Below, piece after piece: positions 1 through 64,000 of a stretch of 64,000 nt of DNA (positions within the stretch are counted from its first letter, which is position 1; each line of letters opens with the position of its first letter). The stretch lies in the IMG/VR virus record IMGVR_UViG_3300034117_001582, positions 227,868-291,867 of that record; one strand, given 5' to 3'. The notes under the pieces are model-generated. The model ran no database searches, was not told the origin of the DNA, and saw only the letters and a program-made list of their open reading frames with translations. The translations under genes were made by a program, and so were the position numbers.

Positions 1-80
1 TTTTCTTTTTTATTTTCATTAATAACTCGTCTAACAATTCTTGATAAATCGGATTCGGTAAGTCTTATTATTCTTGACAC
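1..80 (-). CDS. 5' part of a leader-A protein (runs off window): MSRIIRLTESDLSRIVRRVINENKKE...
   Basis: Manual translation from GTG at 80; perfect leader-A motif; not in ORF track because truncated. Confidence 0.85.
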   Translation of the reverse strand, partial: MSRIIRLTESDLSRIVRRVINENKKE

Positions 81-84
81 AATA

Positions 85-351
85 TTAATTTATTTTTGCA
101 TCGATAATAGCATCCATTAATGCGTCTTCAGCTTTTTTCCAATCGTCATTTGATGGAGTTTCTCCATTCTCAAATGAACCACCATTGTCCTCTACTTGTC
201 TTTTGGCTTCTTCTAGAATATCTGAAAAGCTATTCACTATAACCTCAGAAATTACGGCTAAACAAAACTCAGGGGTTTCAATGTCGCTTTCAGATTCTTC
301 TTTAATAACACGTCTAACAATACGTGATAAATCTCTTTCATTTAATCTCAT
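85..351 (-). CDS. Leader-A protein, small acidic cargo of unknown function
   Basis: MRLNERDLSRIVRRVIKEE; sense TATTTAT at 366-372. Confidence 0.85.
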   Translation of the reverse strand: MRLNERDLSRIVRRVIKEESESDIETPEFCLAVISEVIVNSFSDILEEAKRQVEDNGGSFENGETPSNDDWKKAEDALMDAIIDAKIN

Positions 352-426
352 AATACATTTTTATTATAAATACCACATGAACCAAAAAATAAGGATATTC
401 CCATGTAAAAGATTTTTATATAAAAC

Positions 427-840
427 TTATTTTTTTTGTTTGGGTACGCTAATACAGGATATCACTTTACCCTCACATTCCATATACTTCACAACCTCAA
501 CACCTGGAGGTATATTACCTGAAACGGTTGTTGTGGTTGTATTTCCTACCGTTACTGTAGATGAATTACCTTGTGCCATTAACCAGTTTCTTTCGGCATC
601 ATATTGGGCATACCTAAAAGCATCATACCCATAACCTTCACCTTTTATGGTGTTTGGTGGACAAGTAAATGTTTTTTCAACTTCACAACCAAATTTAACT
701 TGTTCAAATTCACCATCTTCCAAACGATTAAATAACTTATCAAAAAATTTACGGACCTTTTTTTTAAATCCACGTTCATTTTGTTCATATAATCCCATTA
801 TATGTTTTTTCTCTTCTTCGCTGATAATAAACTTATTCAT
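427..840 (-). CDS. Leader-E protein (MNKFIISEEEKKHIMGLYEQNE), Cys-containing cargo
   Basis: ORF track; TATTTAT at 852-862; upstream terminator. Confidence 0.85.
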   Translation of the reverse strand: MNKFIISEEEKKHIMGLYEQNERGFKKKVRKFFDKLFNRLEDGEFEQVKFGCEVEKTFTCPPNTIKGEGYGYDAFRYAQYDAERNWLMAQGNSSTVTVGNTTTTTVSGNIPPGVEVVKYMECEGKVISCISVPKQKK

Positions 841-868
841 ATTAATGATTTATAAATAAATACCATAT

Positions 869-903
869 AAAACAAAAAACCCCCTCCGTATAAGGAAAGG
901 GTT
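869..903 (-). terminator. Intrinsic terminator of the repeated cassette type
   Basis: C-run/G-run imperfect hairpin followed on minus strand by TTTTTTGTTTT. Confidence 0.75.
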
Positions 904-924
904 CACATATTAATATAAAATTAT

Positions 925-1155
925 TTACATACCATCTCTAAATCGAGATTCAGCGCCACGTCTTACTTTTCTAGACGATGTCATTTCATCAGCAATGTTT
1001 CTTAAAATACTAACGGTTTCTTCGTGACTAGAATTTGAGTTTCTTATAACATCCATAATATCGGAGTATAAAGTATTTTTTTCCATGTCCTCACTAACTA
1101 TACGTTTAACTAATCTTGTTAAATCTCTTTCTGTAAGTCTAATTATTTTTTTCAT
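925..1155 (-). CDS. Leader-A small protein (MKKIIRLTERDLTRLVKRIVSED)
   Basis: Start reassigned to ATG 1155; TATTTAT at 1160-1166 lies inside the longer track ORF. Confidence 0.85.
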   Translation of the reverse strand: MKKIIRLTERDLTRLVKRIVSEDMEKNTLYSDIMDVIRNSNSSHEETVSILRNIADEMTSSRKVRRGAESRFRDGM

Positions 1156-1172
1156 ATTAATAAATATCACAT

Positions 1173-1210
1173 AAAACAAAAAACCCCACCTTAATTAGAG
1201 AATGGGGGGT
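1173..1210 (-). terminator. Cassette terminator
   Basis: aaaacaaaaaaccccacc...atggggggt; 20-mer aaaaaaccccaccttaatta identical at 1178, 2303, 2829. Confidence 0.75.
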
Positions 1211-1212
1211 GA

Positions 1213-1305
1213 TTAACTTTTTCCGTGATAATCAAAATAATCTTTTCTGTCCTTAAGTACCGTTGCAATCACGAACGAAATACTTAATATACTAAATATT
1301 GCCAT
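1213..1305 (-). CDS. 30-aa hydrophobic peptide MAIFSILSISFVIATVLKDRKDYFDYHGKS
   Basis: Manual translation; TTGACT-N17-TATATA promoter-like site upstream (1312-1340); terminator downstream. Confidence 0.5.
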   Translation of the reverse strand: MAIFSILSISFVIATVLKDRKDYFDYHGKS

Positions 1306-1382
1306 ATACAATATATACTAAAAATTCATTCAATAGTCAATTATCGTAGGTTATGAAATAGTTAAGTTTAAACACCTAAAAC

Positions 1383-1820
1383 TTAATGAGTCGTTCTCTT
1401 TATCTTTTTATTCTTTTTCACATTAAAGTTATATCTTTTATCGTGAGAAGGACCCTTTTCATACCAAAACTCAATACAGTCAATATCAAGACCAGTTTTT
1501 TCATTAACATAAGAAAGAACGGTTTTAGAAAATAGTTTTTTTCTTGTTGCAACTTTTGGTATAAAATTATCTATTTCTTCTCCGGTCTCAGAATTAACAT
1601 ACATATCTTGTTTACACCCCTCACCTTTACCACCAACAGTATAAACTGTAAATATCGCATCACCGTATCCAATCGACTCATTTTCAAACGGATTACTATC
1701 ATTTGGATATATTCTTATCCTATCGGATTCTCTTTCATATGAAAGTTTTGGCCCATACAATACGTCCAACAAATTAAATACAATTTTCTGATACTGTGAT
1801 TTTGTTATGATTACGTCCAT
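1383..1820 (-). CDS. Leader-D-variant protein, paralog of 1869..2279
   Basis: MDVIITKSQYQKIVFNLLD; shares KKLFSxTxLSYVNEKTxLDIDCI with neighbour. Confidence 0.85.
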   Translation of the reverse strand: MDVIITKSQYQKIVFNLLDVLYGPKLSYERESDRIRIYPNDSNPFENESIGYGDAIFTVYTVGGKGEGCKQDMYVNSETGEEIDNFIPKVATRKKLFSKTVLSYVNEKTGLDIDCIEFWYEKGPSHDKRYNFNVKKNKKIKRTTH

Positions 1821-1868
1821 ATAAGATAAATATACAAGAAATAAAAACCACTACGAATATAGGGGGAC

Positions 1869-2279
1869 TTACTTAGTTGTTGTCTTTTTATTTTTTTTAA
1901 CGTTAAACCTATATCTATTTTCGAAATAAGTTTCATCATTATTATATATTTCATAAGGAAAATCAATACAGTCAATATCAAGATTTGTTTTTTCATTAAC
2001 ATAAGAAAGAATGGTTCTAGAAAATAGTTTTTTTCTTAATACCGCTGGTGGTAAATACCTTTCAATTTCCTCAATTGTTTGAGAAAGAACTAACATATCT
2101 CTTTTACATCCTTTAGATTTTCCCTGTTTTGTATAAACTCTAAAAATTTCTTCACCATGATCTGATAAAATCTCAAATATCTCCTCATCTTTTTTAACTG
2201 AAATATTTGGGCCATATAATGTGTCCAACAAATTAAAAACAATTTTCTGATATTGTGATACTGTTATAACAATTTTCAT
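1869..2279 (-). CDS. Leader-D-variant protein, paralog of 1383..1820
   Basis: MKIVITVSQYQKIVFNLLD; identical 17-nt start/promoter block catataagataaatata at 1818, 2277, 4752. Confidence 0.85.
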   Translation of the reverse strand: MKIVITVSQYQKIVFNLLDTLYGPNISVKKDEEIFEILSDHGEEIFRVYTKQGKSKGCKRDMLVLSQTIEEIERYLPPAVLRKKLFSRTILSYVNEKTNLDIDCIDFPYEIYNNDETYFENRYRFNVKKNKKTTTK

Positions 2280-2297
2280 ATAAGATAAATATAATGG

Positions 2298-2336
2298 AAA
2301 ACAAAAAACCCCACCTTAATTAAAAGATGGGGGTTT
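2298..2336 (-). terminator. Cassette terminator
   Basis: cccca..tggggg hairpin + T-tract on minus strand. Confidence 0.75.
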
Positions 2337-2358
2337 CTAAATTTATTATTTATATTTT

Positions 2359-2793
2359 TTAATGACCAGATTGTGAACCTCCATGGTCGTAACGTTCACG
2401 TGGGTCCTGTGAATATTGTGGGTCATACTTACTTGGTTTGCCGTAACTTGTATATTTTGATGTTTGATTGTCATCAACCATTTTCATTGCATCATTAGGA
2501 TTCATACCGTAATCGGCATAAATTAATCCTTTACCTTTTCTTTTTAAATCTCTCAATGATTCTTCATCACCTCTACAATATCTAATGATGATAACCTTGT
2601 TTCCGTCTTCATCTTCTTCAATATCAACATGACCTTTATTATCTTCTTCATCCATATATTCTTCTGATGAGTCACAATCAACGGCTTTTATATCAAATGT
2701 AAAATCCTCATTTGAATTTTCTTCCATTTCCATAATAGTTCTTTTAACAATTCTTGTTAAATCTCTTTCAGTTAATCTTATAATTCTTGCCAT
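2359..2793 (-). CDS. Leader-A protein, acidic cargo
   Basis: MARIIRLTERDLTRIVKRTIMEMEE; TATTTAT 2811-2817. Confidence 0.88.
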   Translation of the reverse strand: MARIIRLTERDLTRIVKRTIMEMEENSNEDFTFDIKAVDCDSSEEYMDEEDNKGHVDIEEDEDGNKVIIIRYCRGDEESLRDLKRKGKGLIYADYGMNPNDAMKMVDDNQTSKYTSYGKPSKYDPQYSQDPRERYDHGGSQSGH

Positions 2794-2828
2794 AATATTT
2801 TAATTTATTAATAAATACTTTGATATTC

Positions 2829-2864
2829 AAAAAACCCCACCTTAATTAAAAGATAGGGATTTTT
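2829..2864 (-). terminator. Cassette terminator
   Basis: Near copy of 2298-2336. Confidence 0.7.
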
Positions 2865-3164
2865 TTAGGATTTTAATTTATCCAAAACTTGAATAAGTTG
2901 GTCAGCTCGTTTGTCAGTGTGACTTCTAGAATCTTGGTGGACTTCCTCAATACGTCTATGGATATGTTCCAAAGTGATATCCAATTCACGTCTTTGGTCA
3001 TCCAATCTTCTTTGGGAGTATTCCATTTCCCGCAAATAAGACAATTCCAATTCTTTTAAATCTTTTTTTGTTCTAACAACCATAACTAACCCCCAAACAA
3101 GAGCAACAATAAAAATTATTGCAATAATCGAAAGGATACCTAAAGTAAAATAAAATGTTTCCAT
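2865..3164 (-). CDS. Single N-terminal TM helix + coiled-coil protein (no leader)
   Basis: METFYFTLGILSIIAIIFIVALVWGLVMVV then heptad-rich region; start reassigned to 3164. Confidence 0.75.
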   Translation of the reverse strand: METFYFTLGILSIIAIIFIVALVWGLVMVVRTKKDLKELELSYLREMEYSQRRLDDQRRELDITLEHIHRRIEEVHQDSRSHTDKRADQLIQVLDKLKS

Positions 3165-3230
3165 TAATTTAAGATTTTGTTGTTTATACCTCAAGGGTAT
3201 ATAAAGTATAATGAAAACATATTAAAAATA

Positions 3231-3260
3231 AATAAAAAACCCCTCTTTGTTGGGAGGGGA
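3231..3260 (-). terminator. Cassette terminator
   Basis: cccctc..gagggg hairpin + T-tract. Confidence 0.7.
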
Positions 3261-3289
3261 ATCATTTTAAATTTATCAAAATAATTGTT

Positions 3290-3727
3290 TTAGTGATTTT
3301 CTCCTGATAAGTACTTAGGATTTGGATATACTATCTTCTTATTATATAATTTATTCTTATCTTCATCGGATAACTTTGGGGTCTTGTCTTTGGATTTGGA
3401 TGCAAGTAGTGAAACAAGTGGTTCTAATGGTGTTAAAGGCACAGGAGATTTAATGAGCAAACAATTTAATACTTTTGTTACTTCTTTTAGATTATTGTAG
3501 GTCAACATATTTCCAATAGCATTTAGACATTCTTTACTTATTAAATCTCCAGTACCCATAGTACCAGACAAAGTCTTTTTAGGTTTTGTGTCACAAGATT
3601 TTGGTATACTTAGAGTTGTTTTACTAAAACAGCCACCGACCATTGATGTGGTGTCTTCCTCTTCTTTAAGAACTCTTCTTACAATACGTGATAAATCTCT
3701 TTCTGTTAATCTAACTATTCTTGCCAT
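3290..3727 (-). CDS. Leader-A protein, Cys-containing cargo
   Basis: MARIVRLTERDLSRIVRRVLKEEE; TATTTAT 3744-3750. Confidence 0.88.
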   Translation of the reverse strand: MARIVRLTERDLSRIVRRVLKEEEDTTSMVGGCFSKTTLSIPKSCDTKPKKTLSGTMGTGDLISKECLNAIGNMLTYNNLKEVTKVLNCLLIKSPVPLTPLEPLVSLLASKSKDKTPKLSDEDKNKLYNKKIVYPNPKYLSGENH

Positions 3728-3756
3728 AATATTTTAATTTATTATAAATACTTCGT

Positions 3757-3788
3757 AAAACAAAAAACCCCTCTGTTGGGAGGGGGAG
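3757..3788 (-). terminator. Cassette terminator
   Basis: cccctc tgttgg gagggg + T-tract. Confidence 0.75.
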
Positions 3789-3807
3789 TATTTTAATTTT
3801 TTTAAAA

Positions 3808-4254
3808 TTATAGATATGCTTTTATATGATTTCTTTTTAACCAACTTCTAACTTGTTCCTCTGTTTGACCTTTTTGTATTTTTGATAATACATGTTTACG
3901 GTCACCATTACCTAGTATTTCACCGGTTTTTGGAACATATTTTATCATGAGATACCCGTCCATTGGTTTTTTTAATTGAATCTCTATGCCGGTTTTAGCA
4001 GTTACGGTAACCTCTTGATATGTTTGTAACTTTGCATACCTATCGGTACCATCGTCTTTACAAGGAATTTCTTTATAATTATTATCAATACAACTGTCAG
4101 GATCTCCATACCTATCGGTATCATTGCCCTTACAAGCTATTCTATTACCTTTAAAATCAATACAGAATCCTTCTTCATCCGCAGTATTTTCATTAATTAT
4201 TCGTTTAACAATTCTTGCTAAATCAGATTCAGTTAATCTTATAATTCTTGCCAT
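3808..4254 (-). CDS. Leader-A protein with short internal repeat (CxxxxxxxxxC..D.TDRY twice)
   Basis: MARIIRLTESDLARIVKRIINE; TATTTAT 4270-4276. Confidence 0.88.
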   Translation of the reverse strand: MARIIRLTESDLARIVKRIINENTADEEGFCIDFKGNRIACKGNDTDRYGDPDSCIDNNYKEIPCKDDGTDRYAKLQTYQEVTVTAKTGIEIQLKKPMDGYLMIKYVPKTGEILGNGDRKHVLSKIQKGQTEEQVRSWLKRNHIKAYL

Positions 4255-4349
4255 AATTTATATTTTATTATAAATACATCATAAAACAAAAAAGGAAGGG
4301 GGCGGGGGGATGGTTCAATGTAAAAAATTTTTCCAGAAAATTAGCCGTG

Positions 4350-4754
4350 TTATAAATACAATTTTATTATATCAATAGGGTCCAACCCTATTTCACTAAT
4401 ATTAAATAGTTTGTTTAAACGGTCTCCCGTTAATGAGGAAGTTGCTCCAAGTTCATTATCTATTTCTATATCATAAAATATTTCCAAAGCAAATCCACCA
4501 TTGCGTTCGCTATCCACAAATAAAAAAGTTCTATCCTTAAATTTAATAAGATACAAAGGACCAAATGGTTTTACCTGAGACCTAAACCACCAACGGGTTA
4601 CCAAATCACGAACATTAGTTGGCATATCATCATACGTCTCAATAAGTTTAACTTCCAATTCAAAATCAAACTCATATTTCAAAAACTTTTTAAACTTATC
4701 GGTTTTTGATTCAAACAATAAGTTATACTGGTCTTCAGTTATAATGATTTTCAT
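4350..4754 (-). CDS. Leader-D protein (MKIIITEDQYNLLFES)
   Basis: Start reassigned to 4754; TATTTAT 4760-4766. Confidence 0.85.
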   Translation of the reverse strand: MKIIITEDQYNLLFESKTDKFKKFLKYEFDFELEVKLIETYDDMPTNVRDLVTRWWFRSQVKPFGPLYLIKFKDRTFLFVDSERNGGFALEIFYDIEIDNELGATSSLTGDRLNKLFNISEIGLDPIDIIKLYL

Positions 4755-4770
4755 ATAAGATAAATATAAG

Positions 4771-4804
4771 GAAACAAAAAACCCCACTGATGAGGTGGGG
4801 AATT
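4771..4804 (-). terminator. Cassette terminator
   Basis: ccccac tgatgag gtgggg + T-tract. Confidence 0.8.
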
Positions 4805-4826
4805 ATTTTACATATTATAAGGATTA

Positions 4827-5432
4827 CTAATCAAGTTCTGAACCCCATGATTTAATTATATTATTAATTGGTTTTTTGTGCCATTTTCTATAAATGTCAA
4901 TACTATCTTTAACATCTTCCATCATATCACCATTAAATCTTTGTTTATATAGGGTTACAACTTCATTATATTTTTTCCAACATTCAGGACAGTTTCCTTC
5001 TTTTTTTAAAGGTTTTGACATATTTAAAAATGCTGCTTCAATAGGGGCTTCCGCATTCCCATCAGTTATAAACTCAGGAGCGGAGTAATCTTTAGGTACC
5101 ATCTTTTTTCCAAATTCTTGTTGAATCAAGACCGCTAATGAGTGACTTTTCTGTAATGATGCGTAAATTAAATCGGCAAGTTCTTTTGTTGTCATTGAAT
5201 TTTCAATATAGTTATAATCAAGTTCTCCACCTTCAATAACGTCCCTATACAAATTTTTAATTTTTTGAATAAAGGATGGTTCATTTTGTTCAGAAATTAA
5301 AGGTTTAACATCTCCCAATGTTGATTCCATTAATTGTTTAAACCTTGAAGTATCAACCGACATACCCCCATTATGTTGTTCACGAATACTATTCTTTTCT
5401 TCGTCTGATAAATTATTTAATAAATGTTTCAT
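4827..5432 (-). CDS. Leader-E protein (MKHLLNNLSDEEKNSIREQH...QLMESTLGDVKPLISEQ)
   Basis: ORF track; TATTTAT 5451-5457. Confidence 0.85.
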   Translation of the reverse strand: MKHLLNNLSDEEKNSIREQHNGGMSVDTSRFKQLMESTLGDVKPLISEQNEPSFIQKIKNLYRDVIEGGELDYNYIENSMTTKELADLIYASLQKSHSLAVLIQQEFGKKMVPKDYSAPEFITDGNAEAPIEAAFLNMSKPLKKEGNCPECWKKYNEVVTLYKQRFNGDMMEDVKDSIDIYRKWHKKPINNIIKSWGSELD

Positions 5433-5463
5433 AATATATTTGTTTTATTTATAAATACCACAT

Positions 5464-5498
5464 AAAACAAAAACCCCCACTCGTTGGAATAGGGGTTT
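5464..5498 (-). terminator. Cassette terminator
   Basis: aacccc..ggggtt hairpin + T-tract. Confidence 0.75.
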
Positions 5499-5518
5499 AA
5501 TAATTTGACCGATATGAA

Positions 5519-5878
5519 TTAATATTTAGGTTCTCTACCACACGTTAGTTTATAGTAGTAAATTATAAAATCAAGTTTCTCATTAATTAGATATTCCCTT
5601 ATTGATAAATCCAATGAATTACCATCAGATTCAAATTCAGATTTAATCTGTTCATTATGTAAATATAACCTTAAAAACAATCTTTCCATTACATGATTAA
5701 AGTATGTTTTTAGTTTTAAATATTTACAAATTTTCATATCAGACAATATCCCTATTAACAATTCAGTTATATCAATCCCCCTTCTTCTGAAATATGTGTC
5801 ACTTATTGTTGATTCAGATATTACCTGTTTAACGATTCTTGTAATATCTGATTCCGTAAGTCTTATAGTTTTTTTCAT
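5519..5878 (-). CDS. Leader-A protein (MKKTIRLTESDITRIVKQVISE)
   Basis: Start reassigned to 5878; TATTTAT 5885-5891. Confidence 0.85.
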   Translation of the reverse strand: MKKTIRLTESDITRIVKQVISESTISDTYFRRRGIDITELLIGILSDMKICKYLKLKTYFNHVMERLFLRLYLHNEQIKSEFESDGNSLDLSIREYLINEKLDFIIYYYKLTCGREPKY

Positions 5879-5898
5879 ATAATGATAAATATATGGGG

Positions 5899-5930
5899 AA
5901 ATAAAAAACCCCACTAGTTGGAATGGGGGG
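5899..5930 (-). terminator. Cassette terminator
   Basis: acccca..tggggt hairpin + T-tract. Confidence 0.75.
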
Positions 5931-5934
5931 TATC

Positions 5935-6309
5935 TTATCTTTTATTCCATTTGGATTTTAATTTGGACTTGTATTTTTTTGGGATGTACTCAAATAAAAA
6001 CTCTTTCACCCTCTTTCTATATTTTTCATCTACCTGTTTAAAATAAAACCCCGAACCTCTAAGTAACTTAAATGTGATTAATCCCCCCATTTGTTCTAAA
6101 AAATGGTCTTCATTTTTAAAACCATTAGTATCTATGTCATCAATAGTTTTATTAACAACATTTAATATGTGGTCATTTAATGAAGTATCTTTTTTATTAT
6201 AGAATCTTTCTAAATCCGATATCTTTTTTATTTCATCACTTTCTTCAGTTATAACTCGTCTAACCATTTCTATAAGTTCTGATTCTGTAAGTCTAATTAC
6301 TTTTTTCAT
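5935..6309 (-). CDS. Leader-A protein (MKKVIRLTESELIEMVRRVITEE)
   Basis: ORF track; TATTTAT 6327-6333. Confidence 0.88.
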   Translation of the reverse strand: MKKVIRLTESELIEMVRRVITEESDEIKKISDLERFYNKKDTSLNDHILNVVNKTIDDIDTNGFKNEDHFLEQMGGLITFKLLRGSGFYFKQVDEKYRKRVKEFLFEYIPKKYKSKLKSKWNKR

Positions 6310-6641
6310 AGTATTATTGTTTAAATATAAATACCCCTATTTTCCTAAAATTTTTCTGGAATTTTTTTTTAACATATAGGGGGTATTCCGACTTTTAAAG
6401 AATTTTTACCAAAATATTTTTTAAGACCATATACCCTTTTTTATAACCCATACTCTGCAAGAGGGATTGACCCCCCTTTTGACCCCTGACATTGTGTCAG
6501 AAAGAGGGAGGATACGGGGGAGGGGGCCCCCATTAAATGAGGGGAGGGGGGTATGCCAAAGATATGAGGGGGGTAGACATAGGGGATGTTAGTTATCAAC
6601 ATAATGTTCATAAAGATATATGAAATAAATGTGGGGGATTG

Positions 6642-6673
6642 TTTGGCAGTATCAATAACATTCACTATCTTTG
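6642..6673 (+). promoter_or_regulatory. Bacteroidota sigma70-type promoter
   Basis: TTTG (6642-45) N20 TATCTTTG (6666-73), exact -33/-7 consensus. Confidence 0.75.
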
Positions 6674-6755
6674 TATAGACAATGTGAGAGAGATGTCGGG
6701 CTGAGGGAACAACACCCTTTGGAGTGTAGACTCCAACCTGCCTTTATAATATATA

Positions 6756-6968
6756 ATGGGACTTATAAATAATTATGTTAGACCCCCTTGTCATATGAGA
6801 TATTATACTTATCTTTGTTATATGATTTTTATATACATAACACTTATCTCGGTCATCCTTATTGTTGGGGTATCTATTATGATTCTTAAGTGTTCCCCAT
6901 CTTCTAAGGTGTCCTCGTTTATTCGTAGACATATCATTACTGATGAAGACCTTGAACCATTGGACTAA
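6756..6968 (+). CDS. Small membrane protein (start uncertain)
   Basis: One strong hydrophobic stretch; downstream of + promoter; converges on 6965..7282. Confidence 0.5.
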   Translation: MGLINNYVRPPCHMRYYTYLCYMIFIYITLISVILIVGVSIMILKCSPSSKVSSFIRRHIITDEDLEPLD

Positions 6969-7282
6969 TCCCCATAGAACTCTTCCATCTTTTGTATTCC
7001 CATGTTTACTATTGTAGTTCTTATATCATGGTAGTCATCCTCAGATAAATTATAGTATTGATTTAAAAACTGTAATACATCTGACATGTGGGCATCAACT
7101 ATTACAAATTGTCTTTTACTTACAATTGGTTTCTTACTCCATCCCTTCTTAGCAAATTCAAAATAGATTACACCATCATCGGTTAATCCCTCCTTATGTT
7201 TGAATATACATTTAATCCCCTTACTATCCTCAGTAATCATTGGGGAGTATTGTTCTATGATAAATTTTTCTATTACGTTCAT
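6965..7282 (-). CDS. Hypothetical protein
   Basis: 105-aa ORF; TATTTAT 7301-7307. Confidence 0.75.
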   Translation of the reverse strand: MNVIEKFIIEQYSPMITEDSKGIKCIFKHKEGLTDDGVIYFEFAKKGWSKKPIVSKRQFVIVDAHMSDVLQFLNQYYNLSEDDYHDIRTTIVNMGIQKMEEFYGD

Positions 7283-8050
7283 AACTATACATTAAGGTTA
7301 ATAAATATATTCCATAATGTGAATAACAAATGGGGATGACAGTATGTCAGGAGGGAATTGTTGATAACTATTTATGTTAATTTATTTGATTTTGTCAAAA
7401 TGTCAGTCAGCGAACACGAACGGGACAATCCCTTTTCCCACTTTATCCCACATCTTCTTACCACTATTTACCACCACAATTCCCTCTGTTGCTATAGTGA
7501 GACTAATAAATCCCCTCTATCAGTACCGCCATAAAGGTTTTTTTAGGTATACAGATTTTCCAGCTAAAAATTGTATTAATACTGTAGAGGCGGCCGAGAC
7601 GTAGTCTTATAGTTCTTCCAACGTATAGGGAACCGAAAATATCCCCTTCAACGTGTCATTAAGTCATATCACCAACGTTTAAGACCTCTATAGTTTAGTG
7701 GTAATATGTGGGACAATTAGTCATATCATATAAATCAGGTTTCACCTGACCACAGTGATATATAACATCAGTCCCTCTAATAAGTTCTATGTATATTATT
7801 CCCTTATACATAACGAAGTTATTCTATATATGAATTACTTTAAAGAACACCATATACCACATGTGAATGTCTACCACTATTATGGGGAGAGGTCGAAGAC
7901 CGATTAAATGGGGGGAACTATCAGGTAAACTTTCTATACCTGAGAACCTCATCATGTAAAAGAACTATACATTATCTTATCGTAATGTGGATTACTGTAA
8001 TGACCATTACATTACTGTTTAAGATATGTCCCATTAATTACCACATATCC

Positions 8051-8110
8051 TTTATACAAAGGTAACGATTACTCTTGTTTTTTATACGAAGGTAAAGATT
8101 ACTCTCGTTA
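8051..8110. repeat. Tandem 30-bp direct repeat, each copy holding a minus-strand TACCTT(T/C)G promoter-like element
   Basis: tttatacaaaggtaacgattactcttgttt / tttatacgaaggtaaagattactctcgtta, 26/30 identical. Confidence 0.75.
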
Positions 8111-8236
8111 AGAGTATAGGATAAATTTATGAGGTGAATTCCGTAGTGATAACGGAGGACTATGAACCGAATGAATTAATCGTATAGTCTAACTTACTTT
8201 CCCTATAATGTAGAGGATTAGTTATTTTATACATTA

Positions 8237-9358
8237 TTATGCGTAGTTAACGTCTCTTGTTGTATCTATTTTTGCAAACTCCTGAGAGTAATCGTATATC
8301 TTATTTAAATCCACCTCTATATATGAATCATACTCATCTTTTACTGTTTTTGTTGCGGTATTAAAAAGTGTTTTAACGTCATGTGCGTCAGTATCATTAA
8401 TAAACAATTTAAAATTTAATAACGTAATATCTTCTGTACTTTTGAATGGTATCTTCATTAAATTATTCTCGTAAACCACATTAAAAACATTATCACCACT
8501 TTTAATCTTAACATTATCTTTTATTAATTTAATAAAATTATCTAATGTTCCAAAATCATCTACCCCTAAAAGTCTTTTTAAATTTTGAACTCTTGATGAA
8601 TTTTCAGTAGCAGAGTTACCGTAATCGGTATTAGTATTAACGGAAATTTGGGGGCCTTTAGCGTCTTCTGGTAAATAATCCACACCCTTACTGATAAAAT
8701 ACCCGCTAAGGCAGTGATTAAACTCGTGTACTAAAATTAACATAATAGAGTTTTTATTAACGTCACTTGGAAATACATTTTTAACACAAAAATTCAACTT
8801 AGAATATTCACCTTTAATAACAAACCCACCTGTAGAATCGTCACATGTCAAACTAAAAACTAAATTTACACTATTTAAAAAGTTTTTTAATTCATTTTTT
8901 TGTTTGTTATCCCATGCCGTTATCACGCCTTTTAATTTTACCTCCTCTTCTTTTACCATATCATTAAAAAACTCAAGGGTTTCTTTTGCTCTTTGTAATT
9001 CAGAAATATTGGCATTTTTTAACCCATTAACTTTGTTTTGCCAATTAATTACTTGTTTTTTATATTTTTCTAAATCTTCTGTATTGTATTTAGAACCTTT
9101 TCCTATTTTTTCTTGAACTTTTTTATTGAACCACTCGCTATCTATGTATTTTAACATGTAAGTTTTTGCTTCTGTAAAAAATGGTTTAACAAAATTTTCA
9201 ACCTCTGTTATTTTTTCTTGTTCGGTTTTGGCTTTGTCTTCCCAATAGGCTCGAAGGGTATTTAAATTAATGTTTTTTAATTTACAAGCATCATCCACTT
9301 CCTCTTTAATTACACCCATTATTGATTGTATTCTTCTTATGTTTTCGTGTAAATTCAT
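8237..9358 (-). CDS. Leader-B protein, putative zincin metalloprotease (HEFNH), paralog of 11853..12920
   Basis: MNLHENIRRIQSIMGVIKEE; ILVHEFNHC plus downstream E; TATTTAT 9363-9369. Confidence 0.85.
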   Translation of the reverse strand: MNLHENIRRIQSIMGVIKEEVDDACKLKNINLNTLRAYWEDKAKTEQEKITEVENFVKPFFTEAKTYMLKYIDSEWFNKKVQEKIGKGSKYNTEDLEKYKKQVINWQNKVNGLKNANISELQRAKETLEFFNDMVKEEEVKLKGVITAWDNKQKNELKNFLNSVNLVFSLTCDDSTGGFVIKGEYSKLNFCVKNVFPSDVNKNSIMLILVHEFNHCLSGYFISKGVDYLPEDAKGPQISVNTNTDYGNSATENSSRVQNLKRLLGVDDFGTLDNFIKLIKDNVKIKSGDNVFNVVYENNLMKIPFKSTEDITLLNFKLFINDTDAHDVKTLFNTATKTVKDEYDSYIEVDLNKIYDYSQEFAKIDTTRDVNYA

Positions 9359-9375
9359 ATTAATAAATATATCAT

Positions 9376-9412
9376 AAATAAAAATCCCCCCATCTTTACA
9401 AGTGGAGGATTA
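9376..9412 (-). terminator. Intrinsic terminator
   Basis: aatcc..ggatt imperfect hairpin + T-tract; related sequence at 14705-14730. Confidence 0.6.
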
Positions 9413-9418
9413 GTCATT

Positions 9419-10120
9419 TTATGGTACTTGTTGTAACCCTAACTCAAAGTAGTCATACTCGTTGTTGTAAAATCTTGGATTGTTTACAAATATATTATAC
9501 ATTGGAAGTAAAATGTTATGTAACTCTTCTTTCCATTCGTCGTAGTCAGTTTCTGTCATATCACTTATAAAATATTTAGGTTTTACTTTTTCTAATGTTC
9601 GTTCTAAATTGTCTTGAAGATTAGTTTTTCTTAGGTTTGTTATATTTCCATAAACATATACTTCTACTTCAGGGTCATTTGTTGTGACATGCGTGGTTTC
9701 ATAATCAAAGTCAAACTCATAACGATAAAACACCCCCGAAAAATCAATATGTTTAATTTGTTTTCCACTAACATTAAGATGTGTTCTATCTTCTTTTGAT
9801 ACATAACAATTGTTTCTGATATTTTTCATCCATGAAGCAAAATGCTTATATTTGTTAAAATCAGTGTTTGTCATATCACAAAATGATTTAAACTCATCAT
9901 GTAAAACTTGAGTTAGTATTGTTTTTGAATATGAATAATCATTTGGGTTTTTAACTTTCCATTTTATTTGTAACCCTGTCCATTTTGGAACTAAAAAAAG
10001 TCCTTCGAATTCTATTGGGTTTTCATTTAAATAATTATAATAGTAATACTTTACAGGATTTTCTTTAGGGTTGGTTCTTTCTTCCCTTAATACTCTTCTT
10101 ATGTTCTCTTGTAGGTTCAT
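9419..10120 (-). CDS. Leader-B protein (MNLQENIRRVLREE), unknown cargo
   Basis: Start reassigned to 10120 (4-nt overlap with upstream stop). Confidence 0.85.
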   Translation of the reverse strand: MNLQENIRRVLREERTNPKENPVKYYYYNYLNENPIEFEGLFLVPKWTGLQIKWKVKNPNDYSYSKTILTQVLHDEFKSFCDMTNTDFNKYKHFASWMKNIRNNCYVSKEDRTHLNVSGKQIKHIDFSGVFYRYEFDFDYETTHVTTNDPEVEVYVYGNITNLRKTNLQDNLERTLEKVKPKYFISDMTETDYDEWKEELHNILLPMYNIFVNNPRFYNNEYDYFELGLQQVP

Positions 10121-10848
10121 TCTGATAAATCTATAAACCAAGCAGATATTGGCACGTTTAGTTGGTTGGCGATGGTTGATCGTTTGTGTCCACCAATTAA
10201 TGTATATTCATTTCCTTCTCTTCCGCCTGTTGGTAATTTCATTACAAATGGTGCTGGAAGTTCTCTATGTTTTTCATTTCTTATTTTTTCTATATTATCA
10301 ACATAACCTTTGTGACGTTGTTTAACTTCTCCATCATCGCCTGTCATTTGTTTAATTAAACCTGATGATGTGGTATCTTTAAACATTCCTGGAAACTCTT
10401 TTGAGAATCTACCCATATAAAATGTGTTATTTATCATATCATTATCCCATTCTTCCATTCTTCCTTTATTAAACAAATTAAACCCTTCCATTTGTGATTG
10501 TCCATCTTTTAATAAAACTTGTCTAAAATCCTCCCAATCATCCATTAAATCAGATATTTCTTTATCTAATAGAATGTCTTTAATTTCTTGTTCATCATCC
10601 ACTTCACTTCCTTTTGAATGTTCGGCAATCATTTTGAATGTATGAGGAAATATGGAATACATTAAATCATAATTTTGTGGGTGAAAGAATTCATCTTTAC
10701 TGAACCTCATATTATTTCCCAATAGTTCATCTAACTCTTGGTTAAAGTATTCTACTGTTGGTTCTAACCAAGTGATAGAATATGGATTTGATATCTCATT
10801 TAACCCCATCATTGATTTAATTCTTTGTATGTTTTCTTGTAGGTTCAT
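10117..10848 (-). CDS. Leader-B protein with C-terminal ParB/Sulfiredoxin-like domain
   Basis: PAPFVM...YTLIGGHKRSTIANQLNVPI resembles ParBc P.V...Y.IIDGHHR..A...LG. Confidence 0.7.
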   Translation of the reverse strand: MNLQENIQRIKSMMGLNEISNPYSITWLEPTVEYFNQELDELLGNNMRFSKDEFFHPQNYDLMYSIFPHTFKMIAEHSKGSEVDDEQEIKDILLDKEISDLMDDWEDFRQVLLKDGQSQMEGFNLFNKGRMEEWDNDMINNTFYMGRFSKEFPGMFKDTTSSGLIKQMTGDDGEVKQRHKGYVDNIEKIRNEKHRELPAPFVMKLPTGGREGNEYTLIGGHKRSTIANQLNVPISAWFIDLSE

Positions 10849-10861
10849 ATTAATGAATATA

Positions 10862-11071
10862 TTATTTTTTGATAATTCTTATTCTTTTTTTTTCAATCCA
10901 ATTTTTTAATTCTTGAGTTTCTGGTACTTCAGTTAAAACAAACTCCCTAATATAATCATCGGCTAAAAAATTTGGTAAATTAACGGGTTGAAATCCCATT
11001 TCGTTTTTTGTGATTAAGACCAAATGATTTTTTTTTCTTTTGTGTCTTTTGGTGGGTATTAGTTTTTTCAT
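10862..11071 (-). CDS. Small basic hypothetical protein
   Basis: 69-aa ORF in operon order. Confidence 0.6.
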   Translation of the reverse strand: MKKLIPTKRHKRKKNHLVLITKNEMGFQPVNLPNFLADDYIREFVLTEVPETQELKNWIEKKRIRIIKK

Positions 11072-11111
11072 TTATGTTTTATTATTCTTTTTATATAACC
11101 TTGTAGGTTCA

Positions 11112-11429
11112 TTACTTTGTCTTCTTAACACAATTAGGATATCGTTTACCAAACATTGTCTTCATACCTTTTTGAGTATATCCTGCCCAACATCTCTCTG
11201 TAAGTTCACCTTCTTTCATCTCACTTTGTTTACGTTTACCTTGACAGTGAGCTCTTTGACTAAATCCTTTTGGGTTATTGCAGTCGATTGATTTTTTATA
11301 CTTTTCTGACCACTTTTCTGTAACATCCCCTTCTCCCATCTCTTCGTCATTTTTTATTGTATTTTCATTGATTACTCTTTTAACTAACAAAATAAGGTCT
11401 GATTCCGTTAACCGTATTACTTTTTTCAT
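11112..11429 (-). CDS. Leader-A protein carrying two short basic Cys-pair modules
   Basis: VTE|KWSEKYKKSIDCNNPKGFSQRAHC and LTE|RCWAGYTQKGMKTMFGKRYPNCVKK, modules I recall from large T4-like phage proteins. Confidence 0.85.
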   Translation of the reverse strand: MKKVIRLTESDLILLVKRVINENTIKNDEEMGEGDVTEKWSEKYKKSIDCNNPKGFSQRAHCQGKRKQSEMKEGELTERCWAGYTQKGMKTMFGKRYPNCVKKTK

Positions 11430-11430
11430 A

Positions 11431-11838
11431 TTATCTATTGTATGGCCTAAACCTTGATGGGTTTGATTTTATTGCTGACTTTGGGAATTTTAATCCAACA
11501 CCCTGTTGTCTTGCGTTCTTTAATGTTCTTGCGTATTCGGTTAGTTCTTCATTTCCCATATCATCAATAGCCTTTACTAATTTATGGCATTTCTCTGATA
11601 CCTCACCCTTTTCGTGATCAGTTATTGATAATTTTACTTTGTTGTAATTTATTTTAATATCAGGATGATGATTTTGTGATTCGGCAATCTTCGCAACTTT
11701 ATTAACAAATTCCATTGATTCATTAAAATCTTTGAATTTAAAAGTTCTTTCTAATTTTTGCTCTGAATCACTCCAACCTTTGGATTCATTCATATTTATC
11801 ATTTCCTGTATTCTTCTTATGTTCTCTTGTAGGTTCAT
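11431..11838 (-). CDS. phhB: Leader-B + pterin-4-alpha-carbinolamine dehydratase (PCD/DCoH) + basic C-terminal peptide
   Basis: LERTFKFKDF..SMEFVNKVAKIAESQNHHPDIKINYNKVKLSITDH is the Pterin_4a signature. Confidence 0.85.
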   Translation of the reverse strand: MNLQENIRRIQEMINMNESKGWSDSEQKLERTFKFKDFNESMEFVNKVAKIAESQNHHPDIKINYNKVKLSITDHEKGEVSEKCHKLVKAIDDMGNEELTEYARTLKNARQQGVGLKFPKSAIKSNPSRFRPYNR

Positions 11839-11852
11839 ATTATATGAATATA

Positions 11853-12920
11853 TTATGCGTAGTTAACATCATTATTTGTATTTATTTTTGCAAATTGTAT
11901 TGAGTAGTCATATATTTCTTTTAAATTGATTTTTAGTAAAGAAAGATTTAAATCTATCATATAATCTCCTACTGATATGGCATCTGATGCCGTCATTTCA
12001 TATTTTTTTCTATAAAAATCATATTTGTTTACCATTTCAGGATCTTCAGTGTATTCATTAAATAACCACCAAACGTCAATAGCGTCTACATTGTTAATAT
12101 TAATCCTAACGTCTATCCATTTCAATCGTTTATCGGATTTTTTATTGTTTTTACCATATATTTTTATTAAATTACCATCATATTCCACTTTATCAATAAC
12201 TACCTTATCGTCTTGCCCTGAAAACTTAACGTTATCTTTTATTAATTTAATAAAATTATCTAATGTTCCAAAATCGGTTACATTTAAAAGTCTTTTAAGT
12301 GTTTTAATACGAGCCGAATGTTCGTTATTTGATTTACCATAATCCTTATCCCATTCTTTAGGATAACGTTCCCCATACCATTTTGAATCAATATTGGATG
12401 GTAAATAGTTAGATACACCAATATTTTTAAAATAAAAAGAAATACAATGGTCAAATTCATGGACTAAAATTAATATACCCTCATTTTTATTAACACCATT
12501 AGGAAATATATTTTTAGTACAAAAATTAAGATTAGAATATTTGTCTTCATTAACAAACCCACCTACTTTGGGTTGACAGATTGGATCATCCGAATTAAAA
12601 ACTAAATTTACATTATTTATAAAGTCTTTTAATTCTTTTTTTTGTTTATCACCCCAATCTCCATTTGTGAACTCAATAAGTTTTTTATTGAACCATTCAC
12701 TGTCTACGTATTTTAACATGTAAGTTCTTGCTTGAGTAAAAAATGGTTTAACAAAATTTTCAACCTCTGTTATTTTTTCTTGTTCGGTTTTAGATTTGTC
12801 TTCCCAATATTTTTTTAAAGTAATAGGGTCAACATGTTTTAATTTACAAGCATCATCCACTTCCTCTTTAATTACCCCCATCATTTCCTGTATTCTTCTT
12901 ATGTTCTCTTGTAGGTTCAT
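11853..12920 (-). CDS. Leader-B protein, putative zincin metalloprotease (HEFDH)
   Basis: Paralog of 8237..9358; both end AKI.T..DVNYA; TATTTAT 12925-12931. Confidence 0.85.
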   Translation of the reverse strand: MNLQENIRRIQEMMGVIKEEVDDACKLKHVDPITLKKYWEDKSKTEQEKITEVENFVKPFFTQARTYMLKYVDSEWFNKKLIEFTNGDWGDKQKKELKDFINNVNLVFNSDDPICQPKVGGFVNEDKYSNLNFCTKNIFPNGVNKNEGILILVHEFDHCISFYFKNIGVSNYLPSNIDSKWYGERYPKEWDKDYGKSNNEHSARIKTLKRLLNVTDFGTLDNFIKLIKDNVKFSGQDDKVVIDKVEYDGNLIKIYGKNNKKSDKRLKWIDVRININNVDAIDVWWLFNEYTEDPEMVNKYDFYRKKYEMTASDAISVGDYMIDLNLSLLKINLKEIYDYSIQFAKINTNNDVNYA

Positions 12921-12935
12921 AATGATAAATACTTT

Positions 12936-13649
12936 TTACATATGAATTATTTTCCACTTACCTTTAAAATCCTCCACAAGACATGTGGAGTTCTCACAGA
13001 AGTCCCCACTGTTCATATAGTCCACATCTAACTTAGGTTGATGGATGTGTCCACATACCGCGACATCACATCCTTTTTGTTTTGATAATCCTTTTGCGTT
13101 CTCCTCAAAATCAGATACAAAGTTGATTGCTCCCTTTACAGATTGTTTAATATCATTTGCCAAGGAATGGTATGGTAAGTTAAACTTTCTTCTAATATAG
13201 TTGTATATCGTATTTAATCTAATAACTAAATCGTATGACCATCCACCAAGAACTGCCAACCATCTTACTTTCATAATCACAAAGTCTAATACATCCCCAT
13301 GAAAACAATAATAACTTCTTCCGTCCGCTCCAATGTGTGTGTATTTTCTAACAATCTCTATGTTGTTTAATAAGAACGGAACAAATGGTTTTAAAAAGTC
13401 ATCGTGGTTTCCCCTGATATACACTACCTTTGTTCCATCTTCTGATCGTTTCATAAAACGTCTGAATATCTTTGAGCAATCTTTTTTCCATTTACCTCCA
13501 CCCTTTAATGCCCATCCATCAATAATATCACCATTTAATATTAGTGTTTCAGATTCATTCTCTTCCAAGAACTTAATTATCTTGTCTGTTTGTGATTGTC
13601 TGGCACCTAAGTGTAAATCACTCATTATAATTGTTCTCCACTTTTTCAT
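12936..13649 (-). CDS. LpxH/PlcP-like metallophosphoesterase (UDP-2,3-diacylglucosamine hydrolase family)
   Basis: SDLHLG, LNGDIIDGW, GNHD, HGD, RWLAVLG..SY, CGHIH, YMNSGDFCENSTCLVE. Confidence 0.88.
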   Translation of the reverse strand: MKKWRTIIMSDLHLGARQSQTDKIIKFLEENESETLILNGDIIDGWALKGGGKWKKDCSKIFRRFMKRSEDGTKVVYIRGNHDDFLKPFVPFLLNNIEIVRKYTHIGADGRSYYCFHGDVLDFVIMKVRWLAVLGGWSYDLVIRLNTIYNYIRRKFNLPYHSLANDIKQSVKGAINFVSDFEENAKGLSKQKGCDVAVCGHIHQPKLDVDYMNSGDFCENSTCLVEDFKGKWKIIHM

Positions 13650-13972
13650 ATAAATAAAGATATGTATTGTGCTAATTTATAACCTGTAAATGCCCCAATG
13701 GCGGCAGATCCAGGAAGAATAATAAATTTACCCAATTTTGTTTTATACTTTTCACGATTTACAATGTATGAGATTAATAAATAATATAATATAAAATTTA
13801 TAAATACCATAAAATCAAGCTCCTTTGACATAAAAACAACAATTGAGTTACCAATAAGTCCCCACATAAAATTTATAATGGTTTCTCTTATTAACTCAAA
13901 TGGTGTTGTAATGGCCCCAAATATATTAATTTGTTTGCTCATGGGATTTTGTTTATTTTTTTTCATTTCCAA
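13646..13972 (-). CDS. Small multi-pass membrane protein
   Basis: Three hydrophobic segments; overlaps both neighbours. Confidence 0.7.
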   Translation of the reverse strand: MEMKKNKQNPMSKQINIFGAITTPFELIRETIINFMWGLIGNSIVVFMSKELDFMVFINFILYYLLISYIVNREKYKTKLGKFIILPGSAAIGAFTGYKLAQYISLFI

Positions 13973-14685
13973 TAGTCTTTGTCGTTTGTAAAATATTCTT
14001 TATTTTTATTATTGAAGAATGATGACAACATTAGTCTTAACATATACATCACACCTTTGTTTTCAAATCTTCTTGGTGGTGTATATACAATATTGTTTAT
14101 TCTTCCGAATTTCTTTGGTTTAATTTGTTTTGAGAACATATAATCTTCTGCGACTTTAATCTCTTCATCAAAACCTCCAATTGATTTAAACGTCTCTGAA
14201 CGAACTAACATGTATCCACCTAAACAGAATGGTGTTGACCACTTGGAAAGTGCTTGTATTAAGTCAAACACCTTATATACGTAGTTATATCTTCCATTGT
14301 CTGAACGGAACTTTGTTGTTACTAAATCTAAATGGTATCTATGTATTCTTACTACCGATCGTTTTAGTACCTTTGGATCTAATAGGAACACATCAGCATC
14401 CATAAACAACACATATGGTGTTGTAACAAGTTTGAATCCGTTGTTTCTTGCTATTGCTGGAAGTCCACCATCCATTAAATGTAAATCAAACATATCTGAA
14501 TTATGTTCATATTCTATTCTACCCAACAGGGCAAATTTTGTTACACCATCGTTTGATGCGTCACATACAACAACTTTTACGTTATGTATATCAACCTGAT
14601 AGTTTAACAGGTCCAACGTTTTTAATATAATATCCTTCTCGTTCTTACAAGGTATTACGATCGTTACTAATTTACTTAAATCCAT
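13963..14685 (-). CDS. Glycosyltransferase family 2
   Basis: TIVIPCKNE, VVVCDAS.DG, ARNNG, VLFMDAD (DxD), GGFDEEIKVAED. Confidence 0.92.
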   Translation of the reverse strand: MDLSKLVTIVIPCKNEKDIILKTLDLLNYQVDIHNVKVVVCDASNDGVTKFALLGRIEYEHNSDMFDLHLMDGGLPAIARNNGFKLVTTPYVLFMDADVFLLDPKVLKRSVVRIHRYHLDLVTTKFRSDNGRYNYVYKVFDLIQALSKWSTPFCLGGYMLVRSETFKSIGGFDEEIKVAEDYMFSKQIKPKKFGRINNIVYTPPRRFENKGVMYMLRLMLSSFFNNKNKEYFTNDKDYWK

Positions 14686-14763
14686 ATTCGTTTAATATAA
14701 TAATAATCCACCATATTTACAAGTGGAGAATAAAATTTATATTCAGCAATATCCAAATTTAAT

Positions 14764-15273
14764 TTATTTTTGACACCCAGGACTTTTGGGGTTCATTTTT
14801 TTACAATGGGTTCCTGTATAATAATCCCAACCTTTTTCAGAGTGACCAATTGATGTTTTTTCAAAAATATTTGGTTCAAAAAAAGTATTTAATTTATTAA
14901 TAATTTCATTATATACTTTTATAACTTCGCCATCCCATTTTTTATTTTTTTCAGCATCAAATTTTACACTTTCCATACTTGATTTAAAATAACCAACTAA
15001 ACCAACTAATTTAGGAACGTCATCAATAGTTTCACCTTCTTTTAAATTTTCATATTTTTCTTTATCGTAGTATTTACCATCAACTTTAACATAAAAATTT
15101 AACATACGTTCCACATTGTCTTTTAACTCTAAAATTGCGCTTATATGTGTTTTTTCATTATTATCACTTTTTAAGTTTAATTTATTTTTTATATATTCTA
15201 AACTGTTAGTGTTTTCCTCAGATAAGGTTATCATCATTGATTTAATCCTTTGTATGTTTTCTTGTAGGTTCAT
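14764..15273 (-). CDS. Leader-B protein, unknown cargo
   Basis: MNLQENIQRIKSMMITLSEE; first 45 nt incl. flank near-identical to gene 10117..10848. Confidence 0.85.
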   Translation of the reverse strand: MNLQENIQRIKSMMITLSEENTNSLEYIKNKLNLKSDNNEKTHISAILELKDNVERMLNFYVKVDGKYYDKEKYENLKEGETIDDVPKLVGLVGYFKSSMESVKFDAEKNKKWDGEVIKVYNEIINKLNTFFEPNIFEKTSIGHSEKGWDYYTGTHCKKMNPKSPGCQK

Positions 15274-15322
15274 ATTATATAATTATCTTTGTGTTCATTA
15301 ATGTTATATTTCATATCACTTA

Positions 15323-16393
15323 TTAATCCCAATCACCATTTTTTATTGTTTCCATCATCCAAGAAATGATTGATAATAACTCTTCATTAGTTAGGTTGTT
15401 AATAGTTGTTATGTATTGGTCGTTTTGTTCAGTATGTCCGTATTCATCAATATCAAATTCCATTATCTCAACAGCAATTTGGTCGCTGTCTTGAACCATT
15501 ATATCGTCAACATATTTGTTATTACTTAATTGTATTTCATATCCACTAAGTATTCCACTATTATCTCCCCATTTATTACCATTTATTAAAACAAAATCCC
15601 TAATATATTGTTTTAATACTTCTTTAGGGTTATTCATGTTTTTTAACGCCGAACTAATTTGACGAATGTCTAACCCTGACATGTTTATAAAATCATATAA
15701 ACCATACTCATCTATAAGTTCCGTTAAAGATTGTTTTTTATTTTCTGATTCATTCATGGGTTTCCATTTGCAATTTGGTTTTGATATGGATCCAACATAT
15801 AAATTATCTATTGGCAAATAACCTTTAATAGCGTTTTTAACATCATTTCTTAAATTTTCTCCATGTCGCGCTCTTCCAACAAAACTAAAAAATAAATCAT
15901 TTAGTTCTTCCGACCCAAACACCAAATAAATCACATACATATCGTCTTCGAATGTTACTCTAATATCGCAAACACAATCTTCTTTTTTGAATGGTTCTAT
16001 AAGTTCTTTAATTATGTTAAGATACTTTGGTTGTTTTTCTTCGGATTCATTTATAACGTTTCCTTCACTATCGTATTTTAGTTTAATGGCATCCAAACGA
16101 AAATCTGCACTGTTATCTTGGTCATTGTGCCAATATGGAATAAGTTTAATACCTGTATATTCATAGATTTTACGTTGTATTTGTTCTGCAAAATAAGTCT
16201 CTTCATTACCAGCATATTCATCGTTATCAAAATAAACTCTTATCATTGGTTTATTTTCATATTTTTTAATATCAATAAAACTAACCTCATCAAAAAACTC
16301 ATGAATCATTCTTGTCACCAACTTAAGTTTTTTCTCTTCAGATTTGTCAACTGATTCCCTTAATATTTTTTTTATGGATTCTTGTAGGGTCAT
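15323..16393 (-). CDS. Leader-B three-module polyprotein-like protein
   Basis: ILRE|S, VINE|S, PMNE|S partition three modules. Confidence 0.85.
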   Translation of the reverse strand: MTLQESIKKILRESVDKSEEKKLKLVTRMIHEFFDEVSFIDIKKYENKPMIRVYFDNDEYAGNEETYFAEQIQRKIYEYTGIKLIPYWHNDQDNSADFRLDAIKLKYDSEGNVINESEEKQPKYLNIIKELIEPFKKEDCVCDIRVTFEDDMYVIYLVFGSEELNDLFFSFVGRARHGENLRNDVKNAIKGYLPIDNLYVGSISKPNCKWKPMNESENKKQSLTELIDEYGLYDFINMSGLDIRQISSALKNMNNPKEVLKQYIRDFVLINGNKWGDNSGILSGYEIQLSNNKYVDDIMVQDSDQIAVEIMEFDIDEYGHTEQNDQYITTINNLTNEELLSIISWMMETIKNGDWD

Positions 16394-16845
16394 ATAAAAA
16401 TTATATTAGTGGCTTTACAACCAAACTTTTCATTTATTAACTCTAATAACTCAATTTTCCAATTACCTTTACGTCCCAAGTAGTTCTCAATTTCTTCAGC
16501 AAACTGTTCGTAAAATATTATAAAATTAAAATTTGGATTTTTAACATCAGGCATTTCATAACATACTTCAGGTAACTCACCCATTACTTCTTTAAAGTAT
16601 TTACCATTATCGTCATAGTTATTACCATCAACCAATTTGAATAAATAATCATCATAATTATTTTTTGGAAGAACAAACCCAACAGCATATGGGTCACAAC
16701 AAACACCCATTCCACAATTATATTGAGCCCAATCATAATAGATATCATCAAATCCATCAAACAACATATTAAGTAAATTGCTTAAAACGGGTTTAATATT
16801 GGTTTCTTCCCTTAATATTTTTCTTATGGATTCTTGTTGGTTCAT
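16390..16845 (-). CDS. Leader-B protein (MNQQESIRKILREE)
   Basis: ORF track; Cys-rich cargo. Confidence 0.85.
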   Translation of the reverse strand: MNQQESIRKILREETNIKPVLSNLLNMLFDGFDDIYYDWAQYNCGMGVCCDPYAVGFVLPKNNYDDYLFKLVDGNNYDDNGKYFKEVMGELPEVCYEMPDVKNPNFNFIIFYEQFAEEIENYLGRKGNWKIELLELINEKFGCKATNIIFI

Positions 16846-18441
16846 CTATATATTATTTTTAACCATATTATAAAAGAACTCACTGATTTTATCAGGAGTT
16901 GTTATGTTCTGTTGTTTTAATTGTGACCGATAAAACCCTACCATCGCAATTATTTGTGACATAGGCGCGTTTTTATATAATGATGGAGGAATAAACCCTT
17001 TATCTAATAATCCTTGTTTTTGGAGTTGTTTAATCTTTTTTCCCGCAAACTCATCCGCAACTTCTTCAGTATGTTTCATTAGGTTTGCTGCCTCCTCAAC
17101 ACTTATATCACCAAGATAACACTCATACATTAAATCTTCACCATATTTTTTAAATTGGTACTGATGTGCAGTCTCGTGAAATATAATAAACAATAGATAT
17201 TCTAACCTTTGGTTTAACGCCATTTTATTTATTAACACACCATCATGTAAAGCAACTCCCATAGCCGGCATCTTGAAATTGGCAAATTCTATTTTTTTGC
17301 AGTTTGATTGTGAAATAAAATCTTTTACCTTTTCTATTAACTCATCAGACATTTCATGTCTTGATGTAATATCATCTATTAAGGTGTTAACACCATCAGT
17401 TTCTTCCTTTAATACTTTTCTTATGGATTCTTTTAGGTATATGTTTTTCTTTCCACAATCGTTAACTGTTTTGTAATACGTATCAACCGCCTCGTTTGTG
17501 TAATTATAAATTACCTGCCAAATCTCATCCAATATGTTATCATACATTTGTTTAATCCCTTGAGTTTGTGGAAAAAGTTTTGTTCCATGTCCACCAATAA
17601 ATGTTACGGTAACACTTACAAATTTAAATGTATTATTACCCAAAGTATTTCTTTCATTAGGTACCTTAACTTCAAACCCACATATTACGTGGTCATATTC
17701 AGGTAGTATTATATTATTTAATACATTCTCAATCATTTCTTTTTGTGACTCTTCTTTGGATTCTCTTATCATATCTCTGCCAGTACCTTCACGCATTAAT
17801 TCTATTGCTTCTGATGGTATGTTATCAAACGTAACTATATGTTTCTTAGATGATTCAAAATGTCTATCTTTATACCACTTAACATTAGGTATTAATTCTG
17901 TATTGATTGTCCATACATCGTCGTCATATGTAGAATCAAACCACGCTCGTTTATTTGTCGAGTTGGTTGCAAATATTGCAGGTATACATTTTTCACCATA
18001 TCCTGCGTATATTTTATAACATTCACCAGCAATTGCCTTTAACCCTTCATTTGATATTCTATCTCTAAACTTTGGATTGGATTTATGTATAACAATTTTG
18101 TTTGGTGTAATTTCTTTTCCTGCTGGGCTATAATTTTCATTAAGTTCTTCCTCATATCTTTCAGTATCTAAATAAAAATCAGGTTCCTTTTTTAATTCTG
18201 TTCGTTTCTTGTAGTCATACCAAGGAACAACATTTAAACCGGTAAACTTATTTATAGTATCACATATTTCTGAACTCTCTAACTCTTCCCATGCATCATA
18301 GTAAACCATAATCTCATTTCTTTTGGCGATGTATTCTAAATCTATAATATTATCAAACATGGTATATATAAAATTCTTAACTAACTCAAATTTATTAGTC
18401 TCCTCTTTTAATACTTTTTTTATGTTCTTTTTTATGTTCAT
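16846..18441 (-). CDS. Four-module polyprotein-like protein: unknown + ART/Tpt1-like + unknown + IrrE/ImmA-like HExxH peptidase
   Basis: VLKE|, ELNE|, MIRE|, embedded YLKESIRKVLKEE; HETAH...EEVADEFA. Confidence 0.8.
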   Translation of the reverse strand: MNIKKNIKKVLKEETNKFELVKNFIYTMFDNIIDLEYIAKRNEIMVYYDAWEELESSEICDTINKFTGLNVVPWYDYKKRTELKKEPDFYLDTERYEEELNENYSPAGKEITPNKIVIHKSNPKFRDRISNEGLKAIAGECYKIYAGYGEKCIPAIFATNSTNKRAWFDSTYDDDVWTINTELIPNVKWYKDRHFESSKKHIVTFDNIPSEAIELMREGTGRDMIRESKEESQKEMIENVLNNIILPEYDHVICGFEVKVPNERNTLGNNTFKFVSVTVTFIGGHGTKLFPQTQGIKQMYDNILDEIWQVIYNYTNEAVDTYYKTVNDCGKKNIYLKESIRKVLKEETDGVNTLIDDITSRHEMSDELIEKVKDFISQSNCKKIEFANFKMPAMGVALHDGVLINKMALNQRLEYLLFIIFHETAHQYQFKKYGEDLMYECYLGDISVEEAANLMKHTEEVADEFAGKKIKQLQKQGLLDKGFIPPSLYKNAPMSQIIAMVGFYRSQLKQQNITTPDKISEFFYNMVKNNI

Positions 18442-18442
18442 G

Positions 18443-18766
18443 TTACATTACTTGGGATAAAAACTTTTTAATTGTTCTAACCACTTTTTGTCTATATGGA
18501 TTGTTTTCATTTGAAAAATTATCAATTGGTTCTGTAACGTTATTATCTTCTAACATATTCAATATCAATCTTACTTGTCTTTTTTTATTATCAAAAGTTC
18601 CAATATTATAATAATCGTCATCTACTTTGAAATAAACTTTTTTAAATCTAATCTGGTCATCAATATTTATTTCTTCAACTTTATATCTTCGCATAAGAAA
18701 ATTCATAACTTTTTTGTCAATGTCCTCAGTTTCTTCTTTCAATATGTGTCTAATTAGTTTTCTCAT
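18443..18766 (-). CDS. Leader-C protein (MRKLIRHILKEE)
   Basis: ORF track. Confidence 0.85.
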   Translation of the reverse strand: MRKLIRHILKEETEDIDKKVMNFLMRRYKVEEINIDDQIRFKKVYFKVDDDYYNIGTFDNKKRQVRLILNMLEDNNVTEPIDNFSNENNPYRQKVVRTIKKFLSQVM

Positions 18767-19209
18767 TAAATAAAAATATAATCATCAACTTTTAATCCTT
18801 TATATCCTGTCACAGATCCATACGTATAACTCTCTTCTAATTTTAATTCGTCAGGTATATATTCATACATCTCAAACACATATTCACCTAATTTTTGAGA
18901 CTCTATATAGGGGTCAAATTTACCTTCATAATCAAATGGAGTAAGGACATATGCTATTTGTTTGTTTTTAATATATTCAAGGTTATACATCCGTTTTTTT
19001 TCCAAACCATAAAATTCTTTTACCTTTTCATATTCAACAACTAAATCAATATAAATACTTGTCCTATATTCCTCATAGTCGTTATGTAATTGCCAACCAA
19101 CAACAAATGGAAACTCGTTCTTTAATCCGTTAACAACAATATCAATACCCTTATCTATTTGTTGTTTAGATACCTCTTCATTTAATATGTGTTTAATAAG
19201 TCCTCTCAT
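18766..19209 (-). CDS. Leader-C protein (MRGLIKHILNEE)
   Basis: ORF track. Confidence 0.85.
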   Translation of the reverse strand: MRGLIKHILNEEVSKQQIDKGIDIVVNGLKNEFPFVVGWQLHNDYEEYRTSIYIDLVVEYEKVKEFYGLEKKRMYNLEYIKNKQIAYVLTPFDYEGKFDPYIESQKLGEYVFEMYEYIPDELKLEESYTYGSVTGYKGLKVDDYIFI

Positions 19210-19211
19210 TA

Positions 19212-20273
19212 TTATGCTTTTAACGTTTCTACTATATCCTGAATGTCAGACAAATCATAACTACGACTTATGTTGTTTGGTCGTTGTGCAGTCTTTCCGT
19301 TTATTTCCCCCAACTGAACATAGGTTTGAGGCATCCTATGTTCATTACTATCCAATTTAACAACTTTTACTGAAGACTCATCATTAAAAGAATCATATAA
19401 AAAATCTTTAAATTTATGATTCTCATCTTCCGTTAATTTATTTTCATTATAAATAATATTAACTATTGGCCAACTATTAGACATCCACCTATTCCATCCG
19501 GCATCGATAGTTTTAAATGGTAAAACAATTGATGGTTCGTCCCCATCCGTTGTCCAAGATACCTCAACCAAACCTTTTTGGTTTTCAATTCTTTCAACCA
19601 TTTCGGGGTCGTCTTTGAATATTTTTTTTAAATTGTCTAATCCTCCAACCAATTTTGCAGCATAAAATAATCCATCCGTTTTTATTAGATTAATAATGTC
19701 CGAATTATTACTTTCATTTAAACTTTCAGATTCGCCATAAAGTTTGTCGTGTATTCTCTCTACATCTTCTATTGAAAAAGAGTCATCATAATCATGTATA
19801 TCGACATCATTACCGTTTATTTGTGTAACATCAAAATAAGTGGACTTCCCAAAATCAAATGATTTAGTTTTTAACTTTCCTACAGTGTTGTCATTTTGAA
19901 TTACCGAAATAATGGTTATCAGTTTGTTTTTTTCCACCGAAGTTAATTTACTGTCATCATAAATAAGATTTAATTCAGGCCAAGAATGTGTGCCCCATAT
20001 ATTTTTTCCAATACCTATTATTTCATATTTAATTGGAAATACAACAAATTTATCACTTTTAAATTTCCCATCGTAATACATTTCAAAATCAACAACACCT
20101 GTTAATTCATCTAATATTTCAGAAACTTCGAGGTCATCTTTGAATATACTTTTAAGATTATCCAGTCCACCAACCATTTCAGCAGCATCAAAGATATTAT
20201 TATCTTCGATAAATTGTTTCAGCTCTTGTTGGAGTCTATTTTCTTTTAATATGTGTTTAATAAGTTCTCTCAT
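19212..20273 (-). CDS. Leader-C protein with two homologous modules
   Basis: AAEMVGGLDNLKSIFKDD / AAKLVGGLDNLKKIFKDD; HSWPELNLIYD / NSWPIVNIIYN; linker SLNE|S. Confidence 0.88.
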   Translation of the reverse strand: MRELIKHILKENRLQQELKQFIEDNNIFDAAEMVGGLDNLKSIFKDDLEVSEILDELTGVVDFEMYYDGKFKSDKFVVFPIKYEIIGIGKNIWGTHSWPELNLIYDDSKLTSVEKNKLITIISVIQNDNTVGKLKTKSFDFGKSTYFDVTQINGNDVDIHDYDDSFSIEDVERIHDKLYGESESLNESNNSDIINLIKTDGLFYAAKLVGGLDNLKKIFKDDPEMVERIENQKGLVEVSWTTDGDEPSIVLPFKTIDAGWNRWMSNSWPIVNIIYNENKLTEDENHKFKDFLYDSFNDESSVKVVKLDSNEHRMPQTYVQLGEINGKTAQRPNNISRSYDLSDIQDIVETLKA

Positions 20274-20275
20274 TA

Positions 20276-20932
20276 CTATCTACTTCCTCTTACTCTATCT
20301 ATTTCGACCTCACGAAGTTTATCTACATATAATTTATCAATATAACCAGGAGTTTCTTTTTCTTTTTTAATTAAATCGTTTGCTTTCCATAAAGTATTTT
20401 TGACAATAAAATCAATCATTTCATCATTTGTAACTCCTTCAGGTTTTGAAACAGGAGGAACGCAAATTTGAGTTTTTTCTGGATGTACAGAAAATTCATC
20501 TATTGTTATATCATTTCTTCCCATTTTATTTTGGATTGTTTCTAAAAATGTGTCTTCAAACCAGTCTTGAATAACATATTTTAAATAGTTTTTTCTTACG
20601 GGAATGTCTGAATTTAATTCATCAAATATATCTTTAGGCATTTGTAATTCACCACTTTCAAAATCTCTTTCTTCCGTTTTTCTTTTATCATCAAAAACAT
20701 TTTCATCATCATGGAAGAATAATATAACACTCATTATTTCTTTTCCGTCGTTACACCATTCAAAATCATGTCTTGTTTCCCAAGATTTGTCATGATACAT
20801 TTGTGCGCCATCAACATAGTCGTTTAACCACCTATAGATAAGTTTATCCACACTTGGTGTTGGCTTTGAGTATTTCTTATTAACCTCTTCTTTTAATATA
20901 TGTCTAATTAAATTTCTATTCTCCATCATCAT
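20276..20932 (-). CDS. Leader-C protein (..RNLIRHILKEE)
   Basis: Start among the MMM codons at 20932-20926. Confidence 0.8.
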   Translation of the reverse strand: MMMENRNLIRHILKEEVNKKYSKPTPSVDKLIYRWLNDYVDGAQMYHDKSWETRHDFEWCNDGKEIMSVILFFHDDENVFDDKRKTEERDFESGELQMPKDIFDELNSDIPVRKNYLKYVIQDWFEDTFLETIQNKMGRNDITIDEFSVHPEKTQICVPPVSKPEGVTNDEMIDFIVKNTLWKANDLIKKEKETPGYIDKLYVDKLREVEIDRVRGSR

Positions 20933-21347
20933 ATTCTTCTTGTACAAATTGGTATTTCATATTCATTGAATAGTCACCTCCCGCACTCCATTCACAACCA
21001 ATAAACCAAAACATCAAGTTATTATGTTTACCTTTCTTTTCCCCAAAAGACCCATTACTTGTAAATGAATAATTAAGTAAAATTTTATTCAATTCTTTAT
21101 CGACTGTTTTTAGTTGGTCGGTAAACGAAAAAAGGTCAGGGTCTTCACACCAAGATGTTATTAATAATTCACCCTCAATTTCGTTACTTCTGCTAATATA
21201 ATTAATATTCGCAGTTTCTATATTTGTTATTAAACTTGAATCTACATTACTTTGTAATATCCACGCAATTTTTTGAGCAGATCTAATAAACTTTTCTTTA
21301 AGATCTGAAGTATCTTCTTTTAATACTTTTCTAATTATTTCTTTCAT
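20916..21347 (-). CDS. Leader-C protein (MKEIIRKVLKED)
   Basis: ORF track. Confidence 0.85.
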   Translation of the reverse strand: MKEIIRKVLKEDTSDLKEKFIRSAQKIAWILQSNVDSSLITNIETANINYISRSNEIEGELLITSWCEDPDLFSFTDQLKTVDKELNKILLNYSFTSNGSFGEKKGKHNNLMFWFIGCEWSAGGDYSMNMKYQFVQEEYDDGE

Positions 21348-21988
21348 TTTACTGGCTTACCGTATTTGTAGAATTTCTGTTGTATGTTTATTGTGCCCTT
21401 ACATCCACCTGTCTTCTTAGTCCCATTATCATTAAAACATTTAGGTATGGTTTTATTAAAATAATAAACCATTTTAGGCTCCCCTGAATTGCCTGAGTGC
21501 ATGGATTGTAATTGTCCATTAACCGCAGACTCACCTCCACCAGCACTTCCTCTACTATCGAATTGCTCGTAAGTATATCCATCAGTACTAGGACCAATAG
21601 TAACTTCCCAATTTACCGTTAAAGTATTTGGGTCAATAAACACATACATGTCTTTAATATCAACGGCCTTAACATTTTTATTTTTAAATTTATAATCTTT
21701 AATACCATTTTGTACTATCGTATTAATTCTACCACCAAACCCATCGGACCGTCTTCTGTGAAATGAATGTAATGCGTCGTAAACTCCTGATTTACCAGCA
21801 GCACTATAACTTCCTTTTATTACTTCATCTGATGAAAATCCTTTTGATGGGTCTAACCATAGTGAACCTTTAAGGTCTTTAGTCGGGTCAGGTTTAATAT
21901 TAGCCCCTTTTTTCTTTTCGTTATCCTCTAATATATTAGGATTTAAACCAACATATTCTTTTAATACTTTTCTAATTAAATCTTTCAT
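21344..21988 (-). CDS. Leader-C protein (MKDLIRKVLKEY), Gly-rich cargo
   Basis: First gene of a long operon; TATTTAT 21993-21999. Confidence 0.85.
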   Translation of the reverse strand: MKDLIRKVLKEYVGLNPNILEDNEKKKGANIKPDPTKDLKGSLWLDPSKGFSSDEVIKGSYSAAGKSGVYDALHSFHRRRSDGFGGRINTIVQNGIKDYKFKNKNVKAVDIKDMYVFIDPNTLTVNWEVTIGPSTDGYTYEQFDSRGSAGGGESAVNGQLQSMHSGNSGEPKMVYYFNKTIPKCFNDNGTKKTGGCKGTINIQQKFYKYGKPVK

Positions 21989-22046
21989 AGTTATAAATAT
22001 CGCTTAATTATTTTGCGTCATCAATAGTTTATCGTATCTTTATGTT

Positions 22047-22319
22047 ATGAAAAAATTCTTAGCATATTACTTTATCTATCGAACCACTAAGGACCCTATG
22101 ACAGCGGCCAAAATATATCAAATGATATATCATCCAGAGAAAACAACAAATATGCAAATATTTGAATACGTAAAACCATCTGTGGTTGAAACACCAAGAG
22201 TCTCTGATAAAAAACAAGAGATAATTGCGTCATTAAACTACCTTAAAAATAAATCAATTAAGTCTAAACAAGATAAAGAATCTATCTATAGTTTGGAGAT
22301 GGTATTAAAGAATATGTGA
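22047..22319 (+). CDS. Hypothetical protein
   Basis: 90-aa ORF filling the gap between minus genes. Confidence 0.7.
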   Translation: MKKFLAYYFIYRTTKDPMTAAKIYQMIYHPEKTTNMQIFEYVKPSVVETPRVSDKKQEIIASLNYLKNKSIKSKQDKESIYSLEMVLKNM

Positions 22320-22325
22320 CGAGTA

Positions 22326-23093
22326 TTATAATTTCATATCTTTAATAAACTTATTGTGCGAATCCTTATACGATTTTTTACTTTCGTCATTCATATTTTT
22401 AGTGTATTGCCAATTCCAATAAAGTTTATCATTAGGTTTAAACCCATAATATTCATGACTTTCTTTTTGTGTTTCAGTAACGTTTTCACCATTCCAGTTT
22501 TGACCAACACAAATAAACCCCGATTCAATATCTTTGATTAAATTAGATTCACCTAGCGTTGAGTGTCGGTTTTGAATCCATGTAAGTCTTTCCATTAAGT
22601 TTTGGTAATACATATTTGCCTGTCCCCATCTTATTGATGAAAAGAATAACACAGCGTCCGATTCAAATAATTCTCTACTAACTTTCCATAGTTCGTCTGA
22701 TGGTTCATTAATGTTTACCCAACATCTGTGGTTACCTGTAGGGTTCTTTTTCTTATCTTTAAGTGTTGCCTTTAGTAATCCACAAGAGTTTCCATCTTTT
22801 CTTGATACATTACCTTCACAAGGTAATATTTTGAGTTCAGTAATATCTATGAACGTTGCTTTGTCACCTAACTCTTCTTGTATGTGTAAAGCCAATAACC
22901 TTGATTTTGGAATATCTATATTCTTTGGGTCAAACTGATACCTATTTGAACAAGACAATAAAAGAACTTTGTCTTTCTTTTTTAAAATATCGATGGTTTG
23001 TTTTAGTTTTTTATATCCGTCACTTTGAACCATCTCTTCAGACAACATTAATTGTCTAAGTCTATTTAATTCTTCTTGTAAAATAGTTTTCAT
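22326..23093 (-). CDS. Leader-B-like + multimeric flavodoxin (WrbA)/NADPH-dependent FMN reductase-like protein
   Basis: VLLLSCSNR, ITELKILPCEG, four Cys, ESDAVLFFSSIRWG...MERL; start reassigned to 23093; TATTTAT 23098-23104. Confidence 0.8.
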   Translation of the reverse strand: MKTILQEELNRLRQLMLSEEMVQSDGYKKLKQTIDILKKKDKVLLLSCSNRYQFDPKNIDIPKSRLLALHIQEELGDKATFIDITELKILPCEGNVSRKDGNSCGLLKATLKDKKKNPTGNHRCWVNINEPSDELWKVSRELFESDAVLFFSSIRWGQANMYYQNLMERLTWIQNRHSTLGESNLIKDIESGFICVGQNWNGENVTETQKESHEYYGFKPNDKLYWNWQYTKNMNDESKKSYKDSHNKFIKDMKL

Positions 23094-23175
23094 AATAATA
23101 AATATCACCTATTTTATTTATGAGGTAAAGAGCGTTTTGATATCATTACAATATGAGAAAATTATAATATAAAAT

Positions 23176-23205
23176 AAAAAAAGGGAGACTTTCTCCCCCC
23201 CTTTG
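23176..23205 (-). terminator. Intrinsic terminator
   Basis: gggaga cttt ctccc hairpin with T-tract on minus strand. Confidence 0.7.
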
Positions 23206-23207
23206 TC

Positions 23208-23936
23208 TTAGAACATTTTCAGAAGTAAGTCCCCGTTTCCTTCCCACATTTTGATTTGTCGTTTAGGAACCCAAAACTCCATTTCACCAATTTCTTCAAC
23301 TCTTTTGAGGTATTCGTTACGGAAACGCTCAGTTTCTGAACTGTTAGTGATGTATTCAACACCCATGTGACCAGCACAAGTCTTACCCATTTTAGTCAAC
23401 ATAGAGAACTCATCAGTCAAAGTTCTACCACAACATACACAAACATCACCACGTTTGATTGTCATTTTACCTACCAATTTTACAGCTTTAGGTGAAATGG
23501 CCAACACTTTAGTGAGGTCCAAAAGTGTTGGGTTGAATTTAAGTCCATAAGTTTCTTTCATCTTTTGACCAATGCTACGTCCTACGATAATAGTGTCACC
23601 GTCCAAAACAAGATTCATTTTACGAGTCGCATTTTTAGTCTCCTCTTTTTGGATTTGACCCAATGCTGCCGATACTTGTTTATCAGACAATTTACCAAAC
23701 TTCTCAAGTTTAGATTTGATATCGTTAACGAAGTCGTTTGGACCATCGTATGATTGAATTTTTTTCATGCCGTCAGACAATTCAACTTGTTTTGCTTCGA
23801 CAACAACTGATAAGATTTTTTCTACAGCGGCTACTTGTTTTGGTGTTAGTGTGCCGTATTTTTTGATTACATCATTCATCTTAATAACGAAAGTGTTAGA
23901 TCCTTGGTAGTTTTGTACTTGAGTGATAGTGGACAT
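23208..23936 (-). CDS. Hypothetical protein with DUF6011-like Zn ribbon
   Basis: CVCCGRTLTDEFSMLTKMGKTCA; short internal repeat (LTPKQVAAV / LSDKQVSAA). Confidence 0.7.
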   Translation of the reverse strand: MSTITQVQNYQGSNTFVIKMNDVIKKYGTLTPKQVAAVEKILSVVVEAKQVELSDGMKKIQSYDGPNDFVNDIKSKLEKFGKLSDKQVSAALGQIQKEETKNATRKMNLVLDGDTIIVGRSIGQKMKETYGLKFNPTLLDLTKVLAISPKAVKLVGKMTIKRGDVCVCCGRTLTDEFSMLTKMGKTCAGHMGVEYITNSSETERFRNEYLKRVEEIGEMEFWVPKRQIKMWEGNGDLLLKMF

Positions 23937-23962
23937 AGATATGTGTTTTATTGATTACCTTA

Positions 23963-23992
23963 CAAAGATAGTAATAAAACGGTAATTGCAAA
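23963..23992 (-). promoter_or_regulatory. Bacteroidota sigma70-type (early) promoter
   Basis: TTTG-N18-TATCTTTG. Confidence 0.75.
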
Positions 23993-24027
23993 AAAAATCC
24001 CCACTTTTTTGTGAGGATTTTAATTTT

Positions 24028-24780
24028 TTATAACATTTCCTCAGCCAATGTCCAAAGTTTTGTATTCACTTGGTTCACAGCCATAATGTTTTCAAGACCT
24101 CGTAGTTTAGTTCTACGTCCACGTTGTGATGTTGTTTCAATACCACCTCTAATGTATTTCTCTTGTACCACATTGAAGGTTGTCCACAAGTCGTCACCTT
24201 GATCCTCATCTCTGTTTGGTGTTAATAACCCAACAATCTGTAACTCATTTAACACTTTGTCTTGTCCGAATCGGATTCCAACTGACTTACGAACAAATTC
24301 AATCTTCTCGTCAATTGTCATCTCACGTTCCATCATTCTTTTAACCGAACCCTCAATTTTAGGTAGTTTTCCAGCAAATGACTCTGTAAGTCGTTTTACC
24401 TCATCTAAATCAAAACGTGAGTGTCGTATATTGAATGATTCTGCAAGTGCTGTTGGTACTGTTAGTCCGTTTGAGCAGACCAATCTGTGTAATCCTGCAC
24501 TTACTCGGAAGGACGCCATTCCGTTATGTGAATTACGTATGATAGCTTCAACCAATGTGTCTCCAACTTTTGGTAGTTCGCCATTACGTAATCGTAGTTC
24601 GTGTACTGAGTGAATACCTTTACCCACTTGTTTTGCTGATGCTAATTCCCATCCTTCACGTTCGAAGTTTTCAAGGATATCCATAGTTGGGACAAATACG
24701 TATTTGTCTGACATCTTTGTAGATGGTGACGTTGCAAATACAGAAGGTGTTTGTGATTTTAATTGGTCAAGTGTTATCAT
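24028..24780 (-). CDS. DUF932-family phage/plasmid protein
   Basis: PSVFA....MSDKYVFVPT, RNSHNG.ASFRVSAGLHRLVCSNGL, DLWTTFNVVQE. Confidence 0.85.
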   Translation of the reverse strand: MITLDQLKSQTPSVFATSPSTKMSDKYVFVPTMDILENFEREGWELASAKQVGKGIHSVHELRLRNGELPKVGDTLVEAIIRNSHNGMASFRVSAGLHRLVCSNGLTVPTALAESFNIRHSRFDLDEVKRLTESFAGKLPKIEGSVKRMMEREMTIDEKIEFVRKSVGIRFGQDKVLNELQIVGLLTPNRDEDQGDDLWTTFNVVQEKYIRGGIETTSQRGRRTKLRGLENIMAVNQVNTKLWTLAEEML

Positions 24781-24806
24781 ATGTCGTTTAGTTTTTAATT
24801 AGAATA

Positions 24807-24838
24807 CAAAGATATGTAATTGGTTACAAACTTCCAAA
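24807..24838 (-). promoter_or_regulatory. Bacteroidota sigma70-type (early) promoter
   Basis: TTTG-N20-TATCTTTG; -7 elements also upstream of minus genes at 31268, 34555, 38813, 39063, 43713, 45199, 47552, 50968. Confidence 0.8.
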
Positions 24839-24854
24839 CATTTTTAAATAAACT

Positions 24855-26213
24855 TTAACCATAAAAGTAAGTTTTTAACGTCTTTCTAACGTTTTCGTTA
24901 ACTTTTATTATTAATTCTTGATTTTTACTTTTTTTAAACTTTAAATCATTACCATCCCATATTGTATTTACCATTTTACCATTTACCAACGCATTTACCT
25001 TATCAAACTTATCTAACGTTAAACGAACGCTTGTTATTTTTTTATTAAATTTTGATTTTAAATATAAAATAAAGACATTAACGGTTCCTGTTTTAACGTC
25101 ATATTTAATCTTATGTTCTTTTTCTTTATCAATTTCAAAACTAGGCACGGTACCATCTAAAAGTGATTGGAAAATGTCATCCTCATTTGATAATAAGTCA
25201 TTTGGGTTAGTCATCGAAACATTATTAATTTTACTAAATAAATTTCCCCATGTAGTTCCGTTTAATATGCCGTCCTTGATTGTTAATGCCTCACCACTAC
25301 CAATACTAACCTTATACCCATTAAGTGTTTTTTTAAGTGATAAATAATAACCTGACCCATCAGGTATTTTTTTTGTTTTGCCATCATTTTCTAATGGTTC
25401 TCCATAAAAAATATATTCACCATCACCTAAAACACCCAAAGAAACGTTTTCATCTAACACAAAATTACTATATGAATCAACAACCCCTGTTGGTGTTGTA
25501 TTATTATTATTTAGTGTTGGTTTTGGTATTACCTCATCATTTGGCGTATCACTTTGCCCAAACTTTAAATCTTTACCATCCCATATTACGGTAACATCTT
25601 CCTGATTTATGGTGGCAGTTATACCATCGGACGAATTTAATTCTAACCGAACATATGGTATTTTTTTATCACATTTTGATTTTAATATTAACGTAACAAT
25701 AATAACGGTTCCGGTTTTAGGGTCAAACACAATGTTATTTGACACATCTTCTTTATCAATTTCAAAACAAGAAACGGTATTATTTAAAAGTGATTGGATG
25801 ATGTTATTTGCATCCGATGATAAACCATTTGGAGTATTAAATGAAACTTTATTAAATTTATAAAATAAATCTTTCCATGTGTTATCAATTAATTTACCAT
25901 CTTCGATTGTTAAATATGCATTATGGTCAATATTAACGTTAACCCCATTAATTGTTTTTTCAAGGGTTAAATAATATTTTGACCCGTCAGGTATATTTTT
26001 AGTTGTGTTATAATCTTTAAAAACACTTTCGACATTAAAAAAGTCATAAACACCACCATCTAAAATACCCAAAGAACTATTTTTATCTAATGTTATATAC
26101 TTACCACTTGAATTAGCAACCCCCGTTGGTGTTGTAGGATCAACATCTTCATTCAATATTCGTCTAACAATTCTTTTTAAATCGGATTCAGTAAGTCTTA
26201 TTACTTTTTTCAT
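24855..26213 (-). CDS. Leader-A protein with tandem duplicated ~190-aa domain
   Basis: TTPTGV...IPDGS.YYL...SLL..TV..FEIDKE...KTGTV...IWDG.DLKF twice. Confidence 0.9.
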   Translation of the reverse strand: MKKVIRLTESDLKRIVRRILNEDVDPTTPTGVANSSGKYITLDKNSSLGILDGGVYDFFNVESVFKDYNTTKNIPDGSKYYLTLEKTINGVNVNIDHNAYLTIEDGKLIDNTWKDLFYKFNKVSFNTPNGLSSDANNIIQSLLNNTVSCFEIDKEDVSNNIVFDPKTGTVIIVTLILKSKCDKKIPYVRLELNSSDGITATINQEDVTVIWDGKDLKFGQSDTPNDEVIPKPTLNNNNTTPTGVVDSYSNFVLDENVSLGVLGDGEYIFYGEPLENDGKTKKIPDGSGYYLSLKKTLNGYKVSIGSGEALTIKDGILNGTTWGNLFSKINNVSMTNPNDLLSNEDDIFQSLLDGTVPSFEIDKEKEHKIKYDVKTGTVNVFILYLKSKFNKKITSVRLTLDKFDKVNALVNGKMVNTIWDGNDLKFKKSKNQELIIKVNENVRKTLKTYFYG

Positions 26214-26252
26214 ATTAAATAAATATGTCTTAAGACATAAAACAATACTTTA

Positions 26253-26579
26253 TTAAACTAATAACGTAACCATTTCTTTAATGCTTTGTTCTGAAACGAC
26301 ACCAACACTTGTATTCGTTACTTCAGACCCATTAAACGATTTGATTGCAGGAATACTTCTAATACCAATAGACGTTACGTAATCCTTATTTTTATCTATG
26401 TCCATAGTATACATTTGGATTTCAGTTTGATTGTTTTTGGCCACTTTTTCAAATATTGGCATCATCATCTTACAGGGTCCGCACCATAATCCATGAAATT
26501 CAACAATAATTTTTTCACCATTGTTTAATTTTTCTTTTAATTCTTTTGCGGTAATTTCTAAATTATTATGTCCTTCCAT
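26253..26579 (-). CDS. trxA: Thioredoxin
   Basis: WCGPC active site; IRSIP cis-Pro motif. Confidence 0.93.
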   Translation of the reverse strand: MEGHNNLEITAKELKEKLNNGEKIIVEFHGLWCGPCKMMMPIFEKVAKNNQTEIQMYTMDIDKNKDYVTSIGIRSIPAIKSFNGSEVTNTSVGVVSEQSIKEMVTLLV

Positions 26580-27268
26580 CTTCTATTATTTTTTATACTA
26601 TATAAATATTGTTTATTAAATTTTGGGTATTTTTTATTTACATCGCTAATAGATGCGCCTTCTTTAAATTCTTTTTTTATTTCCTTAATAATTTCAACAC
26701 CATATTTTGATTGTTTTCTAATATTTTGTGTTGTTTTATTTATTCTTTTTTCTTTTTCTTCTTCGGACATATTGTCCCAACCATTTTTAACTGATAGTTT
26801 TCGTCTTTCTTTTTCTTCATTAGCCTTATCCCCATATAAGTCCTCATACGTTTTACCTTTATGTGATCTACCATCTTTTAATTTTTTAGAAATCTTTTCT
26901 CTAATTTCTTTAGAGTGTCTATACCCTAAACATCCTTCACCTCCGTGTGTTGAGTTTAAACCTTCTTTATATGTGTCAAGGTCATTTATGTGGTGTTTTT
27001 CTCTTTCGTATATGTTTGATGCATTACACTCTTCTAATAACTCTATTTGAAAGTTTTCAACCCCATACTTTCTTATAGAATTACAAAATTTTGTATTTAT
27101 GTCTGTTTTTAAACATCTCCAAGCGTGTTCTTCAAATCTTTTTTTTAATGATGTTATTGTGCAACCAACATATTGTTTACCGTTAATAATGTTTTTAATT
27201 ATATATATGTAACCTTTTTCTAACATTATGGTGTTTATATATAAATATCACCATACAGCTCAAATTTC
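26553..27268 (-). mobile_element. Free-standing homing endonuclease insertion flanked by GAAATT direct repeats
   Basis: Left ATG GAAATT TGA (27271-27260); right TTA GAAATT ACC in trxA. Confidence 0.65.
26558..27226 (-). CDS. GIY-YIG homing endonuclease with NUMOD3-like motif
   Basis: GYIYIIKNIINGKQYVGCT..RF..H; GYRHSKEIREKISKKLK. Confidence 0.92.
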   Translation of the reverse strand: MLEKGYIYIIKNIINGKQYVGCTITSLKKRFEEHAWRCLKTDINTKFCNSIRKYGVENFQIELLEECNASNIYEREKHHINDLDTYKEGLNSTHGGEGCLGYRHSKEIREKISKKLKDGRSHKGKTYEDLYGDKANEEKERRKLSVKNGWDNMSEEEKEKRINKTTQNIRKQSKYGVEIIKEIKKEFKEGASISDVNKKYPKFNKQYLYSIKNNRRWKDIII

Positions 27269-27276
27269 CATAATTA

Positions 27277-27534
27277 TTATATTTTAACGACACGATTCCT
27301 AAAAAAACTATTAACTTTATGTTCTTCTCTATAATAGTTATTTTTTGGATTTTTCTTCTTTTCTGCATCCATATGACCATAATGATAAGCTCTATTTATA
27401 GCACTTTCTTCGTGGTTTTCTAATGAATTTGTTTTATCTATAATTTCTTCAATTAATGACAAAATGTCAGGGTTTGTTTCATTACCCTTTTTTTCTTTTA
27501 ACCAATTTCTTAATTCTTGTCGGAATGTTTTCAT
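27277..27534 (-). CDS. Hypothetical protein
   Basis: 85-aa ORF; TTGACA-N17-TATATT upstream (~27543-27571). Confidence 0.75.
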   Translation of the reverse strand: MKTFRQELRNWLKEKKGNETNPDILSLIEEIIDKTNSLENHEESAINRAYHYGHMDAEKKKNPKNNYYREEHKVNSFFRNRVVKI

Positions 27535-27600
27535 AGTGAATAAAATATAATTTACAAATTTATAAATGTCAAATAATTTACGACTTTTTGAACTTATCTT

Positions 27601-28176
27601 TTAAATATAATATTCAATTAATTCTTTTATTGGTTTGATTAATTGTTTAGGGTAATCGTTATTTAAAAAATCAATAAGTTCCTGTATTGAGTTAAAACTT
27701 GATGGAGTGTATTCTATTTTTTTATCTGAATTACTGTATTCATCAACATATTCATCTGTTTTTTTATCCTCAAAATAACTACCATCAACAGGAGTTTCAC
27801 AATCACCACCCCAATAAGGTGTTGCAAAACCTGTTAACTTATATTCTTTATCATTAAACTCAAAATCTATAGTCCCACTAAAACCACCCGAACTTAAATT
27901 TAGAAACATTTGACCATTGTTAAAATTATAATTTTTATTAATAAAATCAGTGTTAAACATAAGTTTTAGGACTAAGTCCTCAGCAAATTTACAATCTATG
28001 TTTATTTCTCTATTTTTAAGATAAGAAATAATTTGATGATTACTCATTCCCGTATAATCTTTAATGTCATCTATTGACATTCCCTCCATCCACATACTAT
28101 ATAAAAGGTCTGACTTCTTTTCTTCTTTGGATTCAAAAAGATTCTTATATTGAGATTCTGTTAATATTATTTTCAT
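27601..28176 (-). CDS. Leader-D protein (MKIILTESQYKNLFES)
   Basis: ORF track. Confidence 0.87.
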   Translation of the reverse strand: MKIILTESQYKNLFESKEEKKSDLLYSMWMEGMSIDDIKDYTGMSNHQIISYLKNREINIDCKFAEDLVLKLMFNTDFINKNYNFNNGQMFLNLSSGGFSGTIDFEFNDKEYKLTGFATPYWGGDCETPVDGSYFEDKKTDEYVDEYSNSDKKIEYTPSSFNSIQELIDFLNNDYPKQLIKPIKELIEYYI

Positions 28177-28472
28177 CTTTTCTTTTTAACTTTATTAAAA
28201 CCGTTTCTAATTTTATTGTTAAATTGTCCCGACATTAACATTAAAAAATCGTGTTTTGTAAATTTAATATCTGGATTATTATCTTCAAAACTCCATTCAG
28301 TTCTATTCGTTACCCACCCTTCGTAAACACCAAAATTATCAGGTTTATTACCTGGACCACTATTCATTATATCCTTATTTAATTCTTTAATAGAAGTATC
28401 AAGAATTTGTTCTAATTCACTTATCCTTCTTAATAATGCTATTTGAGATTCTGTTATTATTATTTTCATCAC
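28173..28472 (-). CDS. Leader-D protein (MKIIITESQIALL)
   Basis: ORF track; ATGA-type overlap. Confidence 0.85.
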   Translation of the reverse strand: MMKIIITESQIALLRRISELEQILDTSIKELNKDIMNSGPGNKPDNFGVYEGWVTNRTEWSFEDNNPDIKFTKHDFLMLMSGQFNNKIRNGFNKVKKKR

Positions 28473-28876
28473 CAGTTAAAGTCTTTTCTTTTATTGATTA
28501 CTTCTCCTATTGATATAGACGCAACACTTCCCCCTAATATGTCTCTTACTTCCCCCTGTAACTGATAAATAAAATTATCTAAATCGTAAAATAAATATAT
28601 AGATTCAAGATGAATATCAACGGTAATATGTATTTGAGATAATTCTTTTTTTTCAAGGTAACCCATAGAGGTTGTTTTTGATACATCTACCACCTTTATT
28701 TCTTCAATCATTTCTATTGGGTCACATATGTAATTGTGGTGTGACCTTATATAAGAACCTCCCTCACATTTTTCTTTTACCCCATCAAAAGCCATGTCAA
28801 TAAGATTTTGCATCGACTCATTTTTATTTGATTCAAATAACATTTTATATTGTCTCTCTGTAATTATTATTTTCAT
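28469..28876 (-). CDS. Leader-D protein (MKIIITERQYKMLFES)
   Basis: ORF track. Confidence 0.87.
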   Translation of the reverse strand: MKIIITERQYKMLFESNKNESMQNLIDMAFDGVKEKCEGGSYIRSHHNYICDPIEMIEEIKVVDVSKTTSMGYLEKKELSQIHITVDIHLESIYLFYDLDNFIYQLQGEVRDILGGSVASISIGEVINKRKDFNW

Positions 28877-29985
28877 ATCTCCACGTAATTTACGGTAACG
28901 TACATTGCAGTTCTTGGGTATGTTAAATCATTCATACAATCTTGAATTACCCCTTCAACTTCGTTTTGAATTTCCCACCCAACATTACTATCGGCAATAG
29001 CATCATCTAATCTTTCAGTTTTACCATTCATTAAAGAAACCATTCCACCTTCAGATACTTGGGCGGATAAATATATTTCAAAATCTCTTACGTATACATC
29101 AGATATTCTCCATTCAAAATCATAACCACCAACAGTTTTTTCAGGAAAATCTTTGGTGTGAAAAGTATTAATTGCTATGTGGTTTATGATTTCCCTTATT
29201 TTTTCCTCTCCTCCAATGTAGTCACTAAAAAATTCCTCGTACATTACGATATCTTTTCTATTATTATGGGTACTAATACCAAAATATTTTAATACGTCAG
29301 GATCAAATGTAGCATAACCTTTTTCCTCCTTTTCTTTATCCCACATCTGTATAAGAATGTCAGATTTTCTGGTAGGTTTTTGTGTGTTCTCATTTATACC
29401 ATAAGGTGCTCCATATATCTCTTGTAAGTCAATATCCACATCAATTGGGATTCCGTATTTTTCTAATAAACCATAAAAGAAATCATATACTGAACTTCTA
29501 ATCATTCCTTCAAAATCAGAACCTTCATAATTAAGTAACGCCTCATGGTAAGCAGCATCTATTGTGTCGTTCACCGTATATTCTTCATCCGTATCTTCAT
29601 TCCATCCTTGAAATCTCATAGTTCCACGAGGATCAACATCAACCATAATTTCAAGAATTGGTCTTTCAAAATCAAGATGAACAACTTTCATTGTTGTTTC
29701 CAAATCAAATTCACCCTCAACTAACTTATATTCCTTGGCATCAATTTCATCTTCAAGTTTTTTAAACAACACCTCAGAACCTCCATTGTATTCATACCAA
29801 ATTGGTCTAATGGTATCGTAATCTTCACGAGTTTCTTTATTAATATCCAAAACTCTAAATAACATATAATCCAAACTTGGTTCTTCCCCATGTTTTTTTT
29901 GATTATCCCAAAAACCATATAAAAACTCCCGAAGTTTTTTTTCAGTGAGGTTTTGATATTGTGATTCTGTTATTATTATTTTCAT
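28873..29985 (-). CDS. Leader-D protein with two distantly related modules
   Basis: NLTE|KKLREFLYGFWD and GINE|N..RKSDILIQMWD. Confidence 0.87.
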   Translation of the reverse strand: MKIIITESQYQNLTEKKLREFLYGFWDNQKKHGEEPSLDYMLFRVLDINKETREDYDTIRPIWYEYNGGSEVLFKKLEDEIDAKEYKLVEGEFDLETTMKVVHLDFERPILEIMVDVDPRGTMRFQGWNEDTDEEYTVNDTIDAAYHEALLNYEGSDFEGMIRSSVYDFFYGLLEKYGIPIDVDIDLQEIYGAPYGINENTQKPTRKSDILIQMWDKEKEEKGYATFDPDVLKYFGISTHNNRKDIVMYEEFFSDYIGGEEKIREIINHIAINTFHTKDFPEKTVGGYDFEWRISDVYVRDFEIYLSAQVSEGGMVSLMNGKTERLDDAIADSNVGWEIQNEVEGVIQDCMNDLTYPRTAMYVTVNYVEI

Positions 29986-30905
29986 TTTATTTTTAATTTT
30001 TGACCAACTTTTATACTATCTGATTTCAAATTATTTAATTTTTTTATTGTTTCAGCCGTTACCGTTTTATCGTATTTAGCCGCTATTTTAGAAAGACTAT
30101 CACCTGGTTTTACCGTATAAAAGACATCATAAGAATTAATAGGTTTAGAGTTTAATGTTTTATCTGTTTCCTTACTAATTTTTTTATTTGGGGTAAAATA
30201 TTGGTTACACTCAGGATGTTGACTCATTTTATACATATCTAATCCCGATATTAATTGTGATAAACATTTTTCTTTACCCCATACCGCACCCTTTTCTAAT
30301 GGGTTATTAACTGGTTTTTTTGTTTTTAATTCGTTACCATATCTTTTAAAAGCCTCTTGATTTGTTACCATTCTATCGGCAACACCACCTTTATATTTTG
30401 GATTCTTTGCTTGTGAAAAATCTATATCCCAACCTTGTAAGTATTTTGTTGCAGCATCTTGCCAATTACCAGCGTTAATTGCTTCAACCCACTTGTAACC
30501 TTTTTTTGCTTCACCTCGATAAACTGAATTTACAAGAGCCTTTCTTACGTATAACGGATAGTTATCATACTTTGGGAAAAGAGATTTAGTTTTATTTTCT
30601 TCTTTTTGAATATCTGACGTTAATAATTGTTCCGCCTTAGATTTTGTTATAGTATTTCCAATTTTAGCTTCAGGTCCTGTGTGTCCCCAACCGATAGTCA
30701 AAGTGCCTCCTCTTTTTTTACTTGATGCGTTTACAAATGTTTTAGGGTCTTTAGGGTCTTTGTCATCAAAAACATAGTGTTTACCTGATGAATTGGTCAC
30801 TTCATTTTCGTAAGACTTAATAATTTTTCTAAAATCTTCATCATCAGTCAATGGCGTACCCTCCATTAATAAATTAAATTGTGATTCTGTTATTATTATT
30901 CTCAT
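29982..30905 (-). CDS. Leader-D + GH24 (T4-type) lysozyme + C-terminal LysM
   Basis: IKSYENE...D...GTLTIGWGH; YTVKPGDSLSKIAAKY....IKKLNNLKSDSIKVGQKLKI; no signal peptide. Confidence 0.88.
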   Translation of the reverse strand: MRIIITESQFNLLMEGTPLTDDEDFRKIIKSYENEVTNSSGKHYVFDDKDPKDPKTFVNASSKKRGGTLTIGWGHTGPEAKIGNTITKSKAEQLLTSDIQKEENKTKSLFPKYDNYPLYVRKALVNSVYRGEAKKGYKWVEAINAGNWQDAATKYLQGWDIDFSQAKNPKYKGGVADRMVTNQEAFKRYGNELKTKKPVNNPLEKGAVWGKEKCLSQLISGLDMYKMSQHPECNQYFTPNKKISKETDKTLNSKPINSYDVFYTVKPGDSLSKIAAKYDKTVTAETIKKLNNLKSDSIKVGQKLKIK

Positions 30906-30924
30906 AAACTATAAATAGTTTAAA

Positions 30925-30958
30925 CAAAAAAAAAAGTCAGGGATATCCCTGACCTTTT
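30925..30958 (-). terminator. Intrinsic terminator
   Basis: gtcaggga ta tccctgac perfect hairpin + 9-T tract. Confidence 0.85.
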
Positions 30959-30976
30959 CATATATATAGAGTGGGT

Positions 30977-31228
30977 CTATACTAACCCGTAGAGTGCCAC
31001 TTTATTACCCAATAGTTCAATAGCTTTGGTAATAGCCATGTCTTTTGTTTTAAAGTTCCCTTCTTTTAATTTTTTAGCGTGTACGATATTATAAACCGTA
31101 GACTTCACTTCGCCCTTCACAAAACTATACTTACTTTCTTTTTTTGGTTTTAAACTATCTTTAGCATAGATGTCATAAAATCCAACTTTGCAAATGTAAC
31201 GTCCTTTGTTTCCTGATTTTGTTGCCAT
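30977..31228 (-). CDS. Basic hypothetical protein
   Basis: 83-aa ORF; TATATTTG at 31268-31275. Confidence 0.75.
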   Translation of the reverse strand: MATKSGNKGRYICKVGFYDIYAKDSLKPKKESKYSFVKGEVKSTVYNIVHAKKLKEGNFKTKDMAITKAIELLGNKVALYGLV

Positions 31229-31319
31229 AATTTCTTTTGTTTATTTTTTAAGTGATTAATACTGATACAAATATATAAAACTTATTTCTATAATTCAAAA
31301 CTTTTATGAATTATTTTTA

Positions 31320-32348
31320 TTATTTTTTTTCATTACCAAGTATAAAACTCATATCAGTTATAAATTCTTGACTTTTTGCCAAATCCATAACAATATCTTG
31401 TGGTAGTTGACCACCTAAACCATTAACTCCGTACTTTCTACCAAATTTATTTAAAACATCTACGGTTGCCTTAGTTGTATCATCACCAATTAAAAATGCC
31501 TCATAATCTGCATCAGTCAGGTTTGGAAATATGACACTACCTGTTAGATCAGCTTCAGATAATATACTAGATGAAAGTCTTAATTGTTTACCTCCTTTAG
31601 TCTTAGGGGCCATAATAACACCTTTCGTTGTCGCTAACTGAACTAATCGTTCTTTAGTAAAGTAATATAAATCAACTCTATTATTTTCTTTTGGTATACC
31701 AATTAAAAGTGAATCAATACCTTCTAACGATAATCTAACAACATCTTCAGCAATGTTTACCATATCGTTGTTTTCAGAATTAACTAATTCTTTAATAGGG
31801 TTTTCTGAATTGAAGATGTTAAGTAATTCCTCCTTATTTTCGGGTGAACCATTATATGTGTTGTAATAAGTTTTTAAACTTGTAGATATAGATTTAATAA
31901 CCACAGATTCTGTTTCGTTATTTAAAGTTTTAAGTGATATTTTATTCCCTTTAGCGTCTACGTCAAATGGTGATGATTTACTTTCAGAAATATCCCCATC
32001 TAAAAATCCTGCTATCATTCCTTCAAAATCAAATCCCCTATTTCTTGATACGTAGAATCTTCTATAATAGTTATCAAATCTAAATTTAGAACGAGTGGTT
32101 ACGTTTGATAAATTCAAAGACATTAATGATGCAATTGTTCTATTAAAATTAATAGTTTTTCTTCCAATTTCTGCATATATAATGTTACTGATAGCGTCTC
32201 TAGCACTAAACATATCAAGTGGTATCAACTTAATTTTTTGTAGTTCTCTAGCCATTATCCTTTTTAGGTCTTCTTTTGGCATCTCATTTAATAAAAATGA
32301 AACCACTTCCATTTTTTGTTCGGCAATTTGGTAAAATATATTATTCAT
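31320..32348 (-). CDS. Putative PD-(D/E)xK restriction-endonuclease-like protein
   Basis: RGFDFEGMIA...PFDVDAKGNKISLKTL. Confidence 0.55.
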   Translation of the reverse strand: MNNIFYQIAEQKMEVVSFLLNEMPKEDLKRIMARELQKIKLIPLDMFSARDAISNIIYAEIGRKTINFNRTIASLMSLNLSNVTTRSKFRFDNYYRRFYVSRNRGFDFEGMIAGFLDGDISESKSSPFDVDAKGNKISLKTLNNETESVVIKSISTSLKTYYNTYNGSPENKEELLNIFNSENPIKELVNSENNDMVNIAEDVVRLSLEGIDSLLIGIPKENNRVDLYYFTKERLVQLATTKGVIMAPKTKGGKQLRLSSSILSEADLTGSVIFPNLTDADYEAFLIGDDTTKATVDVLNKFGRKYGVNGLGGQLPQDIVMDLAKSQEFITDMSFILGNEKK

Positions 32349-32354
32349 AGTTAG

Positions 32355-33476
32355 TTATATATAGTCGTAAAACATTTCGTTTATGTATTTTTGAGTTGTG
32401 GACCAATCTGGATAATCAGGAGTTCTAAAATCTATACAGTCATAATCTTGATCGTAGATTAGTTGTTTCATTAAAGTAGTATAACTACCAAAATAGTCTA
32501 AATATGAATCGGAATATGATTGACCTCTATTGTTTTCTAAAAATAAAGTGATGTTTCCAACAAAATCTCTAATTTTAATATAATTTAAGTATGTGGTCAC
32601 TTTTTTACCATCCGATTTGGTAGTTTCTTTTCGTACTTCATCAATTTTTCCTTCAAAGTATTCATTTAAACCATCATATACTAATTCATATATTTCATTT
32701 TCATATGCAGAATTATAAGCGTTCCAATAAATATTTTTTAATTCTTGACCTAACTCACTTAAATCTTTTTCACATAGTTCGTTTATTGCGTCGGAATCTT
32801 TAATTAATTCATTTAAGTCTTCAGCTTGAATTTTAAAATAACCTTCAGTTCCCTGTTCTTCTGATAAACTTTCAAAAAAATCGGAACTATAATCTTCTAA
32901 AGATAACTCAACATTACCAATTTCTTTAAAAATAGCATCTTTTAAATGAATAGTATTTTTTTCATTTAAATCGTCAATAACATCAGATGGTTTTGTATCA
33001 TTATCAAAATACCAATCGTTACCTAAACCATCTTCACTAAATACTAGTTTTGCAACATCTTGAGGAGAACTATCACGACGAGAGGAACCGCAAAAGAAAT
33101 CAGCTAATTCATCTCTATCATTACCTAAATATAGATAGAACCCATCAGGTCTAATTTCAACATCACCTAAAACGTTGCTTGTAATATATTTAACGGTATT
33201 TTCATAGTTATATTCTAAACCATGTAGTAAATAATTGTTTTGAAACTCTTCTGGAACAGAATTGTAGTCTAAATTAGCCATAATACCATTATCAACCAAA
33301 TAATCAAACAATTCATTACTAAAATCATTAGAAGGTATCGATCTTAAATCAAGGTCATCTAAACGATTATATTTGTTAATGAATTTAAAAAAAGTTATTA
33401 TATCATTAAAATATGGTTTGATTTCGGTATCAAAAAAACCGTCATTAAAGTTTTGTATAAGTTCTTCTACATCCAT
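32355..33476 (-). CDS. Acidic hypothetical protein
   Basis: 373-aa ORF, D/E/Y rich. Confidence 0.8.
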   Translation of the reverse strand: MDVEELIQNFNDGFFDTEIKPYFNDIITFFKFINKYNRLDDLDLRSIPSNDFSNELFDYLVDNGIMANLDYNSVPEEFQNNYLLHGLEYNYENTVKYITSNVLGDVEIRPDGFYLYLGNDRDELADFFCGSSRRDSSPQDVAKLVFSEDGLGNDWYFDNDTKPSDVIDDLNEKNTIHLKDAIFKEIGNVELSLEDYSSDFFESLSEEQGTEGYFKIQAEDLNELIKDSDAINELCEKDLSELGQELKNIYWNAYNSAYENEIYELVYDGLNEYFEGKIDEVRKETTKSDGKKVTTYLNYIKIRDFVGNITLFLENNRGQSYSDSYLDYFGSYTTLMKQLIYDQDYDCIDFRTPDYPDWSTTQKYINEMFYDYI

Positions 33477-33478
33477 AA

Positions 33479-34396
33479 TTAAAACTGAATTGGTGCCTCT
33501 TCAAATTGAATTGTGTCATTATCTAAGATTTTGTATTTATTAATCTTATTTCTAAATATATAAATATCATTATTACCACTAGATGCAAAAACAAAATAGT
33601 CAACAGGTTTTTTATCTAAGTTTTTAATATTATAACTTGTTATCTTATATTGGTTTCCATCTTTTTCAAGCGAACTAAAAGGTTTTACTTGGAACTTAGC
33701 AAGGTCATTGGTACCTTCTTTTTCCATTACAAAGTCAATACCTTTTCTATCCAATTTTGAACCAGGAACTGATCTACCCCTTAACTTCCAACCTTTTAAG
33801 TTTTTAAGTATTTTGATAAGGTATTCGTAAGCGTGTCTTTCATTTAATTCTCCCCGATAAAGTGACTCCGTATTTTGTTTAATTAACTTATCAAGGATTG
33901 GCCCGTTCTTAAATAATTTGTTTCTATTCATTGACATCCATTTAATGAAGTCGTTCATAGTGTCCTCATTGTTTATCACATTTTTTGTTTCATTTTCATA
34001 TAAACTAATAATTGTTTTTCTAACTTGTGGATTGGTGTCGAAGTAATTTAATATTGACCAATCACCACCTTCTGGATCATAATCATCTAATCCTTTTTTA
34101 ATTAATAAATCATGTACCGTATGAACATTAACAACACCACCTCCACCACCAGGACCTCTACTTCTATCACTATCCCAATTTGACTTATATAAGTCTTTCA
34201 ATATGAAATATACTTTTTCTTTGAACTTTTTTGTAAATTCATCTGAATTGATGGATATTGGTTTAGAAGTGTTTTTTTCTATAGGTGTTTCGGGTTCAAT
34301 GGTTTCATCCGAATTAAAATCAAACGTTAGTTGTTCATCGCTTTCAACTAACATTAACTGTTTGATTCTTATTATATCTTCATTTAATCCCTTCAT
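33479..34396 (-). CDS. Leader-B-like + putative PD-(D/E)xK nuclease
   Basis: MKGLNEDIIRIKQLMLVES; GELNERHA...DRKGIDFVM...FQVKP; TATTTAT 34402-34408. Confidence 0.7.
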   Translation of the reverse strand: MKGLNEDIIRIKQLMLVESDEQLTFDFNSDETIEPETPIEKNTSKPISINSDEFTKKFKEKVYFILKDLYKSNWDSDRSRGPGGGGGVVNVHTVHDLLIKKGLDDYDPEGGDWSILNYFDTNPQVRKTIISLYENETKNVINNEDTMNDFIKWMSMNRNKLFKNGPILDKLIKQNTESLYRGELNERHAYEYLIKILKNLKGWKLRGRSVPGSKLDRKGIDFVMEKEGTNDLAKFQVKPFSSLEKDGNQYKITSYNIKNLDKKPVDYFVFASSGNNDIYIFRNKINKYKILDNDTIQFEEAPIQF

Positions 34397-34408
34397 TAAT
34401 TATAAATA

Positions 34409-34549
34409 TCAACACTCTGTAAGTTTAAACTTATCTTTTCTATTATAAACTTTTTTTGAAGGTACAGATTTTTGAATCATCTTTCTTCTGACAATTTGAG
34501 CTACGTGTCGTAGAGATAAACCATTAATTTTTATTTCTTCTTTTTTCAT
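34409..34549 (-). CDS. 46-aa basic peptide MKKEEIKINGLSLRHVAQIVRRKMIQKSVPSKKVYNRKDKFKLTEC
   Basis: Manual translation; TATATTTG at 34555-34562 immediately upstream. Confidence 0.65.
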   Translation of the reverse strand: MKKEEIKINGLSLRHVAQIVRRKMIQKSVPSKKVYNRKDKFKLTEC

Positions 34550-34584
34550 AATTACAAATATACAAAAAGTTTTTTAATTAATAA

Positions 34585-35349
34585 TTAAACTAGTTTAAAT
34601 TCTCCAATATCTTGGACAAATTCATCCTCATAGTTCATATTATGTGATAACATGACAGTACCTTCTTCAAAATTAAATTTAATTCTACCGTCACCACCTT
34701 CATTGTTTTCCCATCCTGAATGGTACAAATCAATTATTTCATATCCCGTATACTCAATATCTTGGTTTAGTCGCACACTACTTGTTTCACTATCTCCGTA
34801 ATCATTAATTTGACCACTATCCCCTCCACCTTCATAAGTTATTTCTAAAGTATTTCCATAATCTTTTTTCATTTTTTCAATAAAATTAGAATCACCTAAT
34901 TTTTTTAGGTATTCATATTTAGCGCCCCATTGACTTTGTGTTTTATTTTTTAAATCATCAAAAGCCATAAAATTTTCACTCTCTTGGGAATCTCTTGTTG
35001 TTATATTTAAAAAAATATTAATTTTTGAATCCATTGGTGAGTATTTTACATTAATATTACCATAACCTGTGCAATTATCACAAAACAAAAAACTCATAAA
35101 TTCATCTTCATTGTTTTTGATGAATTCATCTATAATATCATTAAGTAAGATTGCCCCACTACTTCCTCTATCAATATCGTCTGAGGTATCATATCTTCTG
35201 GTATAAGGACCTTCAAAATCATAAAGACCATCATCTTCAGAGACATAACCATCCCAAAATATTCCAGAATCACCAACAACCGCCATTAGGTAATAGTTGT
35301 ATTTATTTATTATTTTTTTTTGTTCGTCAGTTATTTTAATATTTTCCAT
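34585..35349 (-). CDS. Protein with C-terminal DUF6878-like domain
   Basis: ITYEGGGDSGQI ... GWENNEGGDGRIKFNF; start reassigned to 35349. Confidence 0.7.
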   Translation of the reverse strand: MENIKITDEQKKIINKYNYYLMAVVGDSGIFWDGYVSEDDGLYDFEGPYTRRYDTSDDIDRGSSGAILLNDIIDEFIKNNEDEFMSFLFCDNCTGYGNINVKYSPMDSKINIFLNITTRDSQESENFMAFDDLKNKTQSQWGAKYEYLKKLGDSNFIEKMKKDYGNTLEITYEGGGDSGQINDYGDSETSSVRLNQDIEYTGYEIIDLYHSGWENNEGGDGRIKFNFEEGTVMLSHNMNYEDEFVQDIGEFKLV

Positions 35350-35362
35350 AATAATAAATATA

Positions 35363-35716
35363 CTAGTCCTCAAACTCTAACTTTTGAGTCCTTGTTGCCC
35401 ATAAAGGTCTTTGTTTATTTTCTACAATTTGGAACCACTCTCTTGCGGTTGGTATGTATCCATCACAATCTTCTTTTACATGTTGCTCACCAACGTATCG
35501 AGTATAAACCGTTTTCCCGTCACTATTTTTAAATTCAGGCCCAAACCTTTGTTCCATCTCAAATATCCCTTCTGAATGGTGTCTCCACATCCTATGAAAG
35601 GAATGGCCATGCCAACTCTTGGTCTCATCTAACCAATTATGTAAATGGATATAATCTTCCCATTTTCCGCCAAACTTTTTAACTGAACTTTTTGCATGTA
35701 AAATCGGATGTGCCAT
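35363..35716 (-). CDS. DUF6915-like His-rich protein
   Basis: MAHPILHAKSSVKKFGG.WEDY..LH.WLDETK...HR..RHHSEGIF...EQHV.ED. Confidence 0.8.
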   Translation of the reverse strand: MAHPILHAKSSVKKFGGKWEDYIHLHNWLDETKSWHGHSFHRMWRHHSEGIFEMEQRFGPEFKNSDGKTVYTRYVGEQHVKEDCDGYIPTAREWFQIVENKQRPLWATRTQKLEFED

Positions 35717-35718
35717 AA

Positions 35719-36084
35719 TTAATCTTCTAATGTTGGAAAATAGTTTATCATTTCTTGTATTGTTAAACTTACTGGTAAGTCCCCTTCTATTAATGTTTCA
35801 AACAAATCCCTTGATAGTTTATTTATATAAATATCTGAAAATAATTCAGTTAAATCTGTTACGTAATCTTTATGAAAATATTCAATTCCTGTGATTTCTT
35901 TTATGTTACCCCAAGATAAAATAACCTTTTTACCTTTAAAATTACCAATAGGTATAAAATTTGGTGATGACTCGCAAATCATACCCTCATTACTATCTTC
36001 AAAAAATATAACATTTCTTTTGGGTAGATAAGTAATGTGGTAGTATTCCCTGACAAAATCTTTAACCGCATTTTTGATACTCAT
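35719..36084 (-). CDS. Hypothetical protein
   Basis: 121-aa ORF. Confidence 0.75.
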   Translation of the reverse strand: MSIKNAVKDFVREYYHITYLPKRNVIFFEDSNEGMICESSPNFIPIGNFKGKKVILSWGNIKEITGIEYFHKDYVTDLTELFSDIYINKLSRDLFETLIEGDLPVSLTIQEMINYFPTLED

Positions 36085-36104
36085 ATCATTTTAATAATAG
36101 ATAA

Positions 36105-36120
36105 TATTTATTAATAAATA
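36105..36120. promoter_or_regulatory. Perfect 16-bp palindrome giving TATTTAT on both strands between divergent genes
   Basis: tatttattaataaata equals its own reverse complement. Confidence 0.7.
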
Positions 36121-36139
36121 AACTAAAAAACTATTAAGA

Positions 36140-36739
36140 ATGGGTTACACAAGAGAACAGGTTGTGGCTGCCGTTAAAGCCAAAGGTTACGTCTACTTTG
36201 AAGACGCAAATAATAAAAGTTATGATGTTAACATCATTGGAATTAGAAACTCAACAACAGGACAAAAAGTTACGAATGTGTTTGATGATTTATTAACCGT
36301 TTCTTATAAAGACGAAACCGGTGCTTGGCATTACCACGAATGGGCTGCAACTACAGACCCAGGAACAAAGGGTGTTAAACAATTTGGTAATAAAGCTGGT
36401 GTTGCTAGACTTGTTGAAGGTCAATACAGAGGTTCACACATTATTAGATTACATGGAGGAAAATACGAAGCGTTAGGACAAAACAAACCAGTAAAGGTAT
36501 ACCGAGACGCAAACCGTGATATGGCATATGACGAAAAATTAATTCAAGAAGGTGTTTTTGGTATAAACATTCATAAAGCAGGTGCCGATTCTACATATGT
36601 GGAAAATTGGTCTGAAGGATGTCAAGTATTTAAAAAATCAGCAAACTTTGAAGAATTTATGAAAATCTGTAGAAAATCGAAAGATATTCACGGCAATTCT
36701 TTCACTTATACACTAATTGAAAGTTCAGACATTAAGTAA
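36140..36739 (+). CDS. L,D-transpeptidase(YkuD)-fold peptidoglycan enzyme, endolysin candidate
   Basis: GINIHKAG......WSEGCQV matches H...SxGC catalytic motif; ATTDPG. Confidence 0.65.
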   Translation: MGYTREQVVAAVKAKGYVYFEDANNKSYDVNIIGIRNSTTGQKVTNVFDDLLTVSYKDETGAWHYHEWAATTDPGTKGVKQFGNKAGVARLVEGQYRGSHIIRLHGGKYEALGQNKPVKVYRDANRDMAYDEKLIQEGVFGINIHKAGADSTYVENWSEGCQVFKKSANFEEFMKICRKSKDIHGNSFTYTLIESSDIK

Positions 36740-36740
36740 T

Positions 36741-36770
36741 GAAAAAGGGAAGTAAAACTTCCCTTTTTTT
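36741..36770. terminator. Bidirectional terminator between convergent genes
   Basis: aaaaagggaag taaaa cttcccttttt. Confidence 0.85.
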
Positions 36771-37089
36771 ATATCTCTTCGTTGTTATTAACAACTTTTA
36801 TTTTACCATCTTCAACTTCAACAATAATAAAACCATCACCATTTCCAAACGCCCTTATTGTTTCATCATCCAAATCAATCTTTTCAGGTTTCATTATCAC
36901 TTTATGTCTTTTGGTCATCGATAACTTTGATTCTTGTATTAATTTAATTTGTTCATCATTTTTACATTCAACAACAGATGGATAAAAATCACCAACGGTA
37001 ACAATCGCAATATCCCCAACAGATATAGGTTCATCTGTGGTTAAGTATGGTTTTTCTTTCACCATAAAAAGTTTAAAGGTTTGTTTCAT
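36769..37089 (-). CDS. Hypothetical protein
   Basis: 106-aa ORF in operon. Confidence 0.75.
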   Translation of the reverse strand: MKQTFKLFMVKEKPYLTTDEPISVGDIAIVTVGDFYPSVVECKNDEQIKLIQESKLSMTKRHKVIMKPEKIDLDDETIRAFGNGDGFIIVEVEDGKIKVVNNNEEI

Positions 37090-37390
37090 CTTTTTTGTTA
37101 TATACTAAACTATATCCGTAATTACCACACGCATCACATTTATCATAATCTTTCGATTCATCATCATTCATTTCAAATTCATCAGATCGACTGGTAATGA
37201 TTTCAGCAATCGCCACCCAATCCATTATATCCAACTTATCTTTTATTTCATCTAATTTTAAAATAAACGTCGATTTAAGATTGTTAATATACTCAGGACT
37301 CCTATTGTCGTATTCATGAGTAAATAATGATTCACCATCTACTAAAACATCATGACCTAAACATGCCTCACTAATTTCTATTTTTTTCAT
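37073..37390 (-). CDS. Hypothetical protein with C-terminal CxxC
   Basis: CDACGNY. Confidence 0.75.
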   Translation of the reverse strand: MKKIEISEACLGHDVLVDGESLFTHEYDNRSPEYINNLKSTFILKLDEIKDKLDIMDWVAIAEIITSRSDEFEMNDDESKDYDKCDACGNYGYSLVYNKKDETNL

Positions 37391-37698
37391 AATCCAATTT
37401 TATATAAGGTATTTATGGTTTCAATATACTTTTTAAGGTTAACCACACTTTTTTCAAAATCAACTCTTGGTGTCTCATTAAACCTAATAGATTCCTCATT
37501 ATCATTAATTGTCTGTTCACAACTTTCTTTAATGTCTCTAATCACATTAATTAAGATGTCCTCTTTATCGTATTGTTTATTAATCTCCACTTCCATTAAT
37601 TTTCCCTCCAATTCTCTACAATAATCTATTAACTCTTGCACCTCAGGATGTTCGATTAAATGTTTATTATTTTTGAATATTTGATTTACGTTCTTCAT
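37387..37698 (-). CDS. Hypothetical coiled-coil protein
   Basis: 103-aa ORF. Confidence 0.75.
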   Translation of the reverse strand: MKNVNQIFKNNKHLIEHPEVQELIDYCRELEGKLMEVEINKQYDKEDILINVIRDIKESCEQTINDNEESIRFNETPRVDFEKSVVNLKKYIETINTLYKIGL

Positions 37699-38050
37699 GG
37701 TGTTTATTACATAATGTTTTATACCAACCTACAGACCTTAACTCTCCTTTTTCCCCACAGGTCTCACAAGTTTCATAACTTAAGTCCTCAGCAGTTTGTA
37801 TTCTTTTATAAATCTCTTCTGATGCCCCATTAATATAAAATCTTAAGCCACCAAACTTTTCCTTAACCTGGCAGGTTTGTTTGTCCCAACCTAACACTAT
37901 TAAATCGGTTATTAGGTCTTTAATTAATGGATACCAACCATCACCACACTCAAAGAACTTAGAGTCCTTAATTAGGTCTTTATCGGGATAAAAACCATTC
38001 TCAAGTCCACCTATGGACTCAAGGTATTCATTCATTTCTTTATCTTTCAT
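37667..38050 (-). CDS. Conserved phage protein (QVKEKFGGLRFY, CxxC Zn site)
   Basis: ECGDGW, QVKEKFGGLRFY, TCETCG, TLC..H. Confidence 0.8.
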   Translation of the reverse strand: MKDKEMNEYLESIGGLENGFYPDKDLIKDSKFFECGDGWYPLIKDLITDLIVLGWDKQTCQVKEKFGGLRFYINGASEEIYKRIQTAEDLSYETCETCGEKGELRSVGWYKTLCNKHHEERKSNIQK

Positions 38051-38149
38051 ACAACTTTAATTTACAGGTCCCAAATTGATTTTCGTTTCTTCTTTGGGAA
38101 CTTGAGTGATATCCACAGCACAATCTTTTGGATTATTCTTTTATTCACC

Positions 38150-38731
38150 TTAAGTCAAAAATTTTAATATTTTTTCTTTAATACCACTTTGTTTAATCCC
38201 TTCACTTGATCTTGGTGTTAATACAAAATTATCAATTGCCCAAACATCTTTCCACGGTTCACCAATTTTACCCATATTCAAATCATCAACTGAAACCCAA
38301 TGTGTAACCTCAGGATGGTCATGTAAATATTGTCTAATCTCAATAGTTCTGGTTTGTTCTAAATCCCATCGTGGTGACCATATAAAAACATTACCATGAA
38401 CCGTACAATTTTGTATATCCGGAGTTAACGCAATTGGTCGTTTAATGATACCTTGACTTTCGTAGTAATCACCAAGTTCTTCAAGAGTTGCGTGCAATTT
38501 CCAATCTGAACTTACAACTATTTCAGCACCGGTTTCTTCGATAATTTCATTTAGGACCTTAATTGCCTTTGTATCAAAGTCATCAAAACGATATTCAACA
38601 GGAGCAGTTTTTTTCTCATCACTACTTTCAGGATTTTCGCTTCTATATTTTTTCCATTTCTTTGTTCGTCCACCCCAATTATTGGATAGACAAATCACTC
38701 CATCGTGATCTAAAAATATTACTTTCATCAT
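38150..38731 (-). CDS. HAD phosphatase, Swiss-Army-knife RNA-repair type (HAD_SAK_2-like)
   Basis: IFLDHDGV, IVVSSDWK, EI..YL..HP, WVSVDD. Confidence 0.85.
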   Translation of the reverse strand: MMKVIFLDHDGVICLSNNWGGRTKKWKKYRSENPESSDEKKTAPVEYRFDDFDTKAIKVLNEIIEETGAEIVVSSDWKLHATLEELGDYYESQGIIKRPIALTPDIQNCTVHGNVFIWSPRWDLEQTRTIEIRQYLHDHPEVTHWVSVDDLNMGKIGEPWKDVWAIDNFVLTPRSSEGIKQSGIKEKILKFLT

Positions 38732-38835
38732 TTAAAGTGTTTTCCGTGTTTACCCCATATCCCAATACATAGGATTAAAACAATAAACAATATGGTCATA
38801 ATTAACATAACACAAAGATAAGTAAAAGAATTAAA

Positions 38836-38925
38836 TAAAAAAAGGGGGAGTAGCGAATTCCCCCCTTTAAATCGTTACCCTAACGGATAACGGCCCTAAA
38901 GCCCATCAACTAAGATGGGGTCTCT
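38836..38925 (-). ncRNA. Candidate small structured RNA 2 (two hairpins + terminator)
   Basis: CCCATC/GATGGG, CGTTATCC/GGGTAACG, GGGGA/TCCCC + T7; no ORF. Confidence 0.35.
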
Positions 38926-38927
38926 TA

Positions 38928-39055
38928 AAAAAAAATCCCCACATATTTCAGTGGGGATCAATTTCACCTAGGGGTGGGATTTTCAACCTGTGTCGGATTA
39001 CGCCAGACACCCTACGATTGGTATTTTTTTAATGATTGAACCAATAACAATCAAT
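38928..39055 (-). ncRNA. Candidate small structured RNA 1 between host-type promoter and terminator
   Basis: TATCTTTG 39063-70; TAGGG/CCCTA, GTGTC/GACAC; terminator CCCCAC/GTGGGG + T-tract; no ORF. Confidence 0.45.
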
Positions 39056-39078
39056 TCTTATACAAAGATAATACTTTT

Positions 39079-39582
39079 TTACAATTCTACAACTATATAA
39101 TCATTTTTACAAAAATTTTCTTCTAACCTTTCTTTTTTAGTTTTTACTTTATTAAGCAAAAAATTACCATCTTTCGAATAAGCGGAGGTAATTATTGATA
39201 GTTCATTTCCGTCCTTTTGGAGTATAAATTCAACAAAATCAAAATATTCTGAATTATTATTATTCTTAATTTTTTTTATAAAAATAATTCTATTGCTGCA
39301 CGGTTTATTTAATTTGAAACTTTCTACAATTTTTTGAATGTTATTTTTAATTGTTGGTGCCAAAATTGAGTCTGTCGCACCTATTCGATAGTCATATCCC
39401 TTTTTATCAAGTATGTCAATGTGTTTTAATAGTGAGTCATCACCATGTCTTTCAAACCACTGATGATATGTAGATATAATCTTATACATCATCTTATCAT
39501 AGACTTCAATACCTTTTTGCTTAGGAAATTTTTTTTCCTCCAAAAGATATTCTCTGAAAATTCTTTCTATTAATCTTTTCAT
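39079..39582 (-). CDS. Leader-C-like protein (MKRLIERIFREYLLEE)
   Basis: TATTTAT 39588-39594; terminator 39596-39628. Confidence 0.8.
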   Translation of the reverse strand: MKRLIERIFREYLLEEKKFPKQKGIEVYDKMMYKIISTYHQWFERHGDDSLLKHIDILDKKGYDYRIGATDSILAPTIKNNIQKIVESFKLNKPCSNRIIFIKKIKNNNNSEYFDFVEFILQKDGNELSIITSAYSKDGNFLLNKVKTKKERLEENFCKNDYIVVEL

Positions 39583-39650
39583 ATTCTATAAATATAAAAT
39601 CCCCACTTTTTTCAAAATGAGGACTTTTATATAGTTTGCGGAACTAAAAA

Positions 39651-40232
39651 TTATTTTCTATCCATTCTTGATTTGTCGGCGGCCTTGTAGTGAAAACCGG
39701 TTTTATACTTATCATATCCACCTCTTTTAAAGAACGCAGAGTCTTTTAAAGTCACACCCAACAAAGAAACAATACCAGCAACAAGAGCGGCTCCACCACC
39801 AATAAACATCGCGGCCGGCACAATTCCTAAACCAGCTATCAAACTAGTATTTTGAACAATTTTATCTAAAATTCCTCTTAATTTCATTTCAGTTTCACTC
39901 ATTCCGTATTGTTTTTCAAAATCCTCATACATCATTTCGTCAACTTCTGAATAATTAGCATCTTCCTCTTCCATTTGTGATACCACATCCATCAACATGT
40001 CTTCTAATTCATCTTTACCTTTACGTTTCATTAAATCACTAAGGAATCTCATTTCAGATGGTGAAATAGTATGTTGTAGTTCTTCTTTAGCGGTTTCTAA
40101 ATCCATTTTAGAAAAATCCGATTCCCCTTCCATTTCTTGGGAGTCTGCCATCCATTGTTCTTCATCTTCTTTGATAATTCTTTTTACCAAATTAATAAGT
40201 TCGGATTCTGTTAGTCTTATAGTTCTTTTCAT
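39651..40232 (-). CDS. Leader-A protein, acidic with C-terminal hydrophobic hairpin
   Basis: MKRTIRLTESELINLVKRIIKE; LIAGLGIVPAAMFIGGGAALVAGIVSLLGV. Confidence 0.87.
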   Translation of the reverse strand: MKRTIRLTESELINLVKRIIKEDEEQWMADSQEMEGESDFSKMDLETAKEELQHTISPSEMRFLSDLMKRKGKDELEDMLMDVVSQMEEEDANYSEVDEMMYEDFEKQYGMSETEMKLRGILDKIVQNTSLIAGLGIVPAAMFIGGGAALVAGIVSLLGVTLKDSAFFKRGGYDKYKTGFHYKAADKSRMDRK

Positions 40233-40258
40233 TTTTTTATAGTTTTATTATAAATACT

Positions 40259-41176
40259 TTATAGTTTTAAAATATCTCCAATTTTTACAAAATCATCATT
40301 AAATTCTTCCATTCGCATTCTATCTTCATAATCGTAGTCATCAATATCATTATAATTAGTGATAATTAATTCATATGAAAATGCGCTATCGTTAGCATTT
40401 AATTCTTCAAATTTTTCTAAAGTCATTTCGGTGTCTTCAAACTTTTTAATTTTTGAACCTAGCACAACAATACTCATATAATTTATATTAAAATAGTCTT
40501 CGGTAGATTCTTCTTGTCCACTACCATCACAATTTGAACATTGAACATCACCATCTCCACCACAATCACTACAGGATAAAGTTTGTGATCCGTCACATTC
40601 ATTACATTCATAATTACCCTCTCCACTACAATTTGAGCAAGCTTCTTTACCCGAACCATCACAACTTGAACATTCAACTTCTATCTCTTCACCTTCATCG
40701 TCATAATCAGTTTCTTCACCAGAACCATCACAATTTGAGCAATCTTCTTTACCCGAACCATCACATTCGTAACAATCTTCTTTACCCGAACCATCACAAC
40801 TTGGGCATTCAACTTGTCCATCTCCATCACATTCGTAACATCCCTCTTGACCTCCACCATCACAGTATGAACAATCCATGGTTTTTTTGGTTAACTCAGT
40901 AAAAATTTGAATTTGATATTCATAAAGATTACTAATAATTTTTACTAAACCGTCTGTTGGTATTTTTGGGTTTCTAATCATAAAGTAAGTAGCAAAAATA
41001 GTTTTTGTTCTTTCTCTATGTGTGTTTAGTTTAGAAAATAAAACATTAACCAAATGGTCATTGTCTGAAATACGTTTTAGATTGTTTAACGTTTTTATAC
41101 CCATACCTTCACTTTCAATATAATTTTTGAAAGTTTTAGCAATTGATAATATTTTTCTTATCTCTTCTTGATTCAT
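40259..41176 (-). CDS. Protein with ten CxxCxGx(G) repeats (DnaJ-type Zn finger array), no J-domain
   Basis: 11-aa period; no HPD; start reassigned to 41176. Confidence 0.85.
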   Translation of the reverse strand: MNQEEIRKILSIAKTFKNYIESEGMGIKTLNNLKRISDNDHLVNVLFSKLNTHRERTKTIFATYFMIRNPKIPTDGLVKIISNLYEYQIQIFTELTKKTMDCSYCDGGGQEGCYECDGDGQVECPSCDGSGKEDCYECDGSGKEDCSNCDGSGEETDYDDEGEEIEVECSSCDGSGKEACSNCSGEGNYECNECDGSQTLSCSDCGGDGDVQCSNCDGSGQEESTEDYFNINYMSIVVLGSKIKKFEDTEMTLEKFEELNANDSAFSYELIITNYNDIDDYDYEDRMRMEEFNDDFVKIGDILKL

Positions 41177-41192
41177 ATAAATAAATATATTA

Positions 41193-41231
41193 AAAAACAA
41201 AAAACCCCACCATTAAAATAAAGAGGGGTTT
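41193..41231 (-). terminator. Cassette-type terminator
   Basis: aaaaacaaaaaaccccacc...gaggggttt, same family as 1173/2298. Confidence 0.75.
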
Positions 41232-41241
41232 ATATTATTTA

Positions 41242-41424
41242 TTAATCAACAGTATCTATTAAATAGAAACTATATTGTTCATTTTCTATGTGGTAATTCC
41301 CTACTTTAACAATAGTTGAATCTTTTTGTGTGTCATATGAACTATATGCGTCGCAACCAGCTTTAGATGTTTTACAGGACATTAAAATAACAACAAGTCC
41401 AAGTAAATAAATTAGTTTTTTCAT
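41242..41424 (-). CDS. Small lipoprotein
   Basis: MKKLIYLLGLVVILMS-C lipobox; start reassigned to 41424. Confidence 0.7.
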   Translation of the reverse strand: MKKLIYLLGLVVILMSCKTSKAGCDAYSSYDTQKDSTIVKVGNYHIENEQYSFYLIDTVD

Positions 41425-41462
41425 TTTTATATTTTTTATGATTTTATTTTCTCTCATAGTTC

Positions 41463-41639
41463 TTAAGTTTTTTGTAATTCTTCCCAATCTTCTTTTTTTA
41501 CCGAAACTCTGATACCATCGATATTAAAAAATACCTCATTAGTAAATATCATAGGTTTTTCTATTTTTTTAGGGTCTACCATAATTCTAGTATAATAAAC
41601 ACTTTCATTTGCAAATCTTACGAACACTTCTTTTTTCAT
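41463..41639 (-). CDS. 58-aa hypothetical protein MKKEVFVRFANES...
   Basis: Manual translation; ATGA overlap with 41636..41845. Confidence 0.6.
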   Translation of the reverse strand: MKKEVFVRFANESVYYTRIMVDPKKIEKPMIFTNEVFFNIDGIRVSVKKEDWEELQKT

Positions 41640-41845
41640 TTTTTTTCATTTTCAGAAAAGGTTGATGTTAGAATACCTAACTCTAAAAGAACTAATAATA
41701 CTCTACCCCACACATTTTGTGTTAACCACCACTCTAATGGGTTAATATTAGCATATATTGTTGAAAATATTAAAAACCAAAAAAGATTTTTAAATATTAA
41801 CTCGGTCAAAACTAACCCAGTTGGTTTATCTGTTTCCATTTTCAT
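41636..41845 (-). CDS. Two-TM small membrane protein
   Basis: Two hydrophobic segments. Confidence 0.7.
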   Translation of the reverse strand: MKMETDKPTGLVLTELIFKNLFWFLIFSTIYANINPLEWWLTQNVWGRVLLVLLELGILTSTFSENEKK

Positions 41846-41892
41846 AATTTGTTATTTTTTTAATAGTAAGTAATAAAAGTGACCCCATCAAG

Positions 41893-43011
41893 TTAATGGG
41901 AGTCACCTACGTTATGTTTTTCACTAAATATGCTATAGTCAGGATTAATTACTTTACCTACTTTGTGTCTATCACCAGTAACAGATTTAACAACTACACC
42001 TTCGTGAGGAACTTTGGTTCCCTCTATATTATTATTAAATACGTATTTATCTTGTTTTTCTTTGCACCAAGTCCCCAAATAAAGAACCTCAACTCTTTGT
42101 AACCCCAAAGATTTGAAGACATTCTTTTCATCGTAATAAGGTCTGTAATTACCATTTAATTCAACATCAAAACCAGCAAATTTAACATCAGTTAAACCAT
42201 AATCATAATTTTTTTGTATACCATGACCATATATCTCACCATAGATGATTAACCCATCACCCAAATAGTCAGGACGACTATATGTCTTAACATAATCCCA
42301 TAGTTTATCTTTTATTTTGTAATTATCTGCGACAGTTCTCCAAACATCGGTTTCATAAAAACCTTGAGAGTCAGAACCTTTCTCTACATTGTGAGACCCG
42401 TAAACATATTCATACCCAGCCCATTTGTTTCCAAAGAACTTTTTAACATAGTCCCAAAAAGATAATCTTTTCTTTTTAACAATACCATAACGAGCATTTG
42501 TTCCGTGAAGTTTACGAGTGATAGTAACTATGTCTTCCTCGTTAAACATTTCAGGTGCGTTCTTCAAGTTAGGAAACTTGTAGTAGATATGGAAGTTAGG
42601 GTTTTGGTGGTACTTAAATTTTCTACCCCCACTTAACTGAACCATCTTAACAGGTGGTTCGTATTTGAACACTTCAAGTAACTCCATGCAGTCAGAACCA
42701 TCGTATCTGTATTCCTCAGGAACAAAACTTATTGGTATTATTAAACATTCAGAATAAACCTTACGAAGTTTTATAGTTCTTACTCTCTGACCCTTACGAA
42801 GATAACTTGTAACACCTAATTCATCAGAAAGTTTTTGTGGTATAACCGCATCGGTAGTTGCAACAACAACTAAATCACCTTCTGTATATTCACCTTTTTT
42901 AGTTATAGCGTTCCAACCATTAACGATTGCAAGCTCTATGTTGTCAGCACCTTCTATTGTCTTAACCTCTCCGATTGCACCAACATAACATACACTATTT
43001 AAATTTTCCAT
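41893..43011 (-). CDS. ATP-dependent RNA ligase, DRB0094 family
   Basis: N-terminal OB-like (EGADNIEL..V.GW, RVRTIKLR..YSE), motif I TRKLHGTN, IYGEIYG, FAGFDV, HEGVVVK. Confidence 0.88.
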   Translation of the reverse strand: MENLNSVCYVGAIGEVKTIEGADNIELAIVNGWNAITKKGEYTEGDLVVVATTDAVIPQKLSDELGVTSYLRKGQRVRTIKLRKVYSECLIIPISFVPEEYRYDGSDCMELLEVFKYEPPVKMVQLSGGRKFKYHQNPNFHIYYKFPNLKNAPEMFNEEDIVTITRKLHGTNARYGIVKKKRLSFWDYVKKFFGNKWAGYEYVYGSHNVEKGSDSQGFYETDVWRTVADNYKIKDKLWDYVKTYSRPDYLGDGLIIYGEIYGHGIQKNYDYGLTDVKFAGFDVELNGNYRPYYDEKNVFKSLGLQRVEVLYLGTWCKEKQDKYVFNNNIEGTKVPHEGVVVKSVTGDRHKVGKVINPDYSIFSEKHNVGDSH

Positions 43012-43014
43012 TTC

Positions 43015-43275
43015 TTATACTTTTTCAAATTCTTCTTTAACTAAATTTATTTCTTCATCCAACTTTTCAAGTTCTTTAATCATCATTTCTTTTATAATCT
43101 CTTTATCATATAATCCGACTTCACCTGGCGTTTGGAATTTACCTCCATACGTATACTTAATCGTAACCCCCAAACTACAAGATTTAAGTGCGGATTCTAA
43201 TTTATGTTTCCGTGTTTTTAACCTTTCAAGGTTTTCTTTAACTTTTTTTGCTTGTTCAAATTTTTCTAATTCCAT
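43015..43275 (-). CDS. Hypothetical coiled-coil protein
   Basis: Start reassigned to MELEKF at 43275. Confidence 0.7.
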   Translation of the reverse strand: MELEKFEQAKKVKENLERLKTRKHKLESALKSCSLGVTIKYTYGGKFQTPGEVGLYDKEIIKEMMIKELEKLDEEINLVKEEFEKV

Positions 43276-43285
43276 AACTATTTTT

Positions 43286-43708
43286 TTATACTGTATGTTC
43301 AATTTTAACTCTTACACAATTTTGTTCCATTCTATTCAAGTGTCGGTAATTGTTGATGTAACCCATCATGTTTCCACTACCCACCGCATTTGCTGAATGT
43401 ACTACAACTTCAACAATATGTTTACCATCTAACCATTGATTAACTAACCACTTGGTGCAATCCATACCAGTTTTTTCGGTGATGTTATCGTAATTGATAG
43501 TATAGTTTTTTACAACTCCGTAATGCCATTCTCTCATTGCGGTATCACCCAAATCATGATCCAAAGATATTAGTTCAATGTTCTCCAAACCAATTTCATT
43601 TATCTTACTAACAAATTCATCATAAGAACGAACAACAATCCAACTTGGATCTACCGGTGTACGAACATCATCTAGATAGATTCTGTATTTTTGTTTTTCT
43701 AATTCCAT
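43286..43708 (-). CDS. Cyclic-phosphate-processing receiver-like domain protein
   Basis: IYLDDVR.P, VRSYDEF, ISLDHDLG, KTGMD, VHSAN.VG; TATATTTG 43713-20. Confidence 0.82.
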   Translation of the reverse strand: MELEKQKYRIYLDDVRTPVDPSWIVVRSYDEFVSKINEIGLENIELISLDHDLGDTAMREWHYGVVKNYTINYDNITEKTGMDCTKWLVNQWLDGKHIVEVVVHSANAVGSGNMMGYINNYRHLNRMEQNCVRVKIEHTV

Positions 43709-43732
43709 ATCACAAATATATTAATTATTTTT

Positions 43733-44257
43733 TTAATCTTCACCATCTTCTTCAGAATATTTTACCTTCATAGATCTTGGTTCAACAAAATCCCACTTAT
43801 TACTTTCAAACTCTGTAACCCATTCATTAACATCTTCTCTTGTCCAATGTGGAGCAAAAGAAGGACGATACTTAAATGGTAAATTTTTACTTTCATCCCA
43901 CTCATCAAGTCGTTGTGTTACATCTTCAATAAGATTTTTACTTTTAGTGTGTTTAATCCACTCTCTGTAATCGTCCTCAGATTTAATAAACATAACGTCA
44001 CCATAATTTTCAAACTCCATTTCAGAAAATTCTAAATTTGGATTGTTGGTATAAACATCAACAATACCATTGTCACCGTAATATGAATCACAAAGTTCTC
44101 TTAAACCATATAAACTACTTGGTTTTTCTTCCCATACACTACCGAACTGACGAACAGAACAGATATACAAATACCCATCTGTGTAGGAATGTATTTTTCC
44201 TTGAATTTCATTTCTTAATGAAATAAGTTCGTCCATTGTTAATTTGTCTAAATTCAT
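43733..44257 (-). CDS. Hypothetical protein
   Basis: 174-aa ORF. Confidence 0.75.
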   Translation of the reverse strand: MNLDKLTMDELISLRNEIQGKIHSYTDGYLYICSVRQFGSVWEEKPSSLYGLRELCDSYYGDNGIVDVYTNNPNLEFSEMEFENYGDVMFIKSEDDYREWIKHTKSKNLIEDVTQRLDEWDESKNLPFKYRPSFAPHWTREDVNEWVTEFESNKWDFVEPRSMKVKYSEEDGED

Positions 44258-44559
44258 TTTGCGTATTTTCTAATTAGTTTAAAAATTTCTGTAATATCCG
44301 TAAACTCGGATGGTGGACTATCGTTTCTACCCGGTAAAAATATTAATGTAAATCCGTGATTCCCTTCAAACTTTTCAGTTACTCTTTTACCACAGATTTC
44401 AGTAATATATACCCAAGGAAAGTTTCCTGATAGTTTTACATCAATACCAATTTTTTTCAATCTTTCTACAAATACCGTGATTTTATCACCAGTTAATTTT
44501 GTGCTTGTTTCTGTTTCCATATCTATATATGTTCCAAATTTAGTTTCTATTGTTTTCAT
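44254..44559 (-). CDS. Hypothetical protein
   Basis: 101-aa ORF. Confidence 0.75.
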   Translation of the reverse strand: MKTIETKFGTYIDMETETSTKLTGDKITVFVERLKKIGIDVKLSGNFPWVYITEICGKRVTEKFEGNHGFTLIFLPGRNDSPPSEFTDITEIFKLIRKYAK

Positions 44560-44819
44560 TTAATTAATTCTAAAAATATTATTACAACAAAGGACCCAAA
44601 CAAATATCCAAGTCCCGAACATAATGCCAATCTCATTCTTTCCTTCCAAGTTTTTGACTCAACCATAAATCCCACGAAAGGTAGTGATAAAAATGGTCCG
44701 ATGAATGCAAAGAACAACATTCCAATATAGTTCTTGTCAGCAACAACTGTAATGTAAAATGTGCTTCCAATCTCTAATATAAGTGCCGAAAAGAAAACAA
44801 TCAAATATTTTTTAATCAT
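44556..44819 (-). CDS. Three-TM small membrane protein
   Basis: Hydrophobic segments. Confidence 0.75.
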   Translation of the reverse strand: MIKKYLIVFFSALILEIGSTFYITVVADKNYIGMLFFAFIGPFLSLPFVGFMVESKTWKERMRLALCSGLGYLFGSFVVIIFLELIK

Positions 44820-45037
44820 CTAAGAACGTATCTATGAATTACTATTACCAGATTACCACCAAATAACGCTCGGTCTGTTTGAATGTCAATCTCCATCATA
44901 CCCAAGTCTTCCTTGAGTCTGTTAGCTTGTACCCCAACTTCGTGTTCAGCGTCTTTTTCATTTTTGAAAAAACCAAAGTAGGAATCACACCCACCTGTTT
45001 TATCACATACTCCGTAAATCATCTCTCTTTGATCCAT
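44816..45037 (-). CDS. Hypothetical protein
   Basis: 73-aa ORF. Confidence 0.7.
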   Translation of the reverse strand: MDQREMIYGVCDKTGGCDSYFGFFKNEKDAEHEVGVQANRLKEDLGMMEIDIQTDRALFGGNLVIVIHRYVLR

Positions 45038-45194
45038 AACATTCTAATTTTTTATCTGTAACATTCCATAAATCTTTAACACCCTCCGTCATATGACAAT
45101 TATGTTTCTTACCAGTCCTACGACCAAATTCAACAATCATATCATTATGACGATTCTTAATAACGTGGGGACATTCTTTGCACGGTTTTTTCAC
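45003..45194 (-). CDS. Small Cys/His metal-binding protein
   Basis: CKECP...HNCHM...C; TATATTTG 45199-45206. Confidence 0.7.
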   Translation of the reverse strand: MKKPCKECPHVIKNRHNDMIVEFGRRTGKKHNCHMTEGVKDLWNVTDKKLECYGSKRDDLRSM

Positions 45195-45226
45195 AATACA
45201 AATATAATAAATAAATTTAGATTAAA

Positions 45227-46471
45227 CTATTTTTTTTTGAATTTAAATTCGGTTTCTATTTTTCTTTTACCGTATTTTTTTTCCATTAGTTTTTGGTGTA
45301 GTTCCCAATTGATAATTGATTCGCTGACAGGTTGATTATCATCTTTTGCCATTGCATATAATTTTGATATTTTCTTTAACATTTTAGTTGATATATAATT
45401 AAATTTTTCACATTCAGCCTCAAAGAATCCCGTTGGGTCATTTTGAAATTTAATAAGGTAATTTAAAAACTTAGTTCTTAAGTTATCCATTTTTTCTTTA
45501 TTGTCATCCTCCATAAAAGATGGGACATTTTTAGACATTAGTTTTAAAAAATTTCTTATCTCATCAGCTTTATCTGAAATCATATCATTAAAAATCCCCA
45601 TTCTAAGATTTACTAAGTTAACATAAACAAGATTTAGAACCTCATCAATTTTTTCATTTTCCGACATATTTTCAGGATCAGTACCAATGTGTTCAAGTAA
45701 AGCGTCCACCCTATTCATTTGTTCTTTCATTCCTTCAATTAAATTATTAAATGTAAAATTTTTAATTTCAATAAATTCTTTATAAACACTGTTATTTTCT
45801 AAAAATTCTTTGAATTGTGATTTGGTAATATTTTTACTTTTAAGTTCTGAAGCGACCTCTGTTGTTCTAACCAAATTTTCAGCAATTGAGGTATAATACA
45901 TATATCTAAAGAATTTATGATCAATTACCGGAATACCAAAAGTAGACATTCTTTGTGTTGCAGTATATTCGGCATCTCTACCAACTAAATCTAATTCTTT
46001 TGCTTGTTTATCATATTTGTGTTTTAATTCGTGAGCAATAGCCGATAAATGTTTTACCCTTTCTTTCATTATCGTATCATATAACTCATGTGGTTCCCAA
46101 TTTTCTGAAACACCAAATGTTATTTCAATCTCAGCGGTTGTGGATGGTTCAATTCTTTTCATCATCACTTCTCTATCAAAGTTAAATGATTGACCCATAC
46201 CCATTGACATAATCAAAACATTACCATCATAACCATCAAGTTCTTCCACATTAACCGTTAACTCATAACCATCAATTACGATTTTTTTCTTATCTCCCAA
46301 TTCAAAATCTAAATCACCACTAAACGCATATGTGTTTTCTTTTTCATCTATTGATTTAACATCATTTACAACAATATCAAAAACTTCTTCAGCAGCAGCT
46401 AAAATAGAATCAGGAACCCCTAACGCTTCGTTAATAAATTTAAGTTGTGATTCTGTTATAATAATTTTCAT
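45227..46471 (-). CDS. Leader-D protein with HExxH (AHELKH) putative metalloprotease
   Basis: MKIIITESQLKFINE; HELKH then AENL; C-terminal VSE|SIINWELHQ module; TATTTAT 46476-82. Confidence 0.8.
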   Translation of the reverse strand: MKIIITESQLKFINEALGVPDSILAAAEEVFDIVVNDVKSIDEKENTYAFSGDLDFELGDKKKIVIDGYELTVNVEELDGYDGNVLIMSMGMGQSFNFDREVMMKRIEPSTTAEIEITFGVSENWEPHELYDTIMKERVKHLSAIAHELKHKYDKQAKELDLVGRDAEYTATQRMSTFGIPVIDHKFFRYMYYTSIAENLVRTTEVASELKSKNITKSQFKEFLENNSVYKEFIEIKNFTFNNLIEGMKEQMNRVDALLEHIGTDPENMSENEKIDEVLNLVYVNLVNLRMGIFNDMISDKADEIRNFLKLMSKNVPSFMEDDNKEKMDNLRTKFLNYLIKFQNDPTGFFEAECEKFNYISTKMLKKISKLYAMAKDDNQPVSESIINWELHQKLMEKKYGKRKIETEFKFKKK

Positions 46472-46497
46472 ATTTATAAATATATTGAAGTTATGGT

Positions 46498-47151
46498 TTA
46501 ACCCACAACTCCATCTATATCATCTAAGTGGTGGTCATTCACTATTTCTGAACGAACTTCACGGCGGTCCATCATATGAACAATCTCAGTTAATTTATAA
46601 GGTTGGTAGTTATTACCATCAACACCAACATCCAATCGTTTCCCATTACCCCATTTTTTATTTGTAGGTAAGTGAACGTGTCCGTGAAGTTGGATTGCCC
46701 CTTTTGATAGTTGATTCCAACTACATAATGGATAGTGAGACAATACAAAGTCAGCACCACCAATATTTACTTCCAAATAATTTTGAATAGATAAAAACCT
46801 ATCATGGATATTTTCTCGATTATTTTTAATGTGGTGGTCGTGGTTTCCTAATACAAGGTGAATGTTTTTACAAACCAAACGATCCAAGAATTGCCCTATT
46901 TTATCAAACCCACCAAAAGAGAAATCACCCAAGTGAATCAACGTATCGTCAGGTCCAATTTTTGAATTGATGTTATCAACAATAACACTATTCATATCCT
47001 CAATACTATTAAAGTCTCTTGTCGATTCTATAGGGGTTTTACCGTCTTTGGTTCTCCAATTGGTAACTCCGCGACAAATGTTTTTGTGCGAATAGTGAGT
47101 GTCTGAAGTAATCCAAACAACCCCACTAGTTAATATTTTATCAAATTTCAT
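46498..47151 (-). CDS. Calcineurin-like metallophosphoesterase
   Basis: SDTHY.H, HLGDF, GNHD, SHYP, HGHVH. Confidence 0.9.
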   Translation of the reverse strand: MKFDKILTSGVVWITSDTHYSHKNICRGVTNWRTKDGKTPIESTRDFNSIEDMNSVIVDNINSKIGPDDTLIHLGDFSFGGFDKIGQFLDRLVCKNIHLVLGNHDHHIKNNRENIHDRFLSIQNYLEVNIGGADFVLSHYPLCSWNQLSKGAIQLHGHVHLPTNKKWGNGKRLDVGVDGNNYQPYKLTEIVHMMDRREVRSEIVNDHHLDDIDGVVG

Positions 47152-47154
47152 TTC

Positions 47155-47547
47155 TTATATTTTTATCTCAAAACGGTTTTTCATTTGTTCTAATTTATCG
47201 TCAGGAACTCCATGTTTGTTTGTTCCTCCGTGTCTATTTTCCACAATAATAGAGGTCACATAATAACCATACTTAATTGCCAATTCATAATATGGTTGAA
47301 GTTCCCATTCTTGTGTGAATGTGTTTGACACTGCAATTTTTGGTGTGTTTGACTCCATTGCATATCCAACATATTGTTGACACTCTTTATGAGCATCTTT
47401 TATTTCAGATGCAATAAAATTGTAGTTACCATCATTATCATAAAAATAATGGTCTGCCTCAAAAACCCAATTTGGGGCTAATTGTTTTGCTAAAGTTGTC
47501 TTACCACTTCCTGGTATTCCTCTAACTAAATATATCATTTTTTCCAT
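47155..47547 (-). CDS. P-loop polynucleotide-kinase-like protein (AAA_33)
   Basis: RGIPGSGKTT, EAD.YF, VSNTFTQ.WE, HGVP...M..RF; TATATTTG 47552-59. Confidence 0.85.
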   Translation of the reverse strand: MEKMIYLVRGIPGSGKTTLAKQLAPNWVFEADHYFYDNDGNYNFIASEIKDAHKECQQYVGYAMESNTPKIAVSNTFTQEWELQPYYELAIKYGYYVTSIIVENRHGGTNKHGVPDDKLEQMKNRFEIKI

Positions 47548-47588
47548 AGTACAAATATAATAAACAATTTGATAATATTTATCAATAT

Positions 47589-48152
47589 ATGAAAATAATA
47601 ATTACAGAAGAACAATACAAAACAATTTTAACCGAAAACATATTAAAGGATATTTTAAAAGACTTTAATATTACTTCCGGAATATTATTTACGTTTGGTT
47701 CCGGAATGGCCGCACTTATGGGACCAGTGGATAGGTTATTAAACAACTCAGGATTTTCATTAAGTGAAAAAGAAATATTACTATTATTAATCACATCAAT
47801 TGCAATTATCATTAAGGACTCCGAATCTAATATATTATTAGATGAGGTTAAAGAAAAAGGATTGACTGAGGCCCTTAATGGTGTTGGTGAATTTTTAATT
47901 AACACTAAAAAACTAATTAATAATATATCAAGTAAAGTGATTGGTGTTACTTATTCTCTATTAGATATTTTAGGTTTTGCATTATTATTAAACCCAACGA
48001 TGAATATCGTAAACGACATAATATCTGATGAAAATATAACCTCATCAGACACAAATAGATTATTATCAGGTGCCGCATTTGCAACGGTAGTTTACGGATT
48101 AAAAAGCGTAATGTCTAAAATTAAAAATAAAATAACCCCAATCGAAGATTAA
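47589..48152 (+). CDS. Leader-D protein with several hydrophobic helices
   Basis: MKIIITEEQYKTILTEN; plus-strand TATTTAT at 47576-47582. Confidence 0.85.
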   Translation: MKIIITEEQYKTILTENILKDILKDFNITSGILFTFGSGMAALMGPVDRLLNNSGFSLSEKEILLLLITSIAIIIKDSESNILLDEVKEKGLTEALNGVGEFLINTKKLINNISSKVIGVTYSLLDILGFALLLNPTMNIVNDIISDENITSSDTNRLLSGAAFATVVYGLKSVMSKIKNKITPIED

Positions 48153-48168
48153 AATAATCATTCATATT

Positions 48169-50037
48169 TTATCTTATCACTCGTCTAATGGTTCCATCCG
48201 TATAAATTTCAATAACAATTCCTGTAGCATTTGGGCCAACTTCTTGTCCTGCAGCATTAATAGTTTTGGCAATTATTTTAATGGCATCTCTATTGTTAAT
48301 AGCTATTGGTCCAAATACCTCATTAACACCATCAATATCATATTGATGTAATCTATAGTAGTTAATTACTTGGGACACATCTTTATCCTCTAAACTATAG
48401 TCTATTTTTTGAGTTGAGTTACCAACAGATTGTACTTGTCCGATACCACCCCATTTAAAACCATCTTCACTTTTTTCAATAATAAAGTGACTAGTATTGT
48501 GTTCAGACGCGGTTGACCAATATAATAGATTTGAGTTAGTTTGTTTCTTACCTTCAAACGATAACAACTCAATAGGTAACGCAGACATTCTAGTCACAGA
48601 AACATCCCTACATACATTTACTGTTCCACATAATGAGTTTGTATTAACATGTATGTATAAGGTATTATTGTTTGTAGGTGTGAAAGATAATGGCGATAAC
48701 CCTACGGCAATAACAGACCCATTAGATGTCCCACTTCTCACTGTTATCCAGTCAGTTGCGACCGTAGTCATTGCAATATATGGTGTTCCTACCACAGCAC
48801 CACTCCAAACTGAATATTCACCGGCAAATTGACACGGCACCGTAGTATATGATATTCCACCAAATACCGGTAAACTTTGTGTTCCATATGCAATGGTATT
48901 GATACAAGGTCCTGGTGTAGGAGGTGAAACGCAAGTTAAGTTTATAGAAAAACCACTATTCGTACTATACCCATGAACTAGTATATAATAATTTGTTCCT
49001 ACCACAGAAGACCATGAAAATGAAGCGGATGAACTACCACAAGCAGGACCATAATCATCATTACCCCCCACACAAGTTAGACTTCCGCACCCTACCCCTG
49101 AAAATACAGACATTTTACTATCCCATGCCGTTGCACAAAGATTTGCAGTCATGATTTGTCCATTTCCTGGAATAACATACCAAACACCAGGTTGCGTTTG
49201 ACTAACAGAACAAAATCCACCTTCACCCGTTCCAGAGTTAGTGGCATTTACTGTTGTTCCTGCTATGGTTTGGCCACAAGTAATAGGTGTTGAATTACAC
49301 ACTAAATCATTTGATGGGGCTGCAGGTGCTGAGCAAGTTAAACAAGAAATAGATGATGTTCCGCAGTTCATAGCGGTACCACAAGTATTATTTGTGTTGT
49401 AATGAACGAAATACGTTCCTGAGGATGGACATGTCCAATTTAGTGGAGCATTTCCACTAGCAATTACCGTACCATTATATGTTCCTGATCTAACCGTTAT
49501 GAATCCACCTAAATTGTAAGCTGATTGATATGTACGACCTACAATACAAGAATATATCGTACTGTATTCTGCTTGAAATTGACAAGTACTAATAATTACT
49601 GTTGTTGGTGTTGATGGTGCCGTTGCCGATCCGTATGATGTGGTATTAATACATGGACCTACAGCGGCACCTGCACAACTTGCTAATACGGTTTGCCCTC
49701 CAGCGGTTGCAGATCCAGCAACCGGTTGGATAGTATTGATTATGGTGGTTCCTGCTCCATTGATAACTCGTATACGCATTTCGGAAGGATAAAGTCCTGC
49801 AGTGGTTCGGAATACTCTAATTGTTGCCCCTACAGCAGCACTAAAGGAAGAAGAAGTAGGTCCGGCTCCAACACAACTTAAATTAGATAAAACAGTTACA
49901 CCGTTAACGGAAACAGATACCAAACCTCCATTCCAACCATCACCCCAAGTGTCGGTTCTTTGTATGGTATGTAAGCATGATTGTGAAAATAAGAGAGATG
50001 AAAATAGGACAAAAAATCCAAGTAGTATATTCTTCAT
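48169..50037 (-). CDS. Secreted Cys-rich multidomain protein with Flavobacteria-type T9SS C-terminal signal
   Basis: Signal peptide; duplicated GPCINT...CQF..EYS domain; LPIELLSF domain; INAAGQEV...IEIYTDGTIRRV end. Confidence 0.8.
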   Translation of the reverse strand: MKNILLGFFVLFSSLLFSQSCLHTIQRTDTWGDGWNGGLVSVSVNGVTVLSNLSCVGAGPTSSSFSAAVGATIRVFRTTAGLYPSEMRIRVINGAGTTIINTIQPVAGSATAGGQTVLASCAGAAVGPCINTTSYGSATAPSTPTTVIISTCQFQAEYSTIYSCIVGRTYQSAYNLGGFITVRSGTYNGTVIASGNAPLNWTCPSSGTYFVHYNTNNTCGTAMNCGTSSISCLTCSAPAAPSNDLVCNSTPITCGQTIAGTTVNATNSGTGEGGFCSVSQTQPGVWYVIPGNGQIMTANLCATAWDSKMSVFSGVGCGSLTCVGGNDDYGPACGSSSASFSWSSVVGTNYYILVHGYSTNSGFSINLTCVSPPTPGPCINTIAYGTQSLPVFGGISYTTVPCQFAGEYSVWSGAVVGTPYIAMTTVATDWITVRSGTSNGSVIAVGLSPLSFTPTNNNTLYIHVNTNSLCGTVNVCRDVSVTRMSALPIELLSFEGKKQTNSNLLYWSTASEHNTSHFIIEKSEDGFKWGGIGQVQSVGNSTQKIDYSLEDKDVSQVINYYRLHQYDIDGVNEVFGPIAINNRDAIKIIAKTINAAGQEVGPNATGIVIEIYTDGTIRRVIR

Positions 50038-50270
50038 ATTAAAAATAAATAAATAAAGTTATTTACTCACTTGAAGAATCTTTTAAGAAACCCCCATATT
50101 CCATGGGCCGGTCGAGACGTACATAAATATAGAAGTACCACAAAACAATTAAAGGTAATTGCGTTATAGATGAATATTTATGGTGTTTTAATTATTATTT
50201 AGAATATATCTTTATCGAATACTATTTAAACCCAAAAACAATAACCCCAATCGAAGGTCAATTGGGATTA

Positions 50271-50963
50271 TTATAAAAAGTCAATTTCATTGGTTACTGG
50301 ATTCCAATCAATAATCCAAGGCTTGTGAGAATAAAGGTATTGTTCATTCAACACAGACGCATTGAAGTAGTGTGTGTATCCATCAAAGTAATGTCCGTGT
50401 CCACTATGGATGTGACCACAGATGTGAATCTTAGGTTTGATTTGTTTGATTTTCTCAGCAAGTAATTCACAACCCAAGTGAACATTGCGGTTACCTTCAA
50501 CATCATCCAATATTCCCCAAGCCGGTCCGTGAGTAATTAAGATATCAATTCCTTCAGGAATCATATCCCATACCGCTTTTAACTCCTCACCATTTTTTGG
50601 TAAGTTAAACGCCCAATTGTAGAACTCAGGTTGCCAAGGAGATCCCCAAATTTTAATCTCAGGTCCATCACCATCTTGAATGGTCATTAACTCATCTTGA
50701 ATATATTCAATAGTTTTGTAACCTGTCAAGATACCTTTTACTTTCTCAACATTGTTTTGGAATCCCCAATCGTGATTACCCGCAATAAATACTTTGTGAT
50801 CGTAGGTTACGATTTTGTCATACCAACCCGCAAACTGAGTGATCTCGTGTTCGTAACCCATAGAACTGATGTCACCTGCGTGTAACAACAAATCGCCACC
50901 AGGTAAATCGTGGTGTACGTGTTTGTGTTTTCCGTGAGTGTCTGATATGATAGTTAATTTCAT
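50271..50963 (-). CDS. Metallophosphoesterase (MPPED2/239FB-like)
   Basis: ISDTHG.H, LHAGD, IAGNHD, IWGSPWQP, THGP, CGHIH; TATATTTG 50968-75. Confidence 0.9.
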   Translation of the reverse strand: MKLTIISDTHGKHKHVHHDLPGGDLLLHAGDISSMGYEHEITQFAGWYDKIVTYDHKVFIAGNHDWGFQNNVEKVKGILTGYKTIEYIQDELMTIQDGDGPEIKIWGSPWQPEFYNWAFNLPKNGEELKAVWDMIPEGIDILITHGPAWGILDDVEGNRNVHLGCELLAEKIKQIKPKIHICGHIHSGHGHYFDGYTHYFNASVLNEQYLYSHKPWIIDWNPVTNEIDFL

Positions 50964-51037
50964 AATACAAATATAATCATTTTTTTAATTTTAATAAAAT
51001 ATATTTTAATAATTTGTATTTTAATTTGTAAAACATC

Positions 51038-51433
51038 TTAATTTATTTTAATCCATTTATTGTCGTGATTATATTTAAAAGACCCAATGTGTTCACGATT
51101 CCATTCTTTTGGGTCTATTAATGATAAGAAAACATTTCCTTTTTTACCATAATAAAGATGATATATTTTTCCAATCACAGGTTCAAAACTAAACTTTGCA
51201 TTATAAACCAAGTCATTCCACTTGTATTCGTCAATTAGTTTTTGATATTCATTCTTTAATTCCTCAACCTTATCTTGGAATTGTTGGTTAACGTGAATTA
51301 CTCTTGGTTGTTTCCAACTTTCTATATTAGGAACATGTATAGCAGGTGCCCCAATATTACTACCATAAGGTAATAATCCTGCGTTTTCCACATAATTATC
51401 AGGTTTTTTTGAATTAATAGTTTCCTCTTCCAC
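51038..51433 (-). CDS. DUF2452-family protein
   Basis: LPYG.N.GAP, FSFEPVIGKIYHLY, FLSLI.P.EW. Confidence 0.8.
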   Translation of the reverse strand: MEEETINSKKPDNYVENAGLLPYGSNIGAPAIHVPNIESWKQPRVIHVNQQFQDKVEELKNEYQKLIDEYKWNDLVYNAKFSFEPVIGKIYHLYYGKKGNVFLSLIDPKEWNREHIGSFKYNHDNKWIKIN

Positions 51434-51500
51434 AGTGAACCATAGCTTTTATTCTTTCTTGTTCTAACCAAGAAAGGTATTTAAATAATCTTTTCATGTC

Positions 51501-51734
51501 TTAACTTATTATTTTAATTTCACTTTCAGTTTCTATTACTACTCTTGCCCCACAACTTAATAACGGTTTCTCATCCCCACTACCACAATATATAATTCTA
51601 CTTGGTCCAAGTATTTCGACCTCATTACAATACGTGTTCTTTCTACCTTGTTTAATTGTTATTACCGGTAAGTCCGTATTCTTTGTTTTGTTTGACCTAA
51701 TATGGTGTTGGTTAACGTGGATTTTTGTTTTCAA
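51501..51734 (-). CDS. Conserved phage protein (IHVNQH.I..N...CGARV.IET)
   Basis: Probable TTG start at 51734. Confidence 0.75.
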   Translation of the reverse strand: MKTKIHVNQHHIRSNKTKNTDLPVITIKQGRKNTYCNEVEILGPSRIIYCGSGDEKPLLSCGARVVIETESEIKIIS

Positions 51735-52002
51735 AATGAATTGGGTTTTCACAATTTCCTTTATGTGAACCCCAAGTATTTTCTCCAAAACCAACTTTAA
51801 TGTATTCACAACCTCCATATGTAAATTCTGTTACATTTTTGAAACGGTCATTAGATTTCTGTCTTAACTCTATAGGTTTTTCTATTTGTTCAGATATTGT
51901 TTTATCACACGATGTTAACGATATAAGAACCATACCAAGTAGGAATCCAATTATCATCACAAATAATGGTCCAATATCTATTTCTTTTTTTTTCATATAC
52001 AA
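51712..52002 (-). CDS. Lipoprotein-like membrane protein
   Basis: Hydrophobic helix ending LTS-C. Confidence 0.7.
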   Translation of the reverse strand: MYMKKKEIDIGPLFVMIIGFLLGMVLISLTSCDKTISEQIEKPIELRQKSNDRFKNVTEFTYGGCEYIKVGFGENTWGSHKGNCENPIHFENKNPR

Positions 52003-52031
52003 AAATTAAATGATTTGTGTTCTAAAATCAA

Positions 52032-52484
52032 CTATGGTTTTGAATAAAATTTGATTTTGTTTTTGGCGTTTTCTATTAACCATTCATCAACATATGGAAT
52101 CTTTTTTAAGAAATCCAACTCATGTTGATAAGTTATTACTTCTTCAACGTTTGGTGCCAAGTTAAAGTTAGTTGTTAAAAAATATAAATGTAATGACTCG
52201 TGAACAAGGATTGCGGCTATATTGTATATATTACCGTTGTTCATCTCTTTTGTTGGAATTGTAATTATACTATCCGATTCTGTTGTTGAAAACCCTCCAT
52301 TCCAAAAAGCAACTACCTTACATGTTTCCATAATAAGGTAGTATTTTTCTATATCATATTTTTGTACAGTATCTAAAGCCTGTTCTACTTTACCTTTCCA
52401 CCCATCCCCAACATCAGTAATTCTGATTTGAGAGAAAGAGTATGAGGACAAAATTAACAATATCAAAAGTGTCCATATCTTCAC
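52032..52484 (-). CDS. Secreted HExxH metalloprotease-like protein
   Basis: Signal peptide; AAILVHESLH...EE. Confidence 0.7.
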   Translation of the reverse strand: MKIWTLLILLILSSYSFSQIRITDVGDGWKGKVEQALDTVQKYDIEKYYLIMETCKVVAFWNGGFSTTESDSIITIPTKEMNNGNIYNIAAILVHESLHLYFLTTNFNLAPNVEEVITYQHELDFLKKIPYVDEWLIENAKNKIKFYSKP

Positions 52485-52936
52485 GGCAATTTAGTTGCAG
52501 CCTCGTGTATTGCTTTTTTTAACGCTGACGATACCGTCATCTTTTCAAATGGAATTGACCCTTCTTGAACCTCAATCATTATCGCTCTAATCTCAGTGTC
52601 TGATTCACCAATACCTTGGTAACAATTACCTTTATAGTGAAGTTTAACTCCGACCTGAGTTATTGTGTTTGTTTTTTCTACACCAACAACTCTTATGGTT
52701 GTTTTAGGTAATCCAAAATAATACACCTCAACATCAATATCATCACCATTGTCAGATAAACAATACTTTTCAGATAACTCTTCTTCAACAATTTGTTTAA
52801 TACCAAAACGAATATCTCTATTACCCAGTTCTCTTAATTTTGCCGTATTATATATTGAATCAACATGAACACATTGTTGAGCCGTTGCGAGGTTACCAAG
52901 TAGTAACATACCAAAGAGTAAGATTAAATTCTTCAT
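52481..52936 (-). CDS. Secreted CsgG/TolB-N-like small protein
   Basis: Signal peptide; G.G.SDT; F...TV..ALKKA, similar to C-terminus of 58314..59054; start reassigned to 52936. Confidence 0.6.
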   Translation of the reverse strand: MKNLILLFGMLLLGNLATAQQCVHVDSIYNTAKLRELGNRDIRFGIKQIVEEELSEKYCLSDNGDDIDVEVYYFGLPKTTIRVVGVEKTNTITQVGVKLHYKGNCYQGIGESDTEIRAIMIEVQEGSIPFEKMTVSSALKKAIHEAATKLP

Positions 52937-52938
52937 AT

Positions 52939-53949
52939 TTAAAACCAATTTTTTGGATTCCATTTTGATTTTTCAGCATCTCTAGCAGCTCTATCTAACG
53001 CGTCTTGAGCCTCTCTTGCCTGTCTATTAATTTCATCTTGTGCCGCTCTTGCTTGTCTATCAAGTTCATCTTGTGCTGCTCTCGCTTGTCTATCAAGTTC
53101 TTGTTGTGCCTCTCTCGCCTTTCTATCTAATTCTTCCTGAGCAATTCTTGCCAATCTATCAGTTTCCTCTTTAGCAGCTTTCGCTTGTCTATCAAATTCT
53201 TCTTGAGCTTCTCTCGCCTTTCTTTCAGTTTCTTCTTGGGCTATTTTTGCAAGTCGTTCAGTTTCTCTTTGTGTTGCTTCAGATAATGCTTGTGCTTCTG
53301 CCGCCACACGTTCTGATTCTTCAGCCGCCAATCTAGCGTCTTCAGCAATTTGGTTTGTATCAACACTAACACTTAAATCAACATCAACACCAAGTAAAAC
53401 CGCCACTTCACCACTAACTCCAACAGTTGCAACTCCATCCACAAAGGTAGCTTCACCACCACCACCAATTCCAACTTGTTCTCCAACCGATACTCCTGCT
53501 CCAGCAGTTACTGAACCTTCTCTAAAATCGGCAGTTCCTTCACCATCAACACCTACTGATGTACCTGCAGATACACTTCCGTTTGCAACTACACCTTCAT
53601 CTCCCGCTCTTACTTCTAAACTTGCCTCATTTCCTGTTTTAGCATAAGCGTCTACAGAACCACCAACTCCAAATCCTTCAGCATTTGCTTGACCTTCTAC
53701 CGTCACATGAACTTCAGTTGTATCTGAGTAGTTTGCTTCTACATATACGTTATTACCGTCTAATCCACCTTCCACAGATGCCTCTGTTCCGGTTTTAGCA
53801 GACGCTTCAATACCAATTGAGGCATTTTCATCTCCGACTTCCACACCCGCAGATGCAGTGGTTGTATTGTCAATTGATGCTCCACCTGAGGTTTCATTTG
53901 AATGTGTTTCGGCGGTTTCGTTGTGTTTGATGTGTGCGTGTTTTTTCAT
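52939..53949 (-). CDS. G/A/V-rich beta-strand domain + 11-residue-repeat coiled coil
   Basis: Alternating xAxAxGxV strands; (RQAREAQEELD)n; 33-bp DNA repeats. Confidence 0.85.
   Translation of the reverse strand: MKKHAHIKHNETAETHSNETSGGASIDNTTTASAGVEVGDENASIGIEASAKTGTEASVEGGLDGNNVYVEANYSDTTEVHVTVEGQANAEGFGVGGSVDAYAKTGNEASLEVRAGDEGVVANGSVSAGTSVGVDGEGTADFREGSVTAGAGVSVGEQVGIGGGGEATFVDGVATVGVSGEVAVLLGVDVDLSVSVDTNQIAEDARLAAEESERVAAEAQALSEATQRETERLAKIAQEETERKAREAQEEFDRQAKAAKEETDRLARIAQEELDRKAREAQQELDRQARAAQDELDRQARAAQDEINRQAREAQDALDRAARDAEKSKWNPKNWF
52990..53240. repeat. Imperfect 33-bp tandem repeats in coding sequence
   Basis: ctctcgcttgtctatcaagttc variants repeated. Confidence 0.8.
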
Positions 53950-53967
53950 TTTTACTTAGTTTTTAAT

Positions 53968-54252
53968 TTATTTATCTTTTAATTCATTTATTGCATCCTC
54001 AACATACTTATCTCTTTGGTCTTGGAGATACGTAATTCTTTGTAAGAGTATTTCTTTATCTTCTTTGGCCGTTTTATCTATAAGTTGGTCCTTTTCTTCG
54101 TATTGTACTTGCCAAAATGAAACTCTTTCTTCCATCATACGATGTTGATAATAAATTACACCTAACATAAGTATAATAATAAAAGATTGTTCTTTAAGTT
54201 TAGATAAGAACGTATCTGCGAATCCTGAAATTGGGTTTGTGTTTCCTGACAT
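53968..54252 (-). CDS. Single-TM + coiled-coil protein
   Basis: FIIILMLGVIYY then heptads. Confidence 0.75.
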   Translation of the reverse strand: MSGNTNPISGFADTFLSKLKEQSFIIILMLGVIYYQHRMMEERVSFWQVQYEEKDQLIDKTAKEDKEILLQRITYLQDQRDKYVEDAINELKDK

Positions 54253-54279
54253 AACGTTTAGTTTTATAAATAAATAGTC

Positions 54280-54873
54280 TTAACTTTTAATAATGTATTT
54301 AGTAAAGTCAGTGGATAAAGGTTTTTCATTTTTGAAGTAATATTTCTCCATTTTATTACCATATTTTATTGTTTTAATATACCCATCAGGAACTGTTGCC
54401 CCTGTTGGTAAAACAATTGATTTTTTAGAAAATATACATCTGATTTCAACGACAACATTTTTACCTGTTTTTGCTAATTCCCTTTCTCTAACTTCTAATA
54501 ATCTCCAAGTCGTTCTATTTAAGTTTTCTTGTTGTAATGAACAATTTAGATAAGTGAACGTTTTAAATAATAAATCTTTTGTGCAATTAAAGTCAGCCGC
54601 TGGTGCCATATGACCTTTATCATATGAATTATTAAAATAATCTTTATCATCAGAGGTAAGTATTGAATCACAAGTATAGAAATCCATCCCTGTTCTTGGT
54701 GCCGATCCATTAGGACATTGTACCGTATACCGAATAAACTTTGGTTGTTGTAATTTCTCTGAATAAACAATCTCAAACATATCTGTTTTAATATAGATAG
54801 AATCTCTTAACGTCTTCTGACTGAATACGAATAATGGTAATGTTAATAATAGTGTTAATAATAATTTTTTCAT
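54280..54873 (-). CDS. Secreted DNA/RNA non-specific endonuclease (His-Me finger)
   Basis: Signal peptide; YDKGHMAPAAD, TF.YLN..LQ..NLNR..W..LE. Confidence 0.92.
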   Translation of the reverse strand: MKKLLLTLLLTLPLFVFSQKTLRDSIYIKTDMFEIVYSEKLQQPKFIRYTVQCPNGSAPRTGMDFYTCDSILTSDDKDYFNNSYDKGHMAPAADFNCTKDLLFKTFTYLNCSLQQENLNRTTWRLLEVRERELAKTGKNVVVEIRCIFSKKSIVLPTGATVPDGYIKTIKYGNKMEKYYFKNEKPLSTDFTKYIIKS

Positions 54874-54878
54874 ATCAG

Positions 54879-55751
54879 TTAAAGTTGGAATCTTGTACCT
54901 ATCATAAATAAAATAGGATTACTTTTTTTATACGTTGTAATTGTTTTATCTATTGTGTTGTTTAATCTAAAGTTTGTATTTAAAACAAATTTATTAGTAA
55001 TTTTCCAATTCATAGAAATTCCGTAATAAATGTCTAAGTTGAAATTTTCAAAATACCCAATATTTAAATCATCGCTTTTAAACACTTTATAAATATCTCC
55101 TGTGGTAAATATCTGTGGTGAAATATCAACGATTTTCGTCTTTATCGGGTAAGTATACATTAACATAACTCTAATTGTTAGTTGAGTTGATGGTGGGTTT
55201 ATTGGGTAAATATTCTCAACCCAATTACCACTTGAATCAACCACAAACTGACCTTCCCAAGGACCTTCCCACTCACCCCAAAATGTTTTTGATGTTATAA
55301 AATTGTAACCAAACTTTCCAAATTTTTTAGTGTTGATTACATCAATAAATGATACGGTTATATTTTTTTGGAAAACAAAATCACAAGACCCAATTGTTTG
55401 TAATGTAATTACCCTATTTTTTTTTGTTTTTGAAATCCCATATCCAATCCCATAATACTTCCATATTGGGTTTATTGATGTTATAAATGCGTGATTCCAT
55501 TTTTGAGTGTTTGATGTTATATTATAACTTAAATTAAGAGTTGTTGATAAACGATTATTAACATAACCTAAAGATATGTCAGATGAAGAAAGTATGTCTT
55601 TTGAATAATCAACGTAAGATTGGGTAGTCCCTAAATTATTCCATTTTGAGTTATAATCAAATAGTTCTTGTGGTGTTAATTTAATAGTATCTTGAGCTTG
55701 AAGTAAAAACCCCAAAAAAGACAAAATAAAAAGTAATGTTAGTTTTTTCAT
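54879..55751 (-). CDS. Outer-membrane beta-barrel-like protein
   Basis: Signal peptide; alternating aromatic strands; ends MIGTRFQL. Confidence 0.65.
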   Translation of the reverse strand: MKKLTLLFILSFLGFLLQAQDTIKLTPQELFDYNSKWNNLGTTQSYVDYSKDILSSSDISLGYVNNRLSTTLNLSYNITSNTQKWNHAFITSINPIWKYYGIGYGISKTKKNRVITLQTIGSCDFVFQKNITVSFIDVINTKKFGKFGYNFITSKTFWGEWEGPWEGQFVVDSSGNWVENIYPINPPSTQLTIRVMLMYTYPIKTKIVDISPQIFTTGDIYKVFKSDDLNIGYFENFNLDIYYGISMNWKITNKFVLNTNFRLNNTIDKTITTYKKSNPILFMIGTRFQL

Positions 55752-56758
55752 TAGTAATTTACTGTTGTTTTATATCCAGGAGCAATCAAGTAATAGTTTT
55801 GTGACCCCCCACTTACGGGTGAGTTTATTGTCATAGATGGCATACCAGGAATACTTATTCTTAGGTCTGTTGTGTTTGTTGTTAGTGTTGTATATTGTGC
55901 TGGTGTGAATAATTTAGATGGTGTCATTGTAACCCAATTTGTTAATGTGTTATACCTTCTTAAGTTAATATAATTTTGGTCAGCAATGTTTATTTTACCA
56001 TCGTAGTTCACATCATATCTATGGTAATGAATACTTTTAATGGCTGTCGTTCCCAAAACTAACTTTGATACCTCAACCATATCTGTTATTTGTAATGCGG
56101 TTACAGGTGTTGTGGCATCGTATTGTAAATACCACTCAACCGCAGGACTTGTTGGTTGTGAGAAACTATAATACCCCGACGCATTTGTATATGCCGTTTG
56201 ATGTAATACCCAAGAAGTGTATGTAACAATGTATTCAAATTCCAACACATACGGCAACGACATATTAGGTAAATCATTCCATCTTCCACCACCAACAAAT
56301 TGTATGTAATCCTCATTATTAGAGTTATTCGGTTCACCACCATTCCAATATGACCAAGAATATGGTTCTCCAGTTACCCATTGCCAAACACCTTCGGTAA
56401 CCTCATCGGTTAAACCAATCCACCCACTTGGCCATAATCCAAATAAAAAATTATTTTCAGCCAATGTAGTTGAGGTAACAAGATGTCCTCCCATATTAAT
56501 ACAGGCTTGTTTGGCCGCAGTCCAAGTCATTGACCCTGTTGATCTATAGTATGAATGTCCATTAAAATTATTTTGTGATGTAAACCCATTCATTACGGGT
56601 GTAGTTCTTTTATACAACTTAACAGGTACATTAACCGCACCCGTTCCATCCGCATTATAAATGTATCCCGAATATGTAAAGTTTTGAGTAAACCCTATAA
56701 ACGGAATAACAAATAACATTAACGTTATTATTGTCCTACTAACATTCTTGCTCCACAT
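55751..56758 (-). CDS. Secreted C-type lectin + dockerin-like protein
   Basis: TWTAAKQAC...GGHLVT, WIGLTD, W.W..GE, W..GEPNN..EDY, WND; DVNYDGKINIAD; start reassigned to 56758. Confidence 0.85.
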   Translation of the reverse strand: MWSKNVSRTIITLMLFVIPFIGFTQNFTYSGYIYNADGTGAVNVPVKLYKRTTPVMNGFTSQNNFNGHSYYRSTGSMTWTAAKQACINMGGHLVTSTTLAENNFLFGLWPSGWIGLTDEVTEGVWQWVTGEPYSWSYWNGGEPNNSNNEDYIQFVGGGRWNDLPNMSLPYVLEFEYIVTYTSWVLHQTAYTNASGYYSFSQPTSPAVEWYLQYDATTPVTALQITDMVEVSKLVLGTTAIKSIHYHRYDVNYDGKINIADQNYINLRRYNTLTNWVTMTPSKLFTPAQYTTLTTNTTDLRISIPGMPSMTINSPVSGGSQNYYLIAPGYKTTVNY

Positions 56759-58317
56759 GTTACCGTATAATTTAAAGCACTTGATTTCAAATCCCAAGCA
56801 CCACCTGCGTTTATGTTAAATTTAAACTTTTTTGTTATTTTAATATTTGTACCAATACTTGGTAACATTACATAAGGAGATTTCATTACCACATCATTAT
56901 AGTAACTCACATAAGGAGCATAAACAAATAGGTTCATTAATTTAATATCAAATCGTTTACCTATTTTCATATCATAAGTTGCCCCACCAATAACGGCAGT
57001 ACCTAAAAAAGATTCTCTATATACTTGACCATAAGATACGGTTGCCATATAAAGAAGTTTAAGTGATTTAGGTTTTTTAAATGTAAACATTTGACCTACC
57101 GCTATTGTTCCATATAATGATTTATTACCAAAAAACCCTACGGTCAGTGTACCTGAACCTATTATGATTGATTTAGACCTAATGAATGCATAAAATCCTG
57201 TTATGTTAGGACCTCTAAGTGCTGAGGTGTAATCAACTAAAACCCCAGAACTTCGTTTACCATCCCATCTCATTGCAGTATAACCACCCGTTAACTTTAA
57301 CCCCGACTTAACGTCATTGTTTCTAAAGTTAAACCCAATAAAATCTCCACTACCCACTATTGTTGGTTTACCACCTTCTTTAGATGTTGGTGTTGAGTTT
57401 ATTGTTGTGGTTGCACCTCCTGTTATATTTGTTTGTCCTCCTCCTTCTTCCGTTGTTGTTTGGCTTTCTTCCGTCTGATTATTTCCTGAACCAGACCCTG
57501 TACTCCCATTCCCACCGTTATTCCCAGTAGTCCCGACGCCGCTATTGTTACTATTACCACCATTTTCCGTTGTTGTTTGATTGTTTATTTGACCACCTAT
57601 CTGACCGCCTATCTGACCACCTACAGACGATTCAGACGACTGAGTTCCTGTTTCATTTGATCCACCTTCAGTTGTAGTTCCTCCTGTTTGTGTTGAATTT
57701 TGAGTTCCAACATTTTGATTAGTGGTTCCATTTCCTCCGTTTGTAGTTCCTTCATTTGATCCAGAAGTGGTTGTACCTCCTTGAGTAGAGTTACCTGTTC
57801 CATTCGTTTGATTTTGAGTATTATTGGTTGTGGAATTATTAGTATTTGTTGTATTACTTCCACTTCCATTTTGGGAATTATTCCCTTTTTTGTTTTTATT
57901 GCCAGACCCCCCATTACTTAAAGAACTAACAGCCCCTCCCAATATGTTGGTGGACCCACCGGCTAAATCAGATATTGACGATAATGAGTTTAGAATCCCA
58001 ATAACATTTAATGCGGTTCCTTGGGTTACATTTATTGTGGTACCTAAACCCACGATTTCAGAGCAAGGACTATTCGTACCATATTGTGAAAATATGTTAT
58101 TAGTCCAATTGTCAAATGTTCCGTTTGTAAAATCGTTTTGACTAAACGACCCGATTTCTCCGTAGTATGCAACGGTGACGTTTCCGTTGATAGGCACTAC
58201 TATTGTTTTTAGATTACCCGTACAAGGGTCTGTGTAACTATAATTGTAAGTTTGTGCATTCAGGTTTAAGAACCAAAACACACAAAAAAACAATAGTATA
58301 ATAACATTTAGTTTCAA
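56728..58317 (-). CDS. Secreted protein: Gly/Asn/Thr/Gln low-complexity linker + C-terminal beta-barrel-like domain
   Basis: Signal peptide; ~170-aa G/N/T/S/Q tract; amphipathic C-terminal strands. Confidence 0.75.
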   Translation of the reverse strand: MKLNVIILLFFCVFWFLNLNAQTYNYSYTDPCTGNLKTIVVPINGNVTVAYYGEIGSFSQNDFTNGTFDNWTNNIFSQYGTNSPCSEIVGLGTTINVTQGTALNVIGILNSLSSISDLAGGSTNILGGAVSSLSNGGSGNKNKKGNNSQNGSGSNTTNTNNSTTNNTQNQTNGTGNSTQGGTTTSGSNEGTTNGGNGTTNQNVGTQNSTQTGGTTTEGGSNETGTQSSESSVGGQIGGQIGGQINNQTTTENGGNSNNSGVGTTGNNGGNGSTGSGSGNNQTEESQTTTEEGGGQTNITGGATTTINSTPTSKEGGKPTIVGSGDFIGFNFRNNDVKSGLKLTGGYTAMRWDGKRSSGVLVDYTSALRGPNITGFYAFIRSKSIIIGSGTLTVGFFGNKSLYGTIAVGQMFTFKKPKSLKLLYMATVSYGQVYRESFLGTAVIGGATYDMKIGKRFDIKLMNLFVYAPYVSYYNDVVMKSPYVMLPSIGTNIKITKKFKFNINAGGAWDLKSSALNYTVTCGARMLVGQ

Positions 58318-59054
58318 TTTTTAAATACGCCTTTAGTAATAAGTCTACTAACGACTCTTGACGATGCCGTTTCCAATGCCTTCTTGGTAGTAATACCTAT
58401 CGTTGATTGATTGAATTTAACCTCGTCTGATATATCACCTAATAATGATGATGTTTTCACCGTACTTGCTTCACCAAGACCTGATCCTACAATCACTTGA
58501 CTTGTTTCAGCATCTACAAATTTAATTTGTAACCCTAAACGAGTTGTTTGTGTTGTTGTCTGTTGACCATTAACTTTTACAACCTCATCCTCAGATACAC
58601 TGAAATCGTAGACTTCAATATAAACAAAGTACTTCGCCAATATCACATTTCCTTTTACATCGATTTTATTAACTGAGATTCCTTTATCAGAAGCCTTGTC
58701 CTGAGCAATCATTCGTTGTTTGATGTCTTCCTTTTCTTCAGTAAATACAAATCTACCCGTATACTCCAAATACTCAATTACAATGTTTGTAACCCCCAAA
58801 CCAACTCGTTTGTCTTTAAGTTCAGGATATAGCTCATACAACTCCTCATTAATACCAATCTTTAATAATTGGATGGGTACTTGTATTGTATCAGTATAAT
58901 TTGCAACATCATTAATAGATTGTTTCTTTTCAAATTCAGCCTGATATTGTTCAGTCTTTACAGAACCAATACCCCCACTGGTTTGTGGGGGTTGGGCTTG
59001 TACTGTTTTACATCCAATCAGAAATAGTGATAATATGTAAAGTATTTTTCTCAT
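58314..59054 (-). CDS. CsgG-like (curli assembly/transport family) lipoprotein
   Basis: LIG-C lipobox; LG.TN...EYL..TGRF..TE; A.YFV...V.DF; LQ.KFVDAET.Q.I.GSG. Confidence 0.7.
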   Translation of the reverse strand: MRKILYILSLFLIGCKTVQAQPPQTSGGIGSVKTEQYQAEFEKKQSINDVANYTDTIQVPIQLLKIGINEELYELYPELKDKRVGLGVTNIVIEYLEYTGRFVFTEEKEDIKQRMIAQDKASDKGISVNKIDVKGNVILAKYFVYIEVYDFSVSEDEVVKVNGQQTTTQTTRLGLQIKFVDAETSQVIVGSGLGEASTVKTSSLLGDISDEVKFNQSTIGITTKKALETASSRVVSRLITKGVFKN

Positions 59055-59099
59055 AATGTGTAAAGTATTTTTCTAATAATATGTAAAGTGGATTTTTTA

Positions 59100-59381
59100 T
59101 TATCCCTCTACTTCTTCGTCTTTATCTTTGTTTTTACCAGCAAAGTATTTATCAACAGACGCAATACCAAATGAACCTAAAGTTATCCATAAAAACCCAT
59201 CATAGATAAATTGATTTATTGGCATTTCTTGTCCGTGTAATCCCGTCCATATATCAACACCAAGACAAATAACCATCATGATAAATGACCCAAAACCTAC
59301 TATCGATTTTTCATTAATGTCGTTATGATCCATAAACATTCTTACTAAGAATGATTTCTTTTTTGTTTTCTTTTCTACCAT
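59100..59381 (-). CDS. Two-TM membrane protein, holin-like
   Basis: Two TM helices, charged C-terminus. Confidence 0.55.
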   Translation of the reverse strand: MVEKKTKKKSFLVRMFMDHNDINEKSIVGFGSFIMMVICLGVDIWTGLHGQEMPINQFIYDGFLWITLGSFGIASVDKYFAGKNKDKDEEVEG

Positions 59382-59418
59382 TTTAATTTTAATTTTAATT
59401 GTTTATTTTAATTGTTTA

Positions 59419-59751
59419 TTACCAAGATTCTTCCTCTTTTTTAGGTTGAGGTTGAACCGGTTGGGGATTAGATGCGGGTTTCTCAATAACTCTTTCATGA
59501 ATTACTGTATTACCCCCATTGTTTTCAGTTTTTTGTTTATTTTCTTGGTTTTGTTCCACATTAATAGTGATTGGTGCTTGACCTCCACTTTGTTCTGTTT
59601 TAGTTTCTTCTTTTGGTTCTTCATGACTACCAAATAATGTAACACCTAACCATGTACCCCCACCAGCAATTACTGTTGTTAATGTACCAATAATTGTTTT
59701 TTTCAAACCTGACCATGTTCCGTCATTGGTCTCTTGTGCTTCTTCTGACAT
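59419..59751 (-). CDS. Single-TM protein with polar tail
   Basis: IIGTLTTVIAGGGTWLGVTLFG. Confidence 0.75.
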   Translation of the reverse strand: MSEEAQETNDGTWSGLKKTIIGTLTTVIAGGGTWLGVTLFGSHEEPKEETKTEQSGGQAPITINVEQNQENKQKTENNGGNTVIHERVIEKPASNPQPVQPQPKKEEESW

Positions 59752-59772
59752 TTTTTGTTTTTATTTATTTGT

Positions 59773-61683
59773 TTATTGTTTTACTATTCTTTCAAATGAT
59801 GGAACACCATTTTCTACAGTAAGTTTAACTATATATACACCAGGAGCTAATTGTCCTAAATCTTTAGTGTAGTTATAAACTCCGTTAGGAATTTGTGTAT
59901 CCAAAATTGTAACTAACTTTCTACCCACAATATCATAAATTGATAACGTAGCGTTTGTAGTTTCTTCAACTTTAAAAGTGATGTTAACCTCATCTTGATA
60001 TGGGTTAGGATAAACTTCCATGTTGTTACCATTTAGAATTTTTCCACCTTCCATCTTTAATACTTGAAGGATTCCATTTGTAGGAGTTAAAGTTAAATCT
60101 TTAGATAATGTATTTCCTGCAAATTTTCTTGTAGTATATAATGGACTTGCTTCCCATAAGTTTTGTGGTTGTAACGCCAAGAATTGTAATGTAACTACTT
60201 GGTCACCATCTTTTAATGTGTTCGTATTATTTGTTGGGTCAAATCCACCCCAATCAATTTCATTATCATTTGGGTTAACATATGTAATCCATTTCATAGC
60301 ACCTGCCGAAGAAATTATCCCTTTAAATTCTAATAATGTGTCATCATATATAAAACCAAATTGTAATGAACTTAACTCTACCCCGTTAGTATTAACTTTA
60401 ACGGGAAGTTCAACCAAGTTTCCAGCTTGTACTGAAATGTGTGGTACGTTTACCTCAATAGATTGTGTAGGGAAATCGTATTCAACTTTAGTGTCGATAA
60501 CATTATAGATTTGATTCTCTAAACCAGGTGCCGGTCCAACAACCACTTCAATAGGTGTAACACGAGCCATATGATAACCTGTACCATTTGCGTCACCCGG
60601 TACCATTACATAATAAACAACTGAATCAGGTTGACCCGGTAATATATTAAATGTAAAGTTGGTGACTCCACCAATTGTTGATGTGTAGTTAGTTGCCGAT
60701 CCGTTAATTGTTGTGTATTCTGATGATGTAAAGAATTTAACATCTTTAGTGTTGTTAGGCCACTGAGTAAATCTACCTGACACTCTACCAAACACACCCC
60801 ATACGTCAGATATTGTTGTACCATATGATCCATTAACATCTGCAGTATAGTAGTTAAATCCTGTCATAGTACCGTTGCCCAATACCCACTGATTGATTAA
60901 TTGAGCATCTGTTGATGAGATAACATTACCCACACCCATACTATCACCTTGAACCGCTAAACGAACATCCCAAAAAGTAGTATCCAATGGAACTGAAATT
61001 GCAAAATCTCCGTCGTTATCTGTTATATATGTAGAGTGTTGTGTCCAAGTATTACTACCTAATGGTTTCTTTTCTAAAGCTAAAGTTAAAGTTTTTGCTC
61101 CCGTACCGGTTACGTTTGTAAATGTTCCGTGATACGCAAAGTTTACAGGTGTAAACACACCACCATAGTTATGAACACTTAAAGTAGTATCCATACCATC
61201 TTGTTTTGCGGCATATGGTGTGAAAGTTTGAGCTCCTGTCCATGTTAAGTTACTTATGGATGCTAAGTTGTTGAAAGTAGCCGCAGGTGCATGAGTAAAT
61301 GTAATTAAGAATTTTTCACCATTTGGTACTGTGTACGCCGCACTTGGTCCTGTGTAACTTAAAGTAACGGTAATATAACCATTCACAGTATTTGTTATAT
61401 ACTGAAGGTCTAAGTTGGTTGATGATCCGATTAATGTTACGGCAGCATTTGTAAATGCAATATTATCGTAAAACACTCGGAATTGAACCCCCGCAAATTT
61501 TGTAAGGGTTGTATTTTGTAATGTGATTTTTGCTTGGGTCGTTCCCTGAGCAGTAGTTCCTACTTGATATTGTGATGCGATGATACCCCACAAACCATTA
61601 GATGGTGCTGCGGGTACCTGTGCAAAAACGAATAAAGGAGATAAAAGAACTAAGGTTAATAGTAATTTAAATAGAATAGACAT
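59773..61683 (-). CDS. T9SS type-A cargo: signal peptide + cohesin-like + dockerin-like + cohesin-like + CTD
   Basis: VYPNP..D.VNI.F...ATLSIYDIVGRKL...LAPGVYIVKL (Por CTD); VQAGNLVELPVKV...SSLQFGFIYDD..L; ADVNGSYGTTISD. Confidence 0.88.
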   Translation of the reverse strand: MSILFKLLLTLVLLSPLFVFAQVPAAPSNGLWGIIASQYQVGTTAQGTTQAKITLQNTTLTKFAGVQFRVFYDNIAFTNAAVTLIGSSTNLDLQYITNTVNGYITVTLSYTGPSAAYTVPNGEKFLITFTHAPAATFNNLASISNLTWTGAQTFTPYAAKQDGMDTTLSVHNYGGVFTPVNFAYHGTFTNVTGTGAKTLTLALEKKPLGSNTWTQHSTYITDNDGDFAISVPLDTTFWDVRLAVQGDSMGVGNVISSTDAQLINQWVLGNGTMTGFNYYTADVNGSYGTTISDVWGVFGRVSGRFTQWPNNTKDVKFFTSSEYTTINGSATNYTSTIGGVTNFTFNILPGQPDSVVYYVMVPGDANGTGYHMARVTPIEVVVGPAPGLENQIYNVIDTKVEYDFPTQSIEVNVPHISVQAGNLVELPVKVNTNGVELSSLQFGFIYDDTLLEFKGIISSAGAMKWITYVNPNDNEIDWGGFDPTNNTNTLKDGDQVVTLQFLALQPQNLWEASPLYTTRKFAGNTLSKDLTLTPTNGILQVLKMEGGKILNGNNMEVYPNPYQDEVNITFKVEETTNATLSIYDIVGRKLVTILDTQIPNGVYNYTKDLGQLAPGVYIVKLTVENGVPSFERIVKQ

Positions 61684-61758
61684 TTTTTTATTTTTTAGGT
61701 TTAATTGATATAAATAAATATATCTTAAAACCCAAACTGAATAAAAAAATTCAATTTT

Positions 61759-62067
61759 TTATTTACTTTTGCTATCTACCCATTCCCAACCCAAAAATAG
61801 TTTCATACAGTTTCTATGTAACCAATTTGGTTTAGTCTCTAAATGTATACAAAATCGTTTTCCATTACCCATACAATAGCTTCCAACTGATTTTGGAATT
61901 TTTAATCCTTGCGATGCGGCAACAAATGGTTTTTCAGAATTTGCAACCACGTCGGTTAATACATTTTCTACATTTTTTGTTTTAGTTTTGTAATACTTTT
62001 TTTTTGGTTTTTTTTCAATTTCAGGTTTCCCTTTAGTAATTGTTTCTTTTAATATTTCTTTTTCCAT
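61759..62067 (-). CDS. Hypothetical basic protein
   Basis: 102-aa ORF. Confidence 0.65.
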   Translation of the reverse strand: MEKEILKETITKGKPEIEKKPKKKYYKTKTKNVENVLTDVVANSEKPFVAASQGLKIPKSVGSYCMGNGKRFCIHLETKPNWLHRNCMKLFLGWEWVDSKSK

Positions 62068-62089
62068 AATCTTATTATAATCATTATTA

Positions 62090-62329
62090 TTAATAATGTA
62101 AATGTTCTAATTGATCCTCATTAAAGATATGGAGTAGTCCATACTCATCCATCTCACCCACTACTCGGACATTACCATCTACGGTTTTGAATACCGATAC
62201 GATTGTACATGGGAACTTATATCCTTTAACTTTTACTGCTTTGTCTCCTACTTGGAATTTTGTTTTGTTTACTTGGGGGAAATCCCCGTCTGATAACACA
62301 GGGTCATTCCAATTGTTTTGTTCATTCAT
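62090..62329 (-). CDS. Hypothetical SH3-like small protein
   Basis: FQVGDKAVKVKGYKFPCTIVSVF. Confidence 0.7.
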   Translation of the reverse strand: MNEQNNWNDPVLSDGDFPQVNKTKFQVGDKAVKVKGYKFPCTIVSVFKTVDGNVRVVGEMDEYGLLHIFNEDQLEHLHY

Positions 62330-62331
62330 AA

Positions 62332-62565
62332 TTATATTTTTTCGTAAGTCATTTCAAAAATGTCAGGTTTACAAGGATAAAACTCGCCCATAACTCCTTT
62401 GATTATGTAGTCACCAATACTAGCAGTCATAGATCCCTCTAAAGTTTGAATTCTTAACTCTTGATTAGTGATATAAGACATGTTACAAAAATCAAAAATC
62501 TCTAATTTGTTATCTCCTGTCCATTGGATTGCGTCAATCTCTACCGGTTTCTTTCTATATTTCAT
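62332..62565 (-). CDS. Conserved phage protein (YRKKPVEIDAIQW...TLEG.M.A..GDYIIKG..GEFYPCKPDIF..TY)
   Basis: Widely recurring phage motif. Confidence 0.85.
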   Translation of the reverse strand: MKYRKKPVEIDAIQWTGDNKLEIFDFCNMSYITNQELRIQTLEGSMTASIGDYIIKGVMGEFYPCKPDIFEMTYEKI

Positions 62566-62572
62566 AATTTTA

Positions 62573-63724
62573 TTAATTTGATAATGGTGCCTTTATTGGT
62601 GGATGTGATTGATAATCTTTTAATGTAAAATCACCAACAACATACGATTCAATACTTGGTCTTGTTCCTGTGTAAGTTGGGAACTGATTTAGTGTTGGTA
62701 ATTCAAATGGTTCTCTTGTATGTGTTGGTGTAGTTTTTTTATATAATTCTTCTGTTATTAAAACATTATCCATTTCAAGACCAGTATTTTTTATTACCCA
62801 TTGAATTTTTTCTTCCCATGTCATTTGTCTACCAATCTGTTCTTTTGCTTGTTCAATGTGATTTAAATATAAATGTGTATCACCCAAATTACCAATCAAT
62901 TCATCAGGAACCATATTAACTTCTTTTGATAAGATTTCAAGTAGTAGTCCATAAGAAGCAATATTGAATGGGATTCCCAAAAATAAATCCGCAGATCTTT
63001 GGTTCCACATTAAAGAGATTGATCTGGTTGGAATGTTTGCTTCATCTAAATCTTTATTGGTAATCTTTTCTAAAAATCTTTCAACTTTCTTACCTTGCAT
63101 AAACAAATTTACTCTTTCACTTATACTCAACTCTCTTGTATAAACTTGAAATCCATAATGACAAGGTGGAAGAACCATTTGATCCAATTCACCCACATTC
63201 CAAGCATTAACCATTAATCGTCTTGAGTCTGGGTTTGTTTTGAGGTCGTTGATTAGGTTTTGGATTTGGTCTATTTGATAAGTATCAATAGTTTTTTCAC
63301 CTTTGTATTGTTGAAATTTAGTCCAATTACGCCATTGCTTACCGTAGATTTGCCCCATATCAAACATTGAATCGTGAAAAGAATGATTACCATCTTTTAC
63401 TTTCTGTTTAACCTCTTCTATTGTATATGGTTCTGAACAAGTAGTTTTGTAATTTTTTTCCCAATCACCGTCCCATATTTTACAATTATTTTCCCATAAA
63501 AACCTAATATCTGAATCACCACGAAGGAACCACAATAATTCTGTTGTAATTGTTTTGAATGACATTTTCTTTGTTGTAAGTAATGGGAATCCCTCACTCA
63601 TTTTATGACGGATCTGTCTACCAAACACTGAAAGAGTCCCAGTACCAGTACGATCCGATTTTGTAACTCCATTTTCAAGAATGTCCTGTAATAAATCTGT
63701 GTATTGTTTATCTAAGTTATTCAT
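62573..63724 (-). CDS. thyA: Thymidylate synthase
   Basis: DRTGTGT, FPLLTTKK, ELLWFLRG, SRR, LPPCH, NQRSADLFLGIPFNIASY, GDTHLY.NH. Confidence 0.97.
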   Translation of the reverse strand: MNNLDKQYTDLLQDILENGVTKSDRTGTGTLSVFGRQIRHKMSEGFPLLTTKKMSFKTITTELLWFLRGDSDIRFLWENNCKIWDGDWEKNYKTTCSEPYTIEEVKQKVKDGNHSFHDSMFDMGQIYGKQWRNWTKFQQYKGEKTIDTYQIDQIQNLINDLKTNPDSRRLMVNAWNVGELDQMVLPPCHYGFQVYTRELSISERVNLFMQGKKVERFLEKITNKDLDEANIPTRSISLMWNQRSADLFLGIPFNIASYGLLLEILSKEVNMVPDELIGNLGDTHLYLNHIEQAKEQIGRQMTWEEKIQWVIKNTGLEMDNVLITEELYKKTTPTHTREPFELPTLNQFPTYTGTRPSIESYVVGDFTLKDYQSHPPIKAPLSN

Positions 63725-64000
63725 TATTTCTCACCTATAAACTTAAGTGCCGATGTGCTTCCGGCCATGTTGAAGGTAAAAACTTCAGATGAGCAAGTTA
63801 TGTCATTTACCCTAATTTTTAATATACTACATAGTTTAAAGTCGTTAAGTATAGTACTTTCCATTAAGTTATTAACTATCCATATAATTGTTCTATCTTC
63901 AGAAACTTCCATAGGTTCAGAGTATTTCACATAAGAACCATTAACTAAAAAAGACAAGTCTACCGTTGGGTATTCATCACAAGTATATCCACCCTGAAGA
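63724..64000 (-). CDS. 3' part of a hypothetical protein (starts beyond window)
   Basis: Frame stays open to the window edge (LQGGYTCDEYPTVDLSFLVNG...). Confidence 0.7.
   Translation of the reverse strand, partial: LQGGYTCDEYPTVDLSFLVNGSYVKYSEPMEVSEDRTIIWIVNNLMESTILNDFKLCSILKIRVNDITCSSEVFTFNMAGSTSALKFIGEK

What the first reader, a model, noticed from the sequence alone, without database searches (positions are those of the whole stretch)
29982..30905. Leader + GH24 lysozyme + LysM: likely a virion-delivered muralytic enzyme rather than an endolysin
Seen: leader D (MRIIITESQFNLLME|G) directly before a T4-type lysozyme domain and a LysM; no signal peptide or SAR; heads an operon of five leader-D genes (27601-30905) behind TATTTAT 30911-17; a separate lysin candidate exists at 36140. 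Established: ejected internal lysozymes help genome entry (e.g. T7 gp16). This is the most interpretable cargo and fits head packaging and ejection.
Basis: partly seen in the sequence, partly recalled or inferred. Interest (0 to 1): 0.6.

Follow-up and report, generated by a model that had tools for sequence, protein, structure and literature searches.

The report
Leader-tagged phage lysozyme, probably head-packaged
A giant lake-water phage of Flavobacterium-like bacteria makes a cell-wall-cutting enzyme with a short tag that looks like phage T4's "pack me into the head, then cut me off" signal, so the enzyme is probably carried in the virus particle rather than serving as the usual bursting enzyme; this is untested.

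Summary
Window 29982-30905(-) encodes 307 aa: a 15-aa leader (MRIIITESQFNLLME), a divergent but complete GH24 lysozyme (aa ~16-189), a linker and a LysM domain (aa 260-307). There is no membrane segment. It is the first of five translationally coupled leader-bearing genes, behind a terminator and a TATTTAT motif.

The window is the end of a 292-kb, 99%-complete lake-water jumbo phage with a T4-type head module and a bS21 gene.

Main support for head packaging:
- The genome encodes a T4 gp21-family prohead protease.
- All 108 leader-bearing lysozyme homologues place [L/I]-x-E at aa 13-16, followed by A/S/G in 92%. This is the T4 gp21 cleavage motif.
- The same site type ends 26 of 28 type A/D leaders, lies at the expected place in the major capsid protein, and is densest in a core-position protein.
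- Structural alignment puts residue 1 of free-standing phage lysozymes at aa 16-23, so the leader is an add-on.

Other wall hydrolases (Amidase_2; NlpC/P60+M23) sit beside membrane-protein genes; the lysozyme does not.

Packaging plus cleavage is likely (~0.65-0.7). A role in entry is inferred only. It is a new variant of known kinds (T4 capsid-targeting cargo; virion muralytic enzymes). Nothing here is experimentally shown.

The parts
30930..30959 (-). Intrinsic-terminator-like hairpin (13 pairs plus a T-run) that ends the upstream 83-aa gene and isolates the lysozyme operon.
   Evidence: sequence
30911..30917 (-). TATTTAT, a phage promoter-like motif 12 nt before the ATG. It implies a leaderless or near-leaderless mRNA.
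   Evidence: The motif is 9.3x enriched upstream of genes (86/355), at 11-12 or 18-25 nt from the start codon. It also precedes the protease, the scaffold-position gene and many leader genes.
29982..30905 (-). Whole gene: 307-aa precursor (34.8 kDa). The predicted mature form is aa 16-307, 33.0 kDa, pI 9.5.
30861..30905 (-). Leader or propeptide, aa 1-15 (MRIIITESQFNLLME). The predicted prohead-protease cut is after E15, in L13-M14-E15|G16.
   Evidence: M1, T6, E7, Q9 and E15 are invariant in 27 aligned homologues. [L/I]-x-E occurs in 108/108, with P1' = A45/S35/G19. Codons vary synonymously among paralogues. Low-confidence helix at aa 7-15.
30339..30839 (-). GH24 (T4/P22-type) lysozyme domain, aa ~23-189. 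Putative catalytic residues are E33, D47/D48 and T70, with an ~18-aa insertion between the Asp and Thr.
   Evidence: Pfam PF00959. VIA-align: model 16-188 against P22 lysozyme 1-146 (Z 7.4); model 23-189 against T4 lysozyme 1-156 (Z 6.1-6.3). Foldseek top hits are all GH24. E33, D47, D48 and T70 are invariant.
30129..30338 (-). Variable linker, aa 190-259, with two Cys (CLSQ...PEC) kept in most LysM-type homologues. Poorly modelled.
29985..30128 (-). LysM peptidoglycan-binding domain, aa 260-307.
   Evidence: Pfam PF01476, 7.6e-17. pLDDT ~90. Z 8.3, rmsd 0.8-1.0 A to T. thermophilus LysM. Some homologues carry an SH3-like module here instead.
28873..29985 (-). Second operon gene, 370 aa, leader MKIIITESQYQNLTE|K. 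Cargo of unknown function.
   Evidence: conserved next to the lysozyme in L016 and L024
28469..28876 (-). Third operon gene, 135 aa, leader MKIIITERQYKMLFE|S.
28173..28472 (-). Fourth operon gene, 99 aa, leader (M)MKIIITESQIALLRRISE|L.
27601..28176 (-). Fifth operon gene, 191 aa, leader MKIILTESQYKNLFE|S.
36140..36739 (+). Separate, leaderless wall-enzyme candidate (199 aa) with its own TATTTAT (35 nt upstream) and its own terminator (36741-36769). Invariant H145 and S158-E-G-C161 resemble a YkuD-type motif; that reading is inference.
   Evidence: phrog_3000 and part of phrog_33083 'endolysin'. Homologues in Bacteroides, crAss-like and Pseudoalteromonas phages. 596+ relatives in IMG/VR. Invariant residues. 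No fold obtained. Atlas leads to PG_binding-associated clusters.

Best explanation
The gene encodes a muralytic enzyme precursor made late in infection.

Proposed mechanism:
1. The 15-residue N-terminal leader works like the capsid-targeting sequence (CTS) of phage T4 internal proteins. It binds the precursor to the scaffolding core while the prohead assembles.
2. The phage's gp21-family prohead protease cuts after L13-M14-E15.
3. The free 33-kDa basic GH24-LysM enzyme (new N-terminus GTPLTDD...) stays inside the filled head, together with dozens of other leader-tagged proteins.
4. It leaves through the tail at infection.
5. Released at the cell envelope, its LysM domain would hold it on peptidoglycan and its lysozyme domain would open the wall locally for the tail tube or DNA conduit.

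Shown here: the domain architecture, conservation of the leader and of the cleavage-type site, the presence of the protease, a shared promoter-like motif, and the existence of other lysis-enzyme candidates.

Inferred: targeting, cleavage, presence in virions, ejection into the periplasm rather than the cytoplasm, and the benefit for entry.
For: 1. Genome context. The window is the last 64 kb of a 291,867-bp, 99%-complete virus record. Its head module is T4-type: portal (phrog_213, 4e-62), prohead protease (Peptidase_S77 PF03420, 5.5e-26; phrog_207, 8e-43), a scaffold-position gene, and a gp23-like MCP (phrog_138, 4e-67).

2. Cleavage-type site. The published gp21 specificity is L/I-X-E, first seen as Glu-Ala bonds, and T4 CTS propeptides are 10-20 aa (PMC9026906; PMC5694885). 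Here:
- The leader ends in L-M-E|G.
- All 108 leader-bearing homologue clusters have [L/I]-x-E at leader length 15-16 (2 at 12), with P1' A/S/G in 99 of 108.
- 26 of 28 type A/D leader proteins have such a site, against 31% of other proteins (p=9e-11).
- The MCP has I-N-E|A at aa 58-61, ahead of its conserved core.
- The 242-aa protein beside the protease has the highest [LI]xE[AGS] density in the proteome: 5 sites, 2.07 per 100 aa against 0.22. This is what one expects of a degraded core protein.

3. The leader is a portable add-on.
- It heads about 50 otherwise unrelated proteins.
- Conservation stops at E15, where a variable-length linker follows.
- Synonymous codon variation shows selection at the protein level.
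- Residue 1 of free-standing lysozymes aligns at aa 16-23.

4. Shared promoter-like motif. The operon carries the TATTTAT motif that also precedes the protease and scaffold-position genes, right after a terminator.

5. Not in a lysis cassette.
- There are no TM-protein genes within about 5 kb.
- An Amidase_2 (PF01510, 1e-11) lies between a 419-aa multi-TM protein and two spanin-like proteins. An NlpC/P60+M23 enzyme is followed by a 2-TM 117-aa protein.

6. This is the only GH24 domain in the genome, and no SLT domain is present. No lysozyme domain is therefore available for a T4 gp5-like hub.

7. Three leader-tagged proteins carry C-terminal TM segments, as ejection proteins that build envelope conduits do.

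8. The leader-lysozyme and the five-gene operon are conserved in relatives at 53-68% identity.
Against: - There are no proteomic, enzymatic or genetic data.
- In T4 the CTS cargo is delivered into the cytoplasm (PMC9026906), where a lysozyme is useless. Periplasmic release is an assumption.
- Swapping the wall-binding module (LysM versus SH3-like) is typical of endolysins too.
- The genome has another plausible virion lysin (NlpC/P60+M23, whose N-domain matches 'tail protein with lysin activity' PHROGs). The need for a head-borne enzyme is therefore not established.
- The leader is longer than the T4 CTS, and its similarity to the T4 CTS was not tested.
- In one freshwater lineage the leader is internal, behind a 132-aa in-frame TM-containing extension.
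- The lysozyme model is only moderately confident (pLDDT 71.7; GH24 Z 6-8), and the Asp of the catalytic triad is assigned by motif only.
- The protease-leader docking job gave no answer.
- TATTTAT also precedes non-structural genes, so it does not by itself prove co-regulation with the head.
Confidence: 0.5

Rival explanations
1. It is the phage's ordinary cytoplasmic endolysin, or one of several. It accumulates late and reaches the wall when a holin elsewhere in the genome opens the membrane. The N-terminal leader has another role, or none for this protein.
For: - GH24 plus a wall-binding module is a classic endolysin architecture. All best structural matches are endolysins and the PHROG hits are labelled endolysin.
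- The wall-binding module swaps between LysM and SH3-like.
- Late promoter-like motif.
- In one lineage a TM-containing ORF lies directly upstream, in frame.
Against: - The leader is kept in 108/108 leader-bearing homologue clusters with a gp21-type site, and is shared with about 50 unrelated proteins.
- There are no holin or spanin candidates within about 5 kb.
- Two other wall hydrolases do sit beside membrane-protein genes.
- The gene heads an operon of four other leader-tagged unknowns, not lysis genes.
Confidence: 0.2
2. Dual use. Part of the pool is loaded into heads through the leader. The unpackaged remainder, or enzyme released from defective particles, assists lysis from within at the end of infection.
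For: The evidence is the same as for packaging and for the endolysin-like architecture. Nothing in the sequence excludes both roles. T4 packages only 20-200 copies of CTS fusions per head (PMC9026906), so an unpackaged pool is expected.
Against: There is no export route for the cytoplasmic pool other than a holin encoded far away. It is a less economical reading, and no known precedent was found in the literature searches.
Confidence: 0.15
3. The leader is not a packaging signal. It is a shared N-terminal module for something else: translation initiation on SD-less, leaderless late mRNAs (possibly linked to the phage bS21), chaperone or protease recognition, or membrane or assembly-site targeting. 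Under this reading the lysozyme's location is undetermined.
For: - The phage encodes bS21 inside the head module (PF01165, 7.5e-10), as in the lineage described in bioRxiv 10.1101/2021.10.11.463225.
- TATTTAT sits only 11-12 nt before many start codons, implying leaderless mRNAs whose first codons could matter.
- Leader codons are uniformly A/T-rich.
Against: - Synonymous sites vary freely while the amino acids stay fixed.
- Several distinct leader families all end in [LIV]-x-E.
- The exact match to gp21 specificity, including small P1' residues, is not explained by translation.
- The leader also occurs internally in one lineage.
Confidence: 0.1

Closest known systems
Phage T4 internal proteins IPI/IPII/IPIII and Alt: capsid-targeting sequence plus gp21 processing
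   Same: - A short N-terminal propeptide is shared by unrelated cargo proteins.
- It ends in L/I-x-E followed by a small residue.
- A gp21-family protease and a gp23-like capsid protein are encoded in the same genome.
- The cargo genes cluster in a variable genome region.
- The mature cargo is basic.

   Different: - The leader is 15-22 aa rather than 10. No alignment to the T4 CTS was made.
- About 50 tagged genes in several leader families, against a handful in T4.
- The cargo here is a peptidoglycan hydrolase with a wall-binding domain. I found no report of this for T4-type CTS cargo.
- Packaging and cleavage are not demonstrated.
T7 gp16 and phiKMV-like internal virion proteins with a muralytic domain
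   Same: The proposed function is the same: an enzyme stored inside the head and ejected to cut peptidoglycan during entry. Leader-tagged TM proteins in this genome recall the conduit-forming core proteins.
   Different: - By my own knowledge, gp16 is a very large core protein with a lytic-transglycosylase domain in a podovirus, with no cleavable CTS.
- Here the protein is a small stand-alone GH24-LysM enzyme in a T4-type myovirus.
- No SLT domain is present in the genome.
- The resemblance is functional only, not family membership.
T4 gp5 baseplate-hub lysozyme
   Same: A GH24 domain used by the virion for wall penetration. The model aligns to the gp5 lysozyme domain (7cn7, Z 6.1).
   Different: - gp5 has an OB-fold N-domain and a beta-helix needle and is assembled into the baseplate. 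None of that is present here.
- This protein instead carries a head-type leader and a LysM domain.
GH24 endolysins of phages P22, 21 (R21) and Acinetobacter phages (AbLys1, PHAb10/11)
   Same: The same fold and probable catalytic Glu. These are the best structural and sequence matches.
   Different: - Those enzymes start at the position equal to aa 16-23 here, or carry a SAR/TM anchor. None has this leader.
- This protein has an ~18-aa insertion before the TIGWGHTG strand, plus a C-terminal LysM.
- Sequence similarity is marginal (E about 0.01).
Ejection or internal head proteins of giant phages phiKZ, 201phi2-1 and SPN3US
   Same: Dozens of head proteins are processed after Glu at a short motif by a gp21-related protease, and paralogues share conserved N-termini (PMC5694885).
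   Different: - Those phages use A/S/G-x-E motifs and mostly long (>100 aa) propeptides.
- They have a different capsid lineage and carry a virion RNA polymerase.
- No muralytic cargo is reported there.

Membership tests
GH24 (T4/P22-type phage lysozyme, Pfam PF00959) | Sequence profile match above the curated threshold | tested here: met
   PF00959: 45.3 bits against a cut-off of 22.3, E=1.3e-11, aa 62-161. 46.8 bits in the genome scan.
GH24 (T4/P22-type phage lysozyme, Pfam PF00959) | Two-lobed lysozyme fold | tested here: met
   The AF2 model (pLDDT 71.7) aligns over aa 16-189 to full-length P22 lysozyme (Z 7.4), PHAb11 (Z 8.1) and T4 lysozyme residues 1-156 (Z 6.1-6.3). Every non-LysM Foldseek hit at ranks 1-16 is GH24. 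Z values are moderate and rmsd is 4-6 A.
GH24 (T4/P22-type phage lysozyme, Pfam PF00959) | Catalytic Glu, with the Asp and Thr of the T4 triad | tested here: inconclusive
   E33, D47, D48 and T70 are invariant in 27 homologues. T70 aligns with the TIG motif of P22 and R21 lysozymes. E33 falls where T4 E11 would lie if model residue 23 equals T4 residue 1. The Asp is assigned by motif only, because an ~18-aa insertion intervenes. Activity was not tested.
LysM peptidoglycan-binding domain (PF01476) | Profile match and beta-alpha-alpha-beta fold | tested here: met
   61.4 bits against a cut-off of 20.9. pLDDT ~90. Z 8.3, rmsd 0.8-1.0 A over 46-48 residues to 4uz3/4xcm.
T4-type CTS-tagged internal head protein | gp21-family (Peptidase_S77) prohead protease and gp23-like capsid encoded by the same phage | tested here: met
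   PF03420: 88.5 bits, E=5.5e-26, at G000:154931-155350. phrog_207, phrog_138 and phrog_213.
T4-type CTS-tagged internal head protein | Short N-terminal propeptide shared among unrelated proteins and ending in L/I-x-E | tested here: met
   Leader families in about 50 genes. [L/I]-x-E in 108/108 homologues, with A/S/G at P1' in 92%. 26/28 against a 31% background, p=9e-11.
T4-type CTS-tagged internal head protein | Sequence similarity of the leader to the T4 CTS | not tested
From memory the two are not obviously alignable. The length differs (15 aa against 10 aa; for T4).
T4-type CTS-tagged internal head protein | Actual incorporation into proheads, cleavage by the protease, and presence in mature virions | not testable with these tools
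   This needs virion proteomics. The one docking job (protease plus aa 1-40) returned no answer.
Canonical or SAR endolysin of a lysis cassette | N-terminal signal-anchor-release or signal sequence | tested here: not met
   The maximum 19-residue hydropathy is 0.46, and the leader has two Glu.
Canonical or SAR endolysin of a lysis cassette | Adjacency to holin or spanin genes | tested here: not met
   No predicted TM protein is encoded between window coordinates 20276 and 37390. Membrane-protein neighbours are found instead beside the Amidase_2 and the NlpC/P60+M23 genes. Exception: one related lineage has an in-frame TM ORF upstream.
T4 gp5-type baseplate lysozyme | OB-fold N-domain and C-terminal beta-helix flanking the lysozyme | tested here: not met
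   The only domains found are leader, GH24, linker and LysM.
T7 gp16-type internal core protein | Large core protein with an N-terminal SLT/lytic-transglycosylase domain | tested here: not met
   The protein is 307 aa with a GH24 domain. There is no SLT (PF01464) match anywhere in the genome.

The most novel reading that the evidence does not exclude
A widespread lineage of freshwater T4-superfamily jumbo phages (the bS21-encoding phages of Bacteroidota) uses several families of cleavable N-terminal capsid-targeting leaders. With them it loads about 50 diverse proteins, roughly one gene in seven, into its head. The set would include a GH24-LysM wall hydrolase and TM-bearing proteins that together act as an ejected envelope-penetration apparatus. 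That would be a podovirus-style 'ejectosome' inside a contractile-tailed phage, with the lysozyme as its first enzymatically assayable component.
Probability: 0.3. Interest if true: 0.75.

Novelty: new variant of a known kind. Interest (0 to 1): 0.55.

Why it matters
If the enzyme is head-packaged, three things follow.

- It would extend the T4 capsid-targeting principle from small anti-restriction or host-takeover proteins to a wall-degrading enzyme.
- It would show that a contractile-tailed phage can carry its entry muralytic activity in the head rather than on the baseplate.
- It would give an experimental handle on a very large, otherwise uninterpretable set of leader-tagged unknown proteins in an abundant group of lake phages. 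The handles are a zymogram and a predicted neo-N-terminus.

The leader plus [L/I]-x-E rule could then be used to predict virion cargo directly from metagenomic sequence. The leader could also serve as a packaging tag for phages of Bacteroidota.

If instead it is just an endolysin with an odd N-terminus, the finding is ordinary.

Tried and rejected
- **Isolate matches.** Nucleotide and protein BLAST of the locus and the lysozyme against 50,697 phage records gave no match at E<=1e-5. No cultured close relative is in that collection (release of Aug 2025).
- **Leader strings in the literature.** Full-text search for LTESDL, IIITESQ and similar found nothing. Three further searches found no report of a CTS-tagged lysozyme.
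- **Docking.** Complex prediction with the prohead protease and aa 1-40 of the lysozyme scored 0.00, 'no answer'. This is neither for nor against binding.
- **ORF 36140 fold.** AF2 on an 18-sequence alignment reached only pLDDT 48, so no fold search was run. Sequence and profile searches of the PDB gave nothing significant, and Pfam gave nothing. The Atlas gave only sub-threshold leads to PG_binding- and XVIPCD-associated clusters.
- **Other cargo.**
  - Of the four other operon proteins, Pfam and PHROGs gave nothing for two and only sub-threshold hits (E 0.004-0.008) for the 135-aa and 191-aa proteins.
  - The Atlas gave no lead for the 370-aa protein.
  - Pfam scans of 20 further leader-bearing proteins found almost only orphans. 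No housekeeping enzyme turned up to contradict the packaging idea.
  - Weak or partial hits: a sub-threshold DHH match, CarboxypepD_reg/Ig-like domains, and a DnaJ-type Cys-rich domain.
- **Metatranscriptome contigs from lake water.** Short pieces lie on parts of the operon and on the upstream gene. Coverage is sparse, includes relatives, and cannot exclude DNA carry-over. It is not used as evidence of expression or of a transcript start.
- **Nucleus-targeting idea.** I considered that the leader might target a phiKZ-like phage nucleus. I set it aside because the head module is T4-type. I did not search for chimallin.
- **Conserved DNA or RNA element idea.** I considered that the leader might simply be a conserved nucleic-acid element. 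I rejected this because of the synonymous variation.
Full report
**What is there**

Window 29982-30905 on the minus strand is an intact 307-codon ORF. Its product has four parts.

- A 15-residue leader, MRIIITESQFNLLME.
- A lysozyme domain. Pfam Phage_lysozyme/GH24 matches aa 62-161 at E=1.3e-11. Structural alignment of an AlphaFold model (27-sequence alignment A1, mean pLDDT 71.7) extends the fold to aa 16-189. It matches full-length P22 lysozyme (Z 7.4), PHAb11 (Z 8.1), and T4 lysozyme residues 1-156 against model residues 23-189 (Z 6.1-6.3).
- A poorly modelled linker, aa 190-259, with two conserved cysteines.
- A LysM domain, aa 260-307: Pfam 7.6e-17, pLDDT about 90, Z 8.3 at rmsd 0.8-1.0 A.

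E33, D47, D48 and T70 are invariant across 27 homologues. T70 lies in the TIGWGHTG strand that aligns with the catalytic-Thr strand of the P22 and phage 21 lysozymes. E33 falls where T4 Glu11 would lie. The Asp is assigned by motif only, because this family has an ~18-residue insertion there.

No 19-residue window exceeds a hydropathy of 0.46, so there is no signal peptide or SAR anchor.

**Immediate surroundings**

- The upstream 83-aa gene ends in a 13-bp-stem terminator (30930-30959).
- TATTTAT follows at 30911-30917, then the ATG 12 nt later.
- Four further genes follow with 4-nt ATGA overlaps. Each begins MKII[IL]TE.Q.
- No membrane-protein gene lies between window coordinates 20276 and 37390.
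- The operon and its order are conserved in relatives with 53-68% identical lysozymes (L016, L024).

**Whose genome**

- The window is the last 64 kb of a 291,867-bp virus record judged 99% complete, with 31.8% G+C.
- It has a T4-type head module at 150-161 kb: portal, a Peptidase_S77 (gp21-family) prohead protease, an acidic 516-aa protein in the scaffold position, and a gp23-like major capsid protein.
- A ribosomal protein bS21 gene lies on the opposite strand inside that module (PF01165, 7.5e-10).
- This is the signature of the bS21-encoding jumbo myophages of freshwater Bacteroidetes described in bioRxiv 10.1101/2021.10.11.463225.
- The nearest capsid proteins among isolates are 40-44% identical, in Flavobacterium 'immuto' phages and Microcystis phage Mel-JY01.
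- Near-identical DNA occurs in many lake-water metagenomes from 2020-2024.

**The leader is a system, not a quirk**

- Clustering the first 40 residues of 355 ORFs joins 54 genes into one N-terminal similarity cluster, a few of them probably spurious. A separate family holds 7 genes.
- Codons at conserved residues vary freely (ATA/ATT/ATC, ACA/ACG/ACT, GAA/GAG, TCA/TCT/TCC, TTA/CTT/TTG). Selection therefore acts on the peptide, not on a DNA or RNA element.
- The proteins behind the leaders are otherwise unrelated and almost all orphans.
- Three have C-terminal TM segments.

**Why the leader looks like a T4-type capsid-targeting propeptide**

T4 gp21 cuts after L/I-X-E, first recognised as Glu-Ala bonds. 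T4 internal proteins and Alt carry 10-20-residue N-terminal propeptides that target them to the prohead core and are then removed (PMC9026906; PMC5694885). The evidence here runs parallel.

- The lysozyme leader ends L13-M14-E15|G16.
- Of 117 homologue clusters, 108 start with the leader core. All 108 have [L/I]-x-E, mostly at position 13-15 or 14-16. The next residue is Ala (45), Ser (35) or Gly (19), which is 92% small.
- Conservation stops at that Glu, and a variable-length linker follows.
- Within this genome, 26 of 28 type A/D leader proteins have [LIV]-x-E ending at residue 12-24, against 31% of the remaining proteins (Fisher p=9e-11).
- The phage's own head proteins use the same grammar. 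The capsid protein has I-N-E|A at residues 58-61, ahead of its conserved core. The 242-aa protein next to the protease has five [LI]xE[AGS] sites, the highest density in the proteome and 9.5 times the mean, as expected of a core protein that is chopped up.
- Free-standing phage lysozymes begin where residue 16-23 of this protein lies. The leader is therefore an extra piece in front of a complete enzyme.

**Expression signal**

TATTTAT is 9.3-fold enriched in the 60 nt before genes (86 of 355). It sits at two preferred distances, 11-12 and 18-25 nt. It precedes the protease and scaffold-position genes, several very large genes of structural size, many leader genes and this operon. It also precedes some non-structural genes, so I read it as a phage promoter motif compatible with late expression, not as proof of it.

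**Is there another enzyme for lysis?**

- This is the only GH24 domain in the genome, and there is no SLT domain.
- An Amidase_2 enzyme (G000:39958-40605) lies between a 419-aa multi-TM protein and, downstream, a 116-aa N-terminal-TM coiled-coil protein and a 148-aa protein with a signal peptide and a C-terminal TM. That layout resembles a holin/endolysin/spanin cassette.
- A 370-aa NlpC/P60+M23 double endopeptidase (G000:205316-206428) is followed by a 117-aa two-TM protein. Its N-domain also matches 'tail protein with lysin activity' PHROGs, so it could be a tail lysin.
  - It has homologues in Bacteroides, crAss-like and P2-like Pseudoalteromonas phages and more than 596 relatives in IMG/VR.
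  - It matches the C-terminal half of a PHROG whose N-terminal half matches this very lysozyme.
  - Its invariant H145 and S158-x-G-C161 recall YkuD-type enzymes; that is my inference. I could not obtain a fold.

**Interpretation**

The most economical reading is that the protein is made with the head proteins, tethered to the prohead core by its leader, trimmed at E15|G16 by the gp21-like protease, kept in the head, and expelled at infection. I put packaging plus cleavage at about 0.65-0.7.

The further claim, that it cuts peptidoglycan to help entry, is weaker.

- In T4 the CTS cargo ends up in the cytoplasm.
- The genome has another possible virion lysin.
- LysM/SH3 module swapping fits endolysins as well.

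In its favour:

- The phage has no lysozyme domain available for a gp5-type hub.
- The cargo set includes TM-bearing proteins like those that build envelope conduits in other phages.
- The mature enzyme is built to bind the wall.

Overall confidence in the full mechanism is 0.5.

The rivals are a plain endolysin (0.2), dual use (0.15), and a leader with a non-packaging role such as translation on leaderless mRNAs in a bS21 phage (0.1).

**A complication worth noting**

In one freshwater lineage (five homologue clusters) a 132-residue ORF with one hydrophobic segment is fused in frame directly upstream of the MKIIITE start, with no stop codon and no internal TATTTAT. There are two readings.

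- The leader and its cut site can work internally, as a longer propeptide with the same mature product.
- Translation restarts at the internal Met.

The data do not decide between them.

**Comparison with known systems**

- It works like T4 IP/Alt cargo in targeting and processing. The proposed role is like T7 gp16 or the phiKMV internal muralytic proteins.
- It is a member of GH24 and carries a LysM domain.
- It is not a gp5-type hub protein, a gp16-type core protein, or a SAR endolysin, because defining features were tested and not met.
- Membership in 'T4-type CTS cargo' is met for every feature testable in silico. Similarity to the T4 CTS itself was not tested, and packaging itself is untestable here.
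- I found no paper describing this leader or a CTS-tagged lysozyme.
- I rate it a new variant of a known kind, interest 0.55. The wider leader system is more remarkable than this single gene, but the lysozyme is its most testable member.

**Limits**

- Everything is computational.
- The lysozyme model is of moderate confidence.
- The one protein-protein prediction gave no answer.
- RNA-library contigs over the locus are too sparse and ambiguous to use.
- No alternative genetic code was needed.

Noticed in passing
Whole genome G000; in the window e.g. 925-1179, 2359-2793, 3290-3727, 3808-4254, 4350-4787, 5519-6309, 8237-20947, 24855-26213, 39651-40232, 45227-46471, 47589-48152: About 50 of 355 ORFs begin with one of several related leader families: M..[IV]RLTESDL.RIV.R[IV][IL].E; MKIIITESQY..L.E; MNLQENIRRIQ.MM; M..LIRHILKEE. 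A further 7 begin with a ..SEEEK.RIL.LH.. family. Nearly all end in [LIV]-x-E. Most sit in the last 70 kb of the genome.
   Followed up: partly
G000:156088-156282 (+), outside the window (locus L011:16088-16282): A ribosomal protein bS21 gene lies on the opposite strand inside the T4-type head module (PF01165, 7.5e-10). This places the phage among the bS21-encoding freshwater Bacteroidetes jumbo phages of bioRxiv 10.1101/2021.10.11.463225.
   Followed up: partly
Genome-wide; in the window e.g. 30911-30917, upstream of 36140, 45227-46471 and 47589: TATTTAT, usually [AG]TATTTAT[AT], is 9.3x enriched upstream of genes. It has two preferred spacings to the ATG: 11-12 nt, implying leaderless mRNAs, and 18-25 nt. 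No Shine-Dalgarno-like sequence is evident in these upstream stretches (not tested), which would fit a Bacteroidota host.
   Followed up: partly
Locus L024:6001-7281 (freshwater metagenome contig); proteins P0069, P0082, P0085-P0087: In one related lineage a 132-aa ORF with a proline-rich hydrophobic segment is fused in frame upstream of the lysozyme's MKIIITE leader. The open frame is kept in five diverged clusters. It may be a membrane-anchored or long-propeptide variant.
   Followed up: partly
G000:38637-41782 (-), outside the window (locus L020:2637-5782): Candidate lysis cassette, in order: a 419-aa multi-TM coiled-coil protein, an Amidase_2 enzyme, a 188-aa unknown, a 116-aa N-terminal-TM coiled-coil protein, and a 148-aa protein with a signal peptide and a C-terminal TM (spanin-like).
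   Followed up: partly
G000:205316-206941 (+), outside the window (locus L021:2316-3941): A 370-aa NlpC/P60 + Peptidase_M23 double endopeptidase is followed by a 117-aa two-TM protein. This is either a second lysis pair or a tail-associated lysin, since its N-domain matches 'tail protein with lysin activity' PHROGs.
   Followed up: partly
Proteins P0050, P0053, P0061, P0079 compared with window 29985-30128: Homologues of the lysozyme swap the C-terminal wall-binding module. Some have LysM. Others have a ~110-aa SH3-like module behind a Lys/Thr/Pro-rich linker. The leader and catalytic domain stay 70-90% identical.
   Followed up: no
Window 26558-27226 (-): A GIY-YIG endonuclease-like gene lies between the operon's 85-aa neighbour and the thioredoxin gene. 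It is absent at this position in relative L016 but present in L024. RNA-library contigs join 26543 to 27264 and 26757 to 27477, skipping about 720 nt. This suggests a mobile homing-endonuclease insertion that is polymorphic in the lake population.
   Followed up: partly
Window 39651-40232 (-), 47589-48152 (+); G000:206973-207512: Three leader-tagged proteins have one or two hydrophobic TM-like segments after the leader. This is unusual for soluble head cargo, but is reminiscent of ejection proteins that insert into the host envelope.
   Followed up: no
Window 30865-30907: In lake metatranscriptome assemblies, several contigs match only these ~43 nt (the leader-coding stretch) and then run into unrelated sequence. 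The leader-coding sequence is therefore shared by many different genes in the community.
   Followed up: no
G000:41958-42773 (-), outside the window: An ORF whose sequence looks like a sigma-70 region-2 factor lies next to the candidate lysis cassette (judged by eye, not scanned). Flavobacterium jumbophage isolates FKo-1 and FTs-1 are reported to carry two sigma-factor variants (PMC13573597), so they may be relatives usable for experiments.
   Followed up: no

Follow-up and report, generated by a model that had tools for sequence, protein, structure and literature searches.

A conserved, phage-encoded probable envelope module with predicted cohesin, dockerin and lectin domains

The 64,000-nt stretch of DNA analyzed here (the window) spans positions 227,868 to 291,867 of IMG/VR virus record IMGVR_UViG_3300034117_001582, which comes from a large phage of Flavobacterium-like bacteria. 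Near one end of the window lies a contiguous minus-strand gene cluster (52032-61683), in which seven genes, designated A to G, form a widely conserved and probably late-expressed operon. A first-pass annotation described the cluster from the sequence alone as an outer-envelope machine; that observation is confirmed, with all of the ORFs present on the minus strand at its coordinates, although one of the two proposed barrels has only weak support. Eight of the encoded proteins carry N-terminal signal-like peptides ending in A/S/T-Q, as read from the sequences rather than from a predictor.

Gene A (59773..61683) encodes a 636-aa scaffoldin-like protein that consists of a signal peptide, a first cohesin domain (about residues 25-180), a beta-sandwich (181-245), a dockerin-like module (246-310), a second cohesin domain (409-505+), and a type-A T9SS C-terminal sorting domain (557-636). 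The sorting domain matches Pfam Por_Secre_tail (E 1.6e-12) and TIGR04183 (E 1.3e-13), both above cutoff, and Pfam Cohesin matches residues 409-505 with 29.4 bits against a cutoff of 24.1. The N-terminal domain also has a cohesin fold; its AF2 model has pLDDT mostly above 85, and Foldseek matches it to cohesins with target-normalised TM up to 0.66 and to CipA Coh-X-Doc, the best structural match, at E 1e-8. The dockerin-like motif at 60805-60843 corresponds to residues 281-293 (ADVNGSYGTTISD) and lies in a module that matches the ScaB dockerin (4uyp_B) at E 4.5e-4 in a family profile search; however, Dockerin_1 scores below the Pfam cutoff in the window's own proteins, the first calcium loop is degenerate, and the dockerin region folds with pLDDT below 50. 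Among 21 relatives of A, the sorting domain, which is under purifying selection, is found in all 21, Cohesin in 19, and Dockerin_1 in 13.

Gene E (55751..56797; the likely start is the ATG at 56758) encodes a 348-aa protein with a signal peptide, a C-type lectin domain containing EPN and WND motifs, and a dockerin-containing C-terminal module. The lectin domain matches Lectin_C (E 1.2e-12) and C-type lectin domains in the PDB (E 8e-23). The sequence DVNYDGKINIAD (55979-56014) supplies a canonical dockerin calcium loop, but the first calcium loop is degenerate, as in A, and Dockerin_1 scores only E 0.0027. Residues 212-363 of A are homologous to residues 195-341 of E, so the dockerin module is shared between the two proteins. 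The lectin gene has interchangeable heads on this constant module: of 35 relatives, 26 have Lectin_C and 10 have Laminin_G_3 (a ConA-like lectin), and a canonical DxNxDGxIxxxD loop lies 70-90 residues from the C-terminus whatever the head.

Gene C (58314..59054) encodes a 246-aa lipoprotein (lipobox LIGC), the most conserved protein of the module. No CsgG Pfam hit was obtained with the protein itself, but 17 of 36 relatives hit CsgG, the family profile hits E. coli CsgG at E 3e-4, and the top Foldseek matches are CsgG (E 6e-9, TM 0.5-0.56); C has a CsgG fold and is homologous to the CsgG family. The protein resembles the E. coli curli channel (4UV3, 6L7A) in size, in having a lipobox, in the long beta-hairpins of its model, and in conservation of the "YP" of the constriction loop. 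That C forms a pore is nevertheless doubtful: of the three constriction residues only Y51 is kept, with N55 and F56 missing; its hairpin is polar and highly conserved, unlike a lipid-facing strand; and about 8 of 54 distinct relatives lack the lipobox Cys. There are no curli subunits. Gene F (52481..52963) encodes a secreted 160-aa truncated paralog of C (CsgG/LpoB/LptE-type alpha/beta fold), the homology being supported by hhalign (97.3%, E 2e-11).

Gene D (56728..58317) encodes a 529-aa protein with a signal peptide, a small N-terminal domain with two invariant Cys, about 200 aa of S/T/N/G/Q-rich low complexity, and a C-terminal region of about 210 aa that resembles autotransporter and KdgM-type outer-membrane barrels (TM 0.73-0.77) and would have about 12 strands. 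Gene B (59419..59751) encodes a 110-aa single-pass membrane protein with a conserved N-terminus, a low-complexity charged tail, and a conserved C-terminal Trp; it has no family hit and always lies between A and C. Gene G (52032..52484) encodes a secreted 150-aa protein with an invariant HExxH and weak zincin hits, making it a zincin-like metallopeptidase candidate.

Several other genes of the cluster are sporadic among the 86 loci compared. These include bb290 (54879..55751; 3 of 86 loci), a secreted 290-aa protein whose reading as a second barrel rests only on a weak hhalign match to the end of D; a secreted non-specific endonuclease of the EndoG/Serratia family (54280..54873; 29 of 86 loci) with a DKGH active-site motif (Endonuclease_NS, E 1e-18); s94 (53968..54252; 9 of 86 loci), a 94-aa membrane plus coiled-coil protein; and cc336 (52939..53949; 4 of 86 loci), a 336-aa protein with no signal peptide, G/V/E/A-rich repeats, and a coiled coil, which is a homolog of gp188 of the isolated Flavobacterium phage immuto, encoded just after the holin. 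The 93-aa membrane protein s93 (59100..59381) has a homolog that is the first gene of the lysis cassette in other phages (immuto gp192; the gene before the GH19 endolysin in L008-L010, where L-numbers are labels for individual loci). Peripheral to the module, downstream of G, is d96 (51712..52002; 16 of 86 loci), a small predicted lipoprotein (LTSC).

A late-promoter-like motif, TATTTATA on the coding strand, lies at 61709..61716 on the minus strand, 25 nt upstream of the start of A, and a second copy lies at 54265..54272 on the same strand, 12 nt upstream of s94. In immuto the same motif sits 10-30 nt upstream of the terminase, portal, sheath, tube, hub, and tape-measure genes, the lectin gene, and the first lysis-cassette gene. 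The exact motif is upstream of A in 15 of 84 loci, against a background of 0.8% per 60 nt. There is no terminator inside the module; the first strong terminator-like hairpin downstream (17-pair stem followed by a T run) lies at 50238..50274 on the minus strand.

The gene order A-B-C-D(-E-F-G) recurs in 86 fetched loci, including immuto, and at least 573 IMG/VR stretches encode a relative of C. In immuto and in locus L094, the scaffoldin is split into an adaptor (Coh1-X-Doc) and an anchor (Coh2-CTD) encoded by separate genes, each with its own signal peptide. E is absent from the most divergent locus, L092, so the lectin is not part of the invariant core (A, B, C, and D).

Host contamination or mis-assembly had been named in the first-pass annotation as one outcome that would refute its reading, and this possibility is effectively refuted. 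GC content is slightly higher in parts of the cluster (0.37 against about 0.30), but an identical sequence was assembled in a second sample and runs past the window's end, the module is present in immuto, gene orientation is continuous, and the phage promoter motif is present. A search of 185,579 species genomes gave only 5 hits, to MAG contigs, of which the four with enough flanking sequence show phage-type neighbors.

An alternative is that the cluster is a collection of independent envelope-targeted accessory genes that happen to sit in one variable region and form no joint machine. The sporadic distribution of bb290, cc336, s94, and the nuclease is in line with this view, as is the rest of the window, which is full of unrelated small genes of unknown function. 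It is considered unlikely because the order A-B-C-D is kept in 86 loci down to 27-33% identity of A and D, coding regions overlap, and the dockerin module is shared between A and E; in the comparison across loci a promoter motif was recorded only before A, although the window also has the copy before s94 and immuto has one before its lectin gene.

The favored but tentative explanation is that this is a phage-encoded cell-envelope module, probably transcribed late together with virion and lysis genes, that appears built to place a glycan-binding complex on the surface of the infected Bacteroidota cell. In this view, A is exported by Sec and carried across the outer membrane by the host T9SS through its type-A C-terminal domain, to be released or attached at the surface; the host of immuto is a Flavobacterium, a group that has a T9SS. 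With two cohesins and one dockerin-like module, A could bind copies of itself and the dockerin module of E, which would supply an exchangeable lectin head, here a C-type lectin with the mannose-type EPN/WND site and in other phages ConA-like heads. B, C, D, and F (a membrane protein, a CsgG-fold lipoprotein, a barrel with a long disordered stalk, and a small CsgG paralog) are always co-encoded and are inferred to form the outer-membrane passage or anchor for the components that have only a Sec signal; this is the weakest step, and how E, F, G, and the nuclease, which have no T9SS domain, would reach the surface is unknown. The likely biological effect is the sticking of infected cells, or their debris, to surface glycans around the time of lysis, which could mean capturing neighboring hosts or masking receptors on debris. 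The domain identities, folds, conservation, gene order, and promoter motif are established by the analysis, whereas binding, export route, timing, and role are inferred; there are no data on cohesin-dockerin binding, surface exposure, T9SS dependence, or expression.

The interpretation in the first-pass annotation, that the phage uses the host T9SS to build a lectin-tipped surface complex, is plausible and partly supported but unproven. The cluster is phage-borne and conserved, the scaffoldin-like protein has the sorting domain, and the cohesin and dockerin modules are distributed as in an anchoring scaffoldin plus a dockerin-tagged lectin; the adaptor/anchor split fits modular docking. Of the roles suggested there (superinfection exclusion, aggregation or adhesion of infected cells, or grazer interaction), the late-type promoter motif and the linkage to the lysis cassette point to a role at or after lysis, which fits adhesion or aggregation, or masking of debris, better than early superinfection exclusion.

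The same assembled complex might instead serve in receptor masking, coating the infected cell's own surface glycans or T9SS-dependent surface receptors and thereby blocking superinfecting phages or stopping progeny from being lost on debris; the periplasmic or secreted nuclease would add a barrier to incoming DNA. The heads are lectins of two unrelated folds that are swapped between lineages, as receptor-related proteins often are, the nuclease has a signal peptide, phage T9SS cargo has been proposed to act in superinfection or competition (PMC7468147), and late timing fits protection of progeny. This alternative is thought unlikely, since classical superinfection exclusion genes are expressed early and the nuclease is present in a minority of loci; there are no data on which glycans are bound.

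Linkage to the lysis cassette fits a lysis role equally well. A GH19 endolysin lies within a few kb in 58 of 86 loci, the holin is directly upstream of A in L008-L010, L047, L051, and L053-L055, and the divergent loci L092 and L094 place the core right after the endolysin. The invariant core might therefore be a lysis accessory that breaches or destabilizes the Bacteroidota outer membrane, as the functional equivalent of spanins, with B as the inner-membrane partner and C as the outer-membrane lipoprotein partner, or as a CsgG-type pore that times lysis; a role in lysis regulation has been proposed for phage CsgG in Melnitz (PMC9004378). The window's homologs of immuto gp192 and gp188, which flank that phage's endolysin and holin, are in line with this possibility. 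In relatives the B gene overlaps the start of C, as in overlapped spanin pairs, and no other spanin candidate lies between the holin and A in L008-L010; the arrangement of an inner-membrane protein gene overlapping an outer-membrane lipoprotein gene, next to the holin and endolysin in many relatives, is shared with two-component spanins (lambda Rz/Rz1). This explanation is considered doubtful because C (about 230 aa mature, with a globular CsgG fold) is far larger than known o-spanins, B has a low-complexity tail rather than a coiled coil, and a lysis role does not explain a T9SS-exported scaffoldin with cohesins or exchangeable lectin heads; moreover, in the window's own lineage no endolysin or holin homolog lies within the 64 kb.

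The first-pass annotation knew of no described phage system with this combination, a claim that is only partly right. Phage-encoded T9SS cargo is published for "Cryophage" (Bellas et al. 2020, PMC7468147), a phage of a Bacteroidota host that encodes proteins with type-A T9SS sorting domains, presumed to hijack the host system; there the cargo are variable enzymes and a PA14 protein in metagenomic islands, whereas here it is a highly conserved scaffoldin inside a fixed operon with outer-membrane proteins. Phage csgG/csgF "curli" operons are published for pelagimyophages and methylophage Melnitz (PMC7029224, PMC9004378), large aquatic myoviruses that likewise carry a CsgG-fold lipoprotein in a small operon with unknown partners and no CsgA or CsgB; their function is unknown, with proposals including uptake, sibling capture, and control of lysis. 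The top BFVD structural hit of C is a phage CsgG, but tblastn at E <= 1e-3 against the phage collection found only immuto records, so no link to pelagiphage CsgG is detectable that way; no CsgF was detected by Pfam or NCBIfam, and the partners here are a T9SS scaffoldin, a barrel protein, a truncated paralog, and a lectin. No report of the combination, or of the cohesin-dockerin logic, was found.

Cellulosome-type assemblies (anchoring and adaptor scaffoldins, the X-Doc dyads of Clostridia, and non-cellulosomal cohesin/dockerin modules) share with this module the cohesin domains, a dockerin with an EF-hand-type calcium loop and two helices preceded by a beta-sandwich as in X-Doc, variable functional heads on a constant dockerin, and, in some lineages, an adaptor/anchor split. 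The module differs in being encoded by a phage of a Gram-negative host, in having a T9SS C-terminal domain as the anchor rather than an SLH domain or a sortase signal, in carrying lectins rather than glycoside hydrolases as cargo, and in its degenerate first dockerin repeat. C and F also share their fold with PelC and LptE of the lipoprotein-plus-barrel export pairs PelC-PelB and LptE-LptD, and they too are encoded next to an outer-membrane barrel (D); the structural scores (TM 0.24-0.39, Foldseek ranks 18-49 for C) are much lower than for CsgG, the barrel of D is small, and the operon contains no polysaccharide or LPS genes.

The window is AT-rich (about 30% G+C), carries nearly all of its genes on the minus strand, and contains no tRNAs. 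Its only relative among deposited phages is Flavobacterium phage immuto, a 160-kb T4-like myovirus from the Baltic Sea; only about 15 window ORFs have immuto homologs, and the cluster under study is the best-conserved block. Within the thymidylate synthase gene (62573-63724) a 149-bp patch at 63127-63275 is 95% identical at the DNA level to immuto thyA, although the two proteins, both unusually long (383 and 423 aa), are only about 53% identical overall, which suggests a local gene-conversion patch or a strongly constrained segment. Host contamination or mis-assembly had been named in the first-pass annotation as a ground against its reading of the cluster; the window is the last 64 kb of a 291,867-bp IMG/VR viral contig (L011, 100% identity), and a second contig from another sample (L012) is 100% identical over 50317-64000 and runs past the window's end, so either origin is very unlikely.

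The elements listed in the first-pass annotation are present at the coordinates assigned to them, and its observation holds, with the exception that the reading of the 290-aa protein (bb290) as a barrel was not confirmed; a single-sequence PDB search with bb290 gave nothing useful. Family-model searches had been proposed as the check on the domains. PHROGs, applied to the ten main cluster proteins, gave only the nuclease, and NCBIfam gave only the T9SS domain; the Pfam and structural results are considered protein by protein.

The scaffoldin-like protein A (59773-61683) ends in a type-A T9SS sorting domain, which scores 48 bits against a cutoff of 27 for PF18962 (E 1.6e-12) and 50.7 against 23 for TIGR04183 (E 1.3e-13); the domain is present in 21 of 21 diverse relatives, with invariant PNP, G and Y positions. 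The N-terminus of A is hydrophobic and ends in FAQ, as expected of a Sec signal peptide; signal peptides in the cluster were read by eye, without a predictor. Neither T9SS-dependent secretion nor cleavage of the C-terminal domain was measured, and the only support for the former is that the host of the related phage is a Flavobacterium. Residues 409-505 of A match the Pfam cohesin model (PF00963) at 29.4 bits against a cutoff of 24.1, and 19 of the 21 relatives hit (best E 2.7e-12). No sequence model hits the N-terminal domain, but in an AF2 model of residues 20-405 the first 160 residues fold confidently into a beta-sandwich (pLDDT mostly above 85), for which the best PDB matches in Foldseek are cohesins (target-normalised TM of 0.51-0.66) and the C. 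thermocellum CipA cohesin-X-dockerin construct (E 1e-8). Binding of these cohesins to a dockerin was neither modelled as a multimer nor assayed. The dockerin-like motif picked out in the first-pass annotation at 60805-60843 lies in a 66-residue module that, in a family profile search, matches the ScaB dockerin 4uyp_B at E 4.5e-4.

The lectin E (55751-56797) matches the C-type lectin model (PF00059) at 48.9 bits against 22.6 (E 1.2e-12) and C-type lectin domains in the PDB at E 8e-23. The calcium and sugar site motifs EPN (residue 155) and WND (residue 173) are present and are conserved in the lectin-headed relatives; the conserved disulfide pairs of the domain are not, since the mature protein has only one Cys. 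Neither E nor A reaches the Pfam cutoff for type I dockerins (PF00404): E scores 18.3 bits against 22.9 and A has no hit, although 8 of 35 relatives of E and 13 of 21 relatives of A hit Dockerin_1 at E <= 0.01-0.05. The second of the two EF-hand-like calcium loops is canonical in E (DVNYDGKINIAD, at 55979-56014) and near-canonical in A, but the first is degenerate in both (13 residues, lacking N3 and D5), and the two helices are predicted only at low confidence, so that the paired-loop architecture of a dockerin is neither confirmed nor ruled out.

Residues 212-363 of A and residues 195-341 of E are homologous and share a module made of the end of a beta-sandwich plus the dockerin, reminiscent of the X-Doc dyad. 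E itself is modular, ranging from 332 to 903 aa, with heads that are C-type lectin (26 of 35), ConA-like Laminin_G_3 (10 of 35), Ig_7 or GEVED; the calcium loop lies 70-90 residues from the C-terminus and is kept in nearly all. Two unrelated lectin folds on one constant connector argue that glycan binding is the selected function. In immuto (locus L001, 11598-13422) and in the related locus L094 (5920-7750) the scaffoldin is encoded by two adjacent genes, each with its own signal peptide, rather than by a frameshifted pseudogene; one encodes Coh1-X-Doc (gp014 in immuto) and the other Coh2 plus the T9SS domain (gp015). This adaptor/anchor split is what a docking-based assembly predicts.

The lipoprotein C (58314-59054) has no CsgG/HfaB (PF03783) hit by itself, and a single-sequence PDB search gave nothing useful; its homology to the family is transitive, in that 17 of 36 relatives hit Pfam CsgG and the family profile finds E. 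coli CsgG at E 3e-4. The AF2 model (pLDDT 78.7) has the CsgG fold, with CsgG as its top 17 Foldseek PDB matches (E 6e-9 to 6e-8) and CsgG clusters in the Atlas at TM 0.57-0.65. The lipobox is LIGC at residues 12-15, but about 8 of 54 distinct relatives have a plain signal peptide instead. Of the CsgG constriction residues Y51, N55 and F56, only the Tyr (with the following Pro) is kept, N55 aligning to Lys and F56 to a gap. The strands of the model are 17-18 residues long, compatible with protruding hairpins, whereas the distal hairpin is polar (EDE, K, Q/T-rich) and nearly invariant, which suggests a protein contact rather than lipid exposure; the oligomer was not modelled, and these features do not settle whether C has membrane-spanning hairpins and forms a nonameric pore. 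A PelC- or LptE-like role as a periplasmic partner of the barrel of D, represented among the lower-ranked structural hits, is therefore a live alternative. No Pfam, NCBIfam or PHROG hit to the curli partners CsgA, B, E or F was found in any neighbour. A distant bacterial relative of C (P0182; 30% identity), in chromosome contigs L096-L098, sits in an operon with a Peptidase_C14 (caspase)/PEGA protein and two unannotated proteins, a context unrelated to curli that gave no functional lead. The secreted protein F (52481-52963) is a shortened paralog of C (hhalign 97.3%, E 2e-11), as also indicated by an Atlas search; a profile search of F against the PDB gave nothing significant.

Protein D (56728-58317) ends in about 210 residues that resemble 12-strand barrels. 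In the Atlas the structural similarity to autotransporter barrels is TM 0.73-0.77, and similar to KdgM, DUF481 and Gcw_chp; there is no Pfam hit, and a profile search gave no significant PDB sequence hit, so that a type Va autotransporter, with an N-terminal passenger and a C-terminal 12-strand barrel, is neither confirmed nor ruled out. The N-terminal domain of D shows no relation to A by hhalign. D was also considered as a PorG/SprF-like outer-membrane protein disulfide-tethered to the GldK track through a conserved Cys in a periplasmic C-terminal tail (PMC12635249), which was rejected because the Cys near its C-terminus is replaced by M, L or T in many relatives and lies in a strand-like pattern. 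The nuclease is a DNA/RNA non-specific endonuclease (PF01223, 68.3 bits against 23; phrog_14168) with a signal peptide and a DKGH active-site motif read in the sequence. The protein G has an invariant HExxH and weak hits to zincin families, but a profile search against the PDB gave nothing significant.

C has 5,581 relatives (protein clusters) at E <= 0.001 in the large protein collection, most of the listed ones 76-95% identical, and at least 573 matching stretches in IMG/VR viral contigs encode it; the module is thus abundant and sits in large and jumbo phages, with some contigs of 150-290 kb. The first-pass annotation had proposed to compare synteny in related phages and in Bacteroidota chromosomes. 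In 86 fetched loci the order A-B-C-D is invariant and E, F and G usually follow, while the nuclease (29 loci), the membrane proteins s93 (30) and s94 (9), the coiled-coil protein cc336 (4) and bb290 (3) are sporadic inserts. A scan of 185,579 species genomes returned five loci, all from MAG contigs, and the four with enough flanking sequence show the same phage-type neighbours; as far as these searches reach, the module is phage-specific. Coding regions overlap or abut and there is no terminator inside the module, the first strong one being at 50274-50238. An interpretation as independent accessory genes is, like contamination, poorly supported. Directly downstream of the module a small predicted lipoprotein, d96 (51712-52002; LTSC, with three further Cys), is conserved in 16 of 86 loci, followed by a DUF2452 protein and a metallophosphoesterase that co-travel with the module in 19 and 29 loci. 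The pair d96/d105 was considered as overlapped spanins and rejected because d105 has no membrane segment.

The motif TATTTATA on the coding (minus) strand occurs at about 26 sites in the window between 365 and 61716 (for example 851-858, 4269-4276, 21992-21999 and 46475-46482) and lies 3-25 nt upstream of about 17 gene starts, including A (61709-61716) and the 94-aa gene s94 (54265-54272), often just after a terminator-like hairpin with a T run. In immuto the same motif precedes the terminase, portal, sheath, tube, hub, tape-measure and tail-spike genes, the lectin gene gp013 that heads the module there, and the first lysis-cassette gene. It is enriched upstream of A and essentially absent upstream of B, C, D, F and G. 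It is probably the late promoter of this phage group, an inference that rests on one annotated relative; a sigma-70 scan found no more promoter-like sites than in shuffled sequence.

A GH19 endolysin lies within a few kb of the module in 58 of 86 loci, although the loci are related to each other and such counts are not independent events, and in several lineages the holin directly precedes A. The window's cluster has also absorbed homologs of immuto gp192 and gp188, which flank that phage's endolysin and holin; however, a search with the proteins of L008, a related locus, found no endolysin or holin of the window's own in the 64 kb, and ORFs around 34-40 kb are not lysis genes. Gene linkage and the overlap of the B and C genes support a role of the core in lysis or outer-membrane disruption, which does not explain the scaffoldin and the lectins. 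The adjacency and overlap expected of a two-component spanin are found in many loci, but the size and fold of C and the low-complexity tail of B do not fit a small outer-membrane lipoprotein and an inner-membrane protein with a periplasmic coiled coil.

In the tentatively favored model, A would cross the inner membrane by Sec and the outer membrane by the host T9SS; its cohesins offer docking sites for its own dockerin module and for that of E, which would result in a surface mesh carrying lectin heads, formed late, together with lysis genes. The analysis itself supports the family assignments and their conserved combination in phages, whereas docking, export, timing and function are inferences, made without expression or localisation data, and function is unproven. 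The first-pass interpretation, that the phage uses the host T9SS to build a lectin-tipped surface complex, is thus supported only in part. The unexplained step is how proteins with only a Sec signal (E, the adaptor in split lineages, the nuclease, F and G) reach the surface; these could pass through a conduit made by C, F and D, be exported as a complex with A, or assemble only after lysis. A role in binding glycans of neighboring cells or of debris around lysis is favored, and receptor masking is a variant of this model. A more far-reaching possibility, which is considered unlikely, is that the phage brings its own two-route display system, in which C, its mini-paralog F and the stalked barrel D would form a phage-encoded outer-membrane conduit for the Sec-only proteins (the lectin, the adaptor scaffoldin and the nuclease), which would then dock by cohesin-dockerin pairing onto a T9SS-anchored scaffoldin; late in infection the cell would become a lectin-armed particle that captures neighboring host cells for the progeny, with lectin heads swapped between phage lineages to match host glycans.

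Phage-encoded T9SS cargo has been reported for 'Cryophage' (PMC7468147), phage csgG/csgF operons of unknown function have been reported in pelagimyophages and Melnitz (PMC7029224, PMC9004378), and the immuto GenBank record already labels gp013 as a lectin protein and gp015 as a cohesin-domain protein. Literature searches found no description of phage cohesin-dockerin systems or of this operon; the parts belong to known families, and what is new is their conserved combination in phages. If the model is right, cohesin-dockerin assembly, to our knowledge described so far mainly from bacterial cellulosomes, is used by viruses to remodel the surface of a Gram-negative host; this would also give a testable function to the csgG genes that have puzzled marine phage genomics, and would show phages exploiting the Bacteroidota-specific T9SS in a conserved, structured way. 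Given the abundance of the module, a late lectin display could matter for aggregation and infection dynamics of Bacteroidota in natural waters, and an isolated phage-host pair (immuto and Flavobacterium sp. LMO8) makes the question accessible to direct study.

Elsewhere in the window, at least ten otherwise unrelated proteins encoded on the minus strand (85-351, 925-1179, 2359-2793, 3290-3727, 3808-4254, 5519-5914, 5935-6309, 11112-11429, 24855-26213 and 39651-40232) begin with the same leader of about 25 residues (consensus M-[AK]-[RK]-[IV]-I-R-L-T-E-[SR]-D-L-x-R-I-V-[KR]-R-[IV]-I-x-E), which may be a shared targeting sequence or propeptide, comparable to the capsid-targeting sequences of T4 internal proteins; several of these genes have the TATTTATA motif. 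The only sizeable plus-strand gene (36140-36739) has no family hit, but in the related locus L014 an 88%-identical copy sits just upstream of the scaffoldin gene, so it seems to move between positions. Two pairs of paralogous genes of unknown function, 8237-9358 with 11853-12920 and 1383-1820 with 1869-2279, are 45% and 51% identical, respectively.
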